Positions 1-64,000 of a stretch of 64,000 bases of DNA are shown here, one piece after another. Under the pieces are notes generated by a model. It saw only the letters and a program-made list of their open reading frames with translations. It was not told where the DNA came from and did no database searches. Position numbers and translations under genes: made by a program. The number at the start of each line of letters is the position of its first letter. Within the stretch, counting starts at the first letter, position 1. The stretch lies in sequence record DRR723986_5691; one strand, written 5' to 3'.

Positions 1-1521
1 GGCATTGAGCGCCAGAAGATTGGTCTGCTCCGCGATATCGGAAATAAGCTTCACCACTTCACCGATCCGCGAAGCGGCTTCGGCGAGCCCCTGAACCTGG
101 TCGTTGGTCTTCTTGGCTTCCGCCGTTGCCGTGGCAGCAACATTTGAAGACTGGGCGACCTGCCGGGAAATTTCCGAAACCGTCGACGACAGCTCTTCGG
201 CTGCGGAAGCAACGGTCTGAACGTTGGCGGATGCCTGCTCGGCTGCCGCGGCAACGTTCGAAGATTGTTGCTGGGTCTGCTCGGCGGTGGCGCTCATGGA
301 ACTTGCGCTCGATTCCAGCTGGGACGACGAGGACGATACCGCCTGGACGATTTCGCCAACAGAACTTTCGAAACTGTCGGCAAGCTCCATCATCATCCGC
401 TTCTGCTCGGCGGCGTTTCTTGCTGCCTGTTCCTTCTGCTCCGCTTCCAGTTCGCGGGTCCGGACGGCATTGGCGCGGAAAACTTCCACGGCGCGGGCCA
501 TGCTGCCGATCTCGCTCTTACGGTCGGTGTACTGGACGTCGATGTCGATGGATCCACCAGCGAGCGTTCCCATGGTTCCGGTAAGCGTTTTCACCGGCCT
601 GGTAATGCTGCGTCCGATCAGCCAGCCAAGCCCGATAGACAGCACCAGCGCGATGGCGGAAACGGTCAGGAATGTTGTTCTGGAGAAGGCCTGTGCAGTG
701 TCCAGCGTTTCCCCGGCAGCCAGCTTGCCCGCATAGGCAGCTTCAGACATCACCGCCCATTCCGGAGCGACCTGGGCGTAGATTTCCTCGATCTCGGCCA
801 GGTCGACAGCAATCTCCTGGGACAATTCGGCATAAGCCTGGAAGGAGGCCTGGTAGGTATCCAGCAGCTTGCCGATTTCAGCCTGCTCGGCGTCGGGCAG
901 CCCGCTTTTCGGCAGCAGATCTGCGAATTCAGCCCGCCGTTCGCTGATCCTGCCGATATATTTCTCGTCACCGCGCAGCATGAAATCTTTTTCATGACGG
1001 CGCATCATCAGCATCTTGACGGTCAAGGCATCCAGATTGGCGGCATCCAACTTGCTTTCAACGTCATGCACGGCAGTGCGCAGAGACCCCTGCAGTCCTG
1101 TGCTTTCATCAAGCCCCATTCGGGTAAGCTCACTGGTCAGAGCGTCGAACTTTGCCTTGTGCTGGTCCAGAACATCACGAAGCTTGGCGATGTTATCCTT
1201 GATGGAAGCCGATTGCGGCTTCGTATCGACATCGTTCAGGTTGCTCTGGGCTTTCTCGAACTCGGCCTTGTATTCCTCGACAAAGGCCAGGTCCTTGTTC
1301 AGAAGAAAGTCCTTTTGGCTGCGCTGCATGTTCTGGGCATGAGCCTGAACCTGCGACACCTTGAAGTCCATTTGCGAATATTCAGCCAGATTGTCGATTT
1401 CGTGCGACACGATTTGCTGGCTGTAAAGCGCCGTGCCAAGCAATACGCCAATGGCAACCACGGCGATTGCGGACAGCGCTCCGACACGCACCGCGATGGG
1501 CAGATCTGCAAAGAACTTCAT
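1..1521 (-). CDS. Methyl-accepting chemotaxis protein (3' end runs off the window)
   Basis: Not in the ORF track because it is open at the window edge. ATG at 1521 reads MKFFADLPIAVRVGALSAIAVVAIGVLL (TM segment). Bases 1-30 read EQTNLLALNA on the minus strand in the same frame, the MCP signalling-domain signature. Confidence 0.93.
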   Translation of the reverse strand, partial: MKFFADLPIAVRVGALSAIAVVAIGVLLGTALYSQQIVSHEIDNLAEYSQMDFKVSQVQAHAQNMQRSQKDFLLNKDLAFVEEYKAEFEKAQSNLNDVDTKPQSASIKDNIAKLRDVLDQHKAKFDALTSELTRMGLDESTGLQGSLRTAVHDVESKLDAANLDALTVKMLMMRRHEKDFMLRGDEKYIGRISERRAEFADLLPKSGLPDAEQAEIGKLLDTYQASFQAYAELSQEIAVDLAEIEEIYAQVAPEWAVMSEAAYAGKLAAGETLDTAQAFSRTTFLTVSAIALVLSIGLGWLIGRSITRPVKTLTGTMGTLAGGSIDIDVQYTDRKSEIGSMARAVEVFRANAVRTRELEAEQKEQAARNAAEQKRMMMELADSFESSVGEIVQAVSSSSSQLESSASSMSATAEQTQQQSSNVAAAAEQASANVQTVASAAEELSSTVSEISRQVAQSSNVAATATAEAKKTNDQVQGLAEAASRIGEVVKLISDIAEQTNLLALNA

Positions 1522-1954
1522 AATGGTCTCGTTTTTTTGGGGCAGCTCTTGTCGAGCCTTGCACAGTGTGCCCAGAAAACGCTCAAGCCATTAATTTTCC
1601 TTTACGCGACTTGAATACTGAGCCGACTAATCTTCTAAACCAGAGGTTTATACTTCTACCAACTCAATCATTCAGAGAATTCATTCAACTTATTATTTAG
1701 GCAAAACAGCCTTTTTCACTGCTCCTGAATACCGGCCTGCCCAAAAACCGCACAGTTTCTCGGGCTCCTTCCTGTCACTTTTGACCATCACAAAAGGAGC
1801 GCGGACGCCAGCGTGCGTCATTTTTTCGCGTCGGGTCGGTGCAATCTTTTTCAGGGTTTCAGGCAAAAGCGGCCTGAAAACCGGCAAAGGCTTGGGTTCC
1901 TGCTGCCGGCGCGCAAATCCTGTGGTCTCGCCGCACGCCACCAGAACGCGGGCG

Positions 1955-2491
1955 TCACGCTGCCAGCGGATAGGCCTCTTCAACCAGATAGGGGCCGCCA
2001 CCGACACTTGATTTCGCCGAGAACAGCACAAAACGTCCGGCAATGAAGGGCTGCGCCTGGAAGTTGCCGCGCTCGCTCAGCCACTTGGCCACGTCCTCGT
2101 TGGTCGAGGTCCTGCAACGGGCAAGGGTGACATGCGGAACATACTTGCGCCGCTCGGCCGGCAGATGCAGACGCTGGATGATGCGTTCCTGCTCAGCCTG
2201 CAATTCGGCAAGTTGAGCGGTCGGCTCAACCCGGGCCCAGACCGCATGTGGCTTGCCGTTGCCGAAAGAACCAAGACCGTTGAGGCGGATTTCCACCGGA
2301 TCCCTGCGGACACGATCAAGCGCGGCGACGATCTCGTCGGCCGTACGGTCGTCGATGTCGCCAATGAAGCGCAAGGTGATGTGGTAGTTCTCCGGATCAA
2401 TCCAGCGGGCGCCCCGAAGGCCTCCCCGGAGCATCGAAAGCATGAGTGCCGTCTGGGACGGAATCTCAAGGCCTGTAAATAGGCGCGGCAT
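1955..2491 (-). CDS. thpR: RNA 2',3'-cyclic phosphodiesterase (2H phosphoesterase, LigT family)
   Basis: MPRLFTGL start; two HxT motifs (YHITLRF, PHVTLAR); GGAGGG RBS upstream. Confidence 0.9.
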   Translation of the reverse strand: MPRLFTGLEIPSQTALMLSMLRGGLRGARWIDPENYHITLRFIGDIDDRTADEIVAALDRVRRDPVEIRLNGLGSFGNGKPHAVWARVEPTAQLAELQAEQERIIQRLHLPAERRKYVPHVTLARCRTSTNEDVAKWLSERGNFQAQPFIAGRFVLFSAKSSVGGGPYLVEEAYPLAA

Positions 2492-2606
2492 GGGTGTTCC
2501 CTCCGCTGTCGCTGATGAATCCCATGAGGAATCAACTTCATGAAAATCGCAAGACAAAAAGCTAAGTTTTTGAGCGCGTTCAAAAATTCAGCGCCGCACT
2601 CAAATG

Positions 2607-2635
2607 AAAACCGGGCTGGTTCATAACCAGCCCGG
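2607..2635 (-). terminator. Rho-independent terminator of the aldo/keto reductase gene
   Basis: CCGGGCTGGTT-cat-AACCAGCCCGG stem followed by TTTT on the minus strand. Confidence 0.75.
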
Positions 2636-2691
2636 CCTCCGATCTGCAGATGATTCTCTAAAAAGATTTATCGATCAGGAAGTTACACCCG

Positions 2692-3744
2692 TTACGGCGC
2701 CGGATTGCCGAATTCCTGATGCAGCGCATCGATTTTCTCCAGAACATCGGCACTCAGCGTAACGTCCGCAGCTCCGATGTCGGTATCGAGCTGCTCAATG
2801 GTCGTCGCACCCAGGATGACCGATGTCATGAAAGACCGCGACATGGCAAAGGCAAGTGCCATCTGCGACGGATCAAGTCCCGCCTCCTGCGCCAGGTCCA
2901 GATAGGCATCGACCGCCTCGATGGCGCGCGGGTGCTCATAGCGCTGCAGGCGGTTGAACAGCGTCTTGCGGGCACCTGCCGGAAGGGCGCCATTGCGGTA
3001 TTTGCCCGTCAGATATCCCTGGGCCAGTGCCGAATATCCCAGAAGACCGACATCTTCCCGGCGGGCAACTTCCGCAAGGCCGGTTTCGAATGTCCGGTTG
3101 ACCAGGGAATACGCGTTCTGGATCGAGACGACCCGCGGCACGTCATACATCTCGGACGCGGCGACGTAGCGCATCGTGCCCCAGGCACTCTCGTTGGAGA
3201 CTCCGACGTGACGGATTTTGCCGGCCTTGACCAGATCCCCAAGGATTTCCAGCGTCGACTGGATGCTGTTTTCGTCCGGAGCCGGTTCGACATCCGCCCA
3301 GCGCGTCGGGTTTGAACCGAAGCCGCCGACGTTCCGGTCCGGCCAGTGGATCTGGTAGAGGTCGATATAGTCTGTTTCCAGGTTCTTCAGGCTGCGGTCG
3401 ACCGCAAATTCGATCTCTTCGCGAACCAGTTTCGCCTTCGCACCGTTTTCACGGAACCAGTCCATGTCGGTCCGCCCGACCACCTTGGTGGCCATGACGA
3501 TCTTGTCCCGCATGCCGGTTTTCTTGAACCACGTGCCGACGATGCGCTCGGTCCGGCCCTGGGTCTCTTTCTTCGGCGGGATCGGATAAAGTTCTGCCGC
3601 GTCAAAGAAATTGATGCCTTTTTCCACGGCGTGGTCCATCTGGGCGTGACCTTCGGCCTCGGAGTTCTGCTCCCCGAAGGTCATGGTACCGAGGCAAAGG
3701 GCGCTGACCTGTATATCCGTGCGGCCAAGACGGCGCTTTTCCAT
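2692..3744 (-). CDS. NADP(H)-dependent aldo/keto reductase, Tas-like
   Basis: LCLGTMTFGEQN, DAAELYP, DYIDLYQIHWP, SIQNAYSL motifs. Confidence 0.9.
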   Translation of the reverse strand: MEKRRLGRTDIQVSALCLGTMTFGEQNSEAEGHAQMDHAVEKGINFFDAAELYPIPPKKETQGRTERIVGTWFKKTGMRDKIVMATKVVGRTDMDWFRENGAKAKLVREEIEFAVDRSLKNLETDYIDLYQIHWPDRNVGGFGSNPTRWADVEPAPDENSIQSTLEILGDLVKAGKIRHVGVSNESAWGTMRYVAASEMYDVPRVVSIQNAYSLVNRTFETGLAEVARREDVGLLGYSALAQGYLTGKYRNGALPAGARKTLFNRLQRYEHPRAIEAVDAYLDLAQEAGLDPSQMALAFAMSRSFMTSVILGATTIEQLDTDIGAADVTLSADVLEKIDALHQEFGNPAP

Positions 3745-3822
3745 AAGACTATCCTTCAAATTTTGAAAACGGGGCGTCCCGGAAGCCGGATCGGCTTCCT
3801 CCCCAGGTCCAGAGCAAAGCCC

Positions 3823-4494
3823 CTAGGATCGGGCTTTGGCCAAAAGCTCTTCCACTTTCGGCAAAATGTTTTCGACGATGACTTCCACCCCTTTGGCGTT
3901 GGGATGCATACCGTCGGAAAGGTTGAGATCGGGATTGAGGGCGGCACCCTCGAGGAAGAAGGGATAAAACAACGCATCGTGCGCCTTGGCAACATCGGAG
4001 TAGATCGGATCGAATGCCTCGGCATATTCCGGCCCAAGATTGCGCGGAGCCAGCATGCCCGCGACAAGCACGGCAACGCCGCGTTCCGTCAGGCGCCGGA
4101 CGATTTCGTCGATATTCTTGCGCGTCAGCTCAGGAGAGATCCCCCGCAACGCGTCGTTTGCTCCGAGTTCCACGATGACGGCACTGGTGTCCGGTCCCAC
4201 CGACCAGTCCAGCCGCGACAGCCCGCCGCTTGACGTGTCGCCAGACACGCCGGCATTGACGACCTCGACCGATTGCCCCTTCGCATCAAGCGCTTTCTGG
4301 AGCTGATCCGTGAAGCCCTCTCCTGCCGACAGCTGATAGCCGGCGGACAGACTGTCCCCCAGCACCACCAGTTTCAGATCGGCCGACTGGGCGGCCATTG
4401 GCAGGAAAGACAGGATGATTATCGTCAGGCAGGCAATAAACCGGTTCACGTGAACACTCTTTTGGGACTGGAAGACGCTCTTCAACAGGCCCAT
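3823..4494 (-). CDS. tesA: Arylesterase / acyl-CoA thioesterase I (GDSL/SGNH family); start uncertain
   Basis: GDSLSAGY, NAGVSGDT, ELGANDALRG, DGMHPN blocks; signal peptide. Confidence 0.88.
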   Translation of the reverse strand: MGLLKSVFQSQKSVHVNRFIACLTIIILSFLPMAAQSADLKLVVLGDSLSAGYQLSAGEGFTDQLQKALDAKGQSVEVVNAGVSGDTSSGGLSRLDWSVGPDTSAVIVELGANDALRGISPELTRKNIDEIVRRLTERGVAVLVAGMLAPRNLGPEYAEAFDPIYSDVAKAHDALFYPFFLEGAALNPDLNLSDGMHPNAKGVEVIVENILPKVEELLAKARS

Positions 4495-4572
4495 ATGGTC
4501 GCAGAGCGTCCAATTGTCGAGGGCTTGTGACTGTCAGGAAGACGATCACACGCCCATTGTAAAGGCCAGAGA

Positions 4573-5283
4573 ATGACAAATTCGCCCGCGATCGCCCTGA
4601 AAGACGTCCACCTGACCCTCGGCGAAGGCGCCGGGCGGGTGCATATCCTGAAGGGGATCGACCTTCAGATCGAGAAGGGGGCCTCCGTCGGCCTTGTCGG
4701 CCCGTCAGGGTCCGGAAAATCGACATTGCTGATGGTCATGGCGGGGCTGGAACGCGCCGATGAAGGCTCGGTCAACGTGGCCGGATCCGAACTCGGCCCC
4801 CTGTCTGAAGACCAGCTGGCCCGGTTTCGCGGCCGCAATGTCGGCATCATTTTCCAGTCGTTTCACCTCGTCCCCAACATGACCGCGCTGGAAAACGTGG
4901 CCGTGCCGCTGGAACTTGCTGGGGATACCGCCGCCTTCGACAAGGCCAAGGCGGAGCTGGATGCCGTCGGGCTCGGACACCGCATGCACCACTACCCGGC
5001 GCAACTGTCCGGCGGCGAACAGCAGCGTGTCGCCGTGGCAAGAGCGCTGGTCGTCGAACCCGCGATCCTGATCGCAGACGAACCGACTGGCAACCTAGAT
5101 GAAAGCACCGGCGCACAGATTGTCGACCTGATGTTCACCGCCCAGAAGAACCGGGGCACGACGCTGGTTCTGGTCACCCACGACCCGAGCCTTGCCGCCC
5201 GCTGCGACCGCATGATCCGCGTTCGCTCCGGAGAAATCGAAGAAGAAACGTCTGACCGCGCCCGCCGCGAGGTGTCTGCATGA
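4573..5283 (+). CDS. ABC transporter ATP-binding protein (YbbA-like)
   Basis: GPSGSGKST, LSGGEQQRV, IADEPTGNLD; divergent from tesA as in tesA-ybbAP. Confidence 0.9.
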   Translation: MTNSPAIALKDVHLTLGEGAGRVHILKGIDLQIEKGASVGLVGPSGSGKSTLLMVMAGLERADEGSVNVAGSELGPLSEDQLARFRGRNVGIIFQSFHLVPNMTALENVAVPLELAGDTAAFDKAKAELDAVGLGHRMHHYPAQLSGGEQQRVAVARALVVEPAILIADEPTGNLDESTGAQIVDLMFTAQKNRGTTLVLVTHDPSLAARCDRMIRVRSGEIEEETSDRARREVSA

Positions 5284-7862
5284 GCGCGTTTGTCCCGGGC
5301 AACGCACCGGCAAACCACCAGACGATGCGCCTTGCCGCCCGGTTTGCCTTTCGTGAACTGCGCGGCGGCCTCAAGGGCTTTTACATTTTCATTGCCTGTA
5401 TCGCGCTCGGCGTAGCGGCAATCGCGGGCGTCACGTCTGTCTCACGGGCTCTTACAGAAGGGATTTCGCGCGAAGGCCAGTCCATCCTGGGCGGTGATCT
5501 CGATTTTTCCCTGATCCACCGGCAGGCCGACGCCGATCAACTTGCCTATCTGAGCGGCCTAGGTGATCTGTCCCGCGTTGCGACCACGCGGGCAATGGCA
5601 AGAAGACCTGAGACCGGCGATCAGGCATTGGTAGAGCTGAAAGCCGTCGACGGTCCCTATCCCCTTTACGGCACATTTGAACTTGCCTCCGGAGAAGCCC
5701 TGGAAACGGCCCTGGCCCGGAAAGACGGGACCTGGGGCGCCGTTGTGGACCCTTCTCTTCTCGCGCGGCTTGGTGCGAATGTCGGAGATACGCTCTCCCT
5801 CGGGCGAGCCACTATCCGAATTGCCGACACCATTGCCAACGAACCTGACAAACTGGCCGGGGGCATGGAATTCGGTCCACGCCTCCTGATTTCAGATGCC
5901 GCCCTGCCTGAAACCGGCCTGATCCAGCCCGGCAGCCTGGTGCGCTGGCATTACCGCGTTCGAATGGCCCCGGCTCCCAACCTGGAAGCAATGGAAGGGA
6001 TCGTCGAAGAGGCCAAATCCGCCCAGCCGGACGCGGGATGGCGTATCCGCTCCCGCGCCAATGCGTCCCCAGGCCTTCAACGCAGCATTGATCGCTTCGC
6101 ACAATTCCTGACACTGGTTGGCCTCACCGCGCTGGTGGTTGGCGGTGTTGGTGTGGCCAATGCCATCCGTGCCTATCTGGAAACCAAGCGTGAGGTTATT
6201 GCGAGCTTCAAGTGCCTGGGCTCGACGGGCGGCTTCGTCTTCAAGATCTATCTGGTTCAGATGCTGGTGCTTGCGCTGCTCGGCATCGTCGTCGGCCTTG
6301 TGCTGGGTGCCCTGATCCCCTTTGCCGCAGCTGCCGCACTGGCGCCGGTTCTGCCGGTCAAGCTCGCGGCCAGCATCTATCCGACCGAGCTTGCCCTTGG
6401 CCTCGTCTACGGCCTCCTGACCGCTCTCGCCTTTGCAATCTGGCCGTTGGGGCGGGCTCATGACGTACCGCCGACGGCCCTTTTCCGGGATATCGTGACC
6501 GGCGGCGCCAAGCTGCCGCGCAAACGCTATCTGTTTGCCACCGCGGCAACAGTGCTTGCCCTTGCCGCCATCGCCATTCTGCTTGCCCACGACCAGCGCA
6601 TGGCCGGCACCTACATCGCCGCATCCGCCGGTGCGTTCGTTTTGCTGGTGCTGGTCGCACGCGGGATCATGGCCATAGCCAGGCGCCTGCCCAGTGTCCG
6701 CTCGACCGAGCTCAGGCTGGCGATTGCAAACATTCACCGTCCCGGAGCGCTGACCCCGTCAGTCGTACTGTCGCTGGGACTTGGCCTGTCGCTGCTGGTG
6801 GCGCTTGCCCTCATCGACGGAAACCTGCGGCGCGAGCTGACCGCAACCATTGCCGACAAGGCTCCGAGCTTCTTCTTCATCGATATCCAGAGCCATGAAC
6901 GCGATGCCTTCGAGGCCTTGCTGCATGCTGAAGCATCCGACGCCAACCTGCAAAGCGTCCCGATGCTGCGCGGGCGCATTGTCTCGCTGAACGGTATCGC
7001 AGCCGACAAGTTCGTCCCTGCCCAGGAAGGCTCCGGCTGGGTGCTGCGCGGTGACCGCGGCATTACCTATGACGCAAGTCTGCCCAAGAACTCGAAGCTC
7101 GAAGAAGGCTCCTGGTGGCCGGAGGACTACACAGGCATTCCGCTGGTGTCCTTCGATGAAGAGGCCGCCACCGATCTCGGCCTCAAGATCGGAGACCGGA
7201 TCACGGTCAATGTGCTCGGCAGGGAAATCACGGCGGAAATTGCCAACACGCGTACGGTGGAATGGCAGTCCCTTGCGATTAATTTTGTAATGGTGTTTTC
7301 GCCGAACACTTTTGCCGGTGCCCCACATGCCCATCTGATGACCCTTGGCTGGGACGATGATGTGCCGGAAGAGACGGAACTTGCCTTGTTGAAGACGGTC
7401 TCGAACGCCTTTCCGACAGTGACGGCAATCCGGGTGAAGGACGCGATCTCCCAGGTCAACGATCTGGTGGCACAGCTTGCCTGGGCCATCCGCGGCGCAA
7501 GCTCGATCACGCTGATCGCCAGCGTTCTGGTTCTGGCAGGTGCACTTGCCGCCGGTCATCGCAGCCGGATCTACGATGCGGTCATTCTGAAAACCATTGG
7601 TGCGACACGGGCTCGCCTGATCTTCGCCTATGCACTCGAATACGCCATTCTGGGCCTTGCAACGGCGGTGTTCGCCCTGCTGGCCGGAGGGGTCGCCGCC
7701 TGGTACGTGATTACGCAGATCATGGACGGGTCGTTCGTGATGATGCCGGTGACCGCAGCAGGTGCCGCGCTGATCGCGCTGGTGCTGACGGTGGGTTTCG
7801 GCCTCATCGGCACATGGCGGGTGCTGGGTGAAAAGCCCGCACCTGTCCTGCGAAATCTCTAG
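5280..7862 (+). CDS. ABC transporter permease (YbbP/FtsX-like)
   Basis: 860 aa with two multi-TM halves, PSFFFIDIQ motif; ATGA overlap with the ATPase gene. Confidence 0.88.
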   Translation: MSAFVPGNAPANHQTMRLAARFAFRELRGGLKGFYIFIACIALGVAAIAGVTSVSRALTEGISREGQSILGGDLDFSLIHRQADADQLAYLSGLGDLSRVATTRAMARRPETGDQALVELKAVDGPYPLYGTFELASGEALETALARKDGTWGAVVDPSLLARLGANVGDTLSLGRATIRIADTIANEPDKLAGGMEFGPRLLISDAALPETGLIQPGSLVRWHYRVRMAPAPNLEAMEGIVEEAKSAQPDAGWRIRSRANASPGLQRSIDRFAQFLTLVGLTALVVGGVGVANAIRAYLETKREVIASFKCLGSTGGFVFKIYLVQMLVLALLGIVVGLVLGALIPFAAAAALAPVLPVKLAASIYPTELALGLVYGLLTALAFAIWPLGRAHDVPPTALFRDIVTGGAKLPRKRYLFATAATVLALAAIAILLAHDQRMAGTYIAASAGAFVLLVLVARGIMAIARRLPSVRSTELRLAIANIHRPGALTPSVVLSLGLGLSLLVALALIDGNLRRELTATIADKAPSFFFIDIQSHERDAFEALLHAEASDANLQSVPMLRGRIVSLNGIAADKFVPAQEGSGWVLRGDRGITYDASLPKNSKLEEGSWWPEDYTGIPLVSFDEEAATDLGLKIGDRITVNVLGREITAEIANTRTVEWQSLAINFVMVFSPNTFAGAPHAHLMTLGWDDDVPEETELALLKTVSNAFPTVTAIRVKDAISQVNDLVAQLAWAIRGASSITLIASVLVLAGALAAGHRSRIYDAVILKTIGATRARLIFAYALEYAILGLATAVFALLAGGVAAWYVITQIMDGSFVMMPVTAAGAALIALVLTVGFGLIGTWRVLGEKPAPVLRNL

Positions 7863-8192
7863 CGCAAAATGCGGTCAGCTGCTGTAGCGGCCAACGTGCG
7901 CACAGGAAAAAAGCTGATCAAAGGACGTTTGCCGGCTTCGGTCGAGCCTCCTTTGATCAGCAAGGCTATTTCCGGTGAACCGGTAGACTTCCGAAAACAA
8001 GATCGAACGAATTCTTGGCGGGCGCTGATCTATTTCGATCCGGCGCCCACAGCTCTTGGCAAACTTCGTTCAGGAAAAAATCCTGAAATACAACCAAATC
8101 GCGACAAACTTCAGCTCCACACAACTTGCATACTGAATTGATCTTGGCTATCCGGTTCAGCTCCGGGCAGTTTGTTAAGAAGGGGCCATTCC

Positions 8193-8966
8193 ATGTTCAA
8201 GTTTCTCCCGAAAATTCGTTTCAAGACCATTGCCGGGGCTGCTGCCCTGTCCGCAGTTGCCGCTATGGCTTTCGCCCCTGCCGCGTCGGCGGAAAGCCCG
8301 TTTCATACCGGGGTCTGGCAGTTGAACACGCCGGAAGGCCCGCGCGGCCTCGTCGTCAGTGACTGGCTGGTCTTCGAAAACGGTTTGCCGAAGCGCTGGC
8401 TCTATCGCCGGGCCGGCACCAACGACGCCAACCAGTTCGATTTCTTCACACGTTCGATGAATGATTCCGGCTACACGCCGGTCGGCATCCGGGTGTACCG
8501 CACCGGCGACAACGCGATGAAATACACGCTGGCGCCCAAGGGCGAGGATCCGATCGAGGTTTCCGCCGTCCGTCTTTCCATCCCGAATTTCGAGAACTCC
8601 TGCCTTTCCGTCGAGAAAAAAGGCAAGCGCTTCTACGGTAACTGGGTCGGCACTGAAGGCTCCAAGCTGAAGAAACTGAACGTGTCGAAAAACCGGCTGA
8701 CCATCGACGGAGAAGCGCGCAAGGTATCGATTGCGGAAGTCCGCGTCGGCCGCATGGGCATTACCGAAAATGGCAAGCCAATCGCTTTCCTCACCGATGC
8801 CGGCGGCGACTATGCGGTTCTGCAGTGGTTCAAGCCCGGTGTGACTGTCGAGCAGATGCAGGATCCGGAAAAGGAAATCCTCGATTTCGCGTCGGAAGAA
8901 ATCGTTCGCAACCCCGGCGGCACCTGCGACCGGCAGATCGAATCCCGACTGAAAGCCATGAAATAA
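8193..8966 (+). CDS. Hypothetical exported protein
   Basis: AGGGG RBS, Ala-rich signal peptide ending ASA|ES, host-like codon usage; no family recognised. Confidence 0.7.
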   Translation: MFKFLPKIRFKTIAGAAALSAVAAMAFAPAASAESPFHTGVWQLNTPEGPRGLVVSDWLVFENGLPKRWLYRRAGTNDANQFDFFTRSMNDSGYTPVGIRVYRTGDNAMKYTLAPKGEDPIEVSAVRLSIPNFENSCLSVEKKGKRFYGNWVGTEGSKLKKLNVSKNRLTIDGEARKVSIAEVRVGRMGITENGKPIAFLTDAGGDYAVLQWFKPGVTVEQMQDPEKEILDFASEEIVRNPGGTCDRQIESRLKAMK

Positions 8967-9052
8967 TACGACTGAATCTGAGCCTGTTTTTAAGGATAGG
9001 TTCAAATAATACGTCCTGAGCGCAAAGATTACGAATTTTTCATCGAATTCGA

Positions 9053-9081
9053 CTTGTGCTCGGGATAAGCTTTTCCCATAT
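9053..9081 (+). promoter_or_regulatory. Putative RpoH/RpoD-type promoter of the Bax inhibitor-1 gene
   Basis: CTTGTG-N16-CCCATAT resembles alphaproteobacterial CTTG...CCTATAT promoters. Confidence 0.45.
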
Positions 9082-9148
9082 GTTGAGGGAGTTGTGTTGC
9101 ATGCGCGATTGCATGCGCACGTCTATCTAGAAGGGGATTTTAACGACC

Positions 9149-9931
9149 ATGTCGACCTATGACCGTCAATCTCAAGGCGCGTATACCGTCGCCGGCGCAC
9201 GCGCCGAGGCCGGCATCGATCAGGGCCTGCGCTCCTACATGCTGGGCGTCTATAACTACATGACCATCGGCCTTGCGCTGACCGGCTTTCTTGCGCTGGC
9301 AACGGTCATGCTTGCAACGACCACCGATCCGAACTCTGCTGTCGCCAGCCTTGGCAACGGCCGCATGCTCACCCAGCTGGGTGTTGCCATCTACGGCAGC
9401 CCGCTGAAATGGGTTGTCATGCTCGCACCGCTCGGAATGGTGTTCTGGCTGTCCTTCCGCATTCAGTCCATGAGTGCCGGCGCAGCGCGGACCCTTTTCC
9501 TGGTCTACGCATCCGTAATGGGTATCTCCCTGTCCTCGATCTTCCTGATTTACACCCCGGGCTCGATCGCTCAGGTCTTCTTCATCACCGCCGGTACCTT
9601 CGGCGCGCTGAGCCTGTTCGGCTACACCACGAAGAAGGACCTCTCCGGCTGGGGCTCGTTCCTGTTCATCGGCCTGATCGGTATCGTGATCGCGTCGCTG
9701 GTCAACATCTTCATGGCATCTTCCGCCCTGCAGTTCGCCATCTCCGTGATCGGTGTTCTGGTGTTCGCCGGCCTGACCGCCTACGACACCCAGCAGATCA
9801 AGGAAATGTACTACGAAGGCGATAGCGGTGAAGTCGCTACGAAGAAGTCCGTCATGGGCGCGCTGCGTCTGTACCTCGACTTCATCAACCTGTTCATCAT
9901 GCTGCTGCAGCTGTTCGGCAACCGCGACTAA
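9149..9931 (+). CDS. Bax inhibitor-1/YccA family membrane protein
   Basis: About 7 TM segments; GLRSYMLGVYNYM, GLTAYDTQ, GALRLYLDFINLF. Confidence 0.92.
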   Translation: MSTYDRQSQGAYTVAGARAEAGIDQGLRSYMLGVYNYMTIGLALTGFLALATVMLATTTDPNSAVASLGNGRMLTQLGVAIYGSPLKWVVMLAPLGMVFWLSFRIQSMSAGAARTLFLVYASVMGISLSSIFLIYTPGSIAQVFFITAGTFGALSLFGYTTKKDLSGWGSFLFIGLIGIVIASLVNIFMASSALQFAISVIGVLVFAGLTAYDTQQIKEMYYEGDSGEVATKKSVMGALRLYLDFINLFIMLLQLFGNRD

Positions 9932-9954
9932 GCGCAGCCAAACTGAACAAACGG

Positions 9955-9983
9955 AAAAGCCCGGCCTTGTGCCGGGCTTTTTT
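9955..9983 (+). terminator. Rho-independent terminator, probably bidirectional
   Basis: AAAAGCCCGGC-cttgt-GCCGGGCTTTTTT. Confidence 0.85.
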
Positions 9984-10246
9984 GTGGCCGAACCACTGTC
10001 CGACACCTCCCACGCCGACACTTGCGCCAATGGGCGTCAACGCCAGCCTTGCGCAAATCAATGGAATGAAGCGGCAGAACGCTGCGCTGCCAGGCTTGGC
10101 CGAACCAATCGTCTGGTCCTCGGCCAGAAGGTAACCGACCAGCATTAGCCGGTCATTGACGCCACCTTCAAGGAAATGCACGTGAGCGGATCAGCGCAGG
10201 GGAAATGAACCTCACCCGGCCATCAGCAGACTGACCGGACACCTGG

Positions 10247-10636
10247 TCAGGCGTCGACCACCCGAAGATGTTTTTTCTTCTCCAGAACCCTCAGCACCTG
10301 CGCCAGATCGTGGCCACGCTTCAGGATCATGCCTCCGGTCGCCACGACCGAATAAGCGCCCTGGCGGCGGGCCAGCTTCGGGTCCTTCTCGATCCTGTAA
10401 AGCGGCATTTCGGAAGATCTGCGAAACACGGAGAAGATTGCCCGGTCCTTCAGGAGATCGATGGCATAGTCCCGCCACTCGCCGTCGGCGACCATGCGCC
10501 CGTAGAGCCTCAGAATGACATCGAGTTCGCGCCTGTTGAATGCAACAATGGGTTTGGGAGGGGGAGCCGGTTGATGTTGTGGCGACGGGCTTGCACCCGC
10601 ACCACGCTGAAACGCGCTGTCGTCGGCTTCGCTCAT
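10247..10636 (-). CDS. DUF2794 domain protein
   Basis: LYGRMVADGEWRDYAID, PLYRIEKDPKLARRQGAY, ILKRGHDL; GGAGG RBS before ATG 10636. Confidence 0.85.
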   Translation of the reverse strand: MSEADDSAFQRGAGASPSPQHQPAPPPKPIVAFNRRELDVILRLYGRMVADGEWRDYAIDLLKDRAIFSVFRRSSEMPLYRIEKDPKLARRQGAYSVVATGGMILKRGHDLAQVLRVLEKKKHLRVVDA

Positions 10637-10895
10637 TCCGCCTCCATTCCGTTCGCGGTTTCGCTGCTGACAGGTAACCGACAAGAGAATCGTCGGGAGA
10701 CGCCTGTCACCTGACTGTCATGATGCGTCTTCTTTAGCCATTCTGGCAAGCCCGCAACGTCATATTGACAGACAGAGGTTTGAAACCAGAGTAATTTTGC
10801 CAATAAGTTTTACGGGAAGAAGTGCAAAAACGAACGCAACGGCACTTTGCCAAGAAAGAATGCATAAATTTCCTTGATTTTGCCGCATTCCAGCC

Positions 10896-10923
10896 CTTGG
10901 CCAGCCATTTTAGACACCCATAT
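10896..10923 (+). promoter_or_regulatory. Putative promoter of the candidate sRNA
   Basis: CTTGGC-N15-CCCATAT directly upstream of the structured region. Confidence 0.45.
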
Positions 10924-10929
10924 TAGGAT

Positions 10930-11070
10930 CATACCCTGATGGGTATGGCCCGTAGAAGCCGCGGAATGCATTAGCCCCCCAGCCCCCCGGGGTTTTTACT
11001 GGCCAACCAGATTTAGTGAGTCAAACATCAGGGCAACTGAAGGGCCGGCATTATGCCGGCCCTTTTCATT
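10930..11070 (+). ncRNA. Candidate small RNA (possibly BjrC1505-like; family from memory, unverified)
   Basis: No credible ORF; promoter-like motif upstream; CCCTGATG (10934-10941) pairs with CATCAGGG (11026-11033); C-rich GCCCCCCAGCCCCCC tract; terminator at the 3' end. Confidence 0.6.
11040..11070 (+). terminator. Rho-independent terminator (sRNA; may also serve the convergent MocR gene)
   Basis: AAGGGCCGGCA-tta-TGCCGGCCCTT followed by TTCATT. Confidence 0.8.
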
Positions 11071-11100
11071 TGTGGACCTGCCTGTTCTTCTGCTTTCAAA

Positions 11101-12498
11101 CTACTTCAGAAAATCCCTGAGGAACGACAGGAACCGCGCATCGGTTCCATAGGCCACATTGACCCGCATTGCCGGCTTCTGCCGGTTCTCCCGGTTCGGA
11201 TAGAAGACGGCGCCCGGTGCAATGAAGATGCTTTGCTTGCTGGCTGCGGCGCATAGTTCCCTTTCATCCACATCATCGGGAAACTCCACCCAGAGATAGA
11301 ACCCGGGTATGGAACACTCACGCACGGACAACCCGATCGCCTCCAGTGTCCCGAAAGACGCCTTGTAGGCATCTTCCACCCGGCTCCTGAGACGCCGCAG
11401 ATGTCTCAGATAATGGCCGGCCTGCATCAGATTGAACACGAAGCGTTCGACGTGGTCGGATGAATTGACCACCGTCAGCATCTTGATATCGGCAAGCTGT
11501 CGGATGATGTCCGGATTTCCAGCCACGTAACCGCATCTGAGACTGGCCGACAGTGTCTTGGAAAAGGTGCCGAGATAAAGCACCCGCTCCAGTTGGTCCA
11601 GCGCCGCCAGCCTTGGCAGCGTGGCCGGAAGAATGTCGGCAAGCGCATCGTTTTCAACCAGGAGAAACCCCCAGCGCTCGGCAAGCTGCATCAACCCGAA
11701 TGACCGCGAAGGTGACAGGGAACCGCCGGTCGGATTGTGGCCATGGGACTGGGTGACAAACATCTTCGGCCGGTAAAGAGCGAGTTTGGCGGTCAGGTCT
11801 TCCAGGTCCGGACCGTCCCTGTCCCGCCGGATACCGACAATCTGCACCTTGGCGAAGGTCAGCTTGGAAAAGAGCGGATAATAGCCCGGCTCATCGACAA
11901 AAACCGTATCGCCAGGCTCCGTCAGATGCCGGATGATCAGATCCAGGCCATGGTTGACTCCATGGGTCAAAAGAAGCCCTTGCGGATCGGCCGGGATCGA
12001 CCGCTCCAGCAATTGCATCCGCAGCCGGTCCCTCAGCGGACCATATCCCCACGAACTGCCGTAGCCGAATTCGATCGCTTCGGGAAAGGGCGTCTTGGCG
12101 TTAGCGAAATGGCGGCGCAGCTCCGCCCCCTCCATCCACGACGGCGGCGGGCGCCCATCTCCCGGACGCACTTCATAATGCTGTTCCAGCTGCTCCCGCA
12201 GCAACGACATGCCGTCGACCGCAGCCGTGACATGTGGCGCTGGCGGGGTCTTGGAAGCCGGTCCGACCTGTGACATGTAGTATCCGGAGCCGGCCCGCGC
12301 TTCCAGTAGCCCCCGGGCGACCAGCCGGTCGTAAGCTTCCGCCATCGTGTTTTTCGAAACGCCGTTCTCCCGCGCGGCCTGACGAATGGAAGGCAACCGC
12401 TCAAACGTCTTGTATGCCCCTGCCTCCAGCATCAGCGCGACCTTCTCGACGATCTGATCGACGCGAGACAGTTTCCGACCGCTACCCGTAACCCTCAT
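11101..12498 (-). CDS. MocR/GabR-family transcriptional regulator (GntR HTH + PLP aminotransferase-like domain)
   Basis: RLPSIRQAA...VSKNTMAEAYDRL HTH; HNPTG; GTFSKTL PLP lysine. Confidence 0.92.
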   Translation of the reverse strand: MRVTGSGRKLSRVDQIVEKVALMLEAGAYKTFERLPSIRQAARENGVSKNTMAEAYDRLVARGLLEARAGSGYYMSQVGPASKTPPAPHVTAAVDGMSLLREQLEQHYEVRPGDGRPPPSWMEGAELRRHFANAKTPFPEAIEFGYGSSWGYGPLRDRLRMQLLERSIPADPQGLLLTHGVNHGLDLIIRHLTEPGDTVFVDEPGYYPLFSKLTFAKVQIVGIRRDRDGPDLEDLTAKLALYRPKMFVTQSHGHNPTGGSLSPSRSFGLMQLAERWGFLLVENDALADILPATLPRLAALDQLERVLYLGTFSKTLSASLRCGYVAGNPDIIRQLADIKMLTVVNSSDHVERFVFNLMQAGHYLRHLRRLRSRVEDAYKASFGTLEAIGLSVRECSIPGFYLWVEFPDDVDERELCAAASKQSIFIAPGAVFYPNRENRQKPAMRVNVAYGTDARFLSFLRDFLK

Positions 12499-12562
12499 TG
12501 TCCCTCAAAATTTACTGGGACAGTGCTGCCCATAAATCCAACAACTGTCCCTTGATTGTCCC
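12499..12562. promoter_or_regulatory. Putative MocR operator array
   Basis: TGTCCC at 12499, 12546 and 12557, and inverted GGGACA at 12517, in the divergent promoter region. Confidence 0.6.
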
Positions 12563-12625
12563 AATCATTTTTATGACAGTTTGCCCCATTACGCCAGCAA
12601 ATGGCAATTTCCTTGGGAGGGAAAA

Positions 12626-13657
12626 ATGACCAAAGTAAGTAGACGCAGCCTTCTTGCAGGTGCAGCCGTTGGCGGCACCGCCCTCGCAGCACCGATTGCG
12701 GCCAAGGCACAGGATGCGGTTGAGTGGCGCATGCAGGCTCTCTGGGACGCCGGCACCACACCTTTCGAATTCGAGAAGAAATTTGTCGAGCGCGTCAGCG
12801 AACTGACCGACGGCAACTTCAAGATCACGCTGTTCTCCGCCGGCCAGCTCGTGCCTGCCAACCAGGCATTCGATGCCGTTCGCGCCGGCGCCTTCCAGCT
12901 GATGAAGACCTTCGACGGCTACGAAGCCGGCAAGATCCCGGCATTTGCCTTCACGTCCACCATCCCGTTCGGCTTCCCCGAGTCCGACCAGTATGAAGCC
13001 TGGTTCTACGAAAAGGGTGGTCTGGATCTCGCCCGCGAAGCCTATGCAAGGGCCGGTCTCTTCTACATTGCCCCCACCGTCTATGGCGAAGAGCCGATCC
13101 ACTCGACCGTCAAGATGGAAACCATCGCCGACATGGCCGGCAAGAAGGGCCGCTTTGTCGGGCTCGCTTCCGCGGTCATGGCCGACCAGGGCGTTTCCGT
13201 GACCCCGCTGCCGACGGCGGAAGTCTATACGGCGCTTGAAAAAGGCCTGATCGATTTTGCCGACCGCGGCGATCTCACCGCCAACTACGAAGCAGGCCTT
13301 GGCGAAGTCGCCAAGTTCATCATCCTGCCGGGCGTGCACCAGCCGACCACCGCCACCAGCTATGTCGCCAACCAGGGCGCCTATGACGCCCTGCCGGACG
13401 ACTACAAGGCAGCGCTTGCCGTTGCGGCTCGGGAGATTTCCGGATCGCTGCGCCAGCACATCATGGTGCAGAATGTCGATGTCCTGAAGAAATACGGCGA
13501 ACAAGGCGTCGAGATCATCCAGCTCGACCCGGCCGATGTCGCGGCCAACCGGTCCAAGGCTGTCGAGTCCTGGAAAAAGGCTACCAAGGAAGACGATCTG
13601 GCGAATCGCGTGCTCGCGAGCCAGATTGAGTTCATGACAGCCCTCGGGCTGATCTGA
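12626..13657 (+). CDS. dctP: TRAP transporter substrate-binding protein, Tat-exported
   Basis: SRRSLL Tat motif; WRMQ start, FSAGQLVP, EVYTALEKGLID; GGGAGG RBS. Confidence 0.9.
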   Translation: MTKVSRRSLLAGAAVGGTALAAPIAAKAQDAVEWRMQALWDAGTTPFEFEKKFVERVSELTDGNFKITLFSAGQLVPANQAFDAVRAGAFQLMKTFDGYEAGKIPAFAFTSTIPFGFPESDQYEAWFYEKGGLDLAREAYARAGLFYIAPTVYGEEPIHSTVKMETIADMAGKKGRFVGLASAVMADQGVSVTPLPTAEVYTALEKGLIDFADRGDLTANYEAGLGEVAKFIILPGVHQPTTATSYVANQGAYDALPDDYKAALAVAAREISGSLRQHIMVQNVDVLKKYGEQGVEIIQLDPADVAANRSKAVESWKKATKEDDLANRVLASQIEFMTALGLI

Positions 13658-13728
13658 CCCTTCCTCCCACCGGACGGTAGACGGCACCTCCCTGCCGTCT
13701 GCCGTCCGGTCGTCCTTTCGATCGGCAA

Positions 13729-14247
13729 ATGCTCAGCTTCATGAAATCCGTCAGTTCCATCGTCACCGGCGTCAACCGGTTGTTCTTCCTCCTTGCGGCG
13801 GCACTCATCTTCGCGGTGGTGCCGATCCTGCTGTTCGAAGTGGTCGCAAGATACCTGTTCGATGCGCCGACGGTGTGGGCCATGGAAGCCAGCACGTTGA
13901 TCTTCGGTCCGCATTTCATGCTGGCCGGACCTTACCTTCTGCACCTGAAGGGCCACGTCGCCGTCGACATCTTCAGCGAAAAACTGACGGGATTGCCGAA
14001 AGTGGCTCTCGACGTGTTCTCCTATGCCGTCATTGCGGTGTTTGCAGGCGTTTTTGCCTGGGTCAGCTGGCCGCTTGCAATCAACGCCTACTCCCTCGGC
14101 GAAACCAGCTTTTCCGCCTGGAACCCACCTGTCTGGTGGCTGAAATTCGTCGTGCCGCTTTCCTTTGCGCTCCTGTTTTTGCAGGCCCTTGTTGAAGCCT
14201 ACAACGCAACGCGCCCGGCGCAGGAACAGACGGGAGCAAGCGCATGA
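13729..14247 (+). CDS. dctQ: TRAP transporter small permease
   Basis: 4 TM segments; EVVARYLFDAPTVWA, HVAVD. Confidence 0.9.
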   Translation: MLSFMKSVSSIVTGVNRLFFLLAAALIFAVVPILLFEVVARYLFDAPTVWAMEASTLIFGPHFMLAGPYLLHLKGHVAVDIFSEKLTGLPKVALDVFSYAVIAVFAGVFAWVSWPLAINAYSLGETSFSAWNPPVWWLKFVVPLSFALLFLQALVEAYNATRPAQEQTGASA

Positions 14248-15557
14248 GCTCCGAATTCGTTCTTGCCATCATGTTCGCCAGCCTTGTGGGCCTGCTGCTC
14301 ACCGGCCTGCCGCTTGCCTTCACGCTCGGCGCACTTGCGCTCGTTTTCACGCTAACGCTGTGGGGCCCCGCCGCCCTCTCCGTTACCGTCCTCAACCTCT
14401 ACTCCACCATGACGTCGGAATCGCTCCTCGCGATCCCGCTTTATGTGATGATGGCCAGCATCCTTCAGCGTTCCGGCGTCATCGAAAGCCTTTACCGGGC
14501 CATGGAACTCTGGTCGCGGCGGTTGCCGGGTGGCCTGGCGGTGGGCACCATCGCCATCTGCACGATCATCGCCGCCATGACGGGCATCGTCGGTGCCGCG
14601 GTTGCTGCCATGGGCATGCTGGCCCTGCCCTCCATGCTGAAGCGCAAATATAGTCCGGAGCTCGCGATCGGGACGATCTGCGCCGGCGGAACGCTCGGCA
14701 TCCTGATCCCGCCCTCGGTGATCACCATCGTCTATGCCGTGACCGCACAGGCCTCTATCGGCCAGATGTTCATCGCCGGCGTGGTGCCGGGCCTGCTGCT
14801 CGCCTCGCTCTATATCGGCTATATCGTTCTGCGGTCCGCGCTCAACCCGTCCATCGCCCCGCGTCCGGACAACGACGCCCCGGCCACCTGGGAAGAGCGC
14901 ATTGCCTCGCTGAAATCCCTCATCCTGCCGCTGCTGATCATCGTCGGCGTCCTGGGCACGATCTACATGGGTATCGCAACACCCACGGAAGCAGCCGCCG
15001 TCGGCGTCTTCCTGGCGTTCCTGTCGTCGCTTATCGAGCGCCGGTTCGGCTGGGAGCTCATATCCGGCGTTGCCCTCGACGTGGTCAAGGTGACCGCCAT
15101 GATCCTCTGGATCACCATCGGTGCACGGGCCTTCGTCGCGATCTTCACCGGCACCGGCGGCGCGGACTTCCTCCTGTCCTTCATTCAGGATCTCGATGCC
15201 AACCGCTGGATCGTTCTCGCCATCATGCTGGGCATTCTGTTCTTCCTCGGCATGTTCCTGGACGAAATGGGCATCATCCTCTTGTGCGTGCCCGTCTTCC
15301 TGCCGGTGATCGACTTCCTCGAGTTCGACCGGCTCTGGTTCGGCATCCTGTTCCTCGTTTCGGCACAGATGGCCTACATCTCCCCGCCCTTCGGCTACAC
15401 GCTCTTCTACATGAAGGGCGTCCTGCCGGCCGGCATCGGCATGGGCACGGTCTACCGTGCCATCGTTCCCTTCATCCTGCTGCAAGCCATCGGTATCTTC
15501 ATCTGCGCCCTGTTTCCGGAGCTGGTGTTGTGGCTGCCGCAATCCATGATCAATTGA
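14244..15557 (+). CDS. dctM: TRAP transporter large permease
   Basis: GTLGILIPPS, ATPTEAAAVG, ISPPFG; ATGA overlap with dctQ. Confidence 0.92.
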   Translation: MSSEFVLAIMFASLVGLLLTGLPLAFTLGALALVFTLTLWGPAALSVTVLNLYSTMTSESLLAIPLYVMMASILQRSGVIESLYRAMELWSRRLPGGLAVGTIAICTIIAAMTGIVGAAVAAMGMLALPSMLKRKYSPELAIGTICAGGTLGILIPPSVITIVYAVTAQASIGQMFIAGVVPGLLLASLYIGYIVLRSALNPSIAPRPDNDAPATWEERIASLKSLILPLLIIVGVLGTIYMGIATPTEAAAVGVFLAFLSSLIERRFGWELISGVALDVVKVTAMILWITIGARAFVAIFTGTGGADFLLSFIQDLDANRWIVLAIMLGILFFLGMFLDEMGIILLCVPVFLPVIDFLEFDRLWFGILFLVSAQMAYISPPFGYTLFYMKGVLPAGIGMGTVYRAIVPFILLQAIGIFICALFPELVLWLPQSMIN

Positions 15558-15574
15558 CAGACAGGTTTCCCCCG

Positions 15575-16858
15575 ATGAGTGACGTCACTTCGTCCCGTAT
15601 TGAAGGTTTTCACAAGCTGGACCCGGCCGGCCGGCTCCAGGCAGTCCAGCGCCAGGCGAATCTCGACAACAAGTCCGTCTCCGACCTTGTGGAAGCGGCA
15701 TCCGGAAACATCGAACTGGCCGACCGCCTTGTTGAAAACGCCATTTCTTCCATGTCCATTCCTGTCGGTATCGCGACCAACATGACCGTGGACGGACGGG
15801 ACGTTCTGGTGCCGATGGCCAGCGAGGAATCCTCCGTCATCGCCGCCGTGTGCAACTCGGCCAAGCGCTGCCGGCCGACCGGTGGCTTCAAGACCTCCAC
15901 AAGCGGCCCCCTGATGGCAGCCCAGATCCAGCTTCTGGGCGCAAGCGACCCTGAAAACGTCCGCCTGCAGGTTTTTGAACGCATCGACGACATCCGCACC
16001 ATCTGCGAAGAGATCGATCCGCTTCTGGTGAAGCTTGGCGGCGGCTTCCGTGACCTCGACATAAGGGTCATCGACACTGCCGAAGGACCTATGACCATCG
16101 TTCACATCATCGTCGACACGCGCGACGCGATGGGCGCCAACGCCGTCAACAGTATGGCCGAGGCCCTTGCACCCAAGCTGGAGGAATGGACCGGCGCCCG
16201 CAGTCTCCTGCGGATCCTGACCAACCTCGCCGACCGCCGCGTGGCACGCGTGCGGGCTGTCTGGCCGCTGGAGGAAATCGGAGGTGAAAAGGTTCGGGAC
16301 GACATGCTGTCGGCCTATCACTTTGCCGATGCCGACCCCTATCGGGCAGCCACCCATAACAAGGGCATCATGAACGGCATCAGCGCGGTGGTTCTGGCGA
16401 CCGGCAACGACACCAGAGCCGTGGAGGCAGGTGCCCATGCGTTCGCGTCGAAAGACGGCCGCTACCGCTCGATGTCCCGCTGGGAAAAGGACGGCGACGG
16501 CAATCTTGTCGGCATCCTGGAACTGCCGATGGCTGTCGGACTGGTCGGTGGCGCAACCAAGATCCACCCCACCGCGCAGGCCAACCTGAAAATTCTCGGC
16601 GTGACCACGGCAGACGAACTGGCCCGGATCATCGTTGCCGTCGGCCTGGCGCAGAATTTCGGCGCATTGCGCGCCCTTGCCACCACCGGCATTCAGAAGG
16701 GCCACATGGCCCTGCACGCCCAGAACGTTGCCCTGATGGTGGGCGCGACCGGCGAGGAAATCGACCTGGTGGCCAACGAGCTGAAGTCGCTTGGCAAGGT
16801 GCGGCAGGATCTGGCCGAGGAAATTCTCGCCCGGCTGCGGCAGGGCGCCAACGCCTGA
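15575..16858 (+). CDS. mvaA: Class II (degradative-type) hydroxymethylglutaryl-CoA reductase
   Basis: PMASEESSV, DAMGANAVN, THNKGIMNG, GNDTRAVEAG, GIQKGHMALH. Confidence 0.92.
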   Translation: MSDVTSSRIEGFHKLDPAGRLQAVQRQANLDNKSVSDLVEAASGNIELADRLVENAISSMSIPVGIATNMTVDGRDVLVPMASEESSVIAAVCNSAKRCRPTGGFKTSTSGPLMAAQIQLLGASDPENVRLQVFERIDDIRTICEEIDPLLVKLGGGFRDLDIRVIDTAEGPMTIVHIIVDTRDAMGANAVNSMAEALAPKLEEWTGARSLLRILTNLADRRVARVRAVWPLEEIGGEKVRDDMLSAYHFADADPYRAATHNKGIMNGISAVVLATGNDTRAVEAGAHAFASKDGRYRSMSRWEKDGDGNLVGILELPMAVGLVGGATKIHPTAQANLKILGVTTADELARIIVAVGLAQNFGALRALATTGIQKGHMALHAQNVALMVGATGEEIDLVANELKSLGKVRQDLAEEILARLRQGANA

Positions 16859-17024
16859 GGCCTTTTGACAAGGTTCGACCGGAGAGGTCTCGGCACTATT
16901 ACCGTGTTGCCCCTCCGGCCGATCAACTCCCGGATGCCGAACGCAATGAAATCGGCATAATTGGCGTTTCTACGACGCGATTGCCTCTTTTCCGTCGGAT
17001 TGCTTGTTGTATCTTTCTAAAAGC

Positions 17025-17543
17025 ATGACAACCGACCTGATAGATCTGCGCGCGGCCCGAACCGCCGATTGTGAGGCACTCGCCGGCATCCATAGCGAAG
17101 CCTGGCTGGGCGCCTATCGCGGCGTCTTGCACGGTGTCGATCTTCAGAAGATGATTTCGCGCCGCGGCAGCAGCTGGTGGCGTGGCGCCCTTGCCAGGGG
17201 TGTCGACATCAAGATCCTCAGCATCGCCGAAATTCCCGCCGGTTACGCGACCTATGGGCCGTGCCGACTGAGGGACACCGGCATGGATGGCGAAATCTAC
17301 GAGCTTTATCTGAAGCCGGAATATCAGGGCCTCGGTTTCGGCCGGGCCCTTTTCCAGAATGTGCGGGAAACGCTGTCGGCGAAGAGCATGCCCGGTGTCG
17401 CGGTGCAGGTATTGAGCGCCAACGAGCCCGCGCGCGCTTTCTACAAGGCCGTCGGTGGCAAGCTCGCGGCAAAGTCCTGGTACAGGATCGGCGGTCGCAG
17501 GCTGGAGCTCAGCATCTACGCCTGGCCGCAAATCAGCACCTGA
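17025..17543 (+). CDS. GNAT family N-acetyltransferase
   Basis: ELYLKPEYQGLGFGRAL, NEPARAFY. Confidence 0.85.
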   Translation: MTTDLIDLRAARTADCEALAGIHSEAWLGAYRGVLHGVDLQKMISRRGSSWWRGALARGVDIKILSIAEIPAGYATYGPCRLRDTGMDGEIYELYLKPEYQGLGFGRALFQNVRETLSAKSMPGVAVQVLSANEPARAFYKAVGGKLAAKSWYRIGGRRLELSIYAWPQIST

Positions 17544-17559
17544 GCCGCAGGGCACCTGC

Positions 17560-18126
17560 CTAATAGAGAATTCCGGGATTGCCGAGGATCTGCGGCGGCT
17601 GCGTGCAGTCGAAAGAACCGGCCATGGTATCGGCAGCCTGGCGCGCCAAATCGTTGGCATTCTTGTTGGCCTGGGCATCGATCCGGGCAATCTGGCAGGT
17701 GCCGCCGCCGGGCTGCAGCTGGGTCACGATCAGCACGCTGCCAGTCCTGGACCCCTCATCGAGGCTCGGAAACCAGCGCAGGATGGTCGCAAACGGAACA
17801 CCACCCCTGAGGCGCCATTCCAGCGTTTCGTTGACCGTGTTGAAATTGGGCAGGGTCTGGCCTGCCGCAGGCTCGTTGGCGGCATCGGGACCAAAGGAAA
17901 CGAACATACGCAGGTCGCCCTCGGCAACATAGACACTCGTGCCCTTGTAACCGGCGCACTGCCAGGCACCGCCGAAGGTGCCTTCTTCCTCATCCGGGGA
18001 GGTGATCAGCGGGCAGCTGTCCAAAAGGATCTTGGTATAGGCACTGTCGACCGACGCCGCCCCTGCAGCCTGCAGAGACACAAGCAATCCGCCGAGCATC
18101 AAAAGGGAAACAGTAAGCCGTTTCAT
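17560..18126 (-). CDS. Hypothetical exported protein
   Basis: GGAGGAG RBS, signal peptide, four Cys. Confidence 0.75.
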   Translation of the reverse strand: MKRLTVSLLMLGGLLVSLQAAGAASVDSAYTKILLDSCPLITSPDEEEGTFGGAWQCAGYKGTSVYVAEGDLRMFVSFGPDAANEPAAGQTLPNFNTVNETLEWRLRGGVPFATILRWFPSLDEGSRTGSVLIVTQLQPGGGTCQIARIDAQANKNANDLARQAADTMAGSFDCTQPPQILGNPGILY

Positions 18127-18260
18127 AAATCTATCTCCTCCAGAGCCTGCCGCGCGAATAGACGCATGTTAATCAATTAGGTGCAATGCAAAAATAAAGG
18201 GCTTGAACTTCTTCGGCGGGATTGCGATAGACGCAGCAACGAATAACAGGAGTTTCCTAA

Positions 18261-18800
18261 ATGCGTATCGACGCTGTGCCGATTGGCAAGAATCCGCCGG
18301 AAGACATCAACGTCATTATCGAGGTCTCCGTTGGCGGCGAGCCGATCAAATACGAGATGGATAAAGAAGCCGGTGCGATGTACGTCGACCGCTTCCTGTA
18401 CACTCCGATGCGGTACCCGGGCAACTACGGCTTCGTTCCCCACACCCTGTGTGGCGATGGCGACCCGATCGACGTGATCGTGGTCAACCAGCGCCCGATC
18501 GTTCCGGGCGCCATCATGAGCTGCCGTCCGATCGGCGTACTGCTGATGGAAGACGAATCCGGCCAGGACGAAAAGATCCTCGCGGTTCCGTCCCACAAGC
18601 TCAGCAAGCGCTACGACAACATCAACGACGTGACCGACCTTCCGGAAATCACCGTTGCCCAGGTGAAGCATTTCTTTGAACACTACAAGGATCTGGAGCC
18701 GGGCAAGTGGGTGAAGATCACCGGTGTTGAAGGTGTCGAATCCGCAAAGCGGCTGATCGTTGAATCGATCGCACGCGCCCAGAAGGAAGCCGCTGAATAA
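18261..18800 (+). CDS. ppa: Inorganic pyrophosphatase (family I)
   Basis: [30 protein letters not shown]. Confidence 0.96.
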
Positions 18801-18822
18801 GCGTTCCCGAACGGACGAAAAC

Positions 18823-18864
18823 AAAAAGGCCTCCCGAGTGTCGCAAGACGCGGGAGGCCTTTTT
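18823..18864. terminator. Bidirectional Rho-independent terminator
   Basis: AAAAAGGCCTCCCG...CGGGAGGCCTTTTT between convergent genes. Confidence 0.85.
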
Positions 18865-18881
18865 CGTTGCAAGGGTCCGAA

Positions 18882-19316
18882 TTAGCGTTCCGCTGCCGCC
18901 TCGATGCGCTCCATGTCCTGGTCGGACAGGCCAAAATGATGCCCGATCTCGTGGATCAGCACATGGGCAACCACATCGCCCAGCGTCTCGTCCATCGCGG
19001 CCCAGTAGTCGAGGATCGGCCGGCGGAAGAGCCAGATGCGGTTGGGCATCTGCCCGGTCATCACGGTTTCTTCGCCTTCGCTCAGCCCCTGGCCTTCGAA
19101 CAGGCCCAGAAGGTCGTGCGGGTCCTCGATGCGAAGTTCATCCAGAACGTCGTCGGGCGCATAGTCCGCAAGGCTGATCTGCAGATGACCACAGCGCAGC
19201 AGAAGATCATCCGGAAGCCCGGAGAGGATCTCGCTCGCCATCGCCTCGAAGTCTTCCAGGTCAGGTGCTTTGCGTTCGGTCCAGCTGCTGTGGCTGACCG
19301 GCCGGACGGATGCCAT
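18882..19316 (-). CDS. Minimal zincin-like metallopeptidase (Zincin_1/DUF1025)
   Basis: DLLGLFEG, IWLFRRPIL, HVLIHEIGHHFGLSD. Confidence 0.87.
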   Translation of the reverse strand: MASVRPVSHSSWTERKAPDLEDFEAMASEILSGLPDDLLLRCGHLQISLADYAPDDVLDELRIEDPHDLLGLFEGQGLSEGEETVMTGQMPNRIWLFRRPILDYWAAMDETLGDVVAHVLIHEIGHHFGLSDQDMERIEAAAER

Positions 19317-19343
19317 ATCGGTTCCTTTGACGGATCGGTTCAT

Positions 19344-19610
19344 TCAGGTTTTGGGCAGTACGTAGGTGACCAGCAGATAAATCGCCAGTCCTATCGCGAA
19401 CACAAGCCCGAGACCTCGGCCGATCCGGCTGCCCCAAACCTCGATCCGGTCGTCTTCGTCCTTGTCGGCGGCGCTCAGGTGATCCTTTGCCCGGTCGGCC
19501 ATGCGGACGAAGGTAGAACCGGCAACGGTCTCGCTCTCCGCATTCACCCGGTCAAGTGTGCGGAGCGCTTCATCGCGCAGTTTTTCCTTCGGGTGTTTGT
19601 TCTCGCTCAT
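19344..19610 (-). CDS. Small hypothetical membrane protein
   Basis: MSENKHP... with C-terminal TM after IEVWGSRIGRGLG; ATGA overlap with the DsbB-family gene. Confidence 0.7.
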   Translation of the reverse strand: MSENKHPKEKLRDEALRTLDRVNAESETVAGSTFVRMADRAKDHLSAADKDEDDRIEVWGSRIGRGLGLVFAIGLAIYLLVTYVLPKT

Positions 19611-20131
19611 GCACCTACACTGGCCGTGTTGCCACGGCGTTTCAACCCGAAAGCGGCCGAAAGCGCCAGAAGGGCAAGCCCGCCGGACGCAACCGCGTTC
19701 CAGCCGGCAAAGGACAGGCCGAACATGCGCCAGCTGGCCTCGGTGCAGCTGACAACGCGCGTCGATTTCAACGCCTGCAGCATGTTGGCCGCAGACGTTG
19801 GTGTCGAGGTACCGCCACCGCAATCGCTCGGGCCGTCCCAGAACTGCCACTCGGCGCCGGACTGGTAGATACCGAGGCCGGAACCATAGGCAAACACAGC
19901 CGCAACGACCAGAAGCAGAGCCAACGCCAACCCGGTCCGCCTTGCCTGCATCAGGAAAAGCGCTAGCAAGGCCAGGGGAAGGCCGACGTAATAGGGAATG
20001 CGCTGCTCGAGGCACAGCTTGCAGGGCACATAGCCGCCAATCAGCTGAAAGCCCCAGGCGGTCGCGATTGCCGCCAGGCCGCCCACCAGCAAGAGCCCCG
20101 TCAGATTGCGCGAAATCCGGTCGGCTGTCAT
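19607..20131 (-). CDS. dsbB: Disulfide bond formation protein B family
   Basis: PCKLCLEQR (CxxC), second Cys pair, FGLSFAGWN. Confidence 0.85.
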   Translation of the reverse strand: MTADRISRNLTGLLLVGGLAAIATAWGFQLIGGYVPCKLCLEQRIPYYVGLPLALLALFLMQARRTGLALALLLVVAAVFAYGSGLGIYQSGAEWQFWDGPSDCGGGTSTPTSAANMLQALKSTRVVSCTEASWRMFGLSFAGWNAVASGGLALLALSAAFGLKRRGNTASVGA

Positions 20132-20146
20132 CTCACCCTCTTATTG

Positions 20147-20725
20147 TCAGATATACCTAAGCACAACAAATCCGCCGACCAGCAGCACCACAAATATGGT
20201 GAACATGAGACCAAGCCGCTTTTCGATGAAATCGCGGATCGGCGGGCCGAACAGATAGAGCAATCCGGCGACGACAAAGAACCGGATCCCCCGAGAAACA
20301 ATACTCGCGGCAATGAACACCGGCAGGCTGAGCCCCAGCGCACCGGAGGCAATGGTGATCACCTTGTAGGGAAACGGCGTCAGCCCCGCGATAAAGACGA
20401 ACCACCAGCCGTACTGATGATAGATGTCCTTGAACTCTTCGACGAACCCCATCTTGCCGTAGAAGGTCAGGATCGGCACCGCCACCTGTTCGAACAGGAA
20501 GAGGCCGATCAGATATCCCAGGATACCGCCAGCGACCGACGTCAGCGTGCACAGCAACGCGTACCACCAGGCTTTTTCGCGCCGGGCAATCACCATCGGG
20601 ATCAGCAGGATGTCCGGCGGGATCGGAAACACCGAGCTTTCGACAAAGGATACGGTGCCGAGTGCGGCAGGCGCACGCGGTCCGGCGGCAAGGGACAAGG
20701 TCCAGTCGTAGAGGCGTCTGATCAT
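20147..20725 (-). CDS. YqaA/DedA (SNARE-associated) membrane protein
   Basis: SFVESSVFPIPPD, GLTPFPYKV, SRGIRF. Confidence 0.87.
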   Translation of the reverse strand: MIRRLYDWTLSLAAGPRAPAALGTVSFVESSVFPIPPDILLIPMVIARREKAWWYALLCTLTSVAGGILGYLIGLFLFEQVAVPILTFYGKMGFVEEFKDIYHQYGWWFVFIAGLTPFPYKVITIASGALGLSLPVFIAASIVSRGIRFFVVAGLLYLFGPPIRDFIEKRLGLMFTIFVVLLVGGFVVLRYI

Positions 20726-20934
20726 GGCGCTTCCCTTAGCCGCTGCGCTGCAAAAAGTCACCTAGGGAAATGCGCGCCGCCAGCAGCACGTTGTCGCGTA
20801 GCCACTGGCACATACGATCCCATCCTGATGTGAGACCACCTCAAAACCGCGCATCGAGACGCAGGGCAGACTTTTCGCCCGTATCTGGTAGCATTGAAAC
20901 CTCGGCAGGTTTCGCACGACGTTGGGAGGGGGAC

Positions 20935-21612
20935 ATGAACGGAACGGCCTCAAGCATCGCCAGACTGGCACTGGTTCTCGCGATGAGCACGCCAGCTGCG
21001 GCAGTTGCCCAGCAGGTCGAACTGGAAGGATCGGTCAAGCTGACGCCTTTTGAAGCCCAGGGCGTAACCTTGTCGACGATCTACACGGTGGATGCGGAGT
21101 TCGCCGCAAAACACGATGTCGAGGTTCCCGTCCCGTTCAGCCTTGCCGCACCACGGCGCGAGGCACAGCAAATTCTAGCCCAGGCGAAACCGGCCGGCGG
21201 CGGTCCGATCAAGATCTACTTCACCACCGACGACGAAACCAAGCGCATCTACTCGTCCCTGCAGATCGTAACCTACACCATGAAGACCGATGACCCGCAA
21301 AAGCGCCTCGAGGTGGGCGACTATATTGCCATCGAGCTCTTGAAACAGCTCGGCACCACAGACGATACACGCCTGAATATCCGCCGCCAGATCACACTGG
21401 GCGATCTGCCTGCGTCCGAAATCGTCGGCAACTTCATCAACAAGGAAGGCGACCAGCTCCTCGTGCGGCTGGTCGCGCTGGCAAAGCCCGACAGCCAGAG
21501 AGGCATCGTCGGCATCGCAATCGGCCACCCGCGCCAGGGCCGCATCAAGAAAGTGGAAGACATCTATCAGACCAGCGCTTCCCTGGCCTTCGACACGGTG
21601 ACGCTGAAGTAG
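20935..21612 (+). CDS. Hypothetical exported protein
   Basis: GGAGGG RBS, signal peptide ending AVA|QQ, host-like codon usage. Confidence 0.7.
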   Translation: MNGTASSIARLALVLAMSTPAAAVAQQVELEGSVKLTPFEAQGVTLSTIYTVDAEFAAKHDVEVPVPFSLAAPRREAQQILAQAKPAGGGPIKIYFTTDDETKRIYSSLQIVTYTMKTDDPQKRLEVGDYIAIELLKQLGTTDDTRLNIRRQITLGDLPASEIVGNFINKEGDQLLVRLVALAKPDSQRGIVGIAIGHPRQGRIKKVEDIYQTSASLAFDTVTLK

Positions 21613-21688
21613 CTGGTTACCTGTGCGGGTGGGAGGCAAGCCTCGAACCACTCCGTCGCATTCCTGCAGCAATTCAAACCGCTGGAGA

Positions 21689-21773
21689 TGGTGCCCCCCG
21701 CCGGAATCGAACCGGCACTCCCGAAGGAACCGGATTTTGAATCCGGCGCGTCTACCAGTTCCGCCAGGGGGGC
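21689..21773 (-). tRNA. tRNA-Leu(CAA)
   Basis: GCCCCCC...GGGGGGC-ACCA acceptor stem, anticodon arm CCGGA-TTCAAAA-TCCGG, long variable arm, GGTTCGATT T-loop; 85 nt. Confidence 0.97.
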
Positions 21774-22029
21774 AATCCGGTATCGGATTGGGTGCCTATC
21801 ATGGGGCCTTGTCCGATGCAAGCGGTTCCAGCGCGCTGCGGCTTTCCGCCAGCAACTGCGGCTGGCGCTGCATTTGATCGAATTTGAGCTTCTCCCTTTA
21901 CGCTCCCTTAACCCTGGGCTGCGAATTCGCCTGCCACACAGCCTCAGAGGGTGAAATCCGGCGCATATTTAAGCTGTTTGCAACTGCTGCTCGCGCAAGT
22001 GGACAGTCAGACAAGTTTGGGAGAAACGG

Positions 22030-22524
22030 ATGACACTGGCTGGCGGCCTTCAAGAGGCGAAACGCACGAAAACTTCTGCTGTGAACGAAGCCGCTCGGCA
22101 CGGGCAGGCTTTCACACAGTCCTTCGTCGACAAATCACAGTTGATGCCAGCGCCGATCCGACCCGAATGGGTGCTTGAAGGCGACCCGAAAGCCATGTGC
22201 GCCGTCCTGGCCAGACACAAGTTCGGCTGGGGGGATGCCTGCCACTGGTCGTGCACTGCCGGCAAGTTTCGCTGGCACTACGGCTGGGATGAGTCGGTCA
22301 TGTTCCTGGAAGGTGAAGTCCGGATCACCGACGATGCCGGCCATGTCTATGAAGGCAAGCCCGGCGTGACCCTGTTTTTCCCGGCAGGCACCTCCGCCGT
22401 TTGGGAAGTGCCGACCTACATCCGCAAGCTCGCGTTCAATCAGAAGCCGGTTCCCTGGTATCTGCATTATCAGTCCCGCATCCTTGAGAGACTGAAAGGC
22501 GTCGGGAAGAAACTTTTCGGCTAA
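22030..22524 (+). CDS. Cupin domain protein (DUF861/cupin_3); start uncertain
   Basis: PIRPEWVLEGDP, WSCTAGKFRWHYGWDE, FFPAG. Confidence 0.8.
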   Translation: MTLAGGLQEAKRTKTSAVNEAARHGQAFTQSFVDKSQLMPAPIRPEWVLEGDPKAMCAVLARHKFGWGDACHWSCTAGKFRWHYGWDESVMFLEGEVRITDDAGHVYEGKPGVTLFFPAGTSAVWEVPTYIRKLAFNQKPVPWYLHYQSRILERLKGVGKKLFG

Positions 22525-22668
22525 AATTTCGGGCTCGCGTACCCGAACGAGGCCTTGAAAGAAAGACGCCTTGCGCCTTTCCAAAGGCGAATTTGTTAGC
22601 CTGCAAACAAAGGCGCAAATTGTGCGCTTTTTCTGGACAAGCAGAAATGGCTTGGCTAGAAATTCAGC

Positions 22669-24234
22669 ATGAGCAAATCAGGACGTGAAATCGAGCTTAA
22701 GCTCGAGCTGGAAACGACGGCACAGGACGCTTTGAAACGCGCCGGTTCCATAGACGGATTCACTGCCAGCCGCGCCGTGAACAAGACGTTGCAGTCGATC
22801 TATTTCGACACGCCGGACCAGGCGCTTCGCAAGGCCAGGATTTCCCTTCGCGTGCGCAAGTCCGGCAACAGCTGGGTTCAGACCGTCAAGCTCGGCACGG
22901 GCGTCATGGGCGGCCTGTCCTCGCCGGTGGAAGCCGAACATCCGGTCAAGGGCCGTGCGCTCGACTTTTCCGTCATCGAAGACCCCGCCGTCCACGACCG
23001 TCTTCTGGAAATCATCGGCGATGCCCCCCTGTCGGAGTGCTTTGAAACGGTGATGAAGCGCACCGTGCGCAATCTGACCCGGGACAGTGACGGCACCTTC
23101 ATCGAACTCGCCTTCGACAGCGGCAATATTCTGGCCGGCAGCGGCAGCCAGCCGCTGACCGAACTCGAAATGGAACTGAAGTCTGGTCCCAGCCTTGCCC
23201 TTTTCGAGGCGGCCAAGGCTCTTTTGAAAGACATCCCCTTCCGCTTTTCGCCCTATAGCAAGGCCGAGCGCGGGTACCGTTTTGCCGAGGGTACCGCGCC
23301 TGCGGAACGGGCACCCTATTTTGCCGAGATTGTTTCCTTCGACAGCGGCATCACCACCGAGCACGCCTTTCGCGACGTGCTGCGTTCTTGCCTGACCCAG
23401 ATTTCCGAAAACCGGCTTGCAGTCCTGTCGTCGGACGATCCGGAAGGCCCGCATCAGCTACGGGTGGGCCTGCGCCGCCTGCGCAGTGCGTTTCGCCTGT
23501 TCCGGCCAATCCTGAACCCGGCGACCATGGCACCGCTCGACAGGACGGCGAAGGTCATTGCCACCGAAGCCGGTTCCCTGCGGGATCTCGACGTCCTGGT
23601 AGATGAGATCGTTATGCCCCTGGTCGACAAGGCGCCCGGAACCCTGTCCTTTGACGCTCTTCTGGGAAATCTCAATGCCCTCCGGGACGAAAACACCCGC
23701 ACCACACTGACGGATCACCTGAAATCGGAAGAGGTCAACGGTTTCCTGCTCGACCTTGCAGCCTACACGGAAGGGCGCGGCTGGCTGGACCCGGAAAACT
23801 TCGGCCAGACGCAGCTTCTGGCCCAACCCGTGGAGACTCACGCCGGCGAAGCTCTTGCCAAGCAGTGGAAGAAGGTTCTGAAATACGGCAAGCGACTGGA
23901 AGAACTTACCGTTCCCGAACGCCACGAAATGCGCAAGGCGATGAAGAAGATGCGCTACGGCATCGAATTTTTCGGCTGCCTCTATCCGAAAGACACCGTG
24001 AAGCCCTTCCTGAAGCGGATGAAGAAGCTGCAGGATATCTTCGGCTATCTCAACGATGTCGCCATGGCCGAACAACTGCCGGTGAAATGCAAGGTCAGCG
24101 GGGCAAATGCCCTGGCAACCAACCAGGCCATCGGTTTTGTCATCGGCTGGCACGAGGCCCAGTGCCAGGCCATGTGGCAGCACGCCAAAGGGTATTGGCA
24201 AGCAACCCGGGAAACACCGAAATTCTGGACCTGA
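22669..24234 (+). CDS. CYTH + CHAD domain protein (YgiF-like inorganic triphosphatase)
   Basis: EIELKL, YFDTPD, SKAERGY (CYTH); HQLRVGLRRLRS, HEMRKAMKKMRY (CHAD). Confidence 0.9.
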   Translation: MSKSGREIELKLELETTAQDALKRAGSIDGFTASRAVNKTLQSIYFDTPDQALRKARISLRVRKSGNSWVQTVKLGTGVMGGLSSPVEAEHPVKGRALDFSVIEDPAVHDRLLEIIGDAPLSECFETVMKRTVRNLTRDSDGTFIELAFDSGNILAGSGSQPLTELEMELKSGPSLALFEAAKALLKDIPFRFSPYSKAERGYRFAEGTAPAERAPYFAEIVSFDSGITTEHAFRDVLRSCLTQISENRLAVLSSDDPEGPHQLRVGLRRLRSAFRLFRPILNPATMAPLDRTAKVIATEAGSLRDLDVLVDEIVMPLVDKAPGTLSFDALLGNLNALRDENTRTTLTDHLKSEEVNGFLLDLAAYTEGRGWLDPENFGQTQLLAQPVETHAGEALAKQWKKVLKYGKRLEELTVPERHEMRKAMKKMRYGIEFFGCLYPKDTVKPFLKRMKKLQDIFGYLNDVAMAEQLPVKCKVSGANALATNQAIGFVIGWHEAQCQAMWQHAKGYWQATRETPKFWT

Positions 24235-24240
24235 CGCTTA

Positions 24241-24981
24241 TCACCGGCCCGGTTCGATCGTCAGAATGTCCGGAAAGGAAACGGGGGCGAAGGCTCCGGT
24301 CAGTTTGAAGGTGGTCAGGTCTTCCTCGCGCGAGACCAGCTGGTCCTGACGGGCCAGCTCGGCGATGGTCTCCTTCAGGGTTTCGATCTCGCGCAGGATG
24401 AACGCCCCCGTGTCCGGCAACATGCGGCGGGAGAGCGTGAAGAACAGGGACTGATTGCCACCCGGATTGGCAATCACCTGCCCCAGGAAGCGCATGTTGA
24501 TTTCCTTCAGCAGCGGGATCAGCGGCCCGTCCGGACGGAACCTGAAGGGCTCCTTGCGCGTGATCTTGATGCGGTTGCCTGGATGCACTTCTGCCAGCCC
24601 CAACGCCTCCAGCACCCGGCCCAGTCGGAACATGTCCTCTCCCGAGAGATCAAAACGGCGCTCGATTTCCTGTTGCGGGATCGGCTCACGCAGCAGGATG
24701 AAGAGATAAAACAGCGACGGATCCGCAGCGAGCCGCGCTTCCGTTGCCACCGGCAGGACGCTTGCCTCTTCCGAATTCCGCTCTGCCCGATGCAATACAT
24801 CCGCCAGCGGCACCTCCAGAATTTCGCAGATCTCCAGCAACCGGCTTAGCTTGCAATCGTGCCCGGCGAAGATCCGCTTGACCGTCGGCTCCGATATTTC
24901 CATCCGGCTTGCGAGATCCGCATAGGTCATGCCACGTGCCTTCAGCACGCCCTGCAAGATCTTGAAGGTATCACCGCGCAT
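24241..24981 (-). CDS. XRE-family HTH transcriptional regulator
   Basis: LKARGMTYADLASRMEISEPTVKRIF HTH. Confidence 0.82.
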   Translation of the reverse strand: MRGDTFKILQGVLKARGMTYADLASRMEISEPTVKRIFAGHDCKLSRLLEICEILEVPLADVLHRAERNSEEASVLPVATEARLAADPSLFYLFILLREPIPQQEIERRFDLSGEDMFRLGRVLEALGLAEVHPGNRIKITRKEPFRFRPDGPLIPLLKEINMRFLGQVIANPGGNQSLFFTLSRRMLPDTGAFILREIETLKETIAELARQDQLVSREEDLTTFKLTGAFAPVSFPDILTIEPGR

Positions 24982-25009
24982 ATTCCTGATCCCGAATTCG
25001 ACAGTTTGA

Positions 25010-25026
25010 GTATCGTTTTTTGATAC
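25010..25026. promoter_or_regulatory. Possible operator in the divergent promoter
   Basis: GTATC-N7-GATAC inverted repeat. Confidence 0.35.
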
Positions 25027-25101
25027 CAGATCATCATCAATTGCAAGAAAAGTTCGCCTTCTGCAGGAGAGGTCCAGTTCAACTTTGCGAAAGGACGTCC
25101 C

Positions 25102-25947
25102 ATGCAGACCTTCAAACCCCTGGCCGCAGCGCTGCTGCTCGGCCTTTCAACGCTCCCCTCATCAGCCGGTTCACTCTGGTCAACGGACGGCTTCGACATG
25201 CCTGAATCCGTAGCCTTTGACGCCGCCGGCGACCGGCTCATCGTCAGTGTCATGGAAGGCGCGCCGAATGCGGTCGACGGCAACGGCCATCTGGCGCTTC
25301 TGTCCACGGACGGGAAAATCATAGATACCAAATGGGCAACCGGAATGGACGCTCCCAAGGGACTGGCGCTGATGAACGGCAAGGTCTTCGCGGCTGATCT
25401 CACCAGTCTGCGCGTTGTCAACGCCCAGACCGGCAAATTGCTGCAGTCATTGCCTGCAGAAGGCTCGGTTTTCCTGAACGATGTGACCACCAGCGGCGAC
25501 GAAATCTTCGTTTCCGACATGATGACGAACACCATCTGGCGCTACGCGGATGGCACTTTTGAAAAATGGCTGGAAACCCCTGAGCTCAATCACCCCAATG
25601 GCCTTTACTGGGACAACGGCCGCCTGCTTGTCGGGGCCTGGGGCAAGGGCCTAAAGAACGATTTCACCACTGAAGCACCCGGCAGCCTGCTTGCCATTGA
25701 TCCTGCCACCAAGGCTATCAGCGTCGTGGCGCGGGATATCGGCAACATCGACGGCATCGCACGACTGAACGGCAAGCTCGTCCTCAACGACTGGATCAAC
25801 GGCAAGGTCTTCGAGATTGGTTCTGACGGTACACCGAACGAGATCATGAGCGAACCCGCCGGCCTTGCCGATATTTCCACCCACGATGACGTCCTTTACC
25901 TGCCGCATATGCTGGAAGGCAGGATCGAGGCGGTCAGACTGGACTAG
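25102..25947 (+). CDS. Exported beta-propeller protein (SMP-30/gluconolactonase-like)
   Basis: Signal peptide; repeating PES, PKG, FLND, PNG, IDG, ADI blades. Confidence 0.78.
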   Translation: MQTFKPLAAALLLGLSTLPSSAGSLWSTDGFDMPESVAFDAAGDRLIVSVMEGAPNAVDGNGHLALLSTDGKIIDTKWATGMDAPKGLALMNGKVFAADLTSLRVVNAQTGKLLQSLPAEGSVFLNDVTTSGDEIFVSDMMTNTIWRYADGTFEKWLETPELNHPNGLYWDNGRLLVGAWGKGLKNDFTTEAPGSLLAIDPATKAISVVARDIGNIDGIARLNGKLVLNDWINGKVFEIGSDGTPNEIMSEPAGLADISTHDDVLYLPHMLEGRIEAVRLD

Positions 25948-26194
25948 CACCAGCCCCTGCAAACGCTTCATCGCACGGGTCATGCGGCAAAAACGGGTTG
26001 GGCATCACTTGCCCAACCCGCCCCCTTACCACCTTACAATGTGTGGCCTATCAATTCCTGATGTACGCACCTCAATTTGTGTTACCTTCCACGCAGATTG
26101 GCCCCAGCGTTCGGCAAGTCGAACGCTGGATCAGCCGCCGGGCGAAGACCGGCAGAGCAGGGTCACACAGGGATCAAGGTCGAGGGATAGCGTG

Positions 26195-26842
26195 ATGGAA
26201 GCCTACAAGATCAACCCGGAGTTCGTCATTTCGGATGAGGAAACGCTCCGGAGCCACTATTCCGAGCTATCGCCGCTGGCTGCAAAAAAGTGCCTGAGCG
26301 CGCTGGACAAGCATGCTCGGGACTTCATTGCCCGCTCGCCGTTTCTGTGCCTCGGCACACAGAACAAGGACGGCAAGGCGGATGTCAGCCCGCGTGGCGA
26401 TCCGGTCGGCTTCGTCAAGGTTCTCGACCCGCAAACGCTTGCCATTCCGGACCGTCCGGGAAACAACCGCCTCGACAGTCTGGCCAATATTGTCGCCAAC
26501 CCGAATGTCGGGCTTCTGTTCCTGGTTCCCGGATTTGACGAGACCTTGCGCGTCAACGGCATGGCAACGCTTGTAACCGATCCGGATCTTCTTCAAACCA
26601 TGAGCGTGAAGGACCGCGCGCCCAGGCTCGCCATTGTCGTGAAAGTGAGCGAGGTCTTCCTGCACTGCGCCAAGGCGTTCCGGCGCTCACACCTCTGGGA
26701 CCCCGAACACCAGCAGGACCGCAGCGAAATGCCGTCGCTTTCCAAGATCATCCTGGACCAGACGACCGGCGCGCCGGATGACGCGGAAATGCAGAAACTG
26801 GATGCGGCGCTGGAGGAGACCTACCGGAAAACGCTTTATTGA
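26195..26842 (+). CDS. Pyridoxamine 5'-phosphate oxidase-like FMN-binding protein (MSMEG_1061 type)
   Basis: DVSPRGD, IPDRPGNNR, ETLRVNG, HCAKAFRRS. Confidence 0.85.
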   Translation: MEAYKINPEFVISDEETLRSHYSELSPLAAKKCLSALDKHARDFIARSPFLCLGTQNKDGKADVSPRGDPVGFVKVLDPQTLAIPDRPGNNRLDSLANIVANPNVGLLFLVPGFDETLRVNGMATLVTDPDLLQTMSVKDRAPRLAIVVKVSEVFLHCAKAFRRSHLWDPEHQQDRSEMPSLSKIILDQTTGAPDDAEMQKLDAALEETYRKTLY

Positions 26843-26934
26843 GCGGATCCCGCACAGCGATTTCACCGGCAGAAGACAGACCGCAGAGGAGCGCTGACGC
26901 TCCCCTGCATCGCTTCATACCCTAAGCGGCAATC

Positions 26935-28332
<1,398 letters not shown>

Positions 28333-28365
28333 TTAGATTATGATATTCAATTGGATTGATATCTC

Positions 28366-29226
28366 ATGCCTGTTCTGGAAATCGCCTTGCTGCGCAGTTT
28401 CATGGAAGTCGCCCGCAGCGGCTCGATCAGCACCGCAGCGCGGCAGGTCGGGCGGACACAATCCGCCGTCAGCATGCAGATGAACCGGCTGGAGGCGATT
28501 GTCGGCCAGCAGATCCTGCGCCGCACACGCGGGGGTGTGGAACTGACGGCAGCAGGTGACAGGTTTCTGGTCCAGGCGGAACGCATTCTTGCCGTCCACG
28601 ACGAAGCACTTGCCACCCTGCCGGGGGCAGGCCTGCATGGTCTGATCAGTTTCGGCTGCCCGGAAGACTATCTGACCGCCTTCTTTCCCGATCTTCTGAA
28701 AGGGTTCGGCGCGCGGCATGGCGATGTCGAGATCGAGGTGGTCTGTGCCCCGACAACGGAATTGCACCTTCAGCTGCAGCGCAGGCGGATCGATCTTGCC
28801 CTGATTTCCGTTCCCGGCGAAGACGCATCCGCCCGCATCCTGAGGCCGGAAAGCTTTGTCTGGGTGGCCAATCGCCCCGACCCGGAGGTCCTGCGAAAGG
28901 ATGTTGTGCCGCTTGCGCTTTCGGCGCCGGACACATTGGACCATCGCGCCGCCCGCAGCGCCATGGACCAGGCAGGCAAGCCCTATCGCATCGCCTTTGC
29001 CAGCAATGGCCTCGCGGGCCTGCTGGCGATTGCCCGGTCCGGCCAGGCCATCAGTGTGGTGACCCGCTCCGCAGTGCCGCACGATCTCCACATCGTGGAG
29101 GCCGGCCTGCCACCACTTCCCGGCATCGGCGTCACGCTGGCCTATGCGTCGCCAAATCCCTCGGCTGCAACGCAGGCATTCGGGGAATTCGTGGCGGAGA
29201 AGCTGCGCAGTCCGGCGACGAGCTGA
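28366..29226 (+). CDS. LysR-family transcriptional regulator, divergent from dgdA
   Basis: N-terminal HTH AARQVGRTQSAVSMQMNRLE. Confidence 0.9.
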   Translation: MPVLEIALLRSFMEVARSGSISTAARQVGRTQSAVSMQMNRLEAIVGQQILRRTRGGVELTAAGDRFLVQAERILAVHDEALATLPGAGLHGLISFGCPEDYLTAFFPDLLKGFGARHGDVEIEVVCAPTTELHLQLQRRRIDLALISVPGEDASARILRPESFVWVANRPDPEVLRKDVVPLALSAPDTLDHRAARSAMDQAGKPYRIAFASNGLAGLLAIARSGQAISVVTRSAVPHDLHIVEAGLPPLPGIGVTLAYASPNPSAATQAFGEFVAEKLRSPATS

Positions 29227-29468
29227 CATCACAACACCGCGCCGGGCAATATCCGGTCCATTCGGCCGGCCTCTCGGCCCGGGTCGCCCGCATTTACCAA
29301 TTCCACCTGAAAGGCGTGCGGTTTTCAGATATACTTCCTAGAGTGGAATTGCATTCCGTTTCGTTCCTTATTGCCTTGCGGTCGCCCGTTGTCGCGAAAC
29401 CTCTATGCAGCGGTCCGTACCCCGCCATTTCACTGCATTGACCGGCCTTGAACCCATGGAGTGGTCTG

Positions 29469-31847
29469 ATGAAGAAACCCGGCATTTATTCAACTTTCTT
29501 GATGCTTCCGGCGATGGCCGCAGGTTGTCTTGCAATCGACAACGCCCTGGCAGCCGACGGCCCCATTGGAGCAGAGGATGGACAGGTTACCCTTCCCTAT
29601 GCGGAGCAGAAGTTTCGCGGTGATGTGGGCACGACCTATCTGAACGCAGCACCGGCCGAGTTTCCTGCGGCCGTATCAGCTCCCGAAGGAGCTCCCAACG
29701 TGCTCCTGATCCTGCTGGATGATGTCGGTTTCGGGCAGTTCTCCGCCACTGGCGGCGGAGTGCCGTCACCGGCGATGGACAAGCTTGCCGAGGAAGGCCT
29801 GACCTTCACCCGCTTTCACACAACAGCGCTTTGTTCCCCAACCCGGGCAGCACTGTTGACCGGGCGAAACCACAACGTTGCCGGCACCGGTGTCATCACC
29901 GAACTTGCCACAGGCTATGATGGCTATACCGGCATCATTCCGAAAGACACCGCCTCGGTTGCCGAGATCCTGCGCCAGAACGGCTATGCGACAGCCTGGA
30001 TCGGCAAGAACCACAACACGCCGATCTACGAGACAAGCGCGGCAGGCCCGTTCGACCGTTGGCCGAACGGCCTTGGCTTCGACTATTTCTACGGGTTCAT
30101 GGCTGGCGACACCAATCAGGTCCGTCCTTATCTTTTCGAGAACCAGACGCCGATCGGAACGCCGGACGGGGACGACTATTACCTCAGCACCGATCTCGCC
30201 GACCAGACGATCAACTGGCTGAAGACGCTGGAAGCCATTCAGCCAGGCAAACCCTGGTTCGCCTATCTGGCACCGGCTGCAACTCATGCGCCGCACCAGG
30301 CCCCCAAGGAGCTGATCGACACATTCAAGGGCAAGTTCGACATGGGTTGGGACGCTTATCGCGAGCAGACCTTCCAGCGCCAGAAGGACATGGGGATCAT
30401 TCCCGAAAACACCGAGCTGACCTCCCGCCCGGGCAGCCTGCCCGCCTGGGACAGCCTGAACGACGACCAGAAGAAGCTCTATACGCGGATGATGGAGGTC
30501 TTTGCCGCCTACGGCCAGCAGGTCGACCATGAAGTCGGACGCGTGCTCGACTATGTGGCCACATTGCCGGATGCCGAAAACACGATGATCATCTACATCG
30601 TCGGCGACAACGGGGCGTCCGCGGAAGGCGGCTTTGACGGCACCTTGAACGAGAATGCCTTCTTCAACGCCTATCTGATGACCACCGACGACATGCTGAG
30701 CCGGATGGACGAGATCGGCACGCAACTTCATTTCAACCACTTCCCGGCCGGCTGGGCCTGGGCGGTGGATGCGCCCTTCCAGTGGACGAAGCAGGTAGCA
30801 AGCCACCTGGGCGGCGTACGTAACCCGATGATCGTGAAATGGCCTGCCCGCTTCTCCGGACAAGGCGAAACGCGGACGCAGTTCCTGCATGTCATCGACA
30901 TTGCCCCGACCATCCTCGAAGCGGCCGGCATTCCAGAGCCGCGCAGCGTCAACGGAACAACCCAGACACCCATCCAGGGCAAGAGCTTCCTGAGCACGCT
31001 GGACGATGCCGGGGCCGAAGAAGTCCGAACCAGCCAGTATTTCGAGATGTTCGTGAACCGGGGCATCTACAAGGATGGCTGGTGGGCCGCTTCCCTGGCG
31101 TTCGAACCCTGGGATCCCGTGCGCGGCGCGTTCGATCCCTTCAAGGCCAAATGGGAGCTTTATGATCTCGATGAAGATTTCAGCCAGGCACGGGACATTG
31201 CTGCGGACAACCCGGACAAGCTTGAAGAGCTGAAAGCCCTCTGGTGGGCGGAAGCTTCCGCCAACAAGGCTCTGCCGCTGGACTGGCGCGGGGCTGAACG
31301 TTTCAGCGCGGAGGAAACCGGCAAGCCGAACCTTGCCGGCGATCGCACGAGCTTCACCTACGCGGGCGTTCTTGCAGGACTGCCGGAATCCTCGGCGCCA
31401 GACCTGAAGAACAAATCCTTCTCCGTAACCGCCCGCGTCAACATCGAGGACAACGCCAACGGCATGATCTTCACCCAGGGCGGGAACACCGGAGGCTGGG
31501 CGTTTTATCTCAAGGACGGCAAGCTGAAGGCGGCCCACAACTATATCGATGTTGCGGTCTATTCCGTTGAAAGCGATGGCACGGTTCCGGCCGGCGAGCG
31601 CGAGCTGAAGATGGACTTCACCTATGAGGGCGGCGAGGAAATGGGCAAGAGCGGCACCTTGACCCTTTCCGTCGACGGCAGCCCTGTCGGCACGGGTCAG
31701 ATCGCACAGACCACTCCGTTCAAATACTCGCTGTCGGAAAACCAGGATGTGGGAACAGACACCGGAACGGCGGTCACGACCGACTATCAGGCGCCATTCG
31801 ATTTTCAGGGAGAGCTTGAAGAGGTTGTCGTGGACCTGAAGAAATAG
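29469..31847 (+). CDS. Arylsulfatase (Cys-type, exported) with C-terminal beta-sandwich domain
   Basis: PNVLLILLDDVG, CSPTRAALLTGR, GKNH, THAPHQ, GDNG; signal peptide. Confidence 0.92.
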   Translation: MKKPGIYSTFLMLPAMAAGCLAIDNALAADGPIGAEDGQVTLPYAEQKFRGDVGTTYLNAAPAEFPAAVSAPEGAPNVLLILLDDVGFGQFSATGGGVPSPAMDKLAEEGLTFTRFHTTALCSPTRAALLTGRNHNVAGTGVITELATGYDGYTGIIPKDTASVAEILRQNGYATAWIGKNHNTPIYETSAAGPFDRWPNGLGFDYFYGFMAGDTNQVRPYLFENQTPIGTPDGDDYYLSTDLADQTINWLKTLEAIQPGKPWFAYLAPAATHAPHQAPKELIDTFKGKFDMGWDAYREQTFQRQKDMGIIPENTELTSRPGSLPAWDSLNDDQKKLYTRMMEVFAAYGQQVDHEVGRVLDYVATLPDAENTMIIYIVGDNGASAEGGFDGTLNENAFFNAYLMTTDDMLSRMDEIGTQLHFNHFPAGWAWAVDAPFQWTKQVASHLGGVRNPMIVKWPARFSGQGETRTQFLHVIDIAPTILEAAGIPEPRSVNGTTQTPIQGKSFLSTLDDAGAEEVRTSQYFEMFVNRGIYKDGWWAASLAFEPWDPVRGAFDPFKAKWELYDLDEDFSQARDIAADNPDKLEELKALWWAEASANKALPLDWRGAERFSAEETGKPNLAGDRTSFTYAGVLAGLPESSAPDLKNKSFSVTARVNIEDNANGMIFTQGGNTGGWAFYLKDGKLKAAHNYIDVAVYSVESDGTVPAGERELKMDFTYEGGEEMGKSGTLTLSVDGSPVGTGQIAQTTPFKYSLSENQDVGTDTGTAVTTDYQAPFDFQGELEEVVVDLKK

Positions 31848-31901
31848 CGTTTCGGCGGCTCCGACCGATTGTCATCAACATCCGGATACCAGGCCGGTGG
31901 G

Positions 31902-31957
31902 GATCAAGTGCCCGAGATCAAGCGCCAGGGATCAAGTGCCGGGGATCAAGCGCCGGG
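31902..31957. repeat. 14-bp tandem repeat, 4 copies
   Basis: GATCAAGTGCCCGA / GATCAAGCGCCAGG / GATCAAGTGCCGGG / GATCAAGCGCCGGG. Confidence 0.9.
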
Positions 31958-32395
31958 CATCCAGGCGTAGATGGTGTCCAATGCGTCCTGCGAGACGAAC
32001 CGGAACCCGCAGGCGAGGTAAAAATCATTGGCGGGACTGCCGTTGAGGGCCATCAGCCGGATCGGCACTACAGCCGCTTCTGCCTCAGCCTTCAGGCCCT
32101 CGACGATTTCTCGGCCAAGCCCAAGCCCCTGAAAGGCCGGGCTGACATAAAGATGGTCGAGATAGAAATGGTCGGCGTGCCTGCGCACGACGAAAAAGCC
32201 GGCAATGTCTTCTTCCACCAGGATGATCCTTGTGTCTGTGGCAACAAAGCTGCCCAGGAAACGCTCCCTGGCCCGGCGAGGATCAAACCGTCCGACGGCT
32301 TCGAGACTCGGCCGCATTGCCTCGACGCGAATGTCGGCAAGCCTTTCCGCATCGGCCTCAGCTGCCGCTTCAATCCGGTAGATTTTTCGAGACAT
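31946..32395 (-). CDS. GNAT family N-acetyltransferase
   Basis: LDHLYVSPAFQGLGLG, SPANDFY. Confidence 0.85.
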   Translation of the reverse strand: MSRKIYRIEAAAEADAERLADIRVEAMRPSLEAVGRFDPRRARERFLGSFVATDTRIILVEEDIAGFFVVRRHADHFYLDHLYVSPAFQGLGLGREIVEGLKAEAEAAVVPIRLMALNGSPANDFYLACGFRFVSQDALDTIYAWMPGA

Positions 32396-32446
32396 TCGTT
32401 TCCTCGCCAGCGGGAGCCAGACGCAACCTGCCGTATCTGATCACCT

Positions 32447-33112
32447 TCACGGCGCGGGCAGTCTTGCAGACAGGCGCTCGACCAGTGCTTCTCCGGCAGC
32501 CTCGATATGTCGCCTCAGGATGTCGCAGGCTTCCGCGCCGTCCCGGCGGCGGCAGGCTTCAAGCAGGTCCCGGTGTTCCTGATGAGAACGCCGGGTGTAG
32601 TCGAGCTGCGCCGCCGCAAGCCTCAAGTACCGGTCGCCGGCCTCATTGAGCGCGGCAATCTGTGCCAGCAGCCGCGGCCTTGCGCAGGGTTCATACAGCG
32701 CGAAATGAAACGCCTTGTTCAAGGCTCCGAAGTTTTCCAGGTCCGACGCCTCGGCCCTGTCCTGAATGGCTGCGGCCCGGTCGATCTGGCTGTTCGTCAG
32801 CTCCGGAATGGCAAGGCGCAAGGCCAGTGTCTCCAGCGCCGCCCGCATTTCATAAACTTCCCTGAATTCCTCCGGATCAAGCGGGGCAACGATGGCGCCC
32901 TTGTTCGGCGGCATCTGCACCAGCCCTTCGGCCTCCAGCAGGCGCAGCGCATCTCGAACAGGCATCCGGCTGGTCTCGAACAACACCGCCAGCCGCTCCT
33001 GACGCAGCGCCTCGCCCGGTTTCAGCTCGCCCGAGACGATCTTTTCCCGCAGGGCATCGGCCACCCGAATGGCCTGATCTCCGGTTCTTTTTGCGCTTGT
33101 CCGCTCTGTCAT
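32447..33112 (-). CDS. GntR-family (FCD) transcriptional regulator
   Basis: LRQERLA..FETSRMPVRDAL; NKAFH and EH metal motifs. Confidence 0.9.
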   Translation of the reverse strand: MTERTSAKRTGDQAIRVADALREKIVSGELKPGEALRQERLAVLFETSRMPVRDALRLLEAEGLVQMPPNKGAIVAPLDPEEFREVYEMRAALETLALRLAIPELTNSQIDRAAAIQDRAEASDLENFGALNKAFHFALYEPCARPRLLAQIAALNEAGDRYLRLAAAQLDYTRRSHQEHRDLLEACRRRDGAEACDILRRHIEAAGEALVERLSARLPAP

Positions 33113-33179
33113 CTGTCCGTCCGGCTGGGTCCTTCCGCTTTCGTAGACAATCAGCGACTTGACTGCAATCCGGCAAATA

Positions 33180-33206
33180 TGTATCCAGTTTTTAAATTTG
33201 GATACA
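33180..33206. promoter_or_regulatory. Putative GntR operator
   Basis: TGTATCCA-N11-TGGATACA inverted repeat between the divergent genes. Confidence 0.55.
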
Positions 33207-33221
33207 AAAAGGATATTGCAG

Positions 33222-34385
33222 ATGACCGTCTCGCGATTGAAGGACATTCCGGGAATTGGCGTGGACAAGATGGGACAGGCCGCCGATGACGCCGGAAATT
33301 CCGACATGCTTCGGCTGGAGAACCTGGATACGGACCTTCGCCCGCCGGAGGAGGCGCTGGAAGCAACGCTGGCTGCCATCGGCCGGGATGACGCCAACAG
33401 CTATTTGCCGTTCCTGGGCACGAATGACATCCGCAGGGCCGCAACCAGCCGGATATCGGCCACCACCGGCCAGCCCTACGACTGGAATACCCAATGCGTC
33501 ATTTCGGCGGGCGGCCTGTCCGGCATCCTCAATGCCCTGCTGGCAATTCTGGAGCCGGGCGACGAGGTCATCATCACCGATCCCGCCTATGCGGGCCTGC
33601 TCAACCGCATCCGCCTGGCCGGCGGCGTTCCGAAGCTGGTGCCGCTAAGGGTGGTCGACGGCGGTTGGCGTATTGATCTGGAAGAACTGCGCCGCGCAGC
33701 CAGCGCCAGAACCCGGGCCGTTTTGACCATGAGCCCGTCCATGCCGACAGGCATCGTCCACACGGCCGAGGAATGGAACGCCATTGCGGAAGTCGTGATG
33801 CACACCGGCGCGTTCCTGCTGCATGACGCCGCCATGGAGCGTCTCCTTTACACCGGCAAGCCGGTGATCCACCCGGCCAGCCTGGATGGCATGGCGGAGC
33901 GCACGATAACGGTGGGCTGCGTTTCCAAGGAATACCGGATGATCGGCTGGCGGGTCGGCTGGACGGTCGGCCCCGCCCCGATCATGGCGGACATCGGCCT
34001 TGTCAGCCTCACCAACGTCGTCTGCCAGGTCGGCATCGCAATGCCGGGCGCCGCGGCCGCCATCACCGCGAAAGACGACGGCATCGCCGCCGCAACGGCA
34101 ACCTGGAAAGCCCGCCGGGACATCATCCTGCAGGCACTGTCGGACCTGCCCGTCGTGCGCCCGGATGGCGGCTGGTCGCTGCTGATCGACACCGCCGAGC
34201 TTGGCTACTCCCCGGTGGAAGCCTCCCGGTTGCTGTTCGAAAAGGGGCGGATCGCGGCAACACCGATGACCGGCTGGGGCAGCGAGGACATCGCCGGACG
34301 CTACCTGCGTTTCGTCTTCGCCAACGAGCCGGCAGAAAGGCTCGGCGATATCCGCGAGCGGTTGCGCCTCGCCTGGCAGGTCTGA
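33222..34385 (+). CDS. Class I/II PLP-dependent aminotransferase
   Basis: SKEYRMIGWRVG, PSMPTG, YLRFVF; AAGGA RBS. Confidence 0.88.
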   Translation: MTVSRLKDIPGIGVDKMGQAADDAGNSDMLRLENLDTDLRPPEEALEATLAAIGRDDANSYLPFLGTNDIRRAATSRISATTGQPYDWNTQCVISAGGLSGILNALLAILEPGDEVIITDPAYAGLLNRIRLAGGVPKLVPLRVVDGGWRIDLEELRRAASARTRAVLTMSPSMPTGIVHTAEEWNAIAEVVMHTGAFLLHDAAMERLLYTGKPVIHPASLDGMAERTITVGCVSKEYRMIGWRVGWTVGPAPIMADIGLVSLTNVVCQVGIAMPGAAAAITAKDDGIAAATATWKARRDIILQALSDLPVVRPDGGWSLLIDTAELGYSPVEASRLLFEKGRIAATPMTGWGSEDIAGRYLRFVFANEPAERLGDIRERLRLAWQV

Positions 34386-34524
34386 CGGTACCGCGCCAGC
34401 CTCGACACCTCAGGAAAGCCCTGCCCGGGCTTTCTTCTTCTCTCACGTTCTACCCCCGGTTCGCACCGGTTTCATCACCCCGCTTGTGCCCAAAGGCACA
34501 GCTTTCCTCGAAAGGACGAAAGAC

Positions 34525-34905
34525 TTGACCACCCGCATCCCAACCCTGGCCGCCTGGCTGTTCCGGCTTGCTGCTCTCTGGATGCTGATCGGACTGGTGC
34601 TCGGCATCGTCATGGCGGCAAGCCATGACCACGCGCTCTCGCCGGTTCATGTGCACACCAACCTTCTCGGCTGGGCAACCCTGGCCCTGACCGGGCTCCT
34701 CTACACGGTAATCCCGGCCATGGCGGACAACAGGTTTGCCCGCCTGCACGTCTGGCTTCATGCGCTTGGTCTGCCGGTGATGATGGCGGCGCTGGCCGCC
34801 TATGCGCTTGGCCATACGGCGATGGAACCCGTCATCGCGGTTGGTGCGATCGCGGTCACCGCCGGGCTTGCCTTTTTCACGGTCAACCTGTTCCGGACGC
34901 TTTGA
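34525..34905 (+). CDS. Small 4-TM His-containing membrane protein
   Basis: AAAGGA RBS then TTG; GIVMAASHDH, PVHVHTNLLGW. Confidence 0.7.
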   Translation: MTTRIPTLAAWLFRLAALWMLIGLVLGIVMAASHDHALSPVHVHTNLLGWATLALTGLLYTVIPAMADNRFARLHVWLHALGLPVMMAALAAYALGHTAMEPVIAVGAIAVTAGLAFFTVNLFRTL

Positions 34906-35104
34906 CCGGACGGGTTTCACCCAACTCGCCAAAGTTCCGTGTCCGGGGCCCGCAGTGGCAACACTGCGGGCCATTTCCGTTTGCCGACGAACCGGCACAC
35001 AATCGCCGGCCTGTCTTGACAGCGTCAGACCTGGCCGTCCCTATATCACCAGTTGTGCCGGGGACGACTCGGCACCCCATCGGCAAACCGCAAGGAGACG
35101 GCGC

Positions 35105-36172
35105 ATGAAGATCGGCAAGACCACGGTAACGGCAGCCTGCGCATTGGCCATCGCCTCGTCTGGCCTGCTGGCGCCACGCCTTGCGGATGCCTGCACCCGG
35201 GTGGTCTATCTCGGTGCCAGCGAGCAGGTGATCACCGCCCGCTCGATGGACTGGAAAACCGATGTCGGCACGAACCTCTGGCTGTTCCCGCGCGGCATGA
35301 AGCGCAATGGCGAGGCCGGTGAAAACTCCCTGGAATGGACCTCGAAATACGGCAGCGTGATTGCCTCCGGATACGACATTTCAACGACCGACGGCATGAA
35401 CGAAGCCGGGCTTGTCGCCAATGTGCTGTGGCTGGTGGAATCCGAGTATCCAGAATACGACAGCTCCAAACCCGGCCTGACAATCGCCGCCTGGGCGCAA
35501 TATGTGCTCGACAATTTCGCAACCGTTGAAGAGGCCGTCCGCGCGCTGGAGGCCGAACCCTTCACCCTCTTCAGCGACAATGTTCCAGGCGAAGAACGCC
35601 TCGCCACCCTGCACCTGTCCCTGTCGGATGCAAGCGGCGACAGCGCCATCGTGGAATATATCGGCGGCAAGCAGGTGATCCACCACAGCCGCGCCTACCA
35701 GGTGATGACCAACTCGCCCACCTTCGAAGAACAGCTGGCTCTGAACCAGTACTGGAAGGAAATCGGCGGCACTGTCATGTTGCCGGGCACCAACCGTGCT
35801 GCGGACCGCTTTGCCCGCGCATCGTTCTATGTCGACGCCATCCCGAGAACCGAAAGCCCGGTCGAAACGATTGCCAGCGTCTTCGGCGTCATCCGCAATG
35901 TCTCTGTGCCGCTCGGCATCACCACGCCAGACCAGCCGAACATCTCCTCCACCCGCTGGCGCACCGTCGCCGACCAGAAGCGCAAGCTCTACTTCTTCGA
36001 ATCCGTGGTGACCCCGAACATCTTCTGGATCGATTTCAGCCAGGCCGACTTTTCGCCGGAAACCGGCAAGGTCATGAAACTCGACCTCGGCCCCAACCAG
36101 ACCAACATCTACTCCGGCATGGCCAACGCGCACTTCCAGGAAGCAGAACCGTTCCGGTTTCTGGGGCGGTAG
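35105..36172 (+). CDS. Linear amide C-N hydrolase (choloylglycine hydrolase / penicillin V acylase family)
   Basis: Signal peptide then ADA|CTR nucleophilic Cys; ARSMDW, DGMNEAGL, MTNSP, DRFARA. Confidence 0.9.
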   Translation: MKIGKTTVTAACALAIASSGLLAPRLADACTRVVYLGASEQVITARSMDWKTDVGTNLWLFPRGMKRNGEAGENSLEWTSKYGSVIASGYDISTTDGMNEAGLVANVLWLVESEYPEYDSSKPGLTIAAWAQYVLDNFATVEEAVRALEAEPFTLFSDNVPGEERLATLHLSLSDASGDSAIVEYIGGKQVIHHSRAYQVMTNSPTFEEQLALNQYWKEIGGTVMLPGTNRAADRFARASFYVDAIPRTESPVETIASVFGVIRNVSVPLGITTPDQPNISSTRWRTVADQKRKLYFFESVVTPNIFWIDFSQADFSPETGKVMKLDLGPNQTNIYSGMANAHFQEAEPFRFLGR

Positions 36173-36199
36173 GACGCGGGAAGGGCTGCTTTGCGTCGT

Positions 36200-36365
36200 C
36201 AAGGCGGACTATCACTGGTTTTCGGTCCGATCTGCAAAGCCACCGTTCGTTGCGCTACGCACGAAGGTTCATAGAGGGCGGGAAGCGGTCTTTCGTTGCG
36301 GATCGCACGAATGGCGGCAATGCGGACAGAACAGTGATTGGCGTTTCTGACACGACGGCTGCTTA
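36200..36365. repeat. Degenerate hairpin repeat cluster 1 (left edge of the AT-richer island)
   Basis: TTCGTTGCG-NNN-CGCACGAA twice (36246-36265, 36292-36311); 36282-36313 matches 38874-38905 at 22/32 ungapped. Confidence 0.7.
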
Positions 36366-36458
36366 CCAAATTTCGCGACGACAGCAAAAACAGTAGGGGC
36401 AAAATCAGAGCTTCGAAATTTAGCAATATTTTGGGAATTGAGTGCTGATTTGCACCAC

Positions 36459-37715
36459 TCAATTTGAATCCCCATGGTTCCGTTTCTTGGGGAACGCAGG
36501 AAACAGATTCTTCTGGACGGTTACTCTTACGACATCTTCGTCCTGGATAGATGAGCGGCGCAAGTGACCGGCCTGCGTGAACACTTCAATGTCTTGATTT
36601 TCGATCAACACTTTCTTTAAGTCGTCTGAATGGATCGTCGTGTCGTTGTAAATAGATGCCTTTAACATACCGACTGTTATTGTATCGCCGAATTCAGCAA
36701 TAAATTGCGGCAGGTCGTTATGGAGCGCCGCCACATTCTTCGGGCGCATGTCGCTGCCCCAATCGAGAGTACCGAGGCCGCTATCATCGCTTCGATAGTC
36801 AAGCATTTTTAAACCCGATTTACCAAAATGCGCCTGCCCACCAGCATTGAGATGCAAAACGTCGTTGTAGACTTCTCTTGCCCGGTGGCTCTTCGAGAAA
36901 TGCATAAGCCAGTAATTGTAGCCTGTATTGTTGGCGCGATTGATCGCAAAGGGGCTTACGTAATTCGCGATATTGAGAACTTCTCCATGTAAAATGCGCT
37001 CAACGGCGCCAAGCCATTCGCCTTTGGTGCGCAGCGCTTCATCACCAAAGAACTGATCTTGTTTGACCCCAAAGTCTGTGATCAGTTTGTGCGTTTTCTG
37101 AGGATTGTTCCAGGAAGAGTAGTTGAGTAAGGCACCGATCATGAAGGTGAAGAACACTTCCGGATTCTTGAAGGAAACGACTATGTCTTGAATCGTTTGC
37201 AGTCCCACCTGCGTGTATCCGCAGGGATCAAGGTTGAACAAAACATTGGAATGCTTGGTCTCGAGGATTCGTCGCTTGATATCTCCGTAAACTTCTTCAA
37301 ACCTCCTTTCAAGTCGAACAATAGTGACCTGAAGTTTGTCGTTTCCTGCGTGTTCCTCTTGCCAAGCAGACAAATGCGGCCCCAGAGTCTGCCAAGCGTC
37401 ACTGGAATTGTCGTTGACGATAAACAAGCATTCTATTTCTAGATCGGGCAAGCCCTGATCCTTGCGCCAGATCGTGGTCTCATCTAGAAAACTGGCCAGT
37501 TCTTCCAAAAAAACAAGCGGGGAACCGGAAGCTCCACCTTCATAGACGCCGCCTCCGGCCATACCATCGACAATGGCGATTCTGAACCGACGATTCAGCG
37601 GAGTGCACTTTACCCGAAGATAGTTGTGAAAATACGAGCGTAGAATGTCGAGCTTTTTTCGCGTGTGATCTTCGAGAACAACGCCTGAAGGCCAATCGTA
37701 TTCTTTTTTTGCCAA
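36459..37715 (-). CDS. tcmP: Three-Cys-motif partner protein (TcmP-like; predicted SAM-dependent methyltransferase fold)
   Basis: HTRKKLDILRSY, IVDGMAGGG, LFNLDPCGY; directly downstream of the DUF5131 gene; TTG start; atypical codon usage. Confidence 0.8.
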   Translation of the reverse strand: MAKKEYDWPSGVVLEDHTRKKLDILRSYFHNYLRVKCTPLNRRFRIAIVDGMAGGGVYEGGASGSPLVFLEELASFLDETTIWRKDQGLPDLEIECLFIVNDNSSDAWQTLGPHLSAWQEEHAGNDKLQVTIVRLERRFEEVYGDIKRRILETKHSNVLFNLDPCGYTQVGLQTIQDIVVSFKNPEVFFTFMIGALLNYSSWNNPQKTHKLITDFGVKQDQFFGDEALRTKGEWLGAVERILHGEVLNIANYVSPFAINRANNTGYNYWLMHFSKSHRAREVYNDVLHLNAGGQAHFGKSGLKMLDYRSDDSGLGTLDWGSDMRPKNVAALHNDLPQFIAEFGDTITVGMLKASIYNDTTIHSDDLKKVLIENQDIEVFTQAGHLRRSSIQDEDVVRVTVQKNLFPAFPKKRNHGDSN

Positions 37716-37752
37716 AGCCTAATTTCCCAATTTCCCGAGAGATTGTATTTTC

Positions 37753-38529
37753 TCAGAAACTTGCCTGAACTGGCATCTCGTCCCAGGTGCGTCCCCGATA
37801 TTGGCGCCCATTCAACTTTTTTGAGCGTCGCTTGTTATCTTTTCCCCAAGTGCCCCATTGCTTGAAGAAAAAAGCTGTCTCGCTAACACGGCATGCGTCA
37901 TGAATTTCATCTATCCAAGCTTCTTTGATTGGTCGTGCGCGCGAACCACTTTCACCACCAACAATCGCCCAGTGAATGTCGGTAAGATCAATTTCACCTA
38001 CGCTGGCGATAAGAGGTTCAAAGGATATGAACCGAATGGCTGCCGGTACTCTGCGCAGGTCATCAATTCGCGCACCCACCACTTCACTTTCAACGCTGGT
38101 GCCCAACCAGACATTCCGCAGTGGTTCAGTTTGAATACTGGGAACAATTTCTGCCATTCTGTCGGGTCGTTTTGTCAAAATCTGATAGTGATGATGCGGT
38201 GTTCGAGCCATCACGCTCCAGACTTCCTCGATGAAGCTGCTCGAGACACTCGGGTGAAACAGATCGCTCATGGAGTTTACGAAGATCTTCCGAGGCTTTT
38301 TCCATCGGACAGGAATTTCCAATGAAGCACGGTCTTCACGAACGGCACCGTTCCAGATCCTTCGACCACCCGACTTACGCGTCAGCCCGGAATACTTATC
38401 AACCCCCATTGCCTCAAGCCGGTAAGCCATCTGCATCGCATAGCAGTTCGTACAACCTGCGGACATGATGTTGCAGCCCGCGACAGGGTTCCAAGTCGCG
38501 TCAGTCCATTCAATTTCCGTCTCGGCCAT
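37753..38529 (-). CDS. DUF5131 (phage Gp37/Gp68) family protein, radical-SAM-like
   Basis: IEWTDATWNPVAGCNIMSAGCTNCYA (Cx6Cx2C), IFVNSMSDLFH, LTKRP, WAIVGGESG, FFFKQWG; GAGG RBS. Confidence 0.92.
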   Translation of the reverse strand: MAETEIEWTDATWNPVAGCNIMSAGCTNCYAMQMAYRLEAMGVDKYSGLTRKSGGRRIWNGAVREDRASLEIPVRWKKPRKIFVNSMSDLFHPSVSSSFIEEVWSVMARTPHHHYQILTKRPDRMAEIVPSIQTEPLRNVWLGTSVESEVVGARIDDLRRVPAAIRFISFEPLIASVGEIDLTDIHWAIVGGESGSRARPIKEAWIDEIHDACRVSETAFFFKQWGTWGKDNKRRSKKLNGRQYRGRTWDEMPVQASF

Positions 38530-38869
38530 TTGGCGCCTCATGCAGTCACTTGAAGATCCACTAAAACGCACAACGACATTTGCACGCAATAGTTCGACCA
38601 CCATTTATCGGTGTAGGGACCAGAAATCTCTACTCAATGAGATCAACATCAAGCGGTGATTTTGCAATGCTAAAATTTGATTGCCACTGTGGCGCTAGAA
38701 CTCGATTCTGGTTGCCAGCTTGTACGTAAACGAACGACAACTATTGGAAAGCCCGTGGATTTATTCAAAGAAGTATGAAAAATCCGGTAAGGGCCAATCG
38801 TTACCTAGGCCCACGTCAGCGTTCTGCGGTTCCTTACAGTTTGTGCTAACTTCAGCATTTGACCTTTGC

Positions 38870-38965
38870 GTTTGAAGCGTACCTCCGCTGCGCGAAGCAC
38901 CAATGTCTCGTTAGGGCCGGTATCGCCAGCGCATCCGCAACCGATGGATGTCAGCTAAACGCGAT
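38870..38965. repeat. Degenerate repeat cluster 2 (between the cargo modules)
   Basis: 38874-38905 resembles cluster 1; 38914-38963 matches 40417-40466 at 38/50 ungapped. Confidence 0.75.
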
Positions 38966-39299
38966 TCTAGAAGACGAGCAGACAGTCCGCTCCCGGCCCC
39001 ATAGAGGTCATTTTCTATCCTCCTGGTCGCTCCAAAATTTTGCCCCGAGCGGATTCTGTCGAGGTCAACGTCCTGCCACGACTGCGGGGAGCAAGGAGAG
39101 ATACAAACCACCATTTGTTTCCCGGATGTATTGGCACAGATTTTCTCTGACCCTGTCGATGGACGCACTGGCCTCACAATGATGACCAGATGGCCTCTCG
39201 TGAAACTGTTGTCCCCAAACTCGTTGCTAAGCTGCGCTCAAGAAGGCAACATGGTTGTCATAGGCTTGTGGAGATAACATTGCGACGCTGGGAGATATT

Positions 39300-40184
39300 A
39301 TGACAACTGACGAGCGTTTTGCACATGCCGCCGATTTACTGGTGAAGATTGCTGCATTTGCAGCTTCGCCAACTCTTGTGACTTTCGGTGCCGCATCAGC
39401 TGGCGGCTATCTAAATCTGAAGGCTTTGGTTGGCCTTGTAAAAAGTACTGACCTTGCCAGCCTTGTCGAAGAGGACTTGCGACGAGGGCTAAATGTTCCC
39501 GGCACCGAATTACCCGATGATGCGGATGTACTATTTTTTCAAATGCTAGAGTTTGGTGCTCCCAACTTACGCGATCTTGTGGAGTTGGACCTTTCCCCGG
39601 AGCGCATTGCGACCCTTATCTCTCACCGAGCGGACGGTCCAGACTACTCAGTTCCAGGACTACGTTCTTCCTTTGAGAGCTGGATTATTCCTCCGCTGAC
39701 AACCCTCCTCAATGACTCTGAATTTATTGCTTCACTTGCGCCAGATATCACCCGCAGGACGCTAGAAAGCCTTACGGCGATCGGCCTTGGAATAGAGACC
39801 TTGCAGCTAAATGGAGACGAGTTGCGGGTAGCTTTGGCCGAAACGACCGCTCTAGTTAAGAGCATCGATCAGTCAGTCACCGCAATTCGATCCGGAAAGC
39901 GTGATGAAGAAGGCGTCGAACCGGACTCCGACACCTCAGTTACCCACATTCTCGCGGCACGCATCGCTTTAGGAACCTACTCGGACGACGAAGTTCGGGA
40001 GATTCGCAGAAGATTGGAGGACTGCAAAAAACAATTCATGATGACCTTCCAAGGAAAGAACCGGGCAGTTTGCCTGTGTTTCGTTCTTGAGCAGGTGAAA
40101 GATGGCAATGGCGGAACACTACCCGATCCCGATTGGCAACGCGACTACAGCCAACTTGGCTGCGACAACAATTTAGCGCGATAA
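39300..40184 (+). CDS. Hypothetical protein (orphan, atypical codon usage)
   Basis: GGGAG RBS, 294-aa ORF in an AT-richer region; C-terminal 4-Cys domain. Confidence 0.75.
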   Translation: MTTDERFAHAADLLVKIAAFAASPTLVTFGAASAGGYLNLKALVGLVKSTDLASLVEEDLRRGLNVPGTELPDDADVLFFQMLEFGAPNLRDLVELDLSPERIATLISHRADGPDYSVPGLRSSFESWIIPPLTTLLNDSEFIASLAPDITRRTLESLTAIGLGIETLQLNGDELRVALAETTALVKSIDQSVTAIRSGKRDEEGVEPDSDTSVTHILAARIALGTYSDDEVREIRRRLEDCKKQFMMTFQGKNRAVCLCFVLEQVKDGNGGTLPDPDWQRDYSQLGCDNNLAR

Positions 40185-40244
40185 CTGAACTGGACGTTCC
40201 GGGGGATTGGTAGATTTCTTACTTGCCATAATCTTCCGTTTCAG

Positions 40245-40480
40245 CCACCGGCACAAACGACCATTTCCGCCCGCTATCGAGAGCAGACCTCTGTCCAACG
40301 ACCGTTTGGTCCCGCACAGTGAGCCTTGGCAAGAGTGCAGACAACGCAGCCGCAGCGCATGGCCGGTAGGACCGGTCGCAACGCAGTCTGCAATTTGACT
40401 GATGAACGGCAGCTTTGGGCCGGAATTGCCAACGCATGCTGGACCAACGAATGTCGGCTAAACCCGTTCGAGGCACGTAA
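40245..40480. repeat. Degenerate repeat cluster 3 (right edge of the island)
   Basis: Contains the 50-bp match to cluster 2, AACGGCAGCTTTGGGCCG, AATGTCGGCTAAAC, and a TGCAGAC...GTCTGCA stem (40336-40392). Confidence 0.7.
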
Positions 40481-40744
40481 CCCGACAATCCGCCTTCCGC
40501 CCCCCAAATCTACCAGTCGGCAAAGCGCCCCCCGGCTTACCGCTTTACTGGAACCGCCTCATAAAATTTCCTCACATTCCCTTACGTTAATTCTTGCATT
40601 ACCGCACACATCGGCCCACTATCCAGAGCAGTTACTTGTCATACAAAGCCCTGTGACGCGCCATTTCTTGTGCGCTTCAAAGCAAAAGAAAGATGTGCCT
40701 GCTGAAGGCATTCAAGGCGCGACAGTCGATCTGGAACCTGACGT

Positions 40745-41593
40745 ATGCCAATTACCTTCGCACCTCGTATCGCCATGTTCGGCTTTGACGCCACGGCCTC
40801 GCCCAAGTGGCAAATGGTGCCGAGGGGGTGGGAGCGCACGATTGTGGTGCGGGGGGCAGGTGCCCTAATTCCCGAATTGACCCCCAACGACATTGCCAGG
40901 GTCACCTATCGCCGTGTCGGCGCCGAACATCATCTGACGCTCAAGGGCCTCAAGGCTGGCAAGGGGTTTGTCCGCTTTGTGCCGAATGCCGGGTTTGCGG
41001 GGCCTGTTCCCAACAGCGACATTCTGGAAATCTCGGTCAAGACCGAGGTCAAGATCAACACGGCGTTTCACTATGTGAAGGACAACGCCGGCCACAAGAC
41101 CAACCGCAACATGGGCGACCTCAACGCCCTGATACGGGGCGTCAACCGGCTGCTGGACACCCAGGCCAACGTGCGGATGTACAGAAAGAGCGCACGCACG
41201 ATAACGGTTCCACAGAACCTGGGCGCCACGGTACGGTTTTCCAGCCACCTGGCGGGCGTTGCGGCCGCCGAACATGAATGGGACGATGTCACGGCCTTTG
41301 CCGATGCTGCCGCGGATTTCAATGTCTTCTTCGTGTGGCAGTATGAGCAGGATGCGACGCCTGCGGTCAACAACACCCGGGCCGGAACTCTGGCCGCCGA
41401 GAAGAACTGCCTGATGCAAGATACGATCACCGGCTCGACCCATGCCGAAACCCTGGCACACGAGACCATTCACCTGCGCGGCATCGGCCCGCACAGCGGA
41501 ACCGCAACACACCTGATCGCCAGTGGCGCGGTGCGGACGGGGCAGCTGATTTCGCGCGCCCAGGCCAACATCATCAATCCGTCGGGCACATAA
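40745..41593 (+). CDS. Hypothetical protein with a zincin-like HExxH motif
   Basis: TLAHETIHLRGIGPH near the C-terminus; beta-rich N-terminal half; no signal peptide. Confidence 0.72.
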   Translation: MPITFAPRIAMFGFDATASPKWQMVPRGWERTIVVRGAGALIPELTPNDIARVTYRRVGAEHHLTLKGLKAGKGFVRFVPNAGFAGPVPNSDILEISVKTEVKINTAFHYVKDNAGHKTNRNMGDLNALIRGVNRLLDTQANVRMYRKSARTITVPQNLGATVRFSSHLAGVAAAEHEWDDVTAFADAAADFNVFFVWQYEQDATPAVNNTRAGTLAAEKNCLMQDTITGSTHAETLAHETIHLRGIGPHSGTATHLIASGAVRTGQLISRAQANIINPSGT

Positions 41594-42492
41594 TGGTTCG
41601 ACACCGCAACCTGGCCGGATGCATCGCAGGGGCGTTTCTGTTCACCTGGCTTGCAGGAAGCACTATGGCAGACGACATGAACCTTGAGGCAGAGATCGAC
41701 ACCGCGCTGGCCGGAGGCTCGCCGGAAGCTGTGGTGGAGGCAGGCCCGGCCGCCGTCGCTCCCCTGGCCGCGCGCCTGGCTGCGGCGAAGACCGCCGGGG
41801 AAAAATCGGCCCTGGTGGATCTGCTGTCCGCCGTCGGTGGTGCTGACGCCTTGGCGCCCGTCTTGCCCTATATCAGTGATGCCGACCCGGACCTGCGCGC
41901 ACGCGCCAGCGCCGCAGCGCTGAAAGTCGTGCTGGCCAATGGCCCACCGTCTGGCCCCGTCGCCGAGCAGCTTCAAACCGAAGTATTAACGGCGCTGAAA
42001 GCGCCGGACGCGGAAGGCGGCGTGTTGCTGCTGGGGGCACTGGCACCCGGAGCGGAAGACGCGCTTGAAGCTCACCTCTCCGGCACACGCCTGGTCAAGG
42101 CACAACCACAGGAGCCCACGGCCCCCGCAGCCCTGGCAGCCCGGCTGGCGCTTTCGGCCTTGGGGGACGATGAAGCGCGAACCAGCCTCTTGAAGCAAAT
42201 CCCCGAGGCCGAGCCGGACAGTCTCGTCTTCATGCTGAAAGCCTTGCCCCTGATTGACGCGCCCGAAGTTCTGCATGCCCTGGCCGCAACCACCCTTTCC
42301 TCAGACGCCCCCGTCGCGGACGGTCTGCCAAGCGGAGCGGAACCCGCCCGGGAGGTGGCCGACGTCGCGGTCGAGGCGTTTGTCGCGCGCCTGAACCTAA
42401 CCCCTGGCTTCAAGGTGACGCCGGGCACCATCTACACGGCAGACCAACGGGCCGAAGTGGAAAGGCTCATCACGGGCTCCATCCCGAACTAG
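41593..42492 (+). CDS. Hypothetical exported Ala/Leu-rich helical (HEAT-repeat-like) protein
   Basis: TAATG overlap with the upstream gene; signal peptide ending TMA|DD; LPYISDADPDLRARASAA resembles a HEAT repeat. Confidence 0.72.
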   Translation: MVRHRNLAGCIAGAFLFTWLAGSTMADDMNLEAEIDTALAGGSPEAVVEAGPAAVAPLAARLAAAKTAGEKSALVDLLSAVGGADALAPVLPYISDADPDLRARASAAALKVVLANGPPSGPVAEQLQTEVLTALKAPDAEGGVLLLGALAPGAEDALEAHLSGTRLVKAQPQEPTAPAALAARLALSALGDDEARTSLLKQIPEAEPDSLVFMLKALPLIDAPEVLHALAATTLSSDAPVADGLPSGAEPAREVADVAVEAFVARLNLTPGFKVTPGTIYTADQRAEVERLITGSIPN

Positions 42493-42614
42493 ACAAACCA
42501 GTCTTCCAACTCTCTTTTTCGCCCCTGATACTTCAGCCCAGGACAATTGGCCGGATTTTACATTAACGAAAGGTCCCATCGGTAAACTGGAGAAAACCTT
42601 CCAGAGACGAGAAA

Positions 42615-43409
42615 GTGATGCCGTCTTCCAGTAACGCCGCTCTCGAAATTCTCAATCTTCACAAGCGTTTCAGCGAACCCGCAGTCAACGATCTCTCGTT
42701 GAAGGTGCGGGAAGGCGAATTCTACGCCTTGCTGGGCCCCAACGGTGCGGGCAAAACCACCACGCTGCGCATGGTCGCCGGCCTGCTTCAGGCCGATGCG
42801 GGGGCGGTCAGGGTCTGCGGCATCGATGCGTTTGCGGATCCGATTGCCGCCAAGCAGGTTCTGGCCTGGGTTCCGGACGAACCCATGGTCTACGACAAGC
42901 TGACGCCGCTTGAATATCTCGAGTTCGTGGCAGGCCTCTGGAGCATGCAGCCGGACCTTGCAAGGTTCAAGGCCGACAGCCTTCTGGAAGCCTTCGGACT
43001 TGCCCCCCATGCCAATGAGCGCTGCGGCGGGTTCTCGAAAGGCATGCGCCAGAAGGTGGCGCTTGCCGGAGCCCTGATCCATGAACCGCGCCTGATCATC
43101 CTCGATGAACCGCTCACCGGCCTTGATGCAGGCTCTGCCCGCCAGGTGAAGAAGGTGCTGACCGGGCTTGTCGCGCAGGGCGTGTCGATCATCATGACGA
43201 CCCATATCCTGGAGGTGGCGGAGCGCATGGCCGACCGGATCGGCATTATCGCCCGCGGACAGCTTGTTGCCGAAGGAACGCTGGAAGAGCTGCGCCAACG
43301 GGCAAGTGCCGGCGGCCATTCCCTGGAGGACATTTTCCTGGAAATCGTGGGCGGCGATGCCGGCGCACATGCGAACACGGCCGAACTCCTTGATGAGAAG
43401 GTGGCATGA
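42615..43409 (+). CDS. ABC-2 type transporter ATP-binding protein
   Basis: GPNGAGKTT, FSKGMRQK, ILDEPLTGLD. Confidence 0.92.
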   Translation: MMPSSSNAALEILNLHKRFSEPAVNDLSLKVREGEFYALLGPNGAGKTTTLRMVAGLLQADAGAVRVCGIDAFADPIAAKQVLAWVPDEPMVYDKLTPLEYLEFVAGLWSMQPDLARFKADSLLEAFGLAPHANERCGGFSKGMRQKVALAGALIHEPRLIILDEPLTGLDAGSARQVKKVLTGLVAQGVSIIMTTHILEVAERMADRIGIIARGQLVAEGTLEELRQRASAGGHSLEDIFLEIVGGDAGAHANTAELLDEKVA

Positions 43410-44953
43410 GAGCGTTGGCGGCCCCTTCCGCCCTGTTGCGCTTCTCCCGCCATGAATTGCGGCTGGCATGGCGCGACTGGGCCTGGATGTTTTCAGGCTG
43501 GCGCAGCACGAGCCTGCGGCGCGCCCTGATAGGCATGAGCCTCTTCTACGCGGTCATGCACCTGATCGCCTACGCGGTGCTTTCCCCCCGCTTTGCCACC
43601 GGGTTTGTTCTCGACCAGACAGCACAGGCAGCGCTTTCGGTCACGGTGCTGCTCAGCTTCACCATGATGCTGTCACAGGCGATGGAGTCGGTAACACGTG
43701 CGTTCTACGCAAGGGATGACCTGGACCTGATCCTGTCTTCCCCGGCCCCCTCGCGTGACCTGTTTCTCGTGCGCATCGTCATGATGGCCTTGACGAGCTG
43801 GGCCATGTCGGCGCTGGTCATCTCACCGTTCCTCAACGTTGCGGTGGTGCTTGGCGGGGAGCACTGGCTGGCGGGATATGTGGTTCTTCTGGCGGTATCG
43901 CTGAACGCGACCGCGGCAGGCGTTTTGATCACGCTCGCGCTGTTCCGAACGGTTGGCGCGCAGCGCACGCGGTTCTATGCGCAAATTCTGGCAGCGGTCG
44001 TTGGCGCGGCCTTCCTCATCGGGATGCAGGTGGTGGCGATCCTGTCCTTCGGGTCGATGTCGCGGTTCACGCTGTTCGACCCTGCCTTCCTGGCAAGCCA
44101 TGCGCCGGGTGAGGGCTCGCCCTGGTGGTTCCTCGCCCACACGGTGGCCGGACAGACCAATGCCGTGTTCCTGTTCCTGGCGGTTTCCGTCGCGTTTTTT
44201 GCGGTCGGGGCCTGGCGCGGCGCGGTCCAGTTCCGCAGCATTGTCGTGCTCGCACTTGGCGTTACGGAAAAGACCCCGCGCAGCCGCGCTTCCGAGCGGA
44301 CCTTTCGCAGTTATTCGCCGCTCGGCGCGCTCGTCTTGAAGGAACTCAAGCTCATCGCCCGGGATCCCTGGCTGATTTCCCAGACTTTGATGCAGGTTCT
44401 CTATCTCATTCCGCCGGCAGTCATGCTCTGGGTCAGCTTTGGCGAGAAAACCGAGATTTCCGTGATCGTCGCGCCGGTTGTCGTCATGGCGGTTGGACAG
44501 CTTGCCGGCGGCCTCGCCTGGCTGACCATCTCCGGTGAGGACGCACCCGACCTGATTGCGACAGCCCCCATCTCTGCGTTCACACGCCTGTGGGCGAAAG
44601 TGCTGTCGGTGCTGACGATTATCGCAGCAATCGTGCTGCCGATCTCCCTGGGTCTGGCGCTCATATCGCTCTGGGGCGCTGTTATCACCGCCGCCGGCGC
44701 CATGACCGCGGCAGCAAGCGCAGTGCTTGTTCAACTCTGGTTCCGGGCGCAGGCCAAGCGCACAACCTTCCGGCGCCGTCAGGTCGCTTCCAAGGCCTCC
44801 ACGCTTGCGGAGGCCGCCGCATCCATTGCCTGCGCGGCCGGGACGGCCCTCGTCGCGGCGGCAAGCCCGCTGGCGATCCTCCCGGTCTTCCTGCTCCTGA
44901 GTGTGCTTGGGATCTCCTGGAGCATCCGCCCGAAACACAGTGCAAGCGCCTGA
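43406..44953 (+). CDS. ABC exporter permease
   Basis: Multi-TM protein; DLDLILSSP, KELKLIARDP; ATGA overlap with the ATPase gene. Confidence 0.82.
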   Translation: MRALAAPSALLRFSRHELRLAWRDWAWMFSGWRSTSLRRALIGMSLFYAVMHLIAYAVLSPRFATGFVLDQTAQAALSVTVLLSFTMMLSQAMESVTRAFYARDDLDLILSSPAPSRDLFLVRIVMMALTSWAMSALVISPFLNVAVVLGGEHWLAGYVVLLAVSLNATAAGVLITLALFRTVGAQRTRFYAQILAAVVGAAFLIGMQVVAILSFGSMSRFTLFDPAFLASHAPGEGSPWWFLAHTVAGQTNAVFLFLAVSVAFFAVGAWRGAVQFRSIVVLALGVTEKTPRSRASERTFRSYSPLGALVLKELKLIARDPWLISQTLMQVLYLIPPAVMLWVSFGEKTEISVIVAPVVVMAVGQLAGGLAWLTISGEDAPDLIATAPISAFTRLWAKVLSVLTIIAAIVLPISLGLALISLWGAVITAAGAMTAAASAVLVQLWFRAQAKRTTFRRRQVASKASTLAEAAASIACAAGTALVAAASPLAILPVFLLLSVLGISWSIRPKHSASA

Positions 44954-45066
44954 AGGGCACCACACTTCAAGCAAGTGGCTGTTGACTGAAATATCGCCAG
45001 CCAACCTGACTATGAGGCGGTGCGAGGGGCAAATCGACCGCCGGAACAACGCCCACGCAAGTTCGC

Positions 45067-46014
45067 TCAAGGACCCCGTGAAGCTCTACGGGTGCCGCAT
45101 TCGGCAAGATATCGATGATAGAAATCCGTGTTCAGGCCGCTCGCCTGGCGTTGCAGTGAAGTCGTTTCGATAGCCTGGCCGGGCATGCCCAGCCAGTCCA
45201 GCAGGAGCTGTGTTGCCGCGCGGGGATCCCGGGCGAAGCGCTCATAGGCGGCATGGAACGGAACGATGCCGTTCTGTCTGAAATAGGCCAGCCAGCTTTC
45301 GCAGTCCTGCGAAATCCAGTTCACAAGCCTGTCGATGCTTTCAAAATCGTAGCTGGGCTCGGCGATACGCTCCTGCGCGGAAACCCATTGCTGGGTCTGG
45401 ATGGCAATGTGAAGCGATACGGCCTGATAGTAGATGTCGCCCCGGTGATTGTAGACGTAGAGGCAGTCGCCGAAGAGCTCCTCAAGCCTCGTCACGCCGA
45501 GTTCCCGCAGCAGGTCGAACTGATAATTGTGCAGCATCAGCGAGACCGGCAGACCCGAACCGGCGTCAAAATGCCGGATCGCCCGCACATAGCGCTTCAG
45601 CTCTTCTGCCGTTGCGGGCAGATCGTGAAACTCCGGCAGGAAGTGCCTGATCTTCTTGTCGAAATGCCCCTGCCCGAACCACTCGTAGCTTTGCCGGGTC
45701 ACCTTCGACGCACTCAGCGTTGTTGCCAGCGCCGTGCTGCCCGTTCTCTGGGTGGACGCAAAAACGATCGTGTCGCACGCAAGGCGGTGTGGGGCTGTCA
45801 CAAAGGTACCTCGCCCGGGAGAAATGTTGGCAACCGCAAGCTTGGGCCGCCTGGATTTGCGGGTCAACAGGCGTTCCGACACATCGCCTTGAAACGGCAG
45901 GCAGGCGATACCGGAGGAGCCTTTCCCCCCGCCCGCAAGAGACAGCAAACCTTTTACCGCCTCCCGCGTGCTCGGAAGCCGGACATGCAGTTTACTGAAC
46001 TTATCCTTAAGCAA
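45067..46014 (-). CDS. Stf0-family sulfotransferase; start uncertain
   Basis: STQRTGSTAL (5'-PSB), R.DIYYQAVS (3'-PB), QTQQW, YE, LQRQA. Confidence 0.75.
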   Translation of the reverse strand: MLKDKFSKLHVRLPSTREAVKGLLSLAGGGKGSSGIACLPFQGDVSERLLTRKSRRPKLAVANISPGRGTFVTAPHRLACDTIVFASTQRTGSTALATTLSASKVTRQSYEWFGQGHFDKKIRHFLPEFHDLPATAEELKRYVRAIRHFDAGSGLPVSLMLHNYQFDLLRELGVTRLEELFGDCLYVYNHRGDIYYQAVSLHIAIQTQQWVSAQERIAEPSYDFESIDRLVNWISQDCESWLAYFRQNGIVPFHAAYERFARDPRAATQLLLDWLGMPGQAIETTSLQRQASGLNTDFYHRYLAECGTRRASRGP

Positions 46015-46143
46015 ATTCGCTTCTAGTCAGCAATGTGCATGCGCCGCGTTGCCGGAAACGGCAAAGGTTCGAGCGTGCGCAGAGCTTACCGCCGCGCGAG
46101 GGGCCGGTGTCCGCATATCAATATGCATTTGAGGTATTTTGGA

Positions 46144-46677
46144 ATGAATTTCAGAGCTTTTGTCTCGGTGCTGGCCTTGCTGCCGGCAACAGGTGCGGCT
46201 GCCGCGCCGTTCAGCAGCGGCGATTGGGAAGCCGCCAGGATCGGCAGCACCTGCCTTGTCTATAACAACGCTCCGGCGCGCGACACCTCCGGCTCGTTGC
46301 AGTTCAGCTTCGACGTCAAAGGCTACAATGCGGATTTCACATACGAATATGCGCCCTACACCGAAAACGAAGAGGACCCCTGGGCCGAGACCGACCTGGT
46401 TGAAATCACCATCGACGGAGAAGATTCCTGGCTGGGAGGAGAGATGTTTCCCGTCGGCATGCAGGACCCTTACCAGATCTCGATGACCTCCGGCTTCGTG
46501 AAGGACATGGCCGCCGCGGTGGCAGATGCGCAGACAACGATCGACATTTCCGTCGAGCGCGAAAGCCTGGGCGAAACCTGGCTCTACGGCCGCTTCTCGC
46601 CGGCCGGCTTCAGCGAGAGCCTCGCCAAGGCCGCCGAGATGTGCGACTTCGACCCGGCCAATTTGCCGGAATCCTGA
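46144..46677 (+). CDS. Hypothetical exported acidic protein
   Basis: GAGG RBS, signal peptide, GDW...C and terminal GFS...C pattern. Confidence 0.7.
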   Translation: MNFRAFVSVLALLPATGAAAAPFSSGDWEAARIGSTCLVYNNAPARDTSGSLQFSFDVKGYNADFTYEYAPYTENEEDPWAETDLVEITIDGEDSWLGGEMFPVGMQDPYQISMTSGFVKDMAAAVADAQTTIDISVERESLGETWLYGRFSPAGFSESLAKAAEMCDFDPANLPES

Positions 46678-46717
46678 TCAAGCGTCGGCCACGCACCCGT
46701 CACGGGCGCTTGTTTCC

Positions 46718-47026
46718 TCAAGTGCCCGGACCATGCTCGAACCCGCCCAACAGAACGCCGTCACACCGGGCTGACGCAATCCTGTCTTTCTTAAGCGGGG
46801 CATAAAGATCGGACTCATACCAGGCTCGGGCAGTCTGGCTGTCGGGAAACTCGATCAGCACCGGGATATTGGGCGTCCAGTCACCTTCCAGAACGCTATC
46901 CATGTCGCCGAGAACACGGTAGCGCCCGCCAAAGTGTTCCACGGTTTCAAAGACCTTGGCGCGATAGGCACCCAGGCGTTCCGGATCGTGGATTTCCCTG
47001 ACGTCGAAAAACACGAATGCAGCCAT
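46718..47026 (-). CDS. DUF1330 domain protein
   Basis: FGGRY, LEGDWTP, LIEFPD, AWYES..Y. Confidence 0.85.
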   Translation of the reverse strand: MAAFVFFDVREIHDPERLGAYRAKVFETVEHFGGRYRVLGDMDSVLEGDWTPNIPVLIEFPDSQTARAWYESDLYAPLKKDRIASARCDGVLLGGFEHGPGT

Positions 47027-47082
47027 GGCGAAGTGTCCTTCCGTTGATTTCTTACCTGCGGCTGGAAATGCTAAACTTGGAC

Positions 47083-48138
47083 ATGTCCCGGCTCAATGCT
47101 CCACCGTCCGCAAGTTCTGCCCCCGCATCCGCGCGGGAAACGGCAGCCCTTGCCGGATCTGGACCGGCACAGGATCCACTCGCCGACGTTCTGAACCTCG
47201 TGCGCCTGACCGGTGCGCTGATGTTCCTTGTGGATGCCAGCGACCCCTGGTGTGTCGATATTCCCCACACGAATGCCTACCGCTCGATCCTTGCAGATCC
47301 CGGGCAGCACGTGCTGTCCTATCATGTCGCCCTCGAAGGCTCAGGCCTGGCCTCCATACCGGGTGAGACGCCCATCCGGTTCAACCGGGGTGACGTTCTC
47401 GTCTTCCCGCAGGGCGATGGGTACCGGATGGAAAGCGCAGCTGGAACGCCTCCCGAGTTCAGTGCGGACGAGGTTGTCGACTTTTTCGAAAACCTTGCCG
47501 CCGGACGCTTGCCGAGCATCGTTCCGGAAGGCGGTGGCGGAGACCCGCGGGCCTTGTTCCTGTGCGGGTTCCTCTCCTGCGACGCAAGACCCTTCAACCC
47601 GCTGCTTGCAAGGCTCGAACGCCGACTTCTTGTCTCGCCATCCGAAAGGACTGATGACAGTCTGCAAAGGCTGATCGACATAGCCCGGACAGAAATACAG
47701 TCAGACCAGCCTGGCAGCCGCAGTGTACGCCTGCATCTGTGCGAACTGATCTTCATCGAAACGCTTCGCCGCCATGTGCTGTCGCAGGCCCCGGCGAGCG
47801 AAGGCTGGCTCGGCGCCCTCACCGACCCGGTCGCCGGTGCCGCGATTACCGCCATACACGCCGACCCGGCATCGGACTGGACGCTGGAACGCCTTGCCCG
47901 GCAGATCAACACGTCCCGCACGGTGCTGACCGAACGCTTTGCCGGAAAAATGGGTCAGGGACCGATGCAATATGTGACGTCCTGGCGCCTGCAGCTCGCA
48001 GCGCGCCAATTGCGGGACAGCAGGTCTTCAATTGCGGAAATCGCCTGGAACGTGGGCTACCGGTCGGAAGCGGCGTTTTCCCGCGCATTCAAGAAGATGG
48101 CGGGCGTGTCACCCGGAGCCTGGCGGCGGATTGATTGA
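47083..48138 (+). CDS. AraC-family regulator with N-terminal cupin
   Basis: DPLADVL, WTLERLA, VGYRSEAAFSRAFK. Confidence 0.9.
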   Translation: MSRLNAPPSASSAPASARETAALAGSGPAQDPLADVLNLVRLTGALMFLVDASDPWCVDIPHTNAYRSILADPGQHVLSYHVALEGSGLASIPGETPIRFNRGDVLVFPQGDGYRMESAAGTPPEFSADEVVDFFENLAAGRLPSIVPEGGGGDPRALFLCGFLSCDARPFNPLLARLERRLLVSPSERTDDSLQRLIDIARTEIQSDQPGSRSVRLHLCELIFIETLRRHVLSQAPASEGWLGALTDPVAGAAITAIHADPASDWTLERLARQINTSRTVLTERFAGKMGQGPMQYVTSWRLQLAARQLRDSRSSIAEIAWNVGYRSEAAFSRAFKKMAGVSPGAWRRID

Positions 48139-48198
48139 TCCTGCGGACATGGCTCACCGGGCGAATAAGACGAACCAACCTCGCGTCAATGTGAGCGT

Positions 48199-48939
48199 CT
48201 AAACCTCGCCGCTGACCACCAGCTGCATACGGTCGGCCGCCACGCGGGCACGGGTGTATTGCAGGGGCTTGCCGGTCATGTCCAGGTTGACGCTTTCCAT
48301 CACCATCACCGGCTGGCCCAGCGCCAGGCCAAGCTGCTGGGCATCGCGGTTTTCCACCAGCTCGGCCGTGATGCGCGTTTCCTTGCGGCGGTAATCGGAA
48401 ATGCCGGCACGTTGCAAAGCCGCCGTGATTGATCCGGTGTCGGCATAATCAGCGACGAAATTGGGCACGCGGGACTGCTCGAACCAGCTTGTGGCCGCGA
48501 TCATCGGTACACCGTCGGCAACGCGCAGGGTTTCCACGCGAATGAGCAGCGTTCCGAGCGGCACGCCAAGCTGATGCGCCAGAAGGGCGTCGGCTTCCTC
48601 GACAGCCGAGCCGATCAACCGTCCGGACGGAGCCCGAAGTTGGCCGGAAACGATTTCCGAAAAGCGCGTGCGTGGCCCGATGGGATAGCTGAGCGGGGCT
48701 GAGGCAACAAAGGTGCCACGGCCCTGGTCGGCCCGCAGAATACCATCCGACGTCAGCGCGGCGATCGCCCGGCGGACCGTGTGGCGGTTGACGCCGAACC
48801 GGCTTGCAAGCTCGGATTCCGGCGGCAGGCGGCTGCCTTTTTCAAAGGCCCCGCTCACGATTTCCGCCTTCAGCGTTTCCATGATCTGGCGCCACACCGC
48901 AATTCCGGCGCTACGGTCGAGAGTGCTGTTCGTCGTCAT
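48199..48939 (-). CDS. phnF: Phosphonate metabolism regulator (GntR/HutC + UTRA)
   Basis: LPPESELASRFGVNRHTVRRAI, QGRGTFV, RTRFSE; divergent from phnG. Confidence 0.92.
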   Translation of the reverse strand: MTTNSTLDRSAGIAVWRQIMETLKAEIVSGAFEKGSRLPPESELASRFGVNRHTVRRAIAALTSDGILRADQGRGTFVASAPLSYPIGPRTRFSEIVSGQLRAPSGRLIGSAVEEADALLAHQLGVPLGTLLIRVETLRVADGVPMIAATSWFEQSRVPNFVADYADTGSITAALQRAGISDYRRKETRITAELVENRDAQQLGLALGQPVMVMESVNLDMTGKPLQYTRARVAADRMQLVVSGEV

Positions 48940-48980
48940 GAGCCCGTCATCAAATTTCGGTACCAAAGAGTCAACCGGAT

Positions 48981-48998
48981 TATTTGTCTAGACAAATA
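48981..48998. promoter_or_regulatory. Putative PhnF operator
   Basis: Perfect 18-bp palindrome TATTTGTCTAGACAAATA with a HutC-type GTnTAnAC core. Confidence 0.72.
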
Positions 48999-49071
48999 GA
49001 CAAATCAAGTCTAGGACAAGGGCGTTTTCAAACGCTTTCCGAAGAACCGCCCAACCCAAAAGGCGCGCTTC

Positions 49072-49557
49072 ATGACAGACATTACCTCTTCCGCCTCCCC
49101 AGACACCCAACCCGGCGCAGCCGTGGGCGCCCGCCAGAAGGTGATCGCGACACTGGCCGCAGCCTCCGCCGAGGCCGTCGCGGAAAAATTCAGCGCACTT
49201 CCGCCGCAAAGCTACGAGCTGGTGCGCCAGCCCGAAACCGGCCTGGTGATGGTGCGCGGCCGCATGGGCGGCACCGGCAGTCCGTTCAACCTGGGCGAGG
49301 TCACCGTCACCCGCTGCGTTGTTCGCCTGGAAACGGGTGAAACCGGCAATGCCTACAGCCTTGGTCGCAACAAGCAGAAAGCGCTGCAGTCCGCCGTGAT
49401 CGACGCCCTGTGGCAACACCCTGCAATGCAGGAGCGCATCGAGACGGACATCATCGCGCCGCTGGCCGAAGCCCAGGCAGGAACGCAGGAAACCGTTCGC
49501 GAGGAAACCGAGGCCACCAAGGTCAACTTCTTCACCATGGTGCGGGGAGACAACTGA
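49072..49557 (+). CDS. phnG: C-P lyase subunit PhnG
   Basis: PETGLVMVRGRMGGTGSPFNLGEVTVTRC, TKVNFFTMVRG. Confidence 0.95.
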   Translation: MTDITSSASPDTQPGAAVGARQKVIATLAAASAEAVAEKFSALPPQSYELVRQPETGLVMVRGRMGGTGSPFNLGEVTVTRCVVRLETGETGNAYSLGRNKQKALQSAVIDALWQHPAMQERIETDIIAPLAEAQAGTQETVREETEATKVNFFTMVRGDN

Positions 49558-50183
49558 TGAGCGCAGCACAACAGACCGCCGCCGCCCCGCTGGCCGCAGG
49601 ATTTCAGGACCCGGTTCACGATGCGCAGGGTTGCTTTCGCGCGATCATGAATGCCATGGCCCGCCCGGGTACGCGGCAGGCGATTTCCACCGGCAATCTG
49701 AAGCCGCCCGCACCGCTGACGCAGGTGGCCGCGGCCATTGCCCTGACCCTGTTCGACTACGACACGCCAATCTGGCTCGACAAGCCTCTGATGACGTCGG
49801 ACGCCGTGAAGACCTTTCTGCGCTTCCACACCGGCTGCCCGATCGTCACCGAACCGGTGGAAGCGGCCTTTGCGCTGGTCAGCGCACCGGTGAACATGAT
49901 CCCGCTGGCAAGTTTCAACCAGGGATCCGCCGAATATCCGGACCGGTCGACAACGGTGATCCTGACTGGTCAGGACTTCGGGTCCCATCCGGCAGTCTCC
50001 TTTAGCGGCCCGGGCATCAAGGACACCGTTTCCTTTGGCACCGGTCCGGTTCCGCCAGTGTTCTGGGACCAGGTGATTGCCAACAACCGCCAGTTTCCAC
50101 GGGGTATCGATCTGGTCTTTGCCGGACAGGATGTGCTGTCTGCCCTGCCCCGTTCCACCCGCATCCTCAAAGCGGAGGTCTGA
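49557..50183 (+). CDS. phnH: C-P lyase subunit PhnH
   Basis: AQGCFRAIMNAMARPG, LRFHTG, EYPDRSTT, FPRGID, LPRST. Confidence 0.95.
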   Translation: MSAAQQTAAAPLAAGFQDPVHDAQGCFRAIMNAMARPGTRQAISTGNLKPPAPLTQVAAAIALTLFDYDTPIWLDKPLMTSDAVKTFLRFHTGCPIVTEPVEAAFALVSAPVNMIPLASFNQGSAEYPDRSTTVILTGQDFGSHPAVSFSGPGIKDTVSFGTGPVPPVFWDQVIANNRQFPRGIDLVFAGQDVLSALPRSTRILKAEV

Positions 50184-50186
50184 TCC

Positions 50187-51311
50187 ATGTATGTAGCCGT
50201 AAAGGGTGGTGAAAAGGCCATCCGCAACGCTCACAAGCTCATGGCCAAGCGCCGCCGGGGCGACACCTCCGTCCCCTCGCTGACGCTGGAGCAGATCGCC
50301 CAGCAGCTGTCCCATGCCGTTGCCCGTGTCATGGGCGAAGGTTCGCTCTACGACGAGATGCTGGCCGCGCTTGCCATCAAGCAGGCGCGCGGAGACCTGA
50401 TCGAAGCCGCGTTTCTGATGCGTGCCTACCGCACGACCCTGCCACGGTTCGGCTACAGCCAGCCGATTGACACCGCGAAGATGCTGGTGGAACGGCGCGT
50501 TTCAGCCACCTACAAGGACCTGCCAGGCGGCCAGGTGCTGGGCCCGACCTTCGACTACAGCCACCGCCTTCTGGATTTCGCGCTGGCCGCCGAAGAGGAC
50601 GGTCTCGAAAAGCCTGTCGAAACAGCTACCGCTGAAGAAGGCAGCATGCCGCGCGTCACCGACCTGCTTGGCGACGAAGGCCTGATGGAGCCGGACCCGG
50701 TAACTGACGAGGACACGCCCGTCGGCGACCTGACCCGCGAGCCCCTGTCCTTCCCGGCCGATCGGGACCTGCGCCTGCAGAACCTTGCCCGTGGCGACGA
50801 AGGCTTTCTGCTGGCATTGGCCTATTCCACCCAGCGCGGCTACGGCCGCACACACCCCTTCGCCGGCGAAATCCGCTACGGCGAGGTCGAAGTCGAATTC
50901 TTCGCCGAGGAACTCGGCTTTGCCGTGACGCTCGGTGCCATCAAGGTGACCGAGTGCCAGATGGTCAACCAGTTCAAGGGTTCGGCCAAGACCGCCCCAA
51001 CCTTCACCCGGGGTTACGGCCTCGTATTCGGGCAGGTGGAGAGAAAGGCCATGTCCATGGCCATGGTCGACCGTTCCATGCGCTGGCAGGAACTGGGCGA
51101 GGAACAGTCCGCCCCGGCTCAGGATGTCGAATTCGTCCTGTCCCATTCAGACAACATCCAGGCGACCGGTTTCGTCGAACACCTGAAGCTGCCGCATTAC
51201 GTCGATTTCCAGGCCGAACTCGATCTGGTGCGCCGGATGCGCGGCGAATGGTTCGAAAAACGCCGCCAGGAAGAAGAAGAGGGCAGCACCGCCCAGGAGG
51301 CGGCGGAATGA
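50187..51311 (+). CDS. phnI: C-P lyase subunit PhnI
   Basis: MYVAVKGGEKAI, GFVEHLKLPHYVDFQAEL. Confidence 0.96.
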   Translation: MYVAVKGGEKAIRNAHKLMAKRRRGDTSVPSLTLEQIAQQLSHAVARVMGEGSLYDEMLAALAIKQARGDLIEAAFLMRAYRTTLPRFGYSQPIDTAKMLVERRVSATYKDLPGGQVLGPTFDYSHRLLDFALAAEEDGLEKPVETATAEEGSMPRVTDLLGDEGLMEPDPVTDEDTPVGDLTREPLSFPADRDLRLQNLARGDEGFLLALAYSTQRGYGRTHPFAGEIRYGEVEVEFFAEELGFAVTLGAIKVTECQMVNQFKGSAKTAPTFTRGYGLVFGQVERKAMSMAMVDRSMRWQELGEEQSAPAQDVEFVLSHSDNIQATGFVEHLKLPHYVDFQAELDLVRRMRGEWFEKRRQEEEEGSTAQEAAE

Positions 51312-51736
51312 GCAGCGGACTTAGTCATATGACGTTCATCGTCAGTGATCTCGACAGGATGACGAACCTGCTGACGACGGTACTTGGAGCCCGGGAAGTC
51401 TACTCCAGTGAAGAGGCCACCTTTTCCCTCTCCCAGGAAAAGTTCTTTCTGGTCGGTGACGTCTGGATCGCGATCATGCAGGGCGAAGCCCTGAACGAGC
51501 GCACCTACAATCACGTGGCTTTCAAGATCGAAGAGGAAGACTTCGACACGAAGCTGGCAGCCGTCGAGCGCCTTGGCCTGGAAGTCAAACCACCACGCGC
51601 CCGCGTCGAAGGTGAAGGCAGGTCCATCTACTTCTACGACAACGACAATCACCTGTTCGAGTTGCACACCGGAACGCTGGACATGCGCCTCGACCACTAT
51701 CGCCGGATACTCAGGGAACGGAGTGCTGCGCAATGA
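51308..51736 (+). CDS. fosX: FosX-family fosfomycin hydrolase (VOC superfamily)
   Basis: GLSHMTFIVSDL, FSLSQEKFF, TYNHVAFKI, RVEGEGRSIYFYD, FELHTGTL; ATGA overlaps with phnI and phnJ. Confidence 0.9.
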   Translation: MSSGLSHMTFIVSDLDRMTNLLTTVLGAREVYSSEEATFSLSQEKFFLVGDVWIAIMQGEALNERTYNHVAFKIEEEDFDTKLAAVERLGLEVKPPRARVEGEGRSIYFYDNDNHLFELHTGTLDMRLDHYRRILRERSAAQ

Positions 51737-52662
51737 ACGATACGGCTCAGATTTTCGAACAGGGCGAATACAACTTCGCCTATCTGGACGAGCAGACCAA
51801 GCGCATGATCCGCCGGGCAATCCTGAAGGGCATCGCGATACCGGGTTACCAGGTGCCTTTCGCCTCGCGCGAAATGCCGATGCCCTATGGCTGGGGCACC
51901 GGCGGGGTGCAGGTCACGGCGGCAATTCTGGGCAAGGACGATTGCCTGAAGATGATCGACCAGGGCTCCGACGACACCACCAACGCGGTTTCCCTGCGCG
52001 GTTTCTTTGAAAAGACCGCCGGCGTGCGCACCACCTACGAGACATCGGAGGCAAGCGTCATCCAGACCCGCCACCGGATTCCGGAAAAGGCCCTGCGCGA
52101 AGACCAGATCATCGTCTTCCAGGTGCCGATTCCCGAGCCCCTGCGCTTCCTGGAGCCACGCGAAACCGAGACCCGGAAGATGCATGCGCTCGAGGATTAC
52201 GGCCTGATGCATGTGAAGCTTTACGAGGATATCGCCAAGAACGGCCATATCGCCACCACCTACGCCTATCCGGTGAAGGTCAACGACCGCTACGTGATGG
52301 ATCCTTCGCCGACGCCGAAGTTCGACAACCCGAAGATCGACCAGATGGCGGCGCTTCAGCTTTACGGTGCCGGGCGTGAGAAACGCATCTACGCCATCCC
52401 GCCCTACACCAAGGTGAAGAGCCTCGACTTCGAGGACTATCCTTTCGAGGTGCAGAAGTTCGACAAGCCCTGCGGCCTGTGCGGTGCGGAGAATGTCTAT
52501 CTCGACGAGGTGATCCTGGATGACAAGGGCGGGCGCATGTTCGTCTGCTCCGACAGCGACTATTGCGAGGAACGGCGCGCGGACGGTCATCTCGGCCCGA
52601 TGGCGGCGGATCCGGCGGCGCACCAGTTCGGCGCCACCCAGGCAGAGGAGACCGCCCGATGA
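51733..52662 (+). CDS. phnJ: C-P lyase catalytic subunit PhnJ
   Basis: YNFAYLDEQTKRMIRR, YGWGTGG, CGLCG...FVCSDSDYC. Confidence 0.97.
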   Translation: MNDTAQIFEQGEYNFAYLDEQTKRMIRRAILKGIAIPGYQVPFASREMPMPYGWGTGGVQVTAAILGKDDCLKMIDQGSDDTTNAVSLRGFFEKTAGVRTTYETSEASVIQTRHRIPEKALREDQIIVFQVPIPEPLRFLEPRETETRKMHALEDYGLMHVKLYEDIAKNGHIATTYAYPVKVNDRYVMDPSPTPKFDNPKIDQMAALQLYGAGREKRIYAIPPYTKVKSLDFEDYPFEVQKFDKPCGLCGAENVYLDEVILDDKGGRMFVCSDSDYCEERRADGHLGPMAADPAAHQFGATQAEETAR

Positions 52663-53447
52663 ACGCCTTTCCGTCCGCGGACCCGCTGCTGCAGGTTCAT
52701 AACGTCACCCGCTACTATGGCGACCGCATCGGCTGCGCCGATGTCTCCTTCGATCTCTGGCCCGGCGAAGTGCTGGCCATCGTCGGCGAAAGCGGCTCCG
52801 GCAAGACCACATTGCTCAACTGCCTGTCGACACGTCTCGCCCCGACGGCGGGAGCCATCGAATACCGCATGCGTGACGGCACCATGCGCAACCTCTATCA
52901 GCTGACCGAGGCCGAGCGCCGCCTGCTGATGCGCACCGACTGGGGGTTCGTGCACCAGAATGCTGCGGACGGGCTGCGCATGAACGTTTCCGCTGGTGCC
53001 AACGTCGGCGAAAGGCTGATGGCGGTTGGCGAGCGCCACTACGGCAACATCCGCTCCACCGCCGACGACTGGCTGGGACGGGTGGAAATCGACAGCGACC
53101 GGATCGACGACGATCCGCGCTCGTTCTCCGGCGGCATGCGCCAGCGCCTGCAGATCGCCCGCAACCTCGTCACGAGACCACGGCTGGTCTTCATGGACGA
53201 GCCGACAGGCGGTCTGGACGTTTCCGTGCAGGCACGTCTTCTCGACCTCTTGCGCCGTCTGGTGGCCGATCTCGGACTTTCCGTGGTCATCGTCACCCAC
53301 GACCTTGCGGTCGCCCGGCTGCTGTCCCACCGGATCATGGTGATGCGCCACGGCAACGTCATCGAAAGCGGCCTGACGGACCAGGTTCTCGACGATCCGC
53401 GCGAGCCCTATACCCAGCTGCTTGTTTCTTCCATTCTCCAGGTATGA
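52659..53447 (+). CDS. phnK: C-P lyase ATPase PhnK
   Basis: GESGSGKTT, RTDWGFVHQ, FSGGMRQRLQIARNL. Confidence 0.95.
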   Translation: MNAFPSADPLLQVHNVTRYYGDRIGCADVSFDLWPGEVLAIVGESGSGKTTLLNCLSTRLAPTAGAIEYRMRDGTMRNLYQLTEAERRLLMRTDWGFVHQNAADGLRMNVSAGANVGERLMAVGERHYGNIRSTADDWLGRVEIDSDRIDDDPRSFSGGMRQRLQIARNLVTRPRLVFMDEPTGGLDVSVQARLLDLLRRLVADLGLSVVIVTHDLAVARLLSHRIMVMRHGNVIESGLTDQVLDDPREPYTQLLVSSILQV

Positions 53448-54160
53448 GGACCGAAATGCCCGTACGCCTCTATCTCAACAACGTCGGCAAGTCCTTCACC
53501 ATGCACCTGCAGGGCGGAACCGTCATTCCCGTGGTCGAGAAGGTCGAATTCTCGGTGAATTCCGGCGAATGTGTCGTCCTTGGCGGCCCCTCCGGCGCCG
53601 GCAAGAGTTCGATCCTCAAGATGATCTACGGCAACTACCGCTGTGACGAGGGTCAGATCCTGGTGACGGTTGGCGATGAAATCGTCAACATTGCCGGGGC
53701 CGAGCCGCGCAAGGTTCTGCGCCTGCGTGAAGACACGATCGGCTATGTCAGCCAGTTCCTGCGCACCATCCCGCGTGTTTCGGCCGAAGACGTCGTCGCC
53801 GAGCCGCTTATCGCCCAGGGCACCAGCGAGGAAGAAGGCGTCGACAAGGCCCGCTCCCTGCTGTCGCGGCTGAATGTGCCCGAGCGCCTCTGGACCCTGC
53901 CGCCCGCCACGTTCTCCGGCGGCGAGCAGCAGCGCGTGAACATCGCCAGGGGGTTCATTGCCCATTATCCGATCCTGCTGCTGGATGAGCCAACGGCCTC
54001 TCTCGACGCTGCCAACCGGGCCGTGGTCGTGCGTCTGGTGGAAGAAAAGAAAACCCAGGGCGTTGCCATGGTGGGCATTCTTCACGACCAGGACGTCCGG
54101 GAACAGATCGCCGACCGCATCATCGACGTGACCGGTTTCAGCGCGGAGGCAGCCGCCTGA
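53444..54160 (+). CDS. phnL: C-P lyase ATPase PhnL
   Basis: KSFTMHLQGG, YVSQFLRTIPRV, PATFSGGEQQR. Confidence 0.95.
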   Translation: MRTEMPVRLYLNNVGKSFTMHLQGGTVIPVVEKVEFSVNSGECVVLGGPSGAGKSSILKMIYGNYRCDEGQILVTVGDEIVNIAGAEPRKVLRLREDTIGYVSQFLRTIPRVSAEDVVAEPLIAQGTSEEEGVDKARSLLSRLNVPERLWTLPPATFSGGEQQRVNIARGFIAHYPILLLDEPTASLDAANRAVVVRLVEEKKTQGVAMVGILHDQDVREQIADRIIDVTGFSAEAAA

Positions 54161-54197
54161 GCCACGAGATGAGGAAAGGCTTGCAGACGGGCGGAAA

Positions 54198-54215
54198 CTG
54201 TCACAGAAAAGTCAC
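54198..54215 (+). promoter_or_regulatory. Putative PHO box (PhoB site) inside the phn cluster
   Basis: CTGTCAC-AGAA-AAGTCAC, 11-bp period, against consensus CTGTCAT-N4-CTGTCAY. Confidence 0.65.
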
Positions 54216-54306
54216 CGCCCGCCTTTAGGTCACTCCCTCAGAAAGTTGAAGGATGTGGCCCTGCCACATCCCGGCCAAACCACATTTCAAAATCGCGATT
54301 TTCTTC

Positions 54307-55056
54307 ATGCGCTACGCCCTCTATTTCGCCGCCGATGCCGACGACCGCCTGATGCAGCTCGGAAATTCCTGGCTCGGGCGCGATCCCTTTTCCGGCACGG
54401 CCCTTCCGCAACCGGAGCTGCCCGGAATGACATCGACACGCTTCCAGGAGTTGACGACCGACCCCCGGCGCTATGGATTTCACGGGACCTTGAAAGCCCC
54501 GTTTTCGCTTGCAGCCGATCAGACCGAGGCAGCACTGCTGGACGCCTGCGCAGCATTTGCGGCAGAAATCGCCCCTTACGAGATAGAAGCGCTCGGCGTG
54601 AACAGGCTTGGCCGTTTTCTGGCACTGACCCCTGAGGCAGAAGAGCCGGCCCTGCGCGCCTTCGCCGGCCTGTGCGTGCGTCGCTTCGAGCCGTTCCGCG
54701 CACCACTGTCAGAGGCGGATCTTGAGCGCCGCCGCAAGAGCGGACTGTCGGAAAGGCATGACACCTATCTCGTCAGGTGGGGTTATCCCTATATCTTCGA
54801 TGAATTCCGCTTCCACCTGACCCTTTCCAACAAACTGGAAGACGACACCGACATGGAGTGGATGGCAAATGCCGCCCAGGACCACTTTGCGGATGTCATC
54901 GGCAAGAAGCGGCTGTGCCGCCACGTTGCGCTCTACACCGAAGCCGAACGCGGCGCGCCTTTCCAGGTCCATACCGTCTTTCAGCTGACCGGCAGCGTCG
55001 CTCCCGCCGACGCGCTCAGCGAGGCCGAGCGTCTTTCCCAAGAGGAATCTGCATGA
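54307..55056 (+). CDS. DUF1045 phosphonate metabolism protein (2H phosphoesterase-like)
   Basis: MRYALYF, PRRYGFHGTLKAPF, WGYPY, FRFHLTL. Confidence 0.9.
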   Translation: MRYALYFAADADDRLMQLGNSWLGRDPFSGTALPQPELPGMTSTRFQELTTDPRRYGFHGTLKAPFSLAADQTEAALLDACAAFAAEIAPYEIEALGVNRLGRFLALTPEAEEPALRAFAGLCVRRFEPFRAPLSEADLERRRKSGLSERHDTYLVRWGYPYIFDEFRFHLTLSNKLEDDTDMEWMANAAQDHFADVIGKKRLCRHVALYTEAERGAPFQVHTVFQLTGSVAPADALSEAERLSQEESA

Positions 55057-56198
55057 GCAAGCATCCCAAAGTCTTCAAGAATGCCAGTCTGGTTCTCGCA
55101 GGCGAAGTGTTCGACGGTTCCCTGACGGTCGATGATGCCGGTCTGATTTCCGGCATCGGGTCACCGACCGAGGTCGACGGACATGATTGCGAAGGCGACT
55201 ACCTGCTGCCAGGCCTGGTCGAACTGCACACCGACCACCTGGAAACCCACTATGCGCCACGTCCCAAGGTGCGCTGGAGCCCGGTTTCCGCCGTGCAGGC
55301 CCACGACGCCCAGATCGCGTGTTCAGGCATCACCACCGTGTTCGATGCGCTGCGCGTCGGTATGGATGAAGACGCGGACCTTGGTTATTCGGATATGCGC
55401 GCGCTTGCGGATGCCATTGAAACCGGCCAGCGGGAAAACCGTCTGCGTGCCGACCATTTCATCCACCTGCGCTGCGAGGTATCCGCACCCGACGTGCTCA
55501 GCGCCTTCAAGGTGTTCGAGGACGACGACAGCATCCGCCTGATCTCGCTGATGGATCACACCCCCGGTCAGCGCCAGTTCGTGTCGATGGATGCCTACAA
55601 GATCTATTATCAGGGCAAGAAGGGCTTCACCGACGCCCAGATGGACGACTTCATCCGCAAGCGCCAGGCGCGGGCCAGCAGCCTCGCCCCTGAAAACCGC
55701 AAGCACCTGTCGGCCATCGCCCAATCGCGCGGCATTGCCATCGCCAGCCACGACGACGCCACTACCACCCATGTGGAAGAGGCGATTTCACTGCAGACGA
55801 AAATCGCCGAGTTTCCAACCACGCTGGAAGCCGCCAAGGCATCTCACGAAGCCGGTATGGCCGTTTTGATGGGGGCGCCGAACGTCGTGCGCGGCGGATC
55901 ACATTCCGGCAATATCTCGGCGAAGGCGCTTGCCGAAGCGGGCGTTCTGGATGTGCTCTCCTCGGACTATGTGCCGATTTCGCTGCTGCAGGCTGCGTTC
56001 CAGCTGGCAGCAGAGGTCGAGGCGATTGCCCTGCCACAGGCAGTCGCCATGGTCACGGCAACGCCAGCGAAGGCCATTGGCCTGCAAGACCGCGGCACCC
56101 TGGAACCCGGCCTCAGGGCCGATCTCATTCAGGTGAAAATGGTTGGTGACATCCCGATCGTGCGCGGTGTCTGGCGCGAGGGCAAACGGGTTGCCTGA
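55053..56198 (+). CDS. phnM: Alpha-D-ribose 1-methylphosphonate 5-triphosphate diphosphatase
   Basis: PGLVELHTDHLE, SLMDHTPGQRQF, ASHDD, MGAPNVVRGGSHSGN, LSSDY. Confidence 0.95.
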   Translation: MSKHPKVFKNASLVLAGEVFDGSLTVDDAGLISGIGSPTEVDGHDCEGDYLLPGLVELHTDHLETHYAPRPKVRWSPVSAVQAHDAQIACSGITTVFDALRVGMDEDADLGYSDMRALADAIETGQRENRLRADHFIHLRCEVSAPDVLSAFKVFEDDDSIRLISLMDHTPGQRQFVSMDAYKIYYQGKKGFTDAQMDDFIRKRQARASSLAPENRKHLSAIAQSRGIAIASHDDATTTHVEEAISLQTKIAEFPTTLEAAKASHEAGMAVLMGAPNVVRGGSHSGNISAKALAEAGVLDVLSSDYVPISLLQAAFQLAAEVEAIALPQAVAMVTATPAKAIGLQDRGTLEPGLRADLIQVKMVGDIPIVRGVWREGKRVA

Positions 56199-56211
56199 GG
56201 CTGGCTCCGAC

Positions 56212-56769
56212 ATGACAGAAAAACTCGGCCCCGGCCGCATGGTGCTCGTAGTCGGCCCGAGCGGGGCCGGCAAGGACACATTGATGGCCGCGCTCAAGGC
56301 CCGTCTGGCGGGCCGGACGGACGTCAGCTTCGCCCGGCGAGCGATCACCCGGCAGGCCGATGTCGAGGCTGAGGATCACGACACGCTTTCGCGCGCCGAA
56401 TTCGATCAGCTGAGAGCGGCCGGAAAGGTTGCCCTGTGCTGGGAGGCCCACGGGCTCGGCTACGTCATCCCGCAAAGCTACGACCAGGCAATCGAAGCAG
56501 GCGCAACCGTGATTGCCAATGGCTCGCGCAAGGTCTTGAAGCACGCAGAGGACAAGTACCACAACGCCAGCGTTCTGCTGATCACCGCGCCGGTCGAAGT
56601 CCTCGCCGAACGCCTTGCCGCACGTGGCCGCGAAAGCAGACAGGAGATAGAGGAACGGCTGCGCCGTGCCGACCTTGAACCGGAAAACGTCGCCAATCTG
56701 ATCCGCATTGAAAACACCGGCACGGTGGAGGATGCGGTCGACAGGATGGTCGCCGCACTCGGCCTTTGA
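56212..56769 (+). CDS. phnN: Ribose 1,5-bisphosphokinase
   Basis: VVGPSGAGKDTL, WEAHGLGY, ANGSR, RLAARGRES. Confidence 0.93.
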   Translation: MTEKLGPGRMVLVVGPSGAGKDTLMAALKARLAGRTDVSFARRAITRQADVEAEDHDTLSRAEFDQLRAAGKVALCWEAHGLGYVIPQSYDQAIEAGATVIANGSRKVLKHAEDKYHNASVLLITAPVEVLAERLAARGRESRQEIEERLRRADLEPENVANLIRIENTGTVEDAVDRMVAALGL

Positions 56770-56787
56770 CCTCAACCGTGCCCGTCT

Positions 56788-57138
56788 CTAGTCCGCAAAA
56801 GCGCTCTGGACGGCCTGACTGAAAATCAGGGCCCTGGCATCCAGTGCGTCCTGATGATCTCCGTCGAACGCGTGAACCATGGTGCGGAACTGTTTTGCTT
56901 CTTCGCCCAGTTCGGGCTCCCCGACCGCCCGACGGAGATGGATCAGGGCGTGTTCGTGCCTGACCACAAGGTCTGCCAGATGGAGGGCGGAACCGATCAT
57001 GTAGGCCCGATACTGCAGGCGTTTGACATGATCGAGCCTGTGAACATCCGGTTCCTGCAAAAGCTGCCAGAATCCGATGACATTCCTGCAAGCGGTGCGC
57101 ATCAGGCGACCGCATTTCTCTTCGTCTGACCGGGACAT
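56788..57138 (-). CDS. Small hypothetical protein; start uncertain
   Basis: GAGG RBS before ATG 57138; helical 116-aa ORF. Confidence 0.55.
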   Translation of the reverse strand: MSRSDEEKCGRLMRTACRNVIGFWQLLQEPDVHRLDHVKRLQYRAYMIGSALHLADLVVRHEHALIHLRRAVGEPELGEEAKQFRTMVHAFDGDHQDALDARALIFSQAVQSAFAD

Positions 57139-57358
57139 GCTTGCCTCGCAAGATTCGCCTCGACCATTCAAGCGTAGCGCTACACCCGGAAACTGCAATG
57201 AACCAGAAGAGTCATGACGCGTCATTACACGCCCAGATTCATTGATTTCGAAATTATTGTTTTTGGACAAAGATTTGTGCGGTGGATTGCAGCCGGAAAA
57301 AATTCATTTCAAGGCCAGAGAATACAACCATAGGGTAGAACTTTGGTTCACATCCGGG

Positions 57359-57898
57359 TCAACTGGCGCCCGCAGCGATCGCTTGATTGATTTTCAAACC
57401 CGCATTCACGGCGTGATAGATCGGGAAAGGTGTGCGTTGTGACAGGTCGATGTCCCGCCTCAACCACTCCTGCTCTTCCAGAACACCAAGGGACTTCGAC
57501 AGTGCCCGGTCCGTAACTGGCCCGAGGTCCGACTTGATCGCCGAAAACCGGCTTGGCGCCCCGGTTACGGCCAGGATAGGCACCGTCCAGCTGCGTCGCA
57601 GTACCGAAAAGGCATCCTCGTTCGGAACGATCTCCTCGATCCGGCTCGCCATGGTAGCAACAGCCTTGCCTTTGTCCGTCAGCCGAAACTCGGGCCGCAG
57701 GGGATGGCCGTGGCCGGGGTTCCGCTCCAGCAGTCCAAGCTGGAACAGATGTTCAAGGCTTGCTGCAAAAGAGCTGCGACTCGCCCCTGTCGCCGCGATC
57801 AGCGGGGCTTGCCGACCGGAAACACCTGCATGCAACTGAGCCAGAATTTTCAGCGACCAGGCTTTGGATGTGAGGTTGACAAGAAGCTGCATATTCAT
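57359..57898 (-). CDS. Tandem HxlR-type winged-helix regulator
   Basis: Two similar halves (KAWSLKIL..., RSWTVPIL...RFSAIK...VTDRALS). Confidence 0.78.
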   Translation of the reverse strand: MNMQLLVNLTSKAWSLKILAQLHAGVSGRQAPLIAATGASRSSFAASLEHLFQLGLLERNPGHGHPLRPEFRLTDKGKAVATMASRIEEIVPNEDAFSVLRRSWTVPILAVTGAPSRFSAIKSDLGPVTDRALSKSLGVLEEQEWLRRDIDLSQRTPFPIYHAVNAGLKINQAIAAGAS

Positions 57899-57938
57899 AT
57901 TTTATAGCTACTATACTTTTGATACATAGGAAAGTCTC

Positions 57939-58310
57939 ATGTCTGTCGTTTCTCTGGATAATACGATCACTCTCGCCCTCTCCGTTCGCGACAGGCATGC
58001 AAGTGCCGACTGGTACGCGGAAAAGCTCGGATTCGAGTTGCTCTATCATATGGACGACGCTGGCTGGAGCGAGCTGGCAACCCGGACCGAAGGCGTGACC
58101 CTGGGACTGGGCGAACAGTCTGAACCAACGCCCGGAAACACGGTTCCCGTCTTCGGCGTGGCCGATATCGCAGGTGCCCGCAGTGCGCTGGAAGGGGCCG
58201 GTGTCAAATTCGACGGAGCGACGGAGACCATCGAAGGCATGGTCAGCACCGCAACCTTCTACGATCCCGATGGCAACGCGCTCATGCTTGCTCAGGACCT
58301 GTCCAAATAG
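57939..58310 (+). CDS. VOC/glyoxalase family protein
   Basis: WYAEKLGF, FGVADI, ATFYDPDGN. Confidence 0.87.
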   Translation: MSVVSLDNTITLALSVRDRHASADWYAEKLGFELLYHMDDAGWSELATRTEGVTLGLGEQSEPTPGNTVPVFGVADIAGARSALEGAGVKFDGATETIEGMVSTATFYDPDGNALMLAQDLSK

Positions 58311-58573
58311 GCGGTTCACAAGGAACAGCCCCCCGAAGAACATCGGCACATCCGGTCGGGCGTCCGACCGGATACTGTCTGCAGAGGGTTTTCGCAAACA
58401 TCCAAGGCACGAATTTACGATCTGACAGGCAGCACGCGACAGAAATACGTCATACTTCCCAGAGGAAGTTGACGAATGAGGCAAAGGAATAGTCGACACA
58501 AAATCTTTGCATTGCCAGAATAGTCGACTACTCTCTTATTCTTGATCTCATTCTGAAAATCGAGTTCTGCGGC

Positions 58574-58942
58574 ATGCCTGCGACATTGTTTGAAAAGTAC
58601 GGCGGCTTCGGGTCGGTGAGCCGCATCGTAATGACCTTTTACGACAAGGTTCTCGATTCCGAAGAGATCGGTGACTTTTTCGACGACGTCGACATGACCC
58701 GCCTGATCGATCATCAGACCAAGTTTATCTCCTACCTGTTGGGCGGGCCGGTCAGCTACTCGGAAGAGCGGCTGAGGCGAACCCATGCCACCCTTAACCT
58801 GAAAAACGAGGACTTTGACGAAGTTGCACGTCTCCTGCGCGAGACGCTGGTGGAACACAAGTTCGACCCTGCAGACATCAAGTCCGTGATGTCGGCAATC
58901 GAAGCGCGACGTTCCGCAATTCTTTCAACCGGTGCGACATGA
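58574..58942 (+). CDS. Group I truncated haemoglobin
   Basis: LFEKYGG, FY (B9-B10), FF (CD1 region), HQ..F, LGGP..Y, proximal His in LRRTH. Confidence 0.9.
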   Translation: MPATLFEKYGGFGSVSRIVMTFYDKVLDSEEIGDFFDDVDMTRLIDHQTKFISYLLGGPVSYSEERLRRTHATLNLKNEDFDEVARLLRETLVEHKFDPADIKSVMSAIEARRSAILSTGAT

Positions 58943-59991
58943 GCATTACCGCCATCAACCAGCAGCTCTTGCGCGCGATCGGGGTCGGCATTGCCGTCGT
59001 CAACAGCAAGGACCTCCAGTTCCTGTTCCAGAACGCTCCGTTTTCCGATTGGTTCGGCAAGCCGGAAGCCGTCACCACGCTTGCCGATCTGCTGCCGGAT
59101 ATCGACATCGAACAGCTTCGTGAAGCAATCAAAGAGCAGGGACGCTTTTCCGGAGAAGTCTCCGTCAAGCTCAAGCGCCGGACCCTGGTCATCGCCCTGA
59201 CCGTTTCGCCAGCTGAAGAACAGGACTTCCTCGTCGTTGAATGCCAGAACATCACGCGGATCCGCGAACTGGAGTCGATGATCGACAGTTACTCCTCCAT
59301 GGTAGAGCGGAATACGCGCGAACTGGAACGCGAGAAGGAACGTGTCGAGCGTTTGCTGCTCAACCTGATGCCGCGTTCGGTCTACGAGGAGTTCAAGACC
59401 TTCGGTGTCGTCACGCCGCAGCTTTACGAGAGCGTTTCCGTGGTCATGCTCGACTTCGTGGACTTCACGAAATTCTCCGCAGAGCACGACCCGACGGTGA
59501 CGCTTGGTGAACTGAACGACATCTTTACCGCATTCGACCGTATCGCCGAGCAATTCGGTTGTGAGCGCATAAAGACCATCGGCGATGCCTATCTTGCCGT
59601 TTCAGGCATGCCCGAGCCCTCACCGGATCACATGCGCGCTGTTGCCAACTGCGCCGTGCGCTTCATTCGCTACCTGGAGCGTCGGAACCAGAGCCATCAA
59701 CACAAGTGGCGGGCGCGTGTCGGACTGGGTACGGGATCGGCAGTCGGTTCCGTCGTCGGAATCCAGAAGTACGTTTATGACGTCTTCGGCTCGGCAGTGA
59801 ACCTTGCCGCACGGTTGCAGGAATTCGCCAATCCCATGTGCGTCGTTGCGCCGGATGCCATGAAGGAATTCCTGGTGGACGAGTTTCATCTGGAAGACCT
59901 TGGCAAACGCGAGATCCGCAGCTTTGGAGAAATGCGGCTGATGCGGGTCAGCCCCGGTGTCGAACTGGCCCATCGGGCGCGGCAGTTCTGA
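58939..59991 (+). CDS. Class III nucleotide cyclase (probably adenylate) with PAS-like domain and signalling helix
   Basis: LEREKERVERLLLNLMP, LDFVDFT, IKTIGDAY, YDVFGSAVNLAARLQ; ATGA overlap with the globin gene. Confidence 0.9.
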   Translation: MSITAINQQLLRAIGVGIAVVNSKDLQFLFQNAPFSDWFGKPEAVTTLADLLPDIDIEQLREAIKEQGRFSGEVSVKLKRRTLVIALTVSPAEEQDFLVVECQNITRIRELESMIDSYSSMVERNTRELEREKERVERLLLNLMPRSVYEEFKTFGVVTPQLYESVSVVMLDFVDFTKFSAEHDPTVTLGELNDIFTAFDRIAEQFGCERIKTIGDAYLAVSGMPEPSPDHMRAVANCAVRFIRYLERRNQSHQHKWRARVGLGTGSAVGSVVGIQKYVYDVFGSAVNLAARLQEFANPMCVVAPDAMKEFLVDEFHLEDLGKREIRSFGEMRLMRVSPGVELAHRARQF

Positions 59992-60105
59992 CCGGACAAC
60001 AGGTCCGCTGTCAGGTCATTCGCACAGCCGAAACCCGCCCGCTCAGTCCCACGGCAAAAGCAAAGGTGCGCCCCCCAAACGCAGCACCTTTGCGCCAATG
60101 CGCCG

Positions 60106-63018
60106 TCAGTTCTTGTTTTTCTTCTTGTTCCCGAAAACGTTGCCCAAAAGGCCGGAAGGCAGACCGAAACCTTCTTCTACCGCTTTCAGAACTTCCTCGT
60201 CATCGACCTCGCCGTCCAGAACCTTCTGAACGTCGATCTGGGTCTTGCCGCCGGTCGCCTGGTTGATGACCTTGTTGGCCTGGTCAACCAGCTCCTGGGA
60301 CGGTTCCTTCTTTCCCTGAAGAATGGAGATCAGCTCACCGCCGGTCTGCTGCAGTTGCTTGTAGGCTGCCTCCGGGTTTTCCAGAATACCCTTGATGTCC
60401 GGATAGATCCGCGGATCGTTCCACGGACCTTCGATCACGATGGGCACACCTAGGCCGGCCAGCTTCTTGTCTTCGCCCTTCCGCCGAGGCTGCGGGGCCT
60501 GACCTTCCAGCGTCGGCACGATCTTCGGCTCCACACGCCAGGAAAGCCGTTGCGCCGGCATGTCCGTCGTGCCCTTGCCGGTCATGCGAACCAGCGGCCC
60601 GATCAGCGACAGATCGTCGGTCTTGGCAATGCCGTTCTGGATCTGGAACGTTGAGCCGAGCGAGCTGAAATCGGTCTTGGCCGACGGATTGGCCTGCCAT
60701 CCGAGCAACGTCTCCACCGACAGGCCACGCACTATCTGCGGCACGTTGATGCCCTTGATCGCGCCGTCGGCGAACGTGTAGTTGGCTGTCCCGTTCAGGG
60801 CCTGCACCAATGCCTGTTCGCTGCCGCCTTTGGAGGTAACATCCAGGTTTATGTTGGCCTTGCCTTCGATCCAGCTGAAATCGGCTGCATCACGCAGCAA
60901 CGGATAGGCATTGAGGTTGGCGAGAGCAAATTTCGCGGCAACTTGAGGTGTTGCGGACGCCCCGTTGAGCGTAACCGTACCGGTGCCGGAGCCGCCGTAA
61001 AGTGCCAGCTTTTCCAGGTTCGCAGTCAGCACACCGTTCTTGATGGTGGTCGACAGGGCGCTCTGGTCGATCTTGATCTTGTCCCAGCGGATTTCGCTGG
61101 TGGTCAGCTTGAAGTCCGCGTCGATCGCATTGAGACCGGAGAAATCTATCGGCGCTGTACTCCAGCCGCCTGCCCCACCGCGCTTGCCGCCGCCAGCCGA
61201 GGAATTTCCGGACGCCTGGCCAGAACCGCCACCACCGCCGCTGCCTGCGCCCGAAGACGATGCGCCGCCGAGATAGGGGTCGAGCACAAGTTCCCGCAGA
61301 TCCAACCGCGCCGTAACGCTTGGCTTGCCACCGAGGACGATCCGTCCGTTGGCTTCACCCGACGTATCATCCAGCGTGAACCGTGTTTCCTCGAATGAAA
61401 TCGTCTCGCCTGCAACGCCGAAGATGCCTGAAGCCTTGAAGCGCTTCAGACCGCCACCGCTGCCAAGCGGTTTGCCGAGCCACGCCATGAGCCCGCGCAG
61501 GTCGGCAGTATCGACGCTGACCGCACCATCAAGCGCACCGTCGCGCGAAGCCCGACCATTGAAGCCGGCGCTCACACGATTGCCTTTCACGCTCACGGAA
61601 ACCGGCGCAGCTCCCCCCGCCAGCAAGCGAGCGGTGTCGCCTTCGCCGGTCAGGCTGAACGCTTCGCCGCGCCAGGACAAGGCACCGCTGAGCGAAATTG
61701 GGTTTTCCAGTCCCTGCAGATCGATATCCATGGCAAGGTTCGTCAGGCGGTCCGCTTCCGGATCGCCGCCGACCGCCGAAGCAAGCCCAAGTCCGCCAAT
61801 CTCGCCCTCGGCGATACGTACGGACCCCGTGATATCAAGACCGGCAAGCAGTTCCTCCCCTGTCTGCCCCACGGTTGCAAAAGCGAGGTCGAGGCTGAGT
61901 TTGCCGCTTGCAGGCAAATCCCTGCCCGCCAGCTGCAGGAGATCGGCAATCGAACCGTCTTTCAGCACCAGCCGGCCGGAGACTTCAGGAACGCTCCCCG
62001 ACAGATCCGCGTCCGCCGCACCGCCAAGAGACAGTTGGCCAAGCGTGATGTCGAGATCAGCCAGCGACAGCATGGCCTCGGTGCCTGCAACCTTGGCCGA
62101 CACGGCAAAAGCACCCGGATCGGCGGCAAGGTCCTGCCCGGCCAGCGCTGCAAGCGCTTTCAGGGAAGGACCGGCTGCAGAAAGGGCCAATTCGGCGCGC
62201 ATCGGATCCAGGCCGGATTGACCGGTGACGGAGACGCTGTTTTCACCGCTGGAAATTTTCAGGTCTACCGGAACCTGCTCCCCGCCCATGAGAGCGAGCG
62301 GGTTGGTCAGGGATCCTGCGACGGCGACCGGCATTTCGCGGAACGTGAAGCTGGATGTCAGATCCACCTCACCCGACAGGCTGGGCGCCTGCAGGCTGAG
62401 ATCAAGGTTGGAGATACGAACCGGCTCGGCAGCATCCGGCGCCTTGTAGGTCACCGTGCCACCGGTGATCTGCAGGCTGTCGACACCAATGCTCTTGAGA
62501 TAGCCCTCGGGAGCTGCGGCTGTTTCTGCCGGCTCTGCTTCAGACGCAGGCGCAGGCGTGGCTTCCGCCAACGCATCGGTTTCGGCGTCGCCGGTTTCAG
62601 CCTCGATCAAGTCGCCAATGTCGCTGATGTCGCGGCGGGGCTCCCAGCTCGTGGTGCCGTTCGGGCCGATTTCCAGATAGATGTCCGGCTTGTCCAGGGC
62701 AATTCCGGTCACCTGGATATTGCCGGAAACCAGACCACCCCAGGCGAGCCCAAATTCGACACGCTCGGCCTTGGCAAACTCGATTCCGTCGGCACCGGCC
62801 TCGCCGGCAAGGCCGATATCTTCCGCGACCAGCGAAAATCCGGGAAACAGCGACAAGGACACAGGTCCGTCCAGGCGCACGCGCCAGCCAAAGCGCTTGT
62901 CCACCTGCTCAACTACCTGACGCTTGATTTCGTCCTTGGGCAGGAACAGCGGCACCACCAGAATGATGGTTACCAGCATGAACAGCAGACTGCCCAGTCC
63001 GATCAAAAGCCGACGCAT
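60106..63018 (-). CDS. asmA: AsmA family protein
   Basis: N-terminal TM anchor, GPVSLSLFP, LYGGSG, DGAIKGIN, TDFSSL, VPIVIEGPW..P. Confidence 0.85.
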   Translation of the reverse strand: MRRLLIGLGSLLFMLVTIILVVPLFLPKDEIKRQVVEQVDKRFGWRVRLDGPVSLSLFPGFSLVAEDIGLAGEAGADGIEFAKAERVEFGLAWGGLVSGNIQVTGIALDKPDIYLEIGPNGTTSWEPRRDISDIGDLIEAETGDAETDALAEATPAPASEAEPAETAAAPEGYLKSIGVDSLQITGGTVTYKAPDAAEPVRISNLDLSLQAPSLSGEVDLTSSFTFREMPVAVAGSLTNPLALMGGEQVPVDLKISSGENSVSVTGQSGLDPMRAELALSAAGPSLKALAALAGQDLAADPGAFAVSAKVAGTEAMLSLADLDITLGQLSLGGAADADLSGSVPEVSGRLVLKDGSIADLLQLAGRDLPASGKLSLDLAFATVGQTGEELLAGLDITGSVRIAEGEIGGLGLASAVGGDPEADRLTNLAMDIDLQGLENPISLSGALSWRGEAFSLTGEGDTARLLAGGAAPVSVSVKGNRVSAGFNGRASRDGALDGAVSVDTADLRGLMAWLGKPLGSGGGLKRFKASGIFGVAGETISFEETRFTLDDTSGEANGRIVLGGKPSVTARLDLRELVLDPYLGGASSSGAGSGGGGGSGQASGNSSAGGGKRGGAGGWSTAPIDFSGLNAIDADFKLTTSEIRWDKIKIDQSALSTTIKNGVLTANLEKLALYGGSGTGTVTLNGASATPQVAAKFALANLNAYPLLRDAADFSWIEGKANINLDVTSKGGSEQALVQALNGTANYTFADGAIKGINVPQIVRGLSVETLLGWQANPSAKTDFSSLGSTFQIQNGIAKTDDLSLIGPLVRMTGKGTTDMPAQRLSWRVEPKIVPTLEGQAPQPRRKGEDKKLAGLGVPIVIEGPWNDPRIYPDIKGILENPEAAYKQLQQTGGELISILQGKKEPSQELVDQANKVINQATGGKTQIDVQKVLDGEVDDEEVLKAVEEGFGLPSGLLGNVFGNKKKNKN

Positions 63019-63301
63019 TTAGTGTCTCCCCGTCGCGAATCGGTCCCCAATGTAGACCAATCGGGCCGGAACGTCCCCAAGCAGAAGCAACCGCTTTCGC
63101 AGGAAAGGAGACAGAACGATCAAATACCGGCACATCGGTCTACAACACCGCATACCGCCCCTGGGACCGGCATACGATCCCGATCACTGTGCCAGCCGAT
63201 TTTGACAAAAGCAGGAAGTCTGCCGAATTTGCCCCAGGTTGGCACCATTCAGGCTGAAAACAGCCTGAATGGTGCAGGATCCGGCCGTCTGCTGCTCTGT
63301 C

Positions 63302-64000
63302 TCAGGACAGGGCAAACATGTGATTGTCCCAGGAAATGCCCGGTGGGCGAGCCAGAATTTCCGCCGGTTGGGCAGGATCCTCGACAAGAGACAATGCCCC
63401 GTTGCCGTCAGATATCAGAAAGCTGCCCTGATCGATCGGCGCAACGCCGCATCCGTCGGCAATGGCCTCGGCACCCAGAAATGCGCCGGTATCGGCCTTC
63501 CAGAACAACGTCTGCCCGCCCCTTGGAGCGGACGTTGCAATCACCTCACCGCTTGCGTTTGCGGTCACCGAGCCGATGTAGTTCTGAAGGCCTGACGCGA
63601 TACCTGTCGGAATTTCCGTCAAGATGGGTGCCTCGTCCCGCGAAAACACGCCAACCAGAGGCGGCAGGTCTGTTTCCGGCCCCTCGAACTGACCGCCGAC
63701 CCACGCCCGCCCTTGTCCGTCCAGCGCCATATGCCGGAGCGACAGCTGGTGCAGGGAAGCGTCCAGAGCGTGGCTGGCATGAAGATCACCGGTTTCGCGA
63801 TCCAGGAACACCACGGTCGGCGCCATGGTGTCGAGATTAAGCTTTTCCCGCCCCTTGTCCGGATGGGTCATGATGCCGCCATTGGCAACGACAAGCGTGC
63901 GCCCGTCCGGCGCGAGCAGCAAGTCATGCGGACCGATGCCATGGGTCTCGATCTCGCCGATCCGCTGAACCTGACGGCCACTCATGTCGTAAACACCAAT
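63302..64000 (-). CDS. DUF1513 domain protein (5' end beyond the window)
   Basis: GIGPHDL, LVVANGGIMTHP, REKLNLDTM, SLRH, YIGSV, WDNH. Confidence 0.85.
   Translation of the reverse strand: MGVYDMSGRQVQRIGEIETHGIGPHDLLLAPDGRTLVVANGGIMTHPDKGREKLNLDTMAPTVVFLDRETGDLHASHALDASLHQLSLRHMALDGQGRAWVGGQFEGPETDLPPLVGVFSRDEAPILTEIPTGIASGLQNYIGSVTANASGEVIATSAPRGGQTLFWKADTGAFLGAEAIADGCGVAPIDQGSFLISDGNGALSLVEDPAQPAEILARPPGISWDNHMFALS

Follow-up and report, generated by a model that had tools for sequence, protein, structure and literature searches.

Five genes were located at 11101-16858 of the window, the whole 64-kb stretch of DNA that was analysed. A MocR regulator gene (11101-12498, minus strand; Pfam PF00392 and PF00155) is divergent from four plus-strand genes: dctP, for a TRAP solute-binding protein (12626-13657; PF03480), dctQ, for the small TRAP membrane subunit (13729-14247; PF04290), dctM, for the large TRAP permease (14244-15557; PF06808 and TIGR00786), and mvaA, for a predicted class II, NAD-type degradative HMG-CoA reductase (15575-16858; Pfam HMG-CoA_red, TIGR00532). 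Each was matched by Pfam to its own family (GntR plus Aminotran_1_2, DctP, DctQ, DctM and HMG-CoA_red). By ORF coordinates the dctP-dctQ-dctM-mvaA block occupies 12626-16858 (+), dctQ and dctM overlap by 4 bp, and 17 bp separate the dctM stop from the mvaA ATG at 15575; the co-orientation, the 17-bp gap and the divergent regulator are as the original prediction described them. The longest dctP ORF runs from 12581, and the likely start is the ATG at 12626, preceded by GGGAGGG.

The GNAT gene directly after mvaA belongs to a conserved backbone. In a sister genus ppa, the GNAT gene and the DUF2794 gene are contiguous, and the five genes are the exact extra block in the window. The block is thus a single indel between backbone genes, gained or lost as one unit. 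Direct repeats flanking it were at most short, chance-like matches, and Rfam gave no match at E<=0.1 across 10.5-18.5 kb. Promoter and terminator scanning of the region returned no more sites than shuffled sequence and no terminator-like site after mvaA, and the 150 nt 3' of mvaA folded no better than shuffles (z -0.6). Folding and location of the arms placed an 18-bp perfect stem-loop in the dctP-dctQ gap (13669-13710, plus strand; -38.3 kcal/mol, z -6.0, equalled by 0/200 shuffles), which may stabilise mRNA or act as a partial terminator, raising dctP over dctQM. In assembled contigs from one RNA-library run, a contig extended from 12617 through dctP, dctQM, mvaA and the GNAT gene, and the MocR side lay on a separate contig of tenfold higher depth. 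Assembled contigs of another such run, from one relative, broke at the dctM-mvaA junction (stop at 15572, restart at 15608), and a third run gave a single 85-kb assembled contig; the three assemblies are neutral as to co-transcription.

Linkage was examined in a sample of 401 genomes of the class, 12 of which carried MvaA. DctP orthologues (E<=1e-80; 67-100% identity found) were present in six genomes of five genera, always 61-1963 bp from mvaA, and in 0/389 genomes lacking MvaA. The top eight MocR matches (44-99% identity) all adjoined mvaA or dctP-mvaA; three weaker matches (38-42%) lay in MvaA-negative genomes with unrelated genes alongside. The MocR orthologue was missing from 4/12 MvaA-positive genomes. 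The original prediction had staked itself on linkage in other genomes, and across the 401 this was conserved for DctP (6/6) and MocR (8/8). The MocR-TRAP-mvaA linkage is not due to chance and recurs in independent lineages, which supports the view that the five genes form a functional unit. Among 386 genomes sampled across the phylum, only the nearest genome contained a DctP orthologue, and that sample therefore provides no independent replicate.

Gene neighbourhoods were then tabulated at 80 loci, the best MvaA matches among species genomes. MocR lay within 6 kb of mvaA at 16 of these 80 loci, and the importer alongside was an orthologous TRAP system at 5, TctA at 9 and a LIV-type binding protein at 9; in other lineages the MocR-mvaA pair is accompanied by a TTT or LIV-type ABC importer in place of TRAP. 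HMG-CoA lyase was the commonest enzymatic neighbour (13 of the best 80), and three lyases that were tested all passed NF004283 (370-459 bits, cut-off 246). An SMP-30-type lactonase was found at 2 of the 80. HMG-CoA synthase or thiolase was found at 16, all in Chloroflexota or archaea and none with MocR (0/16). The lyase directly follows mvaA in Breoghania, Stappia, genome G168 and Pseudomonas nabeulensis; the Breoghania locus (L003) reads TRAP-mvaA-lyase with no MocR within 8 kb. Relatives with an added lyase, and sometimes a lactonase, fit a mevalonate or mevalonolactone pathway. A lyase of their own was also absent from three of the other five sampled TRAP-linked genomes (annotated loci; G360 left out).

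MvaA scored 436.9 bits against TIGR00532 (HMG-CoA reductase, degradative; equivalog cut-off 259.95), and its closest solved relatives were the P. mevalonii (1QAX, E 5e-134) and Delftia (6DIO, E 3e-130) enzymes. Alignment to 1QAX bore out the earlier claim of intact catalytic Glu, Lys, Asp and His: Glu83, Lys267, His381, Asp283, which we take to be catalytic, and Asp146, which we take to be an NAD determinant, are all present. On our reading of the alignment, two further residues of P. mevalonii HMGR, Arg261 and Asn271, presumably mevalonate/HMG contacts, are also retained. Glu83, Lys267 and His381 are named as catalytic in PMC7503714. The TIGR00532 score and the kept residues point to an oxidative, NAD-type, non-biosynthetic reductase. 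In the MvaA tree the MocR-linked enzymes formed two clearly distinct clades, one with 18 rows (SH-aLRT 95) and one with 12 (SH-aLRT 100), both accompanied by the same TRAP and MocR orthologues.

Pfam searches of neighbouring ORFs (2.7 to 31.8 kb) revealed no lyase, HMG-CoA synthase or GHMP kinase, and tblastn of the 64 kb with lyase, HMG-CoA synthase, thiolase, lactonase, CoA-transferase, TctA and LIV-type binding protein queries returned four self-hits only, in agreement with the earlier statement that mevalonate kinase, HMG-CoA synthase and lyase genes are not adjacent. Whole-genome claims refer to the nearest genome, G001, which is 99% complete and has proteins 99-100% identical. A search of this genome for lyase and MEP/MVA pathway genes, as first suggested with the original prediction, yielded IspH (MEP route), one distant lyase and no biosynthetic MVA route. 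Mevalonate kinase and diphosphomevalonate decarboxylase gave no matches there, and the top HMG-CoA synthase score was 33 bits (cut-off 360). The single HMG-CoA lyase of this genome lies 219 kb away, inside a methylcrotonyl-CoA carboxylase (leucine-catabolism) cluster.

The predicted DctP (PF03480, E 2e-42) has a twin-arginine-type signal, read in the translation as SRRSLL...AKA, and DctM scored 318 bits against TIGR00786 (cut-off 268). Among solved structures, the lactate-binding TTHA0766 (2ZZV, E 4e-67) was closest to DctP and TakP, which binds 2-oxoacids, came next; DctP has the fold family and Tat-type signal in common with both. DctP Arg176 aligns with TakP Arg177, the carboxylate-pairing arginine, and is invariant in 13/13 alignment rows (the window protein, nine orthologues and three more distant mvaA-neighbouring TRAP proteins). 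Equivalents of TakP Arg177, Tyr100 and the acidic cation ligands are present in DctP, as in 10/10 mvaA-linked orthologues. DctP falls in the monocarboxylate (lactate/2-oxoacid) branch and keeps this arginine, which supports the original reading of the importer. The pocket differs from that of TakP at five lining positions (TakP numbering: V97 to F, Y99 to G, T153 to Y, A212 to F/I/L, W215 to R), four of which are invariant in 10/10 mvaA-linked DctPs, with F, I or L at position 212. The pocket is thus unlike those of lactate/pyruvate binders and therefore gives no direct pointer to mevalonate. In contrast to the TakP/TTHA0766 branch, DctP orthologues occurred only next to mvaA in the 401-genome class sample; their database names are generic throughout.

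The MocR protein combines an N-terminal GntR winged helix with a fold-type-I aminotransferase-like PLP domain (PF00392, PF00155). Lys314, within TFSK, lines up with the motif that holds the PLP lysine in PH0207, and it and five further cofactor/carboxylate residues are invariant in 22/22 mvaA-linked orthologues. No NCBIfam cut-off for a named MocR subfamily (PdxR, GabR, EhuR, rhizopine MocR, PtsJ, YczR) was reached; PdxR came top (223 bits, cut-off 320) and the others were further below theirs. Directly upstream of the MocR start codon lies an inverted repeat, TGTCCC-N12-GGGACA (12499-12522), a putative MocR operator. The repeat was found in 16/22 regions on the MocR side, where shuffled sequence would give 0.18 in all; the same architecture stands beside MocR in other genera, and the putative operator is kept across alpha-, beta- and gammaproteobacteria. 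Comparison by eye revealed two further direct half-sites (CTGTCCC and TGTCCC, 12545-12562) and, in the majority of MocR-linked loci, the element AACTGT[AC]CCTTG at a matching position. A second strict operator match in the nearest genome, among an M23 peptidase gene, a YhdP-like gene and tyrS, was taken as chance rather than as a regulon member (2 matches, 2 in the reversed control).

We put the probability at roughly 0.6 that the five-gene block is a self-contained, horizontally mobile module for uptake and oxidation of external mevalonate. In the scheme that follows, what is imported, which way the pathway runs, what the far-off lyase does and what MocR senses are inferences. Tat-exported DctP would bind (R)-mevalonate by its carboxylate through Arg176, Tyr99 and a bound cation, and DctQM would import it. 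MvaA would convert mevalonate, CoA and 2 NAD+ to (S)-HMG-CoA, which would be cleaved to acetyl-CoA and acetoacetate by the lyase of the distant leucine-catabolism cluster, invoked because the module variant in the window lacks its own. MocR would switch the operon by binding the TGTCCC/GGGACA repeats of the 127-bp gap between the divergent genes. From the proposal of a dedicated mevalonate importer, the unit, the oxidative reductase and the linkage stood up; mevalonate itself, judged from sequence, is a candidate ligand, and the eukaryotic or algal origin suggested for it is speculative. Several points count against the mevalonate reading: known MocR effectors are amines or PLP and mevalonate is nitrogen-free, with the PLP site fully kept; the ligands of the nearest solved binding proteins are C3 acids, whereas mevalonate is a C6 dihydroxy acid; and the module lacks its own lyase, with MocR absent from some MvaA-positive genomes.

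The same machinery might instead serve a related compound, either another hydroxy acid (3- or omega-hydroxy) or an analogue bearing an amine that would be the true MocR effector, with the matching acyl-CoA made by the enzyme. We consider this improbable, though it is the strongest competitor. The fully kept PLP site would suit it, since MocR regulators of known effector sense amines or PLP according to part of PMC5320631, as would the five altered DctP pocket positions and the many module variants without lyase. It is opposed by the retention in MvaA of the catalytic residues and of the presumed substrate contacts Arg261 and Asn271, by the degradative-reductase equivalog score and by the prominence of HMG-CoA lyase among enzymatic neighbours (13 of the best 80 loci). 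An amino-containing substrate analogue, raised by the original prediction, drew no backing from gene content: no amine-handling enzyme (aminotransferase, deaminase, amine oxidase) recurs beside the module in annotated loci. The idea keeps some standing because MocR retains all PLP-binding residues in 22/22 orthologues. Under the mevalonate reading, MocR might instead be a PLP-holding sensor of a nitrogen-free acid, with mevalonate or mevaldehyde seated on Arg445, a conserved carboxylate-binding residue next to the cofactor, and domain closure without an external aldimine. This we offer tentatively, as a doubtful proposal; to our knowledge such chemistry is not known for the MocR family.

Reductive MvaA, with leucine-derived HMG-CoA converted to mevalonate, a branched 2-oxoacid imported by TRAP and the matching amino acid sensed by MocR, is very unlikely. 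The kinship of DctP with the 2-oxoacid binder TakP, the LIV-type binding proteins standing in for DctP in some lineages, the suitability of an amino acid for a PLP sensor and the position of the sole lyase of the nearest genome within a leucine cluster would all accord with it. Mevalonate made in this way would meet no mevalonate-using enzyme in the nearest genome (kinase and decarboxylase absent, MEP route present), the Asp at 146 matches NAD-type oxidative enzymes, the mvaA-adjacent lyase of relatives would compete for HMG-CoA, and the hydrophobic TakP pocket residues are replaced in DctP. That the five genes are neighbours without a common function can practically be dismissed, given that 6/6 DctP and 8/8 MocR orthologues lie beside mvaA in 401 genomes, that the five genes come and go together and that an operator is common to the loci.

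The nearest precedent to the mevalonate reading is mvaAB of P. mevalonii, which grows on mevalonate by the oxidative MvaA reaction (portions of PMC13412983 and PMC7503714). Its oxidative class II NAD-dependent reductase is the closest solved relative of the window MvaA; its lyase gene mvaB is directly downstream of mvaA, whereas in the window the GNAT gene takes that place. The window operon adds TRAP importer genes and a divergent MocR; we know of no transporter or regulator gene described for P. mevalonii. GabR, PdxR, EnuR/EhuR, TauR and OapR resemble the window MocR in domains, PLP lysine, divergent placement and short repeated half-sites. It differs from the GabR/PdxR type in falling below every named subfamily cut-off and in regulating a predicted pathway with neither a nitrogen compound nor a PLP enzyme. 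The orphan oxidative class II reductases of Delftia acidovorans (6DIO) and Ruegeria pomeroyi are close sequence relatives of the window MvaA, and the Burkholderia cenocepacia reductase is presumably another orphan oxidative class II enzyme of MEP-only proteobacteria. The physiological role of the Burkholderia and Delftia enzymes is reportedly still called unknown by their authors. Enzymes of the Delftia/Ruegeria type prefer NADH, according to part of PMC12292504. In the parts of them available, the orphan-reductase studies are enzymological and give no account of genomic context, whereas the window context supplies a candidate importer, regulator and onward route.

The searchable literature yielded no gene-level description of a MocR-TRAP-mvaA module, and nothing relevant joining mevalonate with TRAP transporters or MocR with mevalonate or hydroxymethylglutaryl; searches on mevalonate transport or utilisation gave nothing useful. 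The main text of PMC5320631, a survey of MocR regulons whose supplementary tables might list the pairing, has 0 occurrences of HMG, mvaA and mevalon, and the review PMC13001223 contains no occurrence of degradative, mevalonii, catabol, orphan, transporter or lyase. The biosensor papers that a search turned up dealt with engineered AraC-type sensors or with auxotrophs.

Catabolism of mevalonate through an HMG-CoA reductase run in reverse has been a textbook case confined to one organism. If the mevalonate reading is true, such breakdown would be a portable module, found in roughly 3% of the class sample as well as in beta-/gammaproteobacteria and actinomycetes, and bacterial mevalonate importers, from three transporter families, would have their first candidates at gene level, together with a regulator/sensor. 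The orphan oxidative reductases of MEP-route bacteria would gain a testable physiological role. The TTHA0766 scaffold family has already given lactate biosensors; a natural mevalonate-responsive regulator or a mevalonate-binding TTHA0766 relative would be useful in metabolic engineering. The module also raises the question of by what means a PLP-type sensor controls a nitrogen-free pathway.

ORF coordinates, together with Pfam and NCBIfam assignments that were concordant for each gene, bore out exactly the five-gene layout of the original prediction. A MocR-type regulator (11101-12498, - strand) is divergent from dctP (12626-13657), dctQ (13729-14247), dctM (14244-15557; 4-bp overlap with dctQ) and mvaA (15575-16858; 17 bp past the dctM stop), all on the + strand. 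dctP was read from the ATG at 12626, which follows a GGGAGGG ribosome site; its longest ORF begins upstream, at 12581. An 18-bp perfect hairpin (13669-13710; about -38 kcal/mol, z -6) occupies the dctP/dctQ gap and has no second copy in the 64-kb window, and no terminator-like structure was found 3' of mvaA by terminator scanning and folding. A sister genus from the same family has the ppa, GNAT and DUF2794 genes next to one another; in the window, MocR-dctPQM-mvaA sits as an insertion between DUF2794 and GNAT. Because that arrangement is uninterrupted in the sister genus, the module comprises exactly five genes and the downstream GNAT gene belongs to the backbone. A 12-bp GC-rich hairpin (11039-11065) lies just past the MocR stop in the MocR/DUF2794 gap, where one end of the insertion falls. 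The GNAT/ppa gap holds a 188-aa ORF (17560-18126, - strand) with coding-like GC3, which gave no match in Pfam or NCBIfam; the nearest genome (the close relative standing in for the window's own) has it at 95% conservation, whereas the sister genus lacks it in the corresponding gap. Further along (25865-29226), a protein that carries a pyridoxamine-phosphate-oxidase-like domain has as neighbours a class III aminotransferase and a LysR regulator, the latter divergent.

Linkage was assessed in two independent samples. Among the 80 best MvaA loci on one-genome-per-species contigs, with neighbours counted within 6 kb, a MocR orthologue was present in 16 (15/31 Pseudomonadota and one Gordonia); several of the negative loci are on contigs too short (3-5 kb) to reveal a neighbour. 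The importer type beside mvaA varied by lineage: an orthologous TRAP system in 5/80 loci (DctP identity 60% or higher), a TctA-type TTT system in 9/80 and an ABC binding protein of the LIV type in 9/80. HMG-CoA lyase was found in 13/80 loci, an SMP-30-type lactonase in 2/80, and HMG-CoA synthase and/or thiolase in 16/80; these last were all Chloroflexota or archaea, with MocR in 0/16. In 401 genomes sampled evenly across the class, with groups defined by sequence only, MvaA occurred in 12 genomes (9 genera) and DctP orthologues (E<=1e-80) in 6 (5 genera). The gene linkage expected from the original prediction proved conserved here: dctP and mvaA shared a contig and were 61-1963 bp apart in all six DctP-positive genomes, and the eight best MocR matches (44-99% identity) all adjoined mvaA or dctP-mvaA. 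The next three matches (38-42%) were in MvaA-negative genomes with unrelated genes alongside, and a MocR orthologue was missing from 4 of the 12 MvaA-positive genomes. No additional DctP orthologue was recovered from a phylum-wide sample of 386 genomes.

MvaA scored 436.9 bits against a cut-off of about 260 in the NCBIfam equivalog model for degradative HMG-CoA reductase, and its closest solved relatives are the Pseudomonas mevalonii (E 5e-134) and Delftia enzymes. Glu83, Lys267, Asp283, His381 and Asp146, counted along the alignment to the P. mevalonii enzyme, are all retained; Asp146 sets the NAD preference. In a tree of 89 MvaA sequences, MocR-linked MvaA formed two well-separated groups, one of 18 rows including the window (support 95; 10 rows MocR-linked) and one of 12 rows (support 100; 12/12 MocR-linked) whose sister is a biosynthetic Chloroflexota clade. 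Both are accompanied by the same DctP and MocR orthologues, in the order dctPQM-mvaA in the first versus mvaA-dctPQM in the second. MvaA sequences from Gordonia (L053, an actinomycete) and Pseudomonas nabeulensis (L076, a gammaproteobacterium) were sisters with full support, both with MocR and TctBA, which suggests whole-module transfer between phyla. A separate MvaA clade without MocR was linked to a family III CoA-transferase (loci L021, L027, L031, L034, L041, L044 and L046), with HMG-CoA lyase and enoyl-CoA hydratase as frequent companions and a GAF-PucR regulator in L034; it may represent a different HMG-related pathway. In other alphaproteobacteria (loci L007 and L097 (genome G382), and L017), a second TRAP system, only 26-31% identical, adjoins mvaA and may reflect independent recruitment of a TRAP importer; G382 also has an aldehyde dehydrogenase gene placed divergently to mvaA. 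The module copy of Breoghania (L003) has no MocR within 8 kb, and a phage tail-collar-domain gene (2609-4321) lies upstream of dctP in the expected MocR place.

Metabolic gene content was taken from the nearest genome, which is 99% complete and has module proteins of 99-100% identity. A search for HMG-CoA lyase and MEP/MVA genes, proposed with the original prediction, recovered the lyase and IspH there; the mevalonate kinase and diphosphomevalonate decarboxylase models gave no match and the HMG-CoA synthase model nothing near cut-off, and therefore the reductase cannot serve isoprenoid synthesis. The lyase is single-copy, 219 kb from the module in a TetR/methylcrotonyl-CoA carboxylase/enoyl-CoA hydratase cluster, and would give the MvaA product an exit route.

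The nearest solved relative of DctP is the lactate-binding TTHA0766, followed by the 2-oxoacid binder TakP. By the ligand-site residue list for TakP, as given in PMC1839085, DctP retains the carboxylate-holding Arg and Tyr and the cation-holding acidic and amide positions (Glu replacing Gln156), and differs at five pocket-lining positions. This signature was constant in 10/10 mvaA-linked orthologues, bar conservative changes at three listed positions (one of the five differing pocket positions and two others). It is in keeping with a monocarboxylate ligand that is neither lactate nor pyruvate, and points to no specific compound. Among the 120 database relatives listed, every named one bore a generic name only, the closest being from Roseibium.

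The 127-bp intergenic region contains an inverted repeat, TGTCCC-N12-GGGACA (12499-12522), flush with the MocR start, and two further direct half-sites (12545-12562). The same layout, with half-sites TGTCCC or TGTACC/TGTGCC, recurs next to MocR in loci from alpha-, beta- and gammaproteobacteria. The pattern matched 16/22 MocR-side regions versus 0.18 expected in total from shuffles, a contrast that overstates significance since the pattern was written after the sites were seen; the remaining regions held degenerate copies or, in one case, a site cut off by the search-region edge. The putative operator is conserved across MocR-linked loci. Genome-wide in the nearest genome, the strict pattern matched only the local site and one likely chance site, and therefore the MocR regulon looks local. 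MocR reached the cut-off of none of the named NCBIfam MocR subfamily models. Its sensor domain keeps the PLP lysine, the cofactor-site Asp, Asn, Tyr and Arg, and the C-terminal carboxylate-binding Arg in 22/22 orthologues. This intact PLP sensor lends weight to the main rival, that the substrate is a related or amine-bearing compound; we consider that unlikely, as no amine-handling enzyme conserved with the module was found and the commonest enzymatic partner is HMG-CoA lyase.

The best-supported explanation, with a probability of roughly 0.6, is a mobile mevalonate-utilisation unit, in which the TRAP system would import mevalonate, MvaA would oxidise it to HMG-CoA and the leucine-pathway lyase would cleave the product. 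The lactonase in two relatives suggests mevalonolactone as a further source. P. mevalonii provides the precedent for mevalonate oxidation (PMC13412983 and PMC7503714). No gene-level description linking mevalonate to TRAP, MocR or transport was found in the literature searched, which covered the main text of the MocR regulon survey PMC5320631; its supplementary regulon tables may list the pairing. The proposed chemistry is known already; what is new is the importer, the regulator, the putative operator and the spread as a module.

Follow-up and report, generated by a model that had tools for sequence, protein, structure and literature searches.

Non-coding repeat modules at the edges of a strain-variable low-GC island in a probable Roseibium chromosome

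The NIME/dRS3 repeats and minimal mobile elements of Neisseria consist of mosaic non-coding modules that carry a short core and lie at the edges of variable cassettes; the core is the insertion site of a specific mobile element, and cassette exchange takes place with no recombinase at the locus. Here we describe a comparable locus in a 64,000-nt stretch of DNA (the window), probably from a chromosome of the marine genus Roseibium, where a 4-kb low-GC island with foreign, defence-type genes is bordered and divided by non-coding repeats. These belong to two families, A and B, accompanied by a third module, C, rather than to the single hairpin family proposed in a preliminary description of the sequence. 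As in Neisseria, the modules have a recurring core that is targeted by an insertion sequence (IS), flank variable cargo and have no local recombinase. They differ in sequence and genus, in their much lower copy number, in a cargo that is often a single defence system, and in the targeting element, which belongs to the IS91 family and has a Xer-like integrase (Int); in contrast with the Neisseria system, we know of no demonstration of natural transformation in the host genus.

Integron cassette arrays, including attC arrays without an integrase, share with the window the succession repeat-cargo-repeat-cargo-repeat, co-oriented repeats (here the B copies), promoter-poor accessory or defence cargo and the lack of a nearby recombinase. 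The modules, however, have neither an attC-type fold nor conserved end motifs, and stand singly at many loci and in both orientations. An attC cassette array is not supported, there being no conserved hairpin, sequence being conserved over structure, and no integron integrase (TIGR02249) scoring above cutoff in four genomes (G001, G062, G003 and G056). The pdif modules of Acinetobacter plasmids are small, often hold toxin-antitoxin genes and lie between inversely oriented short sites; similarly, G026 and G023 have a toxin-antitoxin pair between inverted B copies, for which a Xer-type recombinase would be a plausible actor. Our modules measure 100–150 nt as against 28 nt, however, and are mainly chromosomal, and the enterobacterial dif core (a 28-nt site with two 11-nt arms and a 6-nt spacer) had no match in the window at up to three mismatches.

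With gene capture by IS91/ISCR elements the locus shares an IS91-family transposase linked to the modules and a moved unit with one sharp and one ragged end, but the modules are targets of the IS and not its ends, and most islands, that of the window included, contain neither an IS nor a remnant of one. The possibility that the modules are IS91 ends is not supported, since the IS ends do not match A or B and the IS has no similarity to the islands. The REP/BIME sequences of E. coli and the RIME of rhizobia are non-coding, intergenic, mosaic and entered by specific IS elements, all of which applies to A and B. Unlike REP/BIME, these occur in 3–26 copies per genome and not in hundreds, have no stable conserved palindrome and are strongly linked to low-GC cargo. 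An ordinary REP/BIME family was rejected because of the low copy number, the lack of a short stable palindrome and the absence of a Y1/RAYT transposase (PF01797) from four genomes, in a search whose control matched 6 of 14 known genomes.

The island and its repeat modules

A composition scan of the window gave a GC content of 0.46–0.55 across approximately 36200–40600 and 0.60–0.69 in the flanks, so the AT-rich block reported at the outset is real. Values for the island itself are 0.47–0.53, compared with 0.60–0.68 beyond it. The features of the locus are:

34802..36172, plus strand: CBAH gene, choloylglycine-hydrolase family, left flank (Pfam PF02275, E 6.8e-46)
36181..36332, plus strand: module A, non-coding repeat of ~150 nt (nhmmer E 5.7e-42)
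36459..37715, minus strand: TcmP, three-Cys-motif partner protein, cargo 1a (TIGR04474, PADLOC PDC-M30A)
37753..38604, minus strand: DUF5131 protein (Gp37/Gp68-type), partner of TcmP, cargo 1b (PF07505, PADLOC)
38874..38905, plus strand: stretch resembling a sub-repeat of A at chance level (22/32 against 36282–36313)
38901..39003, plus strand: module B, middle copy, separating the two cargo units (nhmmer E 8.5e-21)
39300..40184, plus strand: orphan gene, 294 aa, cargo 2 (no family assigned)
40282..40400, plus strand: module C, third dispersed repeat (BLAST matches at other loci)
40402..40503, plus strand: module B, right copy, right edge of the island (nhmmer E 5e-27)
40745..41593, plus strand: conserved right-flank gene without a Pfam family (96% identity with G001)

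The left flank and adjoining DNA up to 36313 are 98% identical to G001, the nearest genome, and both flanking genes are covered by contigs from four runs (X4, X6, X8 and X14). A domain search found no integrase or transposase in the 46 window ORFs of at least 150 aa, and the sole tRNA of the window (21689–21773) lies 14 kb from the island; on this point the preliminary description was correct, and a tRNA-associated island with its own integrase was rejected on the same grounds.

Both cargo units noted earlier were recovered. TcmP matched TIGR04474 with 160.6 bits (cutoff 53) and PADLOC PDC-M30A with E 2.1e-24, and its neighbour matched PF07505 with 332.5 bits, PDC-M41B with E 5.7e-101 and PDC-M30B with E 1.8e-94; the two adjacent genes satisfy both models of the PADLOC candidate systems PDC-M30 / PDC-M41 and, judged by their sequences, form a candidate defence pair. 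TcmP matches were present in 2 of 72 genus genomes, namely G045 (28% identity) and one weak case. The orphan gene matched no Pfam, NCBIfam or PADLOC family and had three weak matches only (E>=1.8e-4) in the 72 genomes; its top Atlas feature score of 0.84 offers a lead at most.

Module A contains two sub-repeats of ~29 nt at a spacing of 46 nt (36237–36265 and 36283–36311, family D1), and the interval 36173–36313 is identical to G001 (141/141). The likeness between 38914–38963 and 40417–40466, on which the idea of one family in three spacers partly rested, was upheld (38/50, the best of 30 shuffles reaching 30/50) and unites the middle and right spacers as family B in the same orientation, but the left spacer belongs to A. 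The second proposed likeness, between 36282–36313 and 38874–38905, could not be sustained: 22/32 was equalled by one of 30 shuffles, and the A profile did not recover 38874–38905 in nhmmer at E<5, its identity to the D1 reference copy being 69%. Module C is often found directly upstream of B, with BLAST matches at L003 (77% over C and B jointly), L055, L058, L004/L017 and L054.

The modules conserve sequence, not structure. RNAalifold gave no common structure for A or B on either strand: the plus strands yielded 3 pairs in B and 6 in A, the minus strands none, and compensatory changes were absent; together with DNA fold z-scores of single copies from +0.53 to −2.97, this leaves the proposed hairpin nature weak. 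Nor is the core AAYGNCNGC, earlier taken to recur in the spacers, distinctive alone, as its 55 window matches (29.8 ± 5.4 expected) fall mostly in coding DNA. The modules are intergenic and mosaic and occur in both orientations and several joining orders; they lack 3-base periodicity (p 0.81 and 0.68), and none of their reading frames is consistently open. An Rfam search of 35000–42000 was negative at E<=1, and the repeats are neither remnants of the IS described below nor an Rfam family nor high-copy REPs, an outcome in favour of the preliminary reading.

The A query matched 40 of 72 genus genomes and the right-spacer query (C and B) 17 of 72. At a threshold of E<=0.01, complete genomes contain 3–26 copies of A and 1–9 of B (A/B: G001 17/9, G062 9/4, G025 3/1, G033 3/2, G056 26/4), and across the order B was matched in 2 of 151 genomes (G001 and G170), meaning that it is almost confined to the host genus. 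The arrangement A(+)...cargo...B(+) recurs at at least eight loci. The modules are also associated with low-GC cargo, as the preliminary description had anticipated of repeats bordering accessory DNA: 14 of 20 module sites in G001 had a flanking 1-kb window below 0.55 GC, compared with 8 of 119 control positions, and for a flank below 0.53 the figures were 11/20 and 1/119, counts that are not independent because the sites and genomes are related. The remaining six of the 20 sites had no neighbouring low-GC DNA.

Cargo replacement between modules and a moved unit

Five relatives (G001, X4, X6, X8 and X14) have both flanks but not the window cargo. G001 matches the window to 36313 and again from 40405, with 3,892 different bases in between; contigs of X4 and X8 link 36301 to 40561 across 7,867 and 36282 to 40503 across 3,994 other letters, respectively; and those of X14 diverge at 36313 and 40417 into unlike sequence. 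In X6 the left-flank match stops at 36301, and on a separate contig an inverted copy of 36262–36299 adjoins the right flank at 40561. All left breakpoints (36282, 36301 and 36313) lie inside A and all right ones (40405, 40417, 40503 and 40561) at or near B. The right B copy is 86% identical to G001 over 40405–40555, as against 96% over 40405–43000.

Two further hotspots behave similarly. At the second, G062/G069, G056, G038 and G066 differ in content between common flanks while all retain the 5' core of A, and G066 departs from G062 near A positions ~16–23. At the third, G001 and G003, whose flanks are 96% identical, share the A...B arrangement but differ in cargo; both modules are absent from five more distant species, and homology with these ends exactly at the start of A. 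Related strains thus have different genes between the same repeats, which marks the repeats as places of accessory-gene exchange; the cargo enclosed by the same modules has been replaced on repeated occasions, and strain breakpoints do fall in or beside repeats, as the preliminary description had supposed. By locus, the swap boundaries in A lie at ~16–23, 48 and 105–135, and this variation argues against a single crossover point and is also consistent with plain homologous recombination. A clean unoccupied site was not readable at the three hotspots. We consider it reasonably probable that the block at about 36314–40404 is the present content of a strain-variable exchange hotspot.

A unit of ~935 bp, composed of B and a toxin-antitoxin pair, is found at 88–95% identity in four species (G026, G023, G015 and G028) with unrelated flanks, as well as in a partial copy in G039 and a 78% copy on a plasmid. 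In the six aligned copies the conserved part of B starts at one common point, preceded by a copy-specific core or, on the plasmid, by an IS end, and the right edge is ragged. This unit has been transferred across species, and its one sharp edge lies at the 5' core of B.

An IS91-family element and the possible mechanisms of exchange

When a co-occurring recombinase or RAYT gene was sought, as the preliminary description had suggested, the latter was missing, as stated above, but the genus has an IS91-family transposase (NF033538, 425 bits) and a recombinase, Int, whose top scores are to Xer and integron-integrase models. The near-identical IS copies of G056 all lie between A positions ~23 and 24, in seven different A copies (7/7), and variant-2 copies all lie at the homologous point of B (5/5), the IS boundaries having been set from these 7 and 5 copies; a module adjoins 18 of 25 IS loci. 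The target is a ~50-nt site in the modules (S), which the element enters always at the same position and in the same orientation. The 5' part of the window A copy resembles S, and we infer that the target point mapped in other A copies applies here as well. Within one island, the S site of the left end is no closer to that of the right end than to S sites from different islands. No A or B match was found at the IS ends, weak matches in the G003 copies falling inside the int ORF; IS remnants were found neither in the window nor at 11 other island loci, and searches of G001 found no match to the IS91 transposase at E<=1e-20 and no Int of this type. The transposase and Int are a candidate pair of trans-acting enzymes.

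Taken as a whole, the results are best explained, we believe with moderate confidence, by modules that act as substrates of cargo exchange at a strain-variable hotspot. Low-copy A at its left side, and low-copy B at its centre and right side, would delimit the hotspot; the modules themselves would be the exchange substrates, and incoming DNA with its own module copies would replace or join the resident cargo at them. An enzyme-mediated step, due to an IS91-type transposase, its integrase in trans or another enzyme with defined ends, may place module-plus-cargo units at new sites, a tentative proposal; whether strains then exchange cargo by homologous recombination between modules, which would serve as portable arms of homology, we regard as evenly balanced. 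The exchange mechanism may be site-specific, rolling-circle or homologous. The preliminary interpretation is supported in part, and an undescribed gene-capture system, as first proposed, is possible: the module-linked swaps and candidate enzymes agree with it, but there are several repeat families, the A boundaries vary and no IS91 transposase was found in G001.

The swaps might instead reflect a site-specific gene-capture platform, in which the A and B cores are recombination sites for a tyrosine recombinase in trans (e.g., the Xer-like Int) that cuts and joins as in integrons, with another site and enzyme. In its favour, the boundary between the B 5' core and GGGCCGG is both the unit edge and the IS end on the plasmid and agrees with the breakpoints of G001 (40405) and X14 (40417), the A 23|24 position used by all seven IS copies is near the divergence of G066 and G062, Int resembles Xer and integron integrases, and the window B copies are co-oriented. 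We nevertheless consider such a platform rather unlikely, given that junction offsets from the core vary, with several places used within A, that Int and tnpA were found neither in G001 nor in the window, that the right edge of the toxin-antitoxin unit is ragged and off any site, and that modules without a conserved fold, in both orientations and mixed orders, do not resemble an array of ordered cassettes.

Integrase-free hotspots are frequent between core genes, and some IS elements are known to target repeats, so the locus could be an ordinary transfer hotspot, with homologous recombination in conserved flank genes and with A and B as mosaic repeats gathering where insertions are tolerated, favoured by one IS. 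The variable boundaries within A, its complete identity between the window and G001, as expected of resident flank DNA, and the non-coding, intergenic position shared with REP, BIME and RIME all agree with this. It is made unlikely by the five strains that break in A or at or near B and not in the compared 2-kb flank genes, the divergence of B relative to its flank, as if B had come with the cargo, the sharp-edged B unit moved across species, the recurrent A(+)...cargo...B(+) arrangement and the lack of both modules in distant species at the third hotspot.

Rolling-circle transposases that miss their terminator take adjacent DNA along (PMC5714925). That the A...B blocks represent non-autonomous transposons, delimited by A as the left and B as the right end and mobilized in trans by the IS91-family transposase in one-ended or read-through events, would account for the sharp and ragged edges of the toxin-antitoxin unit, the plasmid IS abutting its sharp edge and the homology that ends exactly at A at the third hotspot, but is quite improbable, as the IS ends are dissimilar to A and B, all seven IS copies interrupt A rather than end with it, S sites of the same island are no closer than those between islands, A is resident and identical where strain cargo differs, and no whole A...B block was seen at two loci.

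As regards the type of cargo, PADLOC matches were obtained in 7 of 11 segments scanned, for PDC-M30/M41, Dsr1, IetAS, a CBASS-type cyclase with TGT, type II R-M, a PD-T4-6-like kinase and an Aga_REase-type domain, and the small islets that A and B bound at many other loci often hold one defence or toxin-antitoxin system. Some module-bounded segments, on the other hand, are neither foreign nor defence-like: that of L071 has HupE/rotamase/DUF3604 at normal GC, and that of L123 has an AraC-type gene, DUF1254/1214 and fragments of IS630. One module locus, L077, adjoins a tRNA-Met gene and an integrase, unlike the locus in the window.

Repeat modules of the low-GC island

Over about 36200-40600 the GC content lies at 0.46-0.55, against 0.60-0.69 in the flanks, and the gene content is as the preliminary description gave it, with a hydrolase gene on the left, then TcmP and DUF5131, and then an orphan gene.

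Features of the island and its left flank in the window
left of the island: choloylglycine-hydrolase-family gene (Pfam search)
36181-36332: repeat module of family A, ~150 nt (alignment of copies)
minus strand: TcmP gene (TIGR04474, 160.6 bits; cutoff 53)
minus strand: DUF5131 gene (332.5 bits)
38901-39003 and 40402-40503: repeat modules of family B, ~105 nt (alignment of copies)
294-aa orphan gene: no match in Pfam, NCBIfam or PADLOC families
40282-40400: module C (alignment of copies)

It had also been stated correctly that neither a recombinase nor a tRNA att duplicate lies near the island: an integrase or transposase domain was found in 0 of the 46 window ORFs of at least 150 aa, and the sole window tRNA is located at 21689-21773. 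Searching Rfam with 35000-42000 gave zero matches at E<=1, while promoter-like and terminator-like sites in 36100-40800 were no more numerous than expected by chance, with zero inside the modules. Elsewhere in the 72 genus genomes the orphan has three weak matches and TcmP two. The right flank (40745-42492) carries two conserved genes (282 and 299 aa) without a Pfam, NCBIfam or PADLOC family. Further away, 29488-31941, which takes in the greater part of a sulfatase gene (29448-31847), is missing from the otherwise syntenic region of genome G003 and constitutes a second indel in the window, and 50187-56198 is an ordinary phosphonate (C-P lyase) cluster with PhnI, PhnJ, ABC ATPases, DUF1045 and an amidohydrolase.

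The spacers had been interpreted as three clusters of one degenerate hairpin repeat family, of which the repeats stand but the single family does not, since profile searches recover exactly one copy of A and exactly two of B in the 64-kb window and the spacers thus hold two families, whose common sequence is only a short core-like motif at the module edges. The match between 38914-38963 and 40417-40466 (38/50 identical) is real, as it scores beyond every one of 30 shuffles, which peak at 30/50; that between 36282-36313 and 38874-38905 (22/32) was equalled by 1 of 30 shuffles and is no better than chance. The recurring short core motif proved not to be distinctive (55 matches in the window where 29.8 +/- 5.4 would be expected, the majority inside genes), and the hairpin was not recovered, RNAalifold giving no consensus structure on either strand and single-copy folds having z from +0.53 to -2.97; module conservation is therefore one of sequence, not of fold. 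A coding origin of the modules was ruled out, and comparison gave no support for co-evolving terminal inverted repeats within one island. A possible degenerate B(-) immediately following A in G001 (the nearest genome) and in public run X14 was noted by eye only, the B profile giving no match to it.

The layout had been likened to integron cassette or pdif arrays, with repeats that by eye matched neither attC nor dif; the modules indeed have no conserved fold of the attC kind, IntI exceeded its cutoff in none of four genomes and no site like the enterobacterial dif core was found in the window. In contrast with REP/BIME elements the modules are low-copy and lack a stable palindrome, a Y1/RAYT gene being present in 0 of 4 genomes, nor do they match the ends of the IS91-family element described below. 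In behaviour they come closest to the mosaic elements of Neisseria, "minimal mobile elements" and pdif modules. In the literature searched, which included a review of rolling-circle transposition (PMC5714925), no such repeats were found for Roseibium or Labrenzia, nor any IS91-plus-integrase element targeting repeats.

Distribution of the modules and exchange of cargo at three hotspots

The comparison set comprised G001 and other representative genomes, one per species, plus four runs. Queries made from the left and right spacers matched 40 and 17 of the 72 genus genomes, respectively, which identifies dispersed repeats in these spacers. Both A and B are low-copy, with A/B copies at E<=0.01 numbering 17/9 in G001, 9/4 in G062, 3/1 in G025, 3/2 in G033 and 26/4 in G056. 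In a sample of 151 genomes from 101 genera of the order B matched two, G001 and G170, the latter from another family, and it is nearly confined to one genus; plasmid matches to the modules give the genus name Roseibium. The match in G170 (G170:C15:1168-1268, E 1.2e-7), the one B-like match in this sample that falls outside the family, may reflect either transfer or chance.

The modules associate with cargo of low GC content. The 25 module matches of G001 reduce to 20 sites, some of which share an island and hence are not all independent; the lower-GC flanking 1 kb was below 0.55 GC at 14 of these 20, compared with 8 of 119 controls placed at even spacing, and below 0.53 at 11 of 20 against 1 of 119. 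At 21 copies of B a 1-kb stretch below 0.55 GC lay on the 5' side in 15 and on the 3' side in 13, near-equal counts that give no support to B as a one-sided boundary. In the mapped regions, picked by following matches, modules stand where GC changes, and two layouts recur, A(+)...cargo...A(-) and A(+)...cargo...B(+), the latter being that of the window.

Other loci with the A...B layout
G001, 4.02 Mb (L124), and the equivalent locus in G003
G056, 2.08 Mb (L123) and 6.287 Mb
G062, 5.05 Mb (L125), and its G069 orthologue
G025, 1.10 Mb (L126)
R. aggregatum plasmid (L087)

Mapping ruled out a regular cassette array in the cluster at 530-610 kb of G056, and an 867-bp duplicate in the same genome is a single paralogous gene whose edges lack modules.

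The locus of the window is a hotspot whose content varies among close relatives. G001 is 98% identical to the window up to 36313 and 96% from 40405, and between the equivalents of these positions it carries 3,892 unrelated bases with three other genes, whose products are a DUF3800 protein and two proteins of 310 and 588 aa, the latter with a GGACT/AIG2 domain. A is identical in the two at 141/141 positions; B is 86% identical and its flank 96%. The left flank is present in 18 public runs from 13 studies, four of which (X4, X6, X8 and X14) were aligned over 34000-43000; the evidence from them consists of the contigs in X4 and X8 that join both flanks, and of loose ends in X14, the uncovered parts of 36408-40320 in X6 and X14 being no evidence alone. 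A single X4 contig runs from 36301 through 7,867 other letters to 40561, and a single X8 contig from 36282 through 3,994 to 40503. The X14 contigs diverge from the window precisely at 36313 and at 40417 and continue with sequence unlike both the window and G001. The left-flank match of X6 stops at 36301, and in another of its contigs an inverted copy of 36262-36299 adjoins 40561. At least four different contents thus occupy this one locus, those of the window, G001, X4 and X14. The proposal that cargo is swapped at the repeats is upheld by the strain breakpoints, all of which fall in the final 30 nt of A or in the stretch from where B starts to 58 nt past its end.

At a second hotspot, delimited by the L125 flanks, G062 and G069 carry A, 2.4 kb at GC 0.40-0.45 and then B; G056 has an insertion sequence (the IS element described below), 3.3 kb and a partial B; in G038 there are fragments of A and 8 kb; and in G066 all that is left of the modules is roughly the first 16 nt of A and the final 25 nt of B, with ~4.5 kb of low-GC DNA between these remnants. 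At a third, following the left flank of L124, G001 and G003 both have the A...B layout with different cargo between flanks that are 96% identical, A and B are both absent in G050, G063, G016, G013 and G030, and homology with G050 and G063 stops exactly at the start of A. The swap boundary within A lies at ~16-23 at the second hotspot, at ~48 at the third and at ~105-135 in the window. A clean empty site was found at none of the three: in G003 synteny at the window locus ends immediately past the stop codon of the hydrolase gene, no match was obtained for the right flank of the L124 hotspot, and at the L125 hotspot every lineage was occupied.

An IS91-family element and a moved toxin-antitoxin unit at the modules

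In the R. aggregatum plasmid B adjoins two genes, one annotated as site-specific integrase and the other as IS91-family transposase (NF033538, 425 bits). The best matches of the integrase are Xer and integron-integrase models, yet all lie under the cutoffs; its gene is located upstream of tnpA. The transposase occurs in 13 of the 72 genus genomes, with 11 matches in G056 and 0 in G001 at E<=1e-20. Modules adjoin 18 of 25 IS loci, the other seven being L090 (a short contig), L095, L096, L098 and three G003 copies. The element, defined from seven near-identical G056 copies, is 2,525 bp long.

Copies of the IS element and of the moved unit
IS, G056: L101:466-2990; L094, L106, L109, L111, L112, L113
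IS, variant 2: L114-L117 and L096
IS, plasmid: about L087:6400-8997
Unit: L053:~650-1590, L063:~655-1590, L054:~1560-2500, L056:~620-1550, L087:9000-9829

All seven G056 copies have entered one point of seven different, diverged A copies in identical orientation, between ...GCTTTGCGCCCCCAW and.TCGGACGTTC (model positions ~23|24). In B, the five variant-2 copies occupy the homologous point, which on the opposite strand falls between ...GGGGCCGRAG and ..AGCGGACTGG. Because the two variants insert at homologous points, A and B have in common a site of ~50 nt, here called S, which in A belongs to the 5' part and in B to the 3' part and is targeted by the IS. The modules therefore contain an enzyme-driven insertion point and are targets of the IS, not its ends; no IS remnants were found in the window or in 11 other island loci. 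IS91-family transposases need only a 4-nt target (CTTG or GTTC), and insertion with base-level precision and fixed orientation into diverged ~50-nt sites is far more specific than that, which suggests a recognition wider than is usual for IS91, possibly through the Xer-like integrase.

All-against-all comparison of the fetched loci gave a sole recurrent cargo, a unit of ~935 bp consisting of B from about position 13 and two small genes, which in the plasmid record encode a Phd-family antitoxin and a hypothetical protein, the partner being ~140 aa long. The unit is 88-95% identical in four species (G026, G023, G015 and G028) with unrelated flanks, partial in G039, and 78% identical in the plasmid. 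In 6 of 6 aligned copies the common sequence begins at one point, GGGCCGG..., directly after a copy-specific core, and in the plasmid the IS end abuts this same point. The opposite edge is ragged, ~150 nt more being common to G023 and G015, and in G026 and G023 the toxin-antitoxin pair lies between inverted B copies. The B-containing unit is mobile and is the only direct evidence of module-bearing movement, with one defined end. That the A...B blocks are non-autonomous rolling-circle transposons, a reading favoured by the abutting IS end, is very unlikely; the ends of the IS show no likeness to A or B.

Readings of the exchange and types of cargo

The feature is real and non-trivial, a set of exchange hotspots bounded by repeats for which a testable candidate enzyme exists, and the modules are probably substrates of the exchange. 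In our reading two steps occur: a defined-end mechanism would seed module-plus-cargo units at new loci, and recombination between modules, serving as portable homology arms, would then swap cargo among strains. A defined, enzyme-made end is indicated by junctions that coincide at the 5' core of B, where they recur in the toxin-antitoxin units, the IS end, G001 and X14, and at A 23|24, where seven IS copies are inserted and near which G066 diverges from G062. Homologous recombination is indicated by the scattered A boundaries, by the presence of modules in both orientations and by the absence of the IS from G001.

The preliminary description had gone further and suggested a possible undescribed gene-capture system with a recombinase acting in trans; the swapping of cargo at the repeats bears this out in part, and true site-specific capture is one reading among several, favoured by the coincident junctions but opposed by the scatter of A boundaries, the two orientations and the IS-free G001, and we consider it unlikely. 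Its fullest form, a doubtful one, would be a cassette-exchange platform of Roseibium unlike integrons, in which S is recognised by the Xer-like recombinase and/or the rolling-circle transposase and cargo is inserted or swapped in trans. Single defence systems or toxin-antitoxin pairs would then be packaged between modules and movable to any module-bearing locus, making the chromosome a distributed, integrase-free bank of defence cassettes. The reading that the repeats are incidental to an ordinary hotspot would suit the variable position of the A boundaries, and we regard it as unlikely; the strain breakpoints at the modules speak against it. In a harmless marine bacterium it becomes testable whether exchange depends on RecA, on the transposase of the IS91-family element or on its Xer-like integrase.

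Defence systems cluster in hotspots, which raises the question of how they enter and leave those with no recombinase; here the hotspots have recognisable sequence bookends that are hit at a fixed base by a candidate enzyme pair. Cargo is largely of the defence type, with PADLOC matches in 7 of 11 scanned segments.

Cargo of module-bounded segments
window: PDC-M30 and PDC-M41, PADLOC candidate systems matched by the TcmP-DUF5131 pair
L124 (G001): Dsr1, the sole gene between A and B
other segments (PADLOC): IetAS; CBASS-type cyclase with TGT; PD-T4-6-like kinase; Aga_REase-type domain
another segment: type II methylase and restriction enzyme (PADLOC) with Vsr (Pfam)

Toxin-antitoxin genes and ImmA/IrrE-HTH pairs are also among the cargo; HupE/rotamase/DUF3604 at normal GC (L071) and IS630 fragments with non-defence genes (L123) do not fit. 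Profiles of A and B also provide a practical finder of variable defence islets in the genus.

Several segments can be described individually. The Dsr1 gene of G001 (L124:4963-8787) is full-length with a SIR2 domain, and in its place the equivalent locus of G003 holds DUF4365, SieB and two IS110-family transposases. Between module pairs at ~4.45 Mb of G001, L073:7783-13459 carries a CBASS-like set (QueC-like, TGT, oligonucleotide cyclase) and a RelA/SpoT-domain gene (PDC-S33), within a module-rich, lower-GC region of ~45 kb (4.41-4.46 Mb). Inside the A...B block of plasmid NZ_CP045620.1, L087:1084-3940 holds genes annotated as DUF6527, ThiF-family adenylyltransferase and multiubiquitin-domain protein, which, from this annotation, look like a ubiquitin-like defence set.

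Follow-up and report, generated by a model that had tools for sequence, protein, structure and literature searches.

A mobile gene pair joining a predicted radical-SAM-type enzyme to a methyltransferase-fold protein, a possible DNA base-modification module

A two-gene cassette was found at 36459-38529, on the minus strand, of the window (the whole stretch of 64,000 nucleotides analysed, from sequence record DRR723986_5691). It encodes a DUF5131 protein (258 aa) and then TcmP (418 aa). The first models as a radical-SAM-type fold, with Fe-S binding and SAM cleavage as putative activities, and the second models confidently as a class I SAM methyltransferase fold with a C-terminal winged helix, for which methyl transfer is predicted. 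At prospects that we place a little short of even, the cassette may be a self-contained, sequence-targeted, mobile two-enzyme module for DNA base modification, in which amino-methylation would be coupled to radical chemistry. Directly established are the family memberships, the predicted folds, the conservation of catalytic and cofactor motifs, strict linkage, frequent fusion, fusion to other DNA adenine methylases, the mobility of the cassette and its context of defence and mobile-element genes. The pair is already catalogued and widespread and is not in itself a discovery; its chemistry appears to be uncharacterised.

The gene pair and its islet

The features of the region, in window coordinates, are as follows.

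36314..40404, no strand: variable low-GC islet of 4.1 kb holding the cassette, from flank comparison and GC
38530..38645, minus strand: upstream region travelling with both genes, presumed promoter and leader; the plasmid nucleotide match extends over it
37753..38529, minus strand: DUF5131 (phage Gp37-Gp68 family protein), first gene, predicted radical-SAM-type enzyme, 258 aa
38443..38475, minus strand: codons of the Cys triad C19-x6-C26-x2-C29, presumed [4Fe-4S]-binding
37716..37752, minus strand: intergenic spacer between DUF5131 and TcmP, 37 bp
36459..37715, minus strand: TcmP (three-Cys-motif partner protein), 418 aa, TTG start
36849..37670, minus strand: predicted TcmP methyltransferase core, residues 16-289 (span of the TIGR04474 model; K21, motif I D50-G-M-A-G-G-G56, D102, motif IV D163-P-C-G-Y167, E186)
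36567..36755, minus strand: TcmP C-terminal GMT-like winged helix-turn-helix, residues 321-383 (PF22560)
39300..40184, plus strand: divergent 294-aa ORF inside the islet and outside the mobile cassette, beyond the plasmid match

The open frame of DUF5131 covers 37753-38604 (minus strand); all homologues start at MAETEIEW, and the start was therefore set at 38529, giving a product of 258 aa. The two genes have a GC of 0.48-0.51 and a GC3 of 0.52-0.54, against 0.60-0.67 and 0.67-0.80 in the flanking genes, and the islet has a GC of 0.48-0.52 against about 0.61. In the nearest genome (G001) the flanks are 97-98% identical and a different 3.9-kb insert occupies the place of the islet. A plasmid of Roseibium aggregatum (NZ_CP045620.1) matches at the nucleotide level (90.5%) over window positions 36459-38645 only, and the cassette is patchily distributed, being present in 9 of 61 related genomes. 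The cassette as horizontally mobile island cargo is supported by these observations. A preliminary description of this DNA had reported a minus-strand two-gene arrangement with a 37-bp gap, foreign composition and carriage as island cargo, and the spacer, the GC3 values, the exchanged insert in G001 and the restriction of the plasmid match to the cassette bear it out on each count.

A search for repeats and tRNA genes at the islet borders gave neither a tRNA nor direct repeats that would convincingly flank it. A consensus scan of 38530-38645 gave no sigma-70-like site, and a promoter and terminator scan gave counts at or below shuffled expectation, with nothing usable upstream of the operon. 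The 294-aa ORF had no match in Pfam, NCBIfam, PADLOC or PHROGs; its best Atlas score, 0.84, is a lead only.

The DUF5131 protein

The product of the first gene matched PF07505 over its full length (profile positions 1-243/243; E 1.4e-99, 333 bits, cut-off 28.9), the PADLOC models PDC-M41B (4e-101) and PDC-M30B (1.4e-94), and phrog_2045 of PHROGs (1.5e-89). A Pfam scan at E <= 0.01 returned DUF5131 only and no Radical_SAM (PF04055), and a sequence search of the PDB gave no match to DUF5131 or TcmP at E <= 1. The canonical Cx3Cx2C is absent; the spacing is Cx6Cx2C (C19, C26, C29), and these three cysteines together with C213 are invariant in 29/29 aligned homologues. Variant spacings of the cluster motif exist in accepted members of the radical-SAM superfamily. 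About 25 of the 120 listed long homologues carry an insertion of ~330 residues directly after the Cys motif, mostly with a LAGLIDADG domain.

The AF2 model (pLDDT 79.7) has its closest solved fold in spore photoproduct lyase (SPL; Z 12.7, rmsd 3.0 over 190 residues); an invariant basic C-terminal tail, residues 225-258, is modelled with low confidence (below 50). The top 13/13 rows of VIA-align were radical-SAM enzymes, including viperin (Z 11.0), SkfB (10.4), SuiB (10.3) and NifB (10.1). SPL was also the best Foldseek match (E 1.4e-3, TM 0.49), the E-values for SPL and MiaB being weak (1e-3 to 5e-3). The classification at RadicalSAM.org, as described in PMC9477430, places DUF5131 as radical-SAM Megacluster-5-2, adjoining SPL at 5-3.

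The TcmP protein

The product of the second gene matched TIGR04474 (E 6.9e-47, 160.6 bits, cut-off 53) with residues 16-289 on profile positions 1-261/263, and the PADLOC model PDC-M30A (2.1e-24), with a weaker match to PDC-M41A (7.2e-4). Its AF2 model (pLDDT 92.1, pTM 0.90) was matched best by RlmJ (Z 15.4, rmsd 3.2 over 212 residues), DUF519 (Z 14.8) and Trm1 (Z 12.8), and further by MmeI (Z 11.6) and LlaBIII (Z 10.0). Foldseek gave Trm1 at 2.1e-8 and RlmJ at 8.2e-6 among 117 matches at E <= 0.001, and nearly all of the rows listed were methyltransferases. At the sequence level, no Pfam methyltransferase family matched more than one of 94 TcmP members at E <= 1 (PRMT5 in one, E 0.061), the RlmJ family gave no match, and searches of the PDB by phmmer or with a TcmP profile at E <= 10 returned no methyltransferase chain, the profile giving two rows at chance level.

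Motif I, IVDGMAGGG, occupies residues 48-56, straight after strand 43-50, and at the place of motif IV D163-P-C-G-Y167 follows strand 157-162. An acidic residue, D102, follows strand 93-101 and is D or E in 93/94 subfamily members and 51/52 fusions. K21, on the first helix, is invariant along with Y28 and E186 in 94/94 subfamily members and is kept in 52/52 fusions and 41/47 phage copies. D163 is invariant in the 94-member subfamily alignment, and Asp begins every motif-IV variant listed for the fusions. Motif I as D-x-F-[ACS]-G-x-G and motif IV as D-[PQ]-x-G are retained in fusions and phage copies; motif IV reads D-P-C-G-Y here, D-Q-[YC]-G in most close relatives and D-P-[YF]-G in most fusions and phage copies, and not (D/N)PP(Y/F/W).

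PF22560 (GMT-wHTH) was placed on residues 321-383 with 23.4 bits, under its cut-off of 27; it was found in 88/94 family members at E <= 1 (best 1.4e-18), and 20 of 30 named matches of an Atlas feature search bear it (score 0.92). Short phage forms of TcmP (273-318 aa) are without this C-terminal winged helix. No literature on the GMT-wHTH domain was found.

The profile searches uphold both family assignments of the preliminary description (DUF5131, 1.4e-99; TIGR04474, 6.9e-47). Its Cx6Cx2C in the first gene, and in the second its SAM-binding-like IVDGMAGGG, its DPCGY at the place of motif IV and its extra C-terminal domain, were all recovered as given above. The radical-SAM-like nature that it suggested for DUF5131 is supported at the level of predicted fold by the similarity to SPL, and the Rossmann methyltransferase fold expected of TcmP by the modelled similarity to RlmJ.

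Linkage and gene fusions

In 77/80 bacterial TcmP loci DUF5131 lies directly upstream on the same strand, and in one more the two form a single frame. The pairing of DUF5131/Gp37-Gp68 genes with the TcmP family, which the preliminary description gave as known, is confirmed (adjacent or fused in 78/80 loci). The gap between the frames in the 80 related loci is mostly 4-46 bp, or the frames overlap. DUF5131 was adjacent in 23/24 viral TcmP loci, and a TcmP-like neighbour was present in 50/80 viral DUF5131 loci, in three different orientations; all five of the neighbours tested (5/5) passed TIGR04474. The other 30/80 viral DUF5131 loci are without TcmP, from which it follows that DUF5131 can work without this partner. 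A recognised DNA methylase lies within 1.5 kb in just 7 of these 30, three having only the C5-cytosine type; this is a raw count, uncorrected for the background in phage replication modules. Median identity is 73% for DUF5131 and 41% for TcmP, the former being by far the more conserved of the two.

Fusions of DUF5131 with TcmP account for 52 of the 120 listed long DUF5131 homologues, 48 in the order DUF5131-TcmP and 4 reversed. DUF5131 is also fused to MT-A70 (P0319), Dam (PF05869; P0341) and HsdM_N with N6_Mtase (P0413), and to SNF2 helicase, AAA_25 (DnaB-like), ParB_N and DUF4326. The partners other than TcmP are all DNA-directed modules. That DUF5131 occurs fused to TcmP and also to DNA adenine methylases of three other families points to nucleic-acid modification, most likely of DNA.

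A third conserved gene was considered and rejected, the recurrent extra clusters over the pair in the 80 loci being alternative-frame or antisense ORFs. A complex prediction for DUF5131 with TcmP scored 0.01 against a mark of 0.34; the supplied alignments were not used in it, and the score has no bearing on binding.

Proposed mechanism

In the DNA-modification reading, TcmP would be a SAM-dependent amino-methyltransferase of RlmJ/Trm1 type, with its target site chosen by its fast-evolving helical insert and C-terminal winged helix. Its action would be to flip out the purine, with N6 of adenine as the most likely site, and then to methylate that base or at least keep it bound. DUF5131, binding a [4Fe-4S] cluster via C19/C26/C29, would cleave SAM, and the resulting 5'-deoxyadenosyl radical would serve for radical chemistry on this base or on the methyl group just added. 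A hypermodified base would result, serving as a mark on the DNA of whichever element or cell has the cassette. DNA purine amino groups are the likely substrate class. We infer the exact substrate, the order of both steps, the chemistry and the role (self-marking or anti-restriction as against defence). The residues singled out are C19, C26, C29 and C213 of DUF5131 and K21 and D163 of TcmP, and the natural single-chain fusions are expected to be more tractable for purification and imaging than the pair of separate proteins.

More broadly, and on the doubtful side of possible, DUF5131 could be a large overlooked class of radical-SAM DNA-modifying enzymes. Their targets would be bases that an amino-methyltransferase of the TcmP, MT-A70, Dam or HsdM type, attached or adjacent, presents and has probably N-methylated beforehand. 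Together the enzymes would give a purine hypermodification not yet described in DNA, with specificity from the fast-evolving TcmP insert and the winged helix. An epigenetic mark so far overlooked would then be present in thousands of phages, plasmids and genomic islands and would influence restriction, anti-restriction and defence. DUF5131 is very abundant and has a radical-SAM megacluster of its own; no function was found in the literature for it or for TcmP. PMC8989533 counted, as of 2021, just two radical-SAM enzymes with a known action on DNA, so a methylase-coupled radical-SAM modification of DNA would be new chemistry; if real, it would also be an epigenetic mark of a new kind and add a participant to phage-host conflict.

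Distribution and neighbourhood

A word-indexed search returned at least 8000 DUF5131 homologues, all significant. A tblastn search detected DUF5131 in 178 of 50,697 phage records; Pseudomonas was not among the ten commonest genera, and there was no Pseudomonas phage in the best 40 of the 178. A tblastn search with the TcmP of the window gave one record among cultured phages, a figure that understates the family: profile-level tests place TcmP beside DUF5131 in two phages, Ssp-JY39 of Synechococcus and Jablanski of Gordonia. One phage record labels its DUF5131 gene 'RNA methyltransferase'.

With both models far above their cut-offs and the defining adjacency present, the cassette is in no way set apart from the pair described by NCBIfam TIGR04474, and copies in Roseibium aggregatum that are 94% identical already bear both family names in RefSeq. 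The TIGR04474 model (263 positions) does not include the C-terminal winged helix, which the TcmP of the window has, like its subfamily. No functional study of DUF5131, TcmP, Gp37/Gp68, PDC-M30 or PDC-M41 was found in the literature, in agreement with the view of the preliminary description that the chemistry is uncharacterised; what was found is a catalogue listing for DUF5131, annotation lines for TcmP and, for Gp37/Gp68, articles on tail fibres with no relation to the family, and the DefensePredictor preprint gave none of the terms for the pair.

Both proteins match the PADLOC entries PDC-M30 and PDC-M41, components A and B of PDC-M30 being matched by the adjacent genes. These entries are candidate defence systems, and a restriction-modification-like or abortive role must be weighed, in which TcmP would mark host DNA or sense the invader and DUF5131 would be the effector, using radical chemistry, such as the abstraction of hydrogen from base or sugar, in place of a nuclease to damage invader DNA that lacks the mark. 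We consider this role unlikely. The site of the cassette, a variable hotspot, agrees with it, and so do neighbours of the pair that include Hachiman HamAB (8/80 loci), Mrr-type endonucleases (Mrr_cat; 10/80) and PIN/VapBC pairs (12/80). The Roseibium plasmid copy lies beside a methylase-helicase-GIY-YIG cluster, and in phage Jablanski the pair is flanked by the integrase on one side and by the immunity repressor on the other. The methylase-effector fusions with SNF2 or helicase modules recall single-chain restriction-modification enzymes, two of which, MmeI and LlaBIII, are among the structural matches of TcmP. Of 32 P. aeruginosa strains with a predicted PDC-M30, 68.8% were phage-resistant, which is a correlation only (PMC10855318). 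However, the 145 PDC systems are described in their preprint (10.1101/2024.01.29.577857) as candidates proposed from embedding in known defence systems and as untested. Mobile-element genes (ArdC, ParB, serine recombinase) are as common beside the pair as defence genes. No nuclease domain was found in DUF5131 or TcmP with Pfam, NCBIfam, PADLOC or PHROGs, nearby nuclease genes are not constant, and with Mrr_cat in just 10 of the 80 loci there is no linked nuclease component of the kind that restriction-modification calls for. The occurrence of DUF5131 apart from TcmP in 30/80 viral loci, and its presence in lytic-phase replication modules of phages, are hard to square with an effector toxic to its own host and dependent on a methylase for protection, and no radical-SAM effector is known to damage DNA. 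Neighbourhood and the PADLOC candidate model are the whole evidence for a defence role.

Alternative substrates

Against a DNA-modification module stand the non-canonical Cys spacing and the missing Pfam Radical_SAM match of DUF5131, the departure of motif IV of TcmP from (D/N)PP(Y/F) and its lack of sequence-level matches to solved proteins, the viral DUF5131 loci without TcmP, and the fact that the two closest solved relatives of TcmP, RlmJ and Trm1, methylate RNA, not DNA. A pair in which TcmP methylates a tRNA or rRNA purine and DUF5131 elaborates it (compare TYW1, MiaB, RlmN and Cfr), tuning or disabling translation in conflict between mobile element and host, would draw on this last point, on the fact that the three best structural matches of TcmP are all RNA methyltransferases, on MiaB and RlmN among the Foldseek matches of DUF5131 (E 4e-3 to 8e-3) and on the label of the one phage gene mentioned above. 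The RlmJ active site is, however, described as closer to those of DNA m6A methylases (PMC3814359). The top fold match of DUF5131 acts on DNA, TcmP has a winged helix, and DUF5131 occurs fused to DNA-directed partners (HsdM-type N6_Mtase, Dam, MT-A70, ParB_N, SNF2, DnaB-like AAA_25), all of which speaks against an RNA substrate and leaves it quite improbable.

In SPL a catalytic Cys serves as hydrogen donor. A DNA-repair pair, with DUF5131 as a lyase that reverses a specific lesion in the manner of SPL, its nearest solved structure, with the single extra invariant cysteine C213 as possible hydrogen donor, and with TcmP as lesion-binding or base-flipping subunit, is highly improbable given the patchy mobile distribution (9/61 related genomes), the hotspot site and the fast-diverging partner, which are unlike housekeeping repair, the repeated fusion to active-looking methylases with no obvious repair role, and the conserved SAM-binding and catalytic motifs of TcmP.

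Comparison with known enzymes

Trm1, the tRNA m2,2G26 methyltransferase, is the best Foldseek match of TcmP. Its motif IV, D-P-F-G, resembles the D-P-[YF]-G that the majority of TcmP fusions and phage copies show. It differs in sequence (13-15% identity), in its substrate, the N2 of a tRNA guanine, and in having no radical-SAM partner.

RlmJ, the E. coli 23S rRNA m6A2030 methyltransferase, is with its DUF519 relatives the best structural match of TcmP; a helical insertion is common to both proteins, as is an N-terminal tail and first helix with a lysine. Its K18 would correspond to K21 of TcmP on the first helix and its D164 to D163 after strand 4, an equivalence drawn from the order of elements and not from superposition; both RlmJ residues are reported as essential, and the enzyme as acting on RNA and inactive on single-stranded DNA (PMC3814359). 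TcmP has no detectable sequence similarity to RlmJ, a motif IV of D-[PQ]-x-G-x instead of DPPY, about 130 extra C-terminal residues with the winged helix, and obligate pairing or fusion with a radical-SAM-type enzyme.

SPL, the nearest solved fold to DUF5131 and the neighbouring megacluster, acts on a flipped-out DNA lesion. It shares ~10% identity with DUF5131, has Cx3Cx2C as against Cx6Cx2C and ~340 residues as against 258, and DUF5131 differs further in its invariant basic C-terminal tail.

By analogy, the closest known precedent for the proposed mechanism is gp53 of phage M6, a radical-SAM enzyme resembling SPL whose substrate for isomerisation is a modified thymidine in DNA (PMC8989533). 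As described there, gp53 has the canonical Cx3Cx2C, and its partners, which act on bases derived from 5-hmdU, are kinase, transferase and PLP enzymes, with no methyltransferase among them. The likeness lies in an SPL-like enzyme, encoded by mobile DNA, that reshapes an already modified DNA base after replication.

Gene pair and sequence features

[quoted passage not shown]

37753-38529, minus strand, DUF5131 gene, 258 aa
36459-37715, minus strand, TcmP gene, 418 aa

The DUF5131 reading frame stays open as far as 38604; its start was placed at 38529 because MAETEIEW begins every homologue. The family assignment was confirmed by an end-to-end Pfam DUF5131 match of the 258-aa protein (E = 1.4e-99), which also matched PADLOC PDC-M41B and PDC-M30B, and phrog_2045. 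The Cx6Cx2C motif reported for this gene was located at C19-x6-C26-x2-C29 and, together with C213, was invariant in 29 of 29 homologues. The C-terminal tail (residues 226-258; window 37753-37851) is nearly invariant, reading WG.WGKDNK.RSKK.NGR.Y.G..W.EMP, and strongly basic, yet was modelled with pLDDT <50; it may become ordered only upon contact with nucleic acid or the partner. In TcmP, IVDGMAGGG and DPCGY were present as described, at residues 48-56 and 163-167, respectively. The foreign composition of the pair also held (GC 0.48-0.51 and GC3 0.52-0.54, vs GC 0.60-0.67 and GC3 0.67-0.80 for the flanking genes).

Structural modelling of TcmP

TcmP was modelled with confidence from the alignment of its subfamily of 94 sequences (pLDDT 92.1, pTM 0.90). 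The methyltransferase fold proposed from sequence was upheld: the model is that of a class I methyltransferase, closest to RlmJ (Z 15.4, rmsd 3.2 over 212 residues) in a second, independent aligner run against representatives, which placed RlmJ's DUF519 relative at Z 14.8 and Trm1 at Z 12.8. The further matches of this aligner comprised many class I methyltransferases, among them the DNA enzymes MmeI, CamA and LlaBIII. By Foldseek, 117 structures matched at E <= 0.001, including Trm1 (2.1e-8) and RlmJ (8.2e-6). The core holds the expected seven strands, with a helical insertion (residues 193-250) after strand 5; the additional C-terminal part that had been noted is present and contains a winged helix in the model (residues 321-398). 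This domain, GMT-wHTH in Pfam, scored below the cut-off in the window's TcmP and was matched by 88 of 94 relatives.

Residues K21, Y28, G54, D163, E186 and H296 were invariant in the subfamily alignment. A wider alignment brought together 295 sequences: the window's TcmP and its subfamily, 101 TcmPs from the loci retrieved, 52 from fusions and 47 from phages. In it, K21 was kept by 94/94 subfamily members, 52/52 fusions and 41/47 phage copies, Y28 and the acidic residue after strand 2 also persisted, and motifs I and IV read D-x-F-[ACS]-G-x-G and D-[PQ]-[YFCW]-G, respectively. For RlmJ, both a lysine of motif X (K18, helix 1) and the aspartate of the motif-IV DPPY (D164) are described as essential (PMC3814359). 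The model places K21 on helix 16-36 and D163 directly after strand 157-162, the same layout as K18 and D164, so the two pairs are probably equivalent, judged by the order of structural elements. The motif IV of TcmP differs from DPPY and is a variant.

Structural modelling of DUF5131

The DUF5131 model was of fair quality (pLDDT 79.7) and left the basic tail at 225-258 unresolved. Its best structural matches were radical-SAM enzymes, led by spore photoproduct lyase (SPL; Z 12.7, rmsd 3.0 over 190 residues), viperin (11.0) and SkfB (10.4), and Foldseek returned the same order weakly (SPL, E = 1.4e-3), so that the predicted structure agrees with the radical-SAM-like enzyme suggested for this gene. 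In RadicalSAM.org, DUF5131 forms Megacluster-5-2, beside SPL at 5-3 (PMC9477430). No PDB relative of either DUF5131 or TcmP was detectable by sequence.

Linkage and divergence of the pair

Eighty genome loci were found via TcmP, in alpha-, beta- and gammaproteobacteria, one Thermoanaerobaculia MAG and one Rhodothermales MAG. In 77 of them the gene immediately upstream of TcmP, sharing its strand, was DUF5131; the remaining three were a single frame (L085), a pair with a 982-bp gap and one cut by a contig end. No third conserved gene was found around the pair in these 80 loci. On viral contigs found via TcmP, DUF5131 was adjacent in 23/24 (20 upstream on the same strand, 3 convergent). Viral loci found via DUF5131 had a TcmP-like neighbour in 50/80 cases, and the main cluster of such neighbours (n = 48) was arranged as 26 convergent, 17 upstream and 5 downstream on the same strand. 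Many of these neighbours are shorter (273-318 aa) and lack the winged helix; all five tested, including those of cultured phages Synechococcus Ssp-JY39 and Gordonia Jablanski, passed TIGR04474.

Median identity to the window's proteins across 78 paired genome loci was 73% for DUF5131 vs 41% for TcmP, and when 5049 pairs of loci were compared, DUF5131 showed the higher similarity in 91%. The two identities co-varied (Spearman 0.83), and the helical insert and C-terminal tail were the least conserved parts of TcmP.

Fusions and insertions

A search for longer DUF5131 homologues gave 1206 matches, and fusions were counted in the best 120. A TcmP domain was detected with our own profile in 52 of these (DUF5131 first in 48, TcmP first in 4); four of the 52 were confirmed with NCBIfam. 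Pfam scans covered 42 of the 68 long homologues without a TcmP domain.

Table. Other DUF5131 fusion partners (Pfam), by example homologue.
P0319: MT-A70
P0341: Dam, PF05869
P0413: HsdM_N + N6_Mtase, E 9e-54
P0336: SNF2 helicase
P0334, P0396: AAA_25
P0425: ParB_N
P0354: DUF4326
P0310: DUF3102
P0313: GMT-wHTH alone

DUF5131 has thus independently joined four kinds of amino-methyltransferase, three of which are DNA N6-adenine methylase families, as well as other DNA-handling modules. These fusions are the strongest evidence here that DUF5131 may act on DNA together with a methylase.

An intein-like insertion of ~330 residues stood right after Cx6Cx2C in about 25 of the best 120 long homologues (P0320, P0322, P0328, P0332, P0333 and about 20 more); precomputed annotation placed a LAGLIDADG domain in 22 of these, one of which was verified by our own scan. 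In four or five homologues (P0368, P0380, P0412, P0418) an HNH_3/NUMOD4 homing-endonuclease insertion lay near DUF5131 profile position 131. Mobile insertions at these two places mark them as the most constrained sites of DUF5131.

Neighbourhoods in bacteria and phages

Table. Neighbours of the pair among the 80 genome loci.
PIN/VapBC pairs: 12/80
serine recombinases: 11/80
Mrr-type endonucleases: 10/80
Hachiman HamAB: 8/80
ArdC: 6/80
ParB-like proteins: 6/80

Hachiman was complete and directly downstream of the pair at L059:5321-9614 and at seven further loci of L018-L097 (HamA 3.9e-116; HamB with a reported E-value of 0). This arrangement echoes the TcmP-Hna neighbourhood of S. meliloti pSymA: a published set of co-regulated genes has SMa2243, which encodes a TcmP, next to SMa2245 (Hna) (PMC12445080).

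Of 50,697 cultured-phage records, 178 contained DUF5131, most of them from actinophages. In LunaStella and prophiGD53-3 the gene has DNA methylases as neighbours within replication or early regions, and in Jablanski it lies together with TcmP between integrase and repressor. A recognised DNA methylase (D12, Dam, MT-A70, N6_N4 and C5 types) lay within 1.5 kb of DUF5131 in 7/30 viral loci that lack TcmP, a count that is only suggestive.

Islet, cargo exchange and mobility

The nearest related genome compared, G001, was 97-98% identical to the window up to 36313 and again from 40405, and holds another insert of 3.9 kb in between. As the flanks are shared and the cargo differs, the low-GC 4.1-kb islet (36314-40404) is a variable hotspot, and the site behaves as one of cargo exchange. 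The alternative cargo (L017; G001:C1:2848000-2853000) comprises the following ORFs:

599-1483, plus strand, DUF3800 protein
1747-2679, plus strand, 310-aa ORF without assignment
2783-4549, minus strand, 588-aa protein with C-terminal AIG2/GGACT domain (gamma-glutamyl cyclotransferase-like)

None of the three matched PADLOC; together they may form a conflict system that is not yet catalogued. At the left islet border a 29-nt unit occurs twice (36237-36265 and 36283-36311, 76% alike), and border stretches (36237-36311, 40282-40492) resemble sequences elsewhere in G001 (72-77% identity). Cargo exchange may use such short dispersed repeats for recombination. No tRNA was found near the islet borders.

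Any DUF5131 gene was present in only 9/61 related genomes, some of which have three or four. The same two genes were found at 90.5% nucleotide identity on a Roseibium aggregatum plasmid (NZ_CP045620.1), in a match spanning exactly 36459-38645, that is, both genes and 116 bp upstream, which indicates that they move as a 2.2-kb cassette. The islet also holds a divergent ORF outside this cassette:

39300-40184, plus strand, 294-aa ORF, GC3 0.50

It had no match in Pfam, NCBIfam, PADLOC or PHROGs, and an Atlas feature search gave weak leads only (0.83-0.84), one being a NACHT N-terminal helical domain cluster.

Its plasmid location places the pair next to Tn7-type transposition genes and a four-gene cluster (L122, NZ_CP045620.1 51221-71407, features 2755-8928) of HTH regulator, 900-aa DNA methyltransferase, DEAD/DEAH helicase and GIY-YIG nuclease, which looks like a restriction-modification-type defence system. 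The cluster sits within a Tn7-like element (TniB, Mu-type transposase); the other flank carries a group II intron and DUF932/ParB plasmid genes.

Interpretation and comparison with known systems

The pairing is already recorded in NCBIfam and annotated in RefSeq, and the window's copy is an ordinary member of this catalogued family; no functional or structural study of DUF5131 or TcmP was found in our literature searches. The best-supported reading, held tentatively, is that the pair forms a self-contained DNA base-modification module, for which we infer substrate, chemistry and biological role alike. TcmP would target a purine and amino-methylate the base, or at least flip and hold it, and DUF5131 would perform radical chemistry on that purine.

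Restriction-modification-like defence with a radical effector is an unlikely alternative. The pair is listed by PADLOC as PDC-M30 and PDC-M41, drawn from 145 'guilt by embedding' candidates that their authors call untested (preprint 10.1101/2024.01.29.577857), and one survey found PDC-M30 in 32 strains of P. aeruginosa, of which 68.8% were phage-resistant, a correlation only (PMC10855318). Less probable still is an RNA-modifying pair; the RlmJ active site was judged nearer to those of DNA m6A methylases than to those of RNA dimethylases (PMC3814359). A repair lyase is the most improbable of the three.

The interest rests with the whole DUF5131-TcmP family, which these results render directly testable, and not with the window's copy. 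The closest mechanistic precedent for the proposed DUF5131 chemistry is gp53 of phage M6. This SPL-like isomerase of the radical-SAM type has a modified thymidine in DNA as its substrate, and in 2021 it was called the first radical-SAM enzyme to install a DNA modification (PMC8989533).
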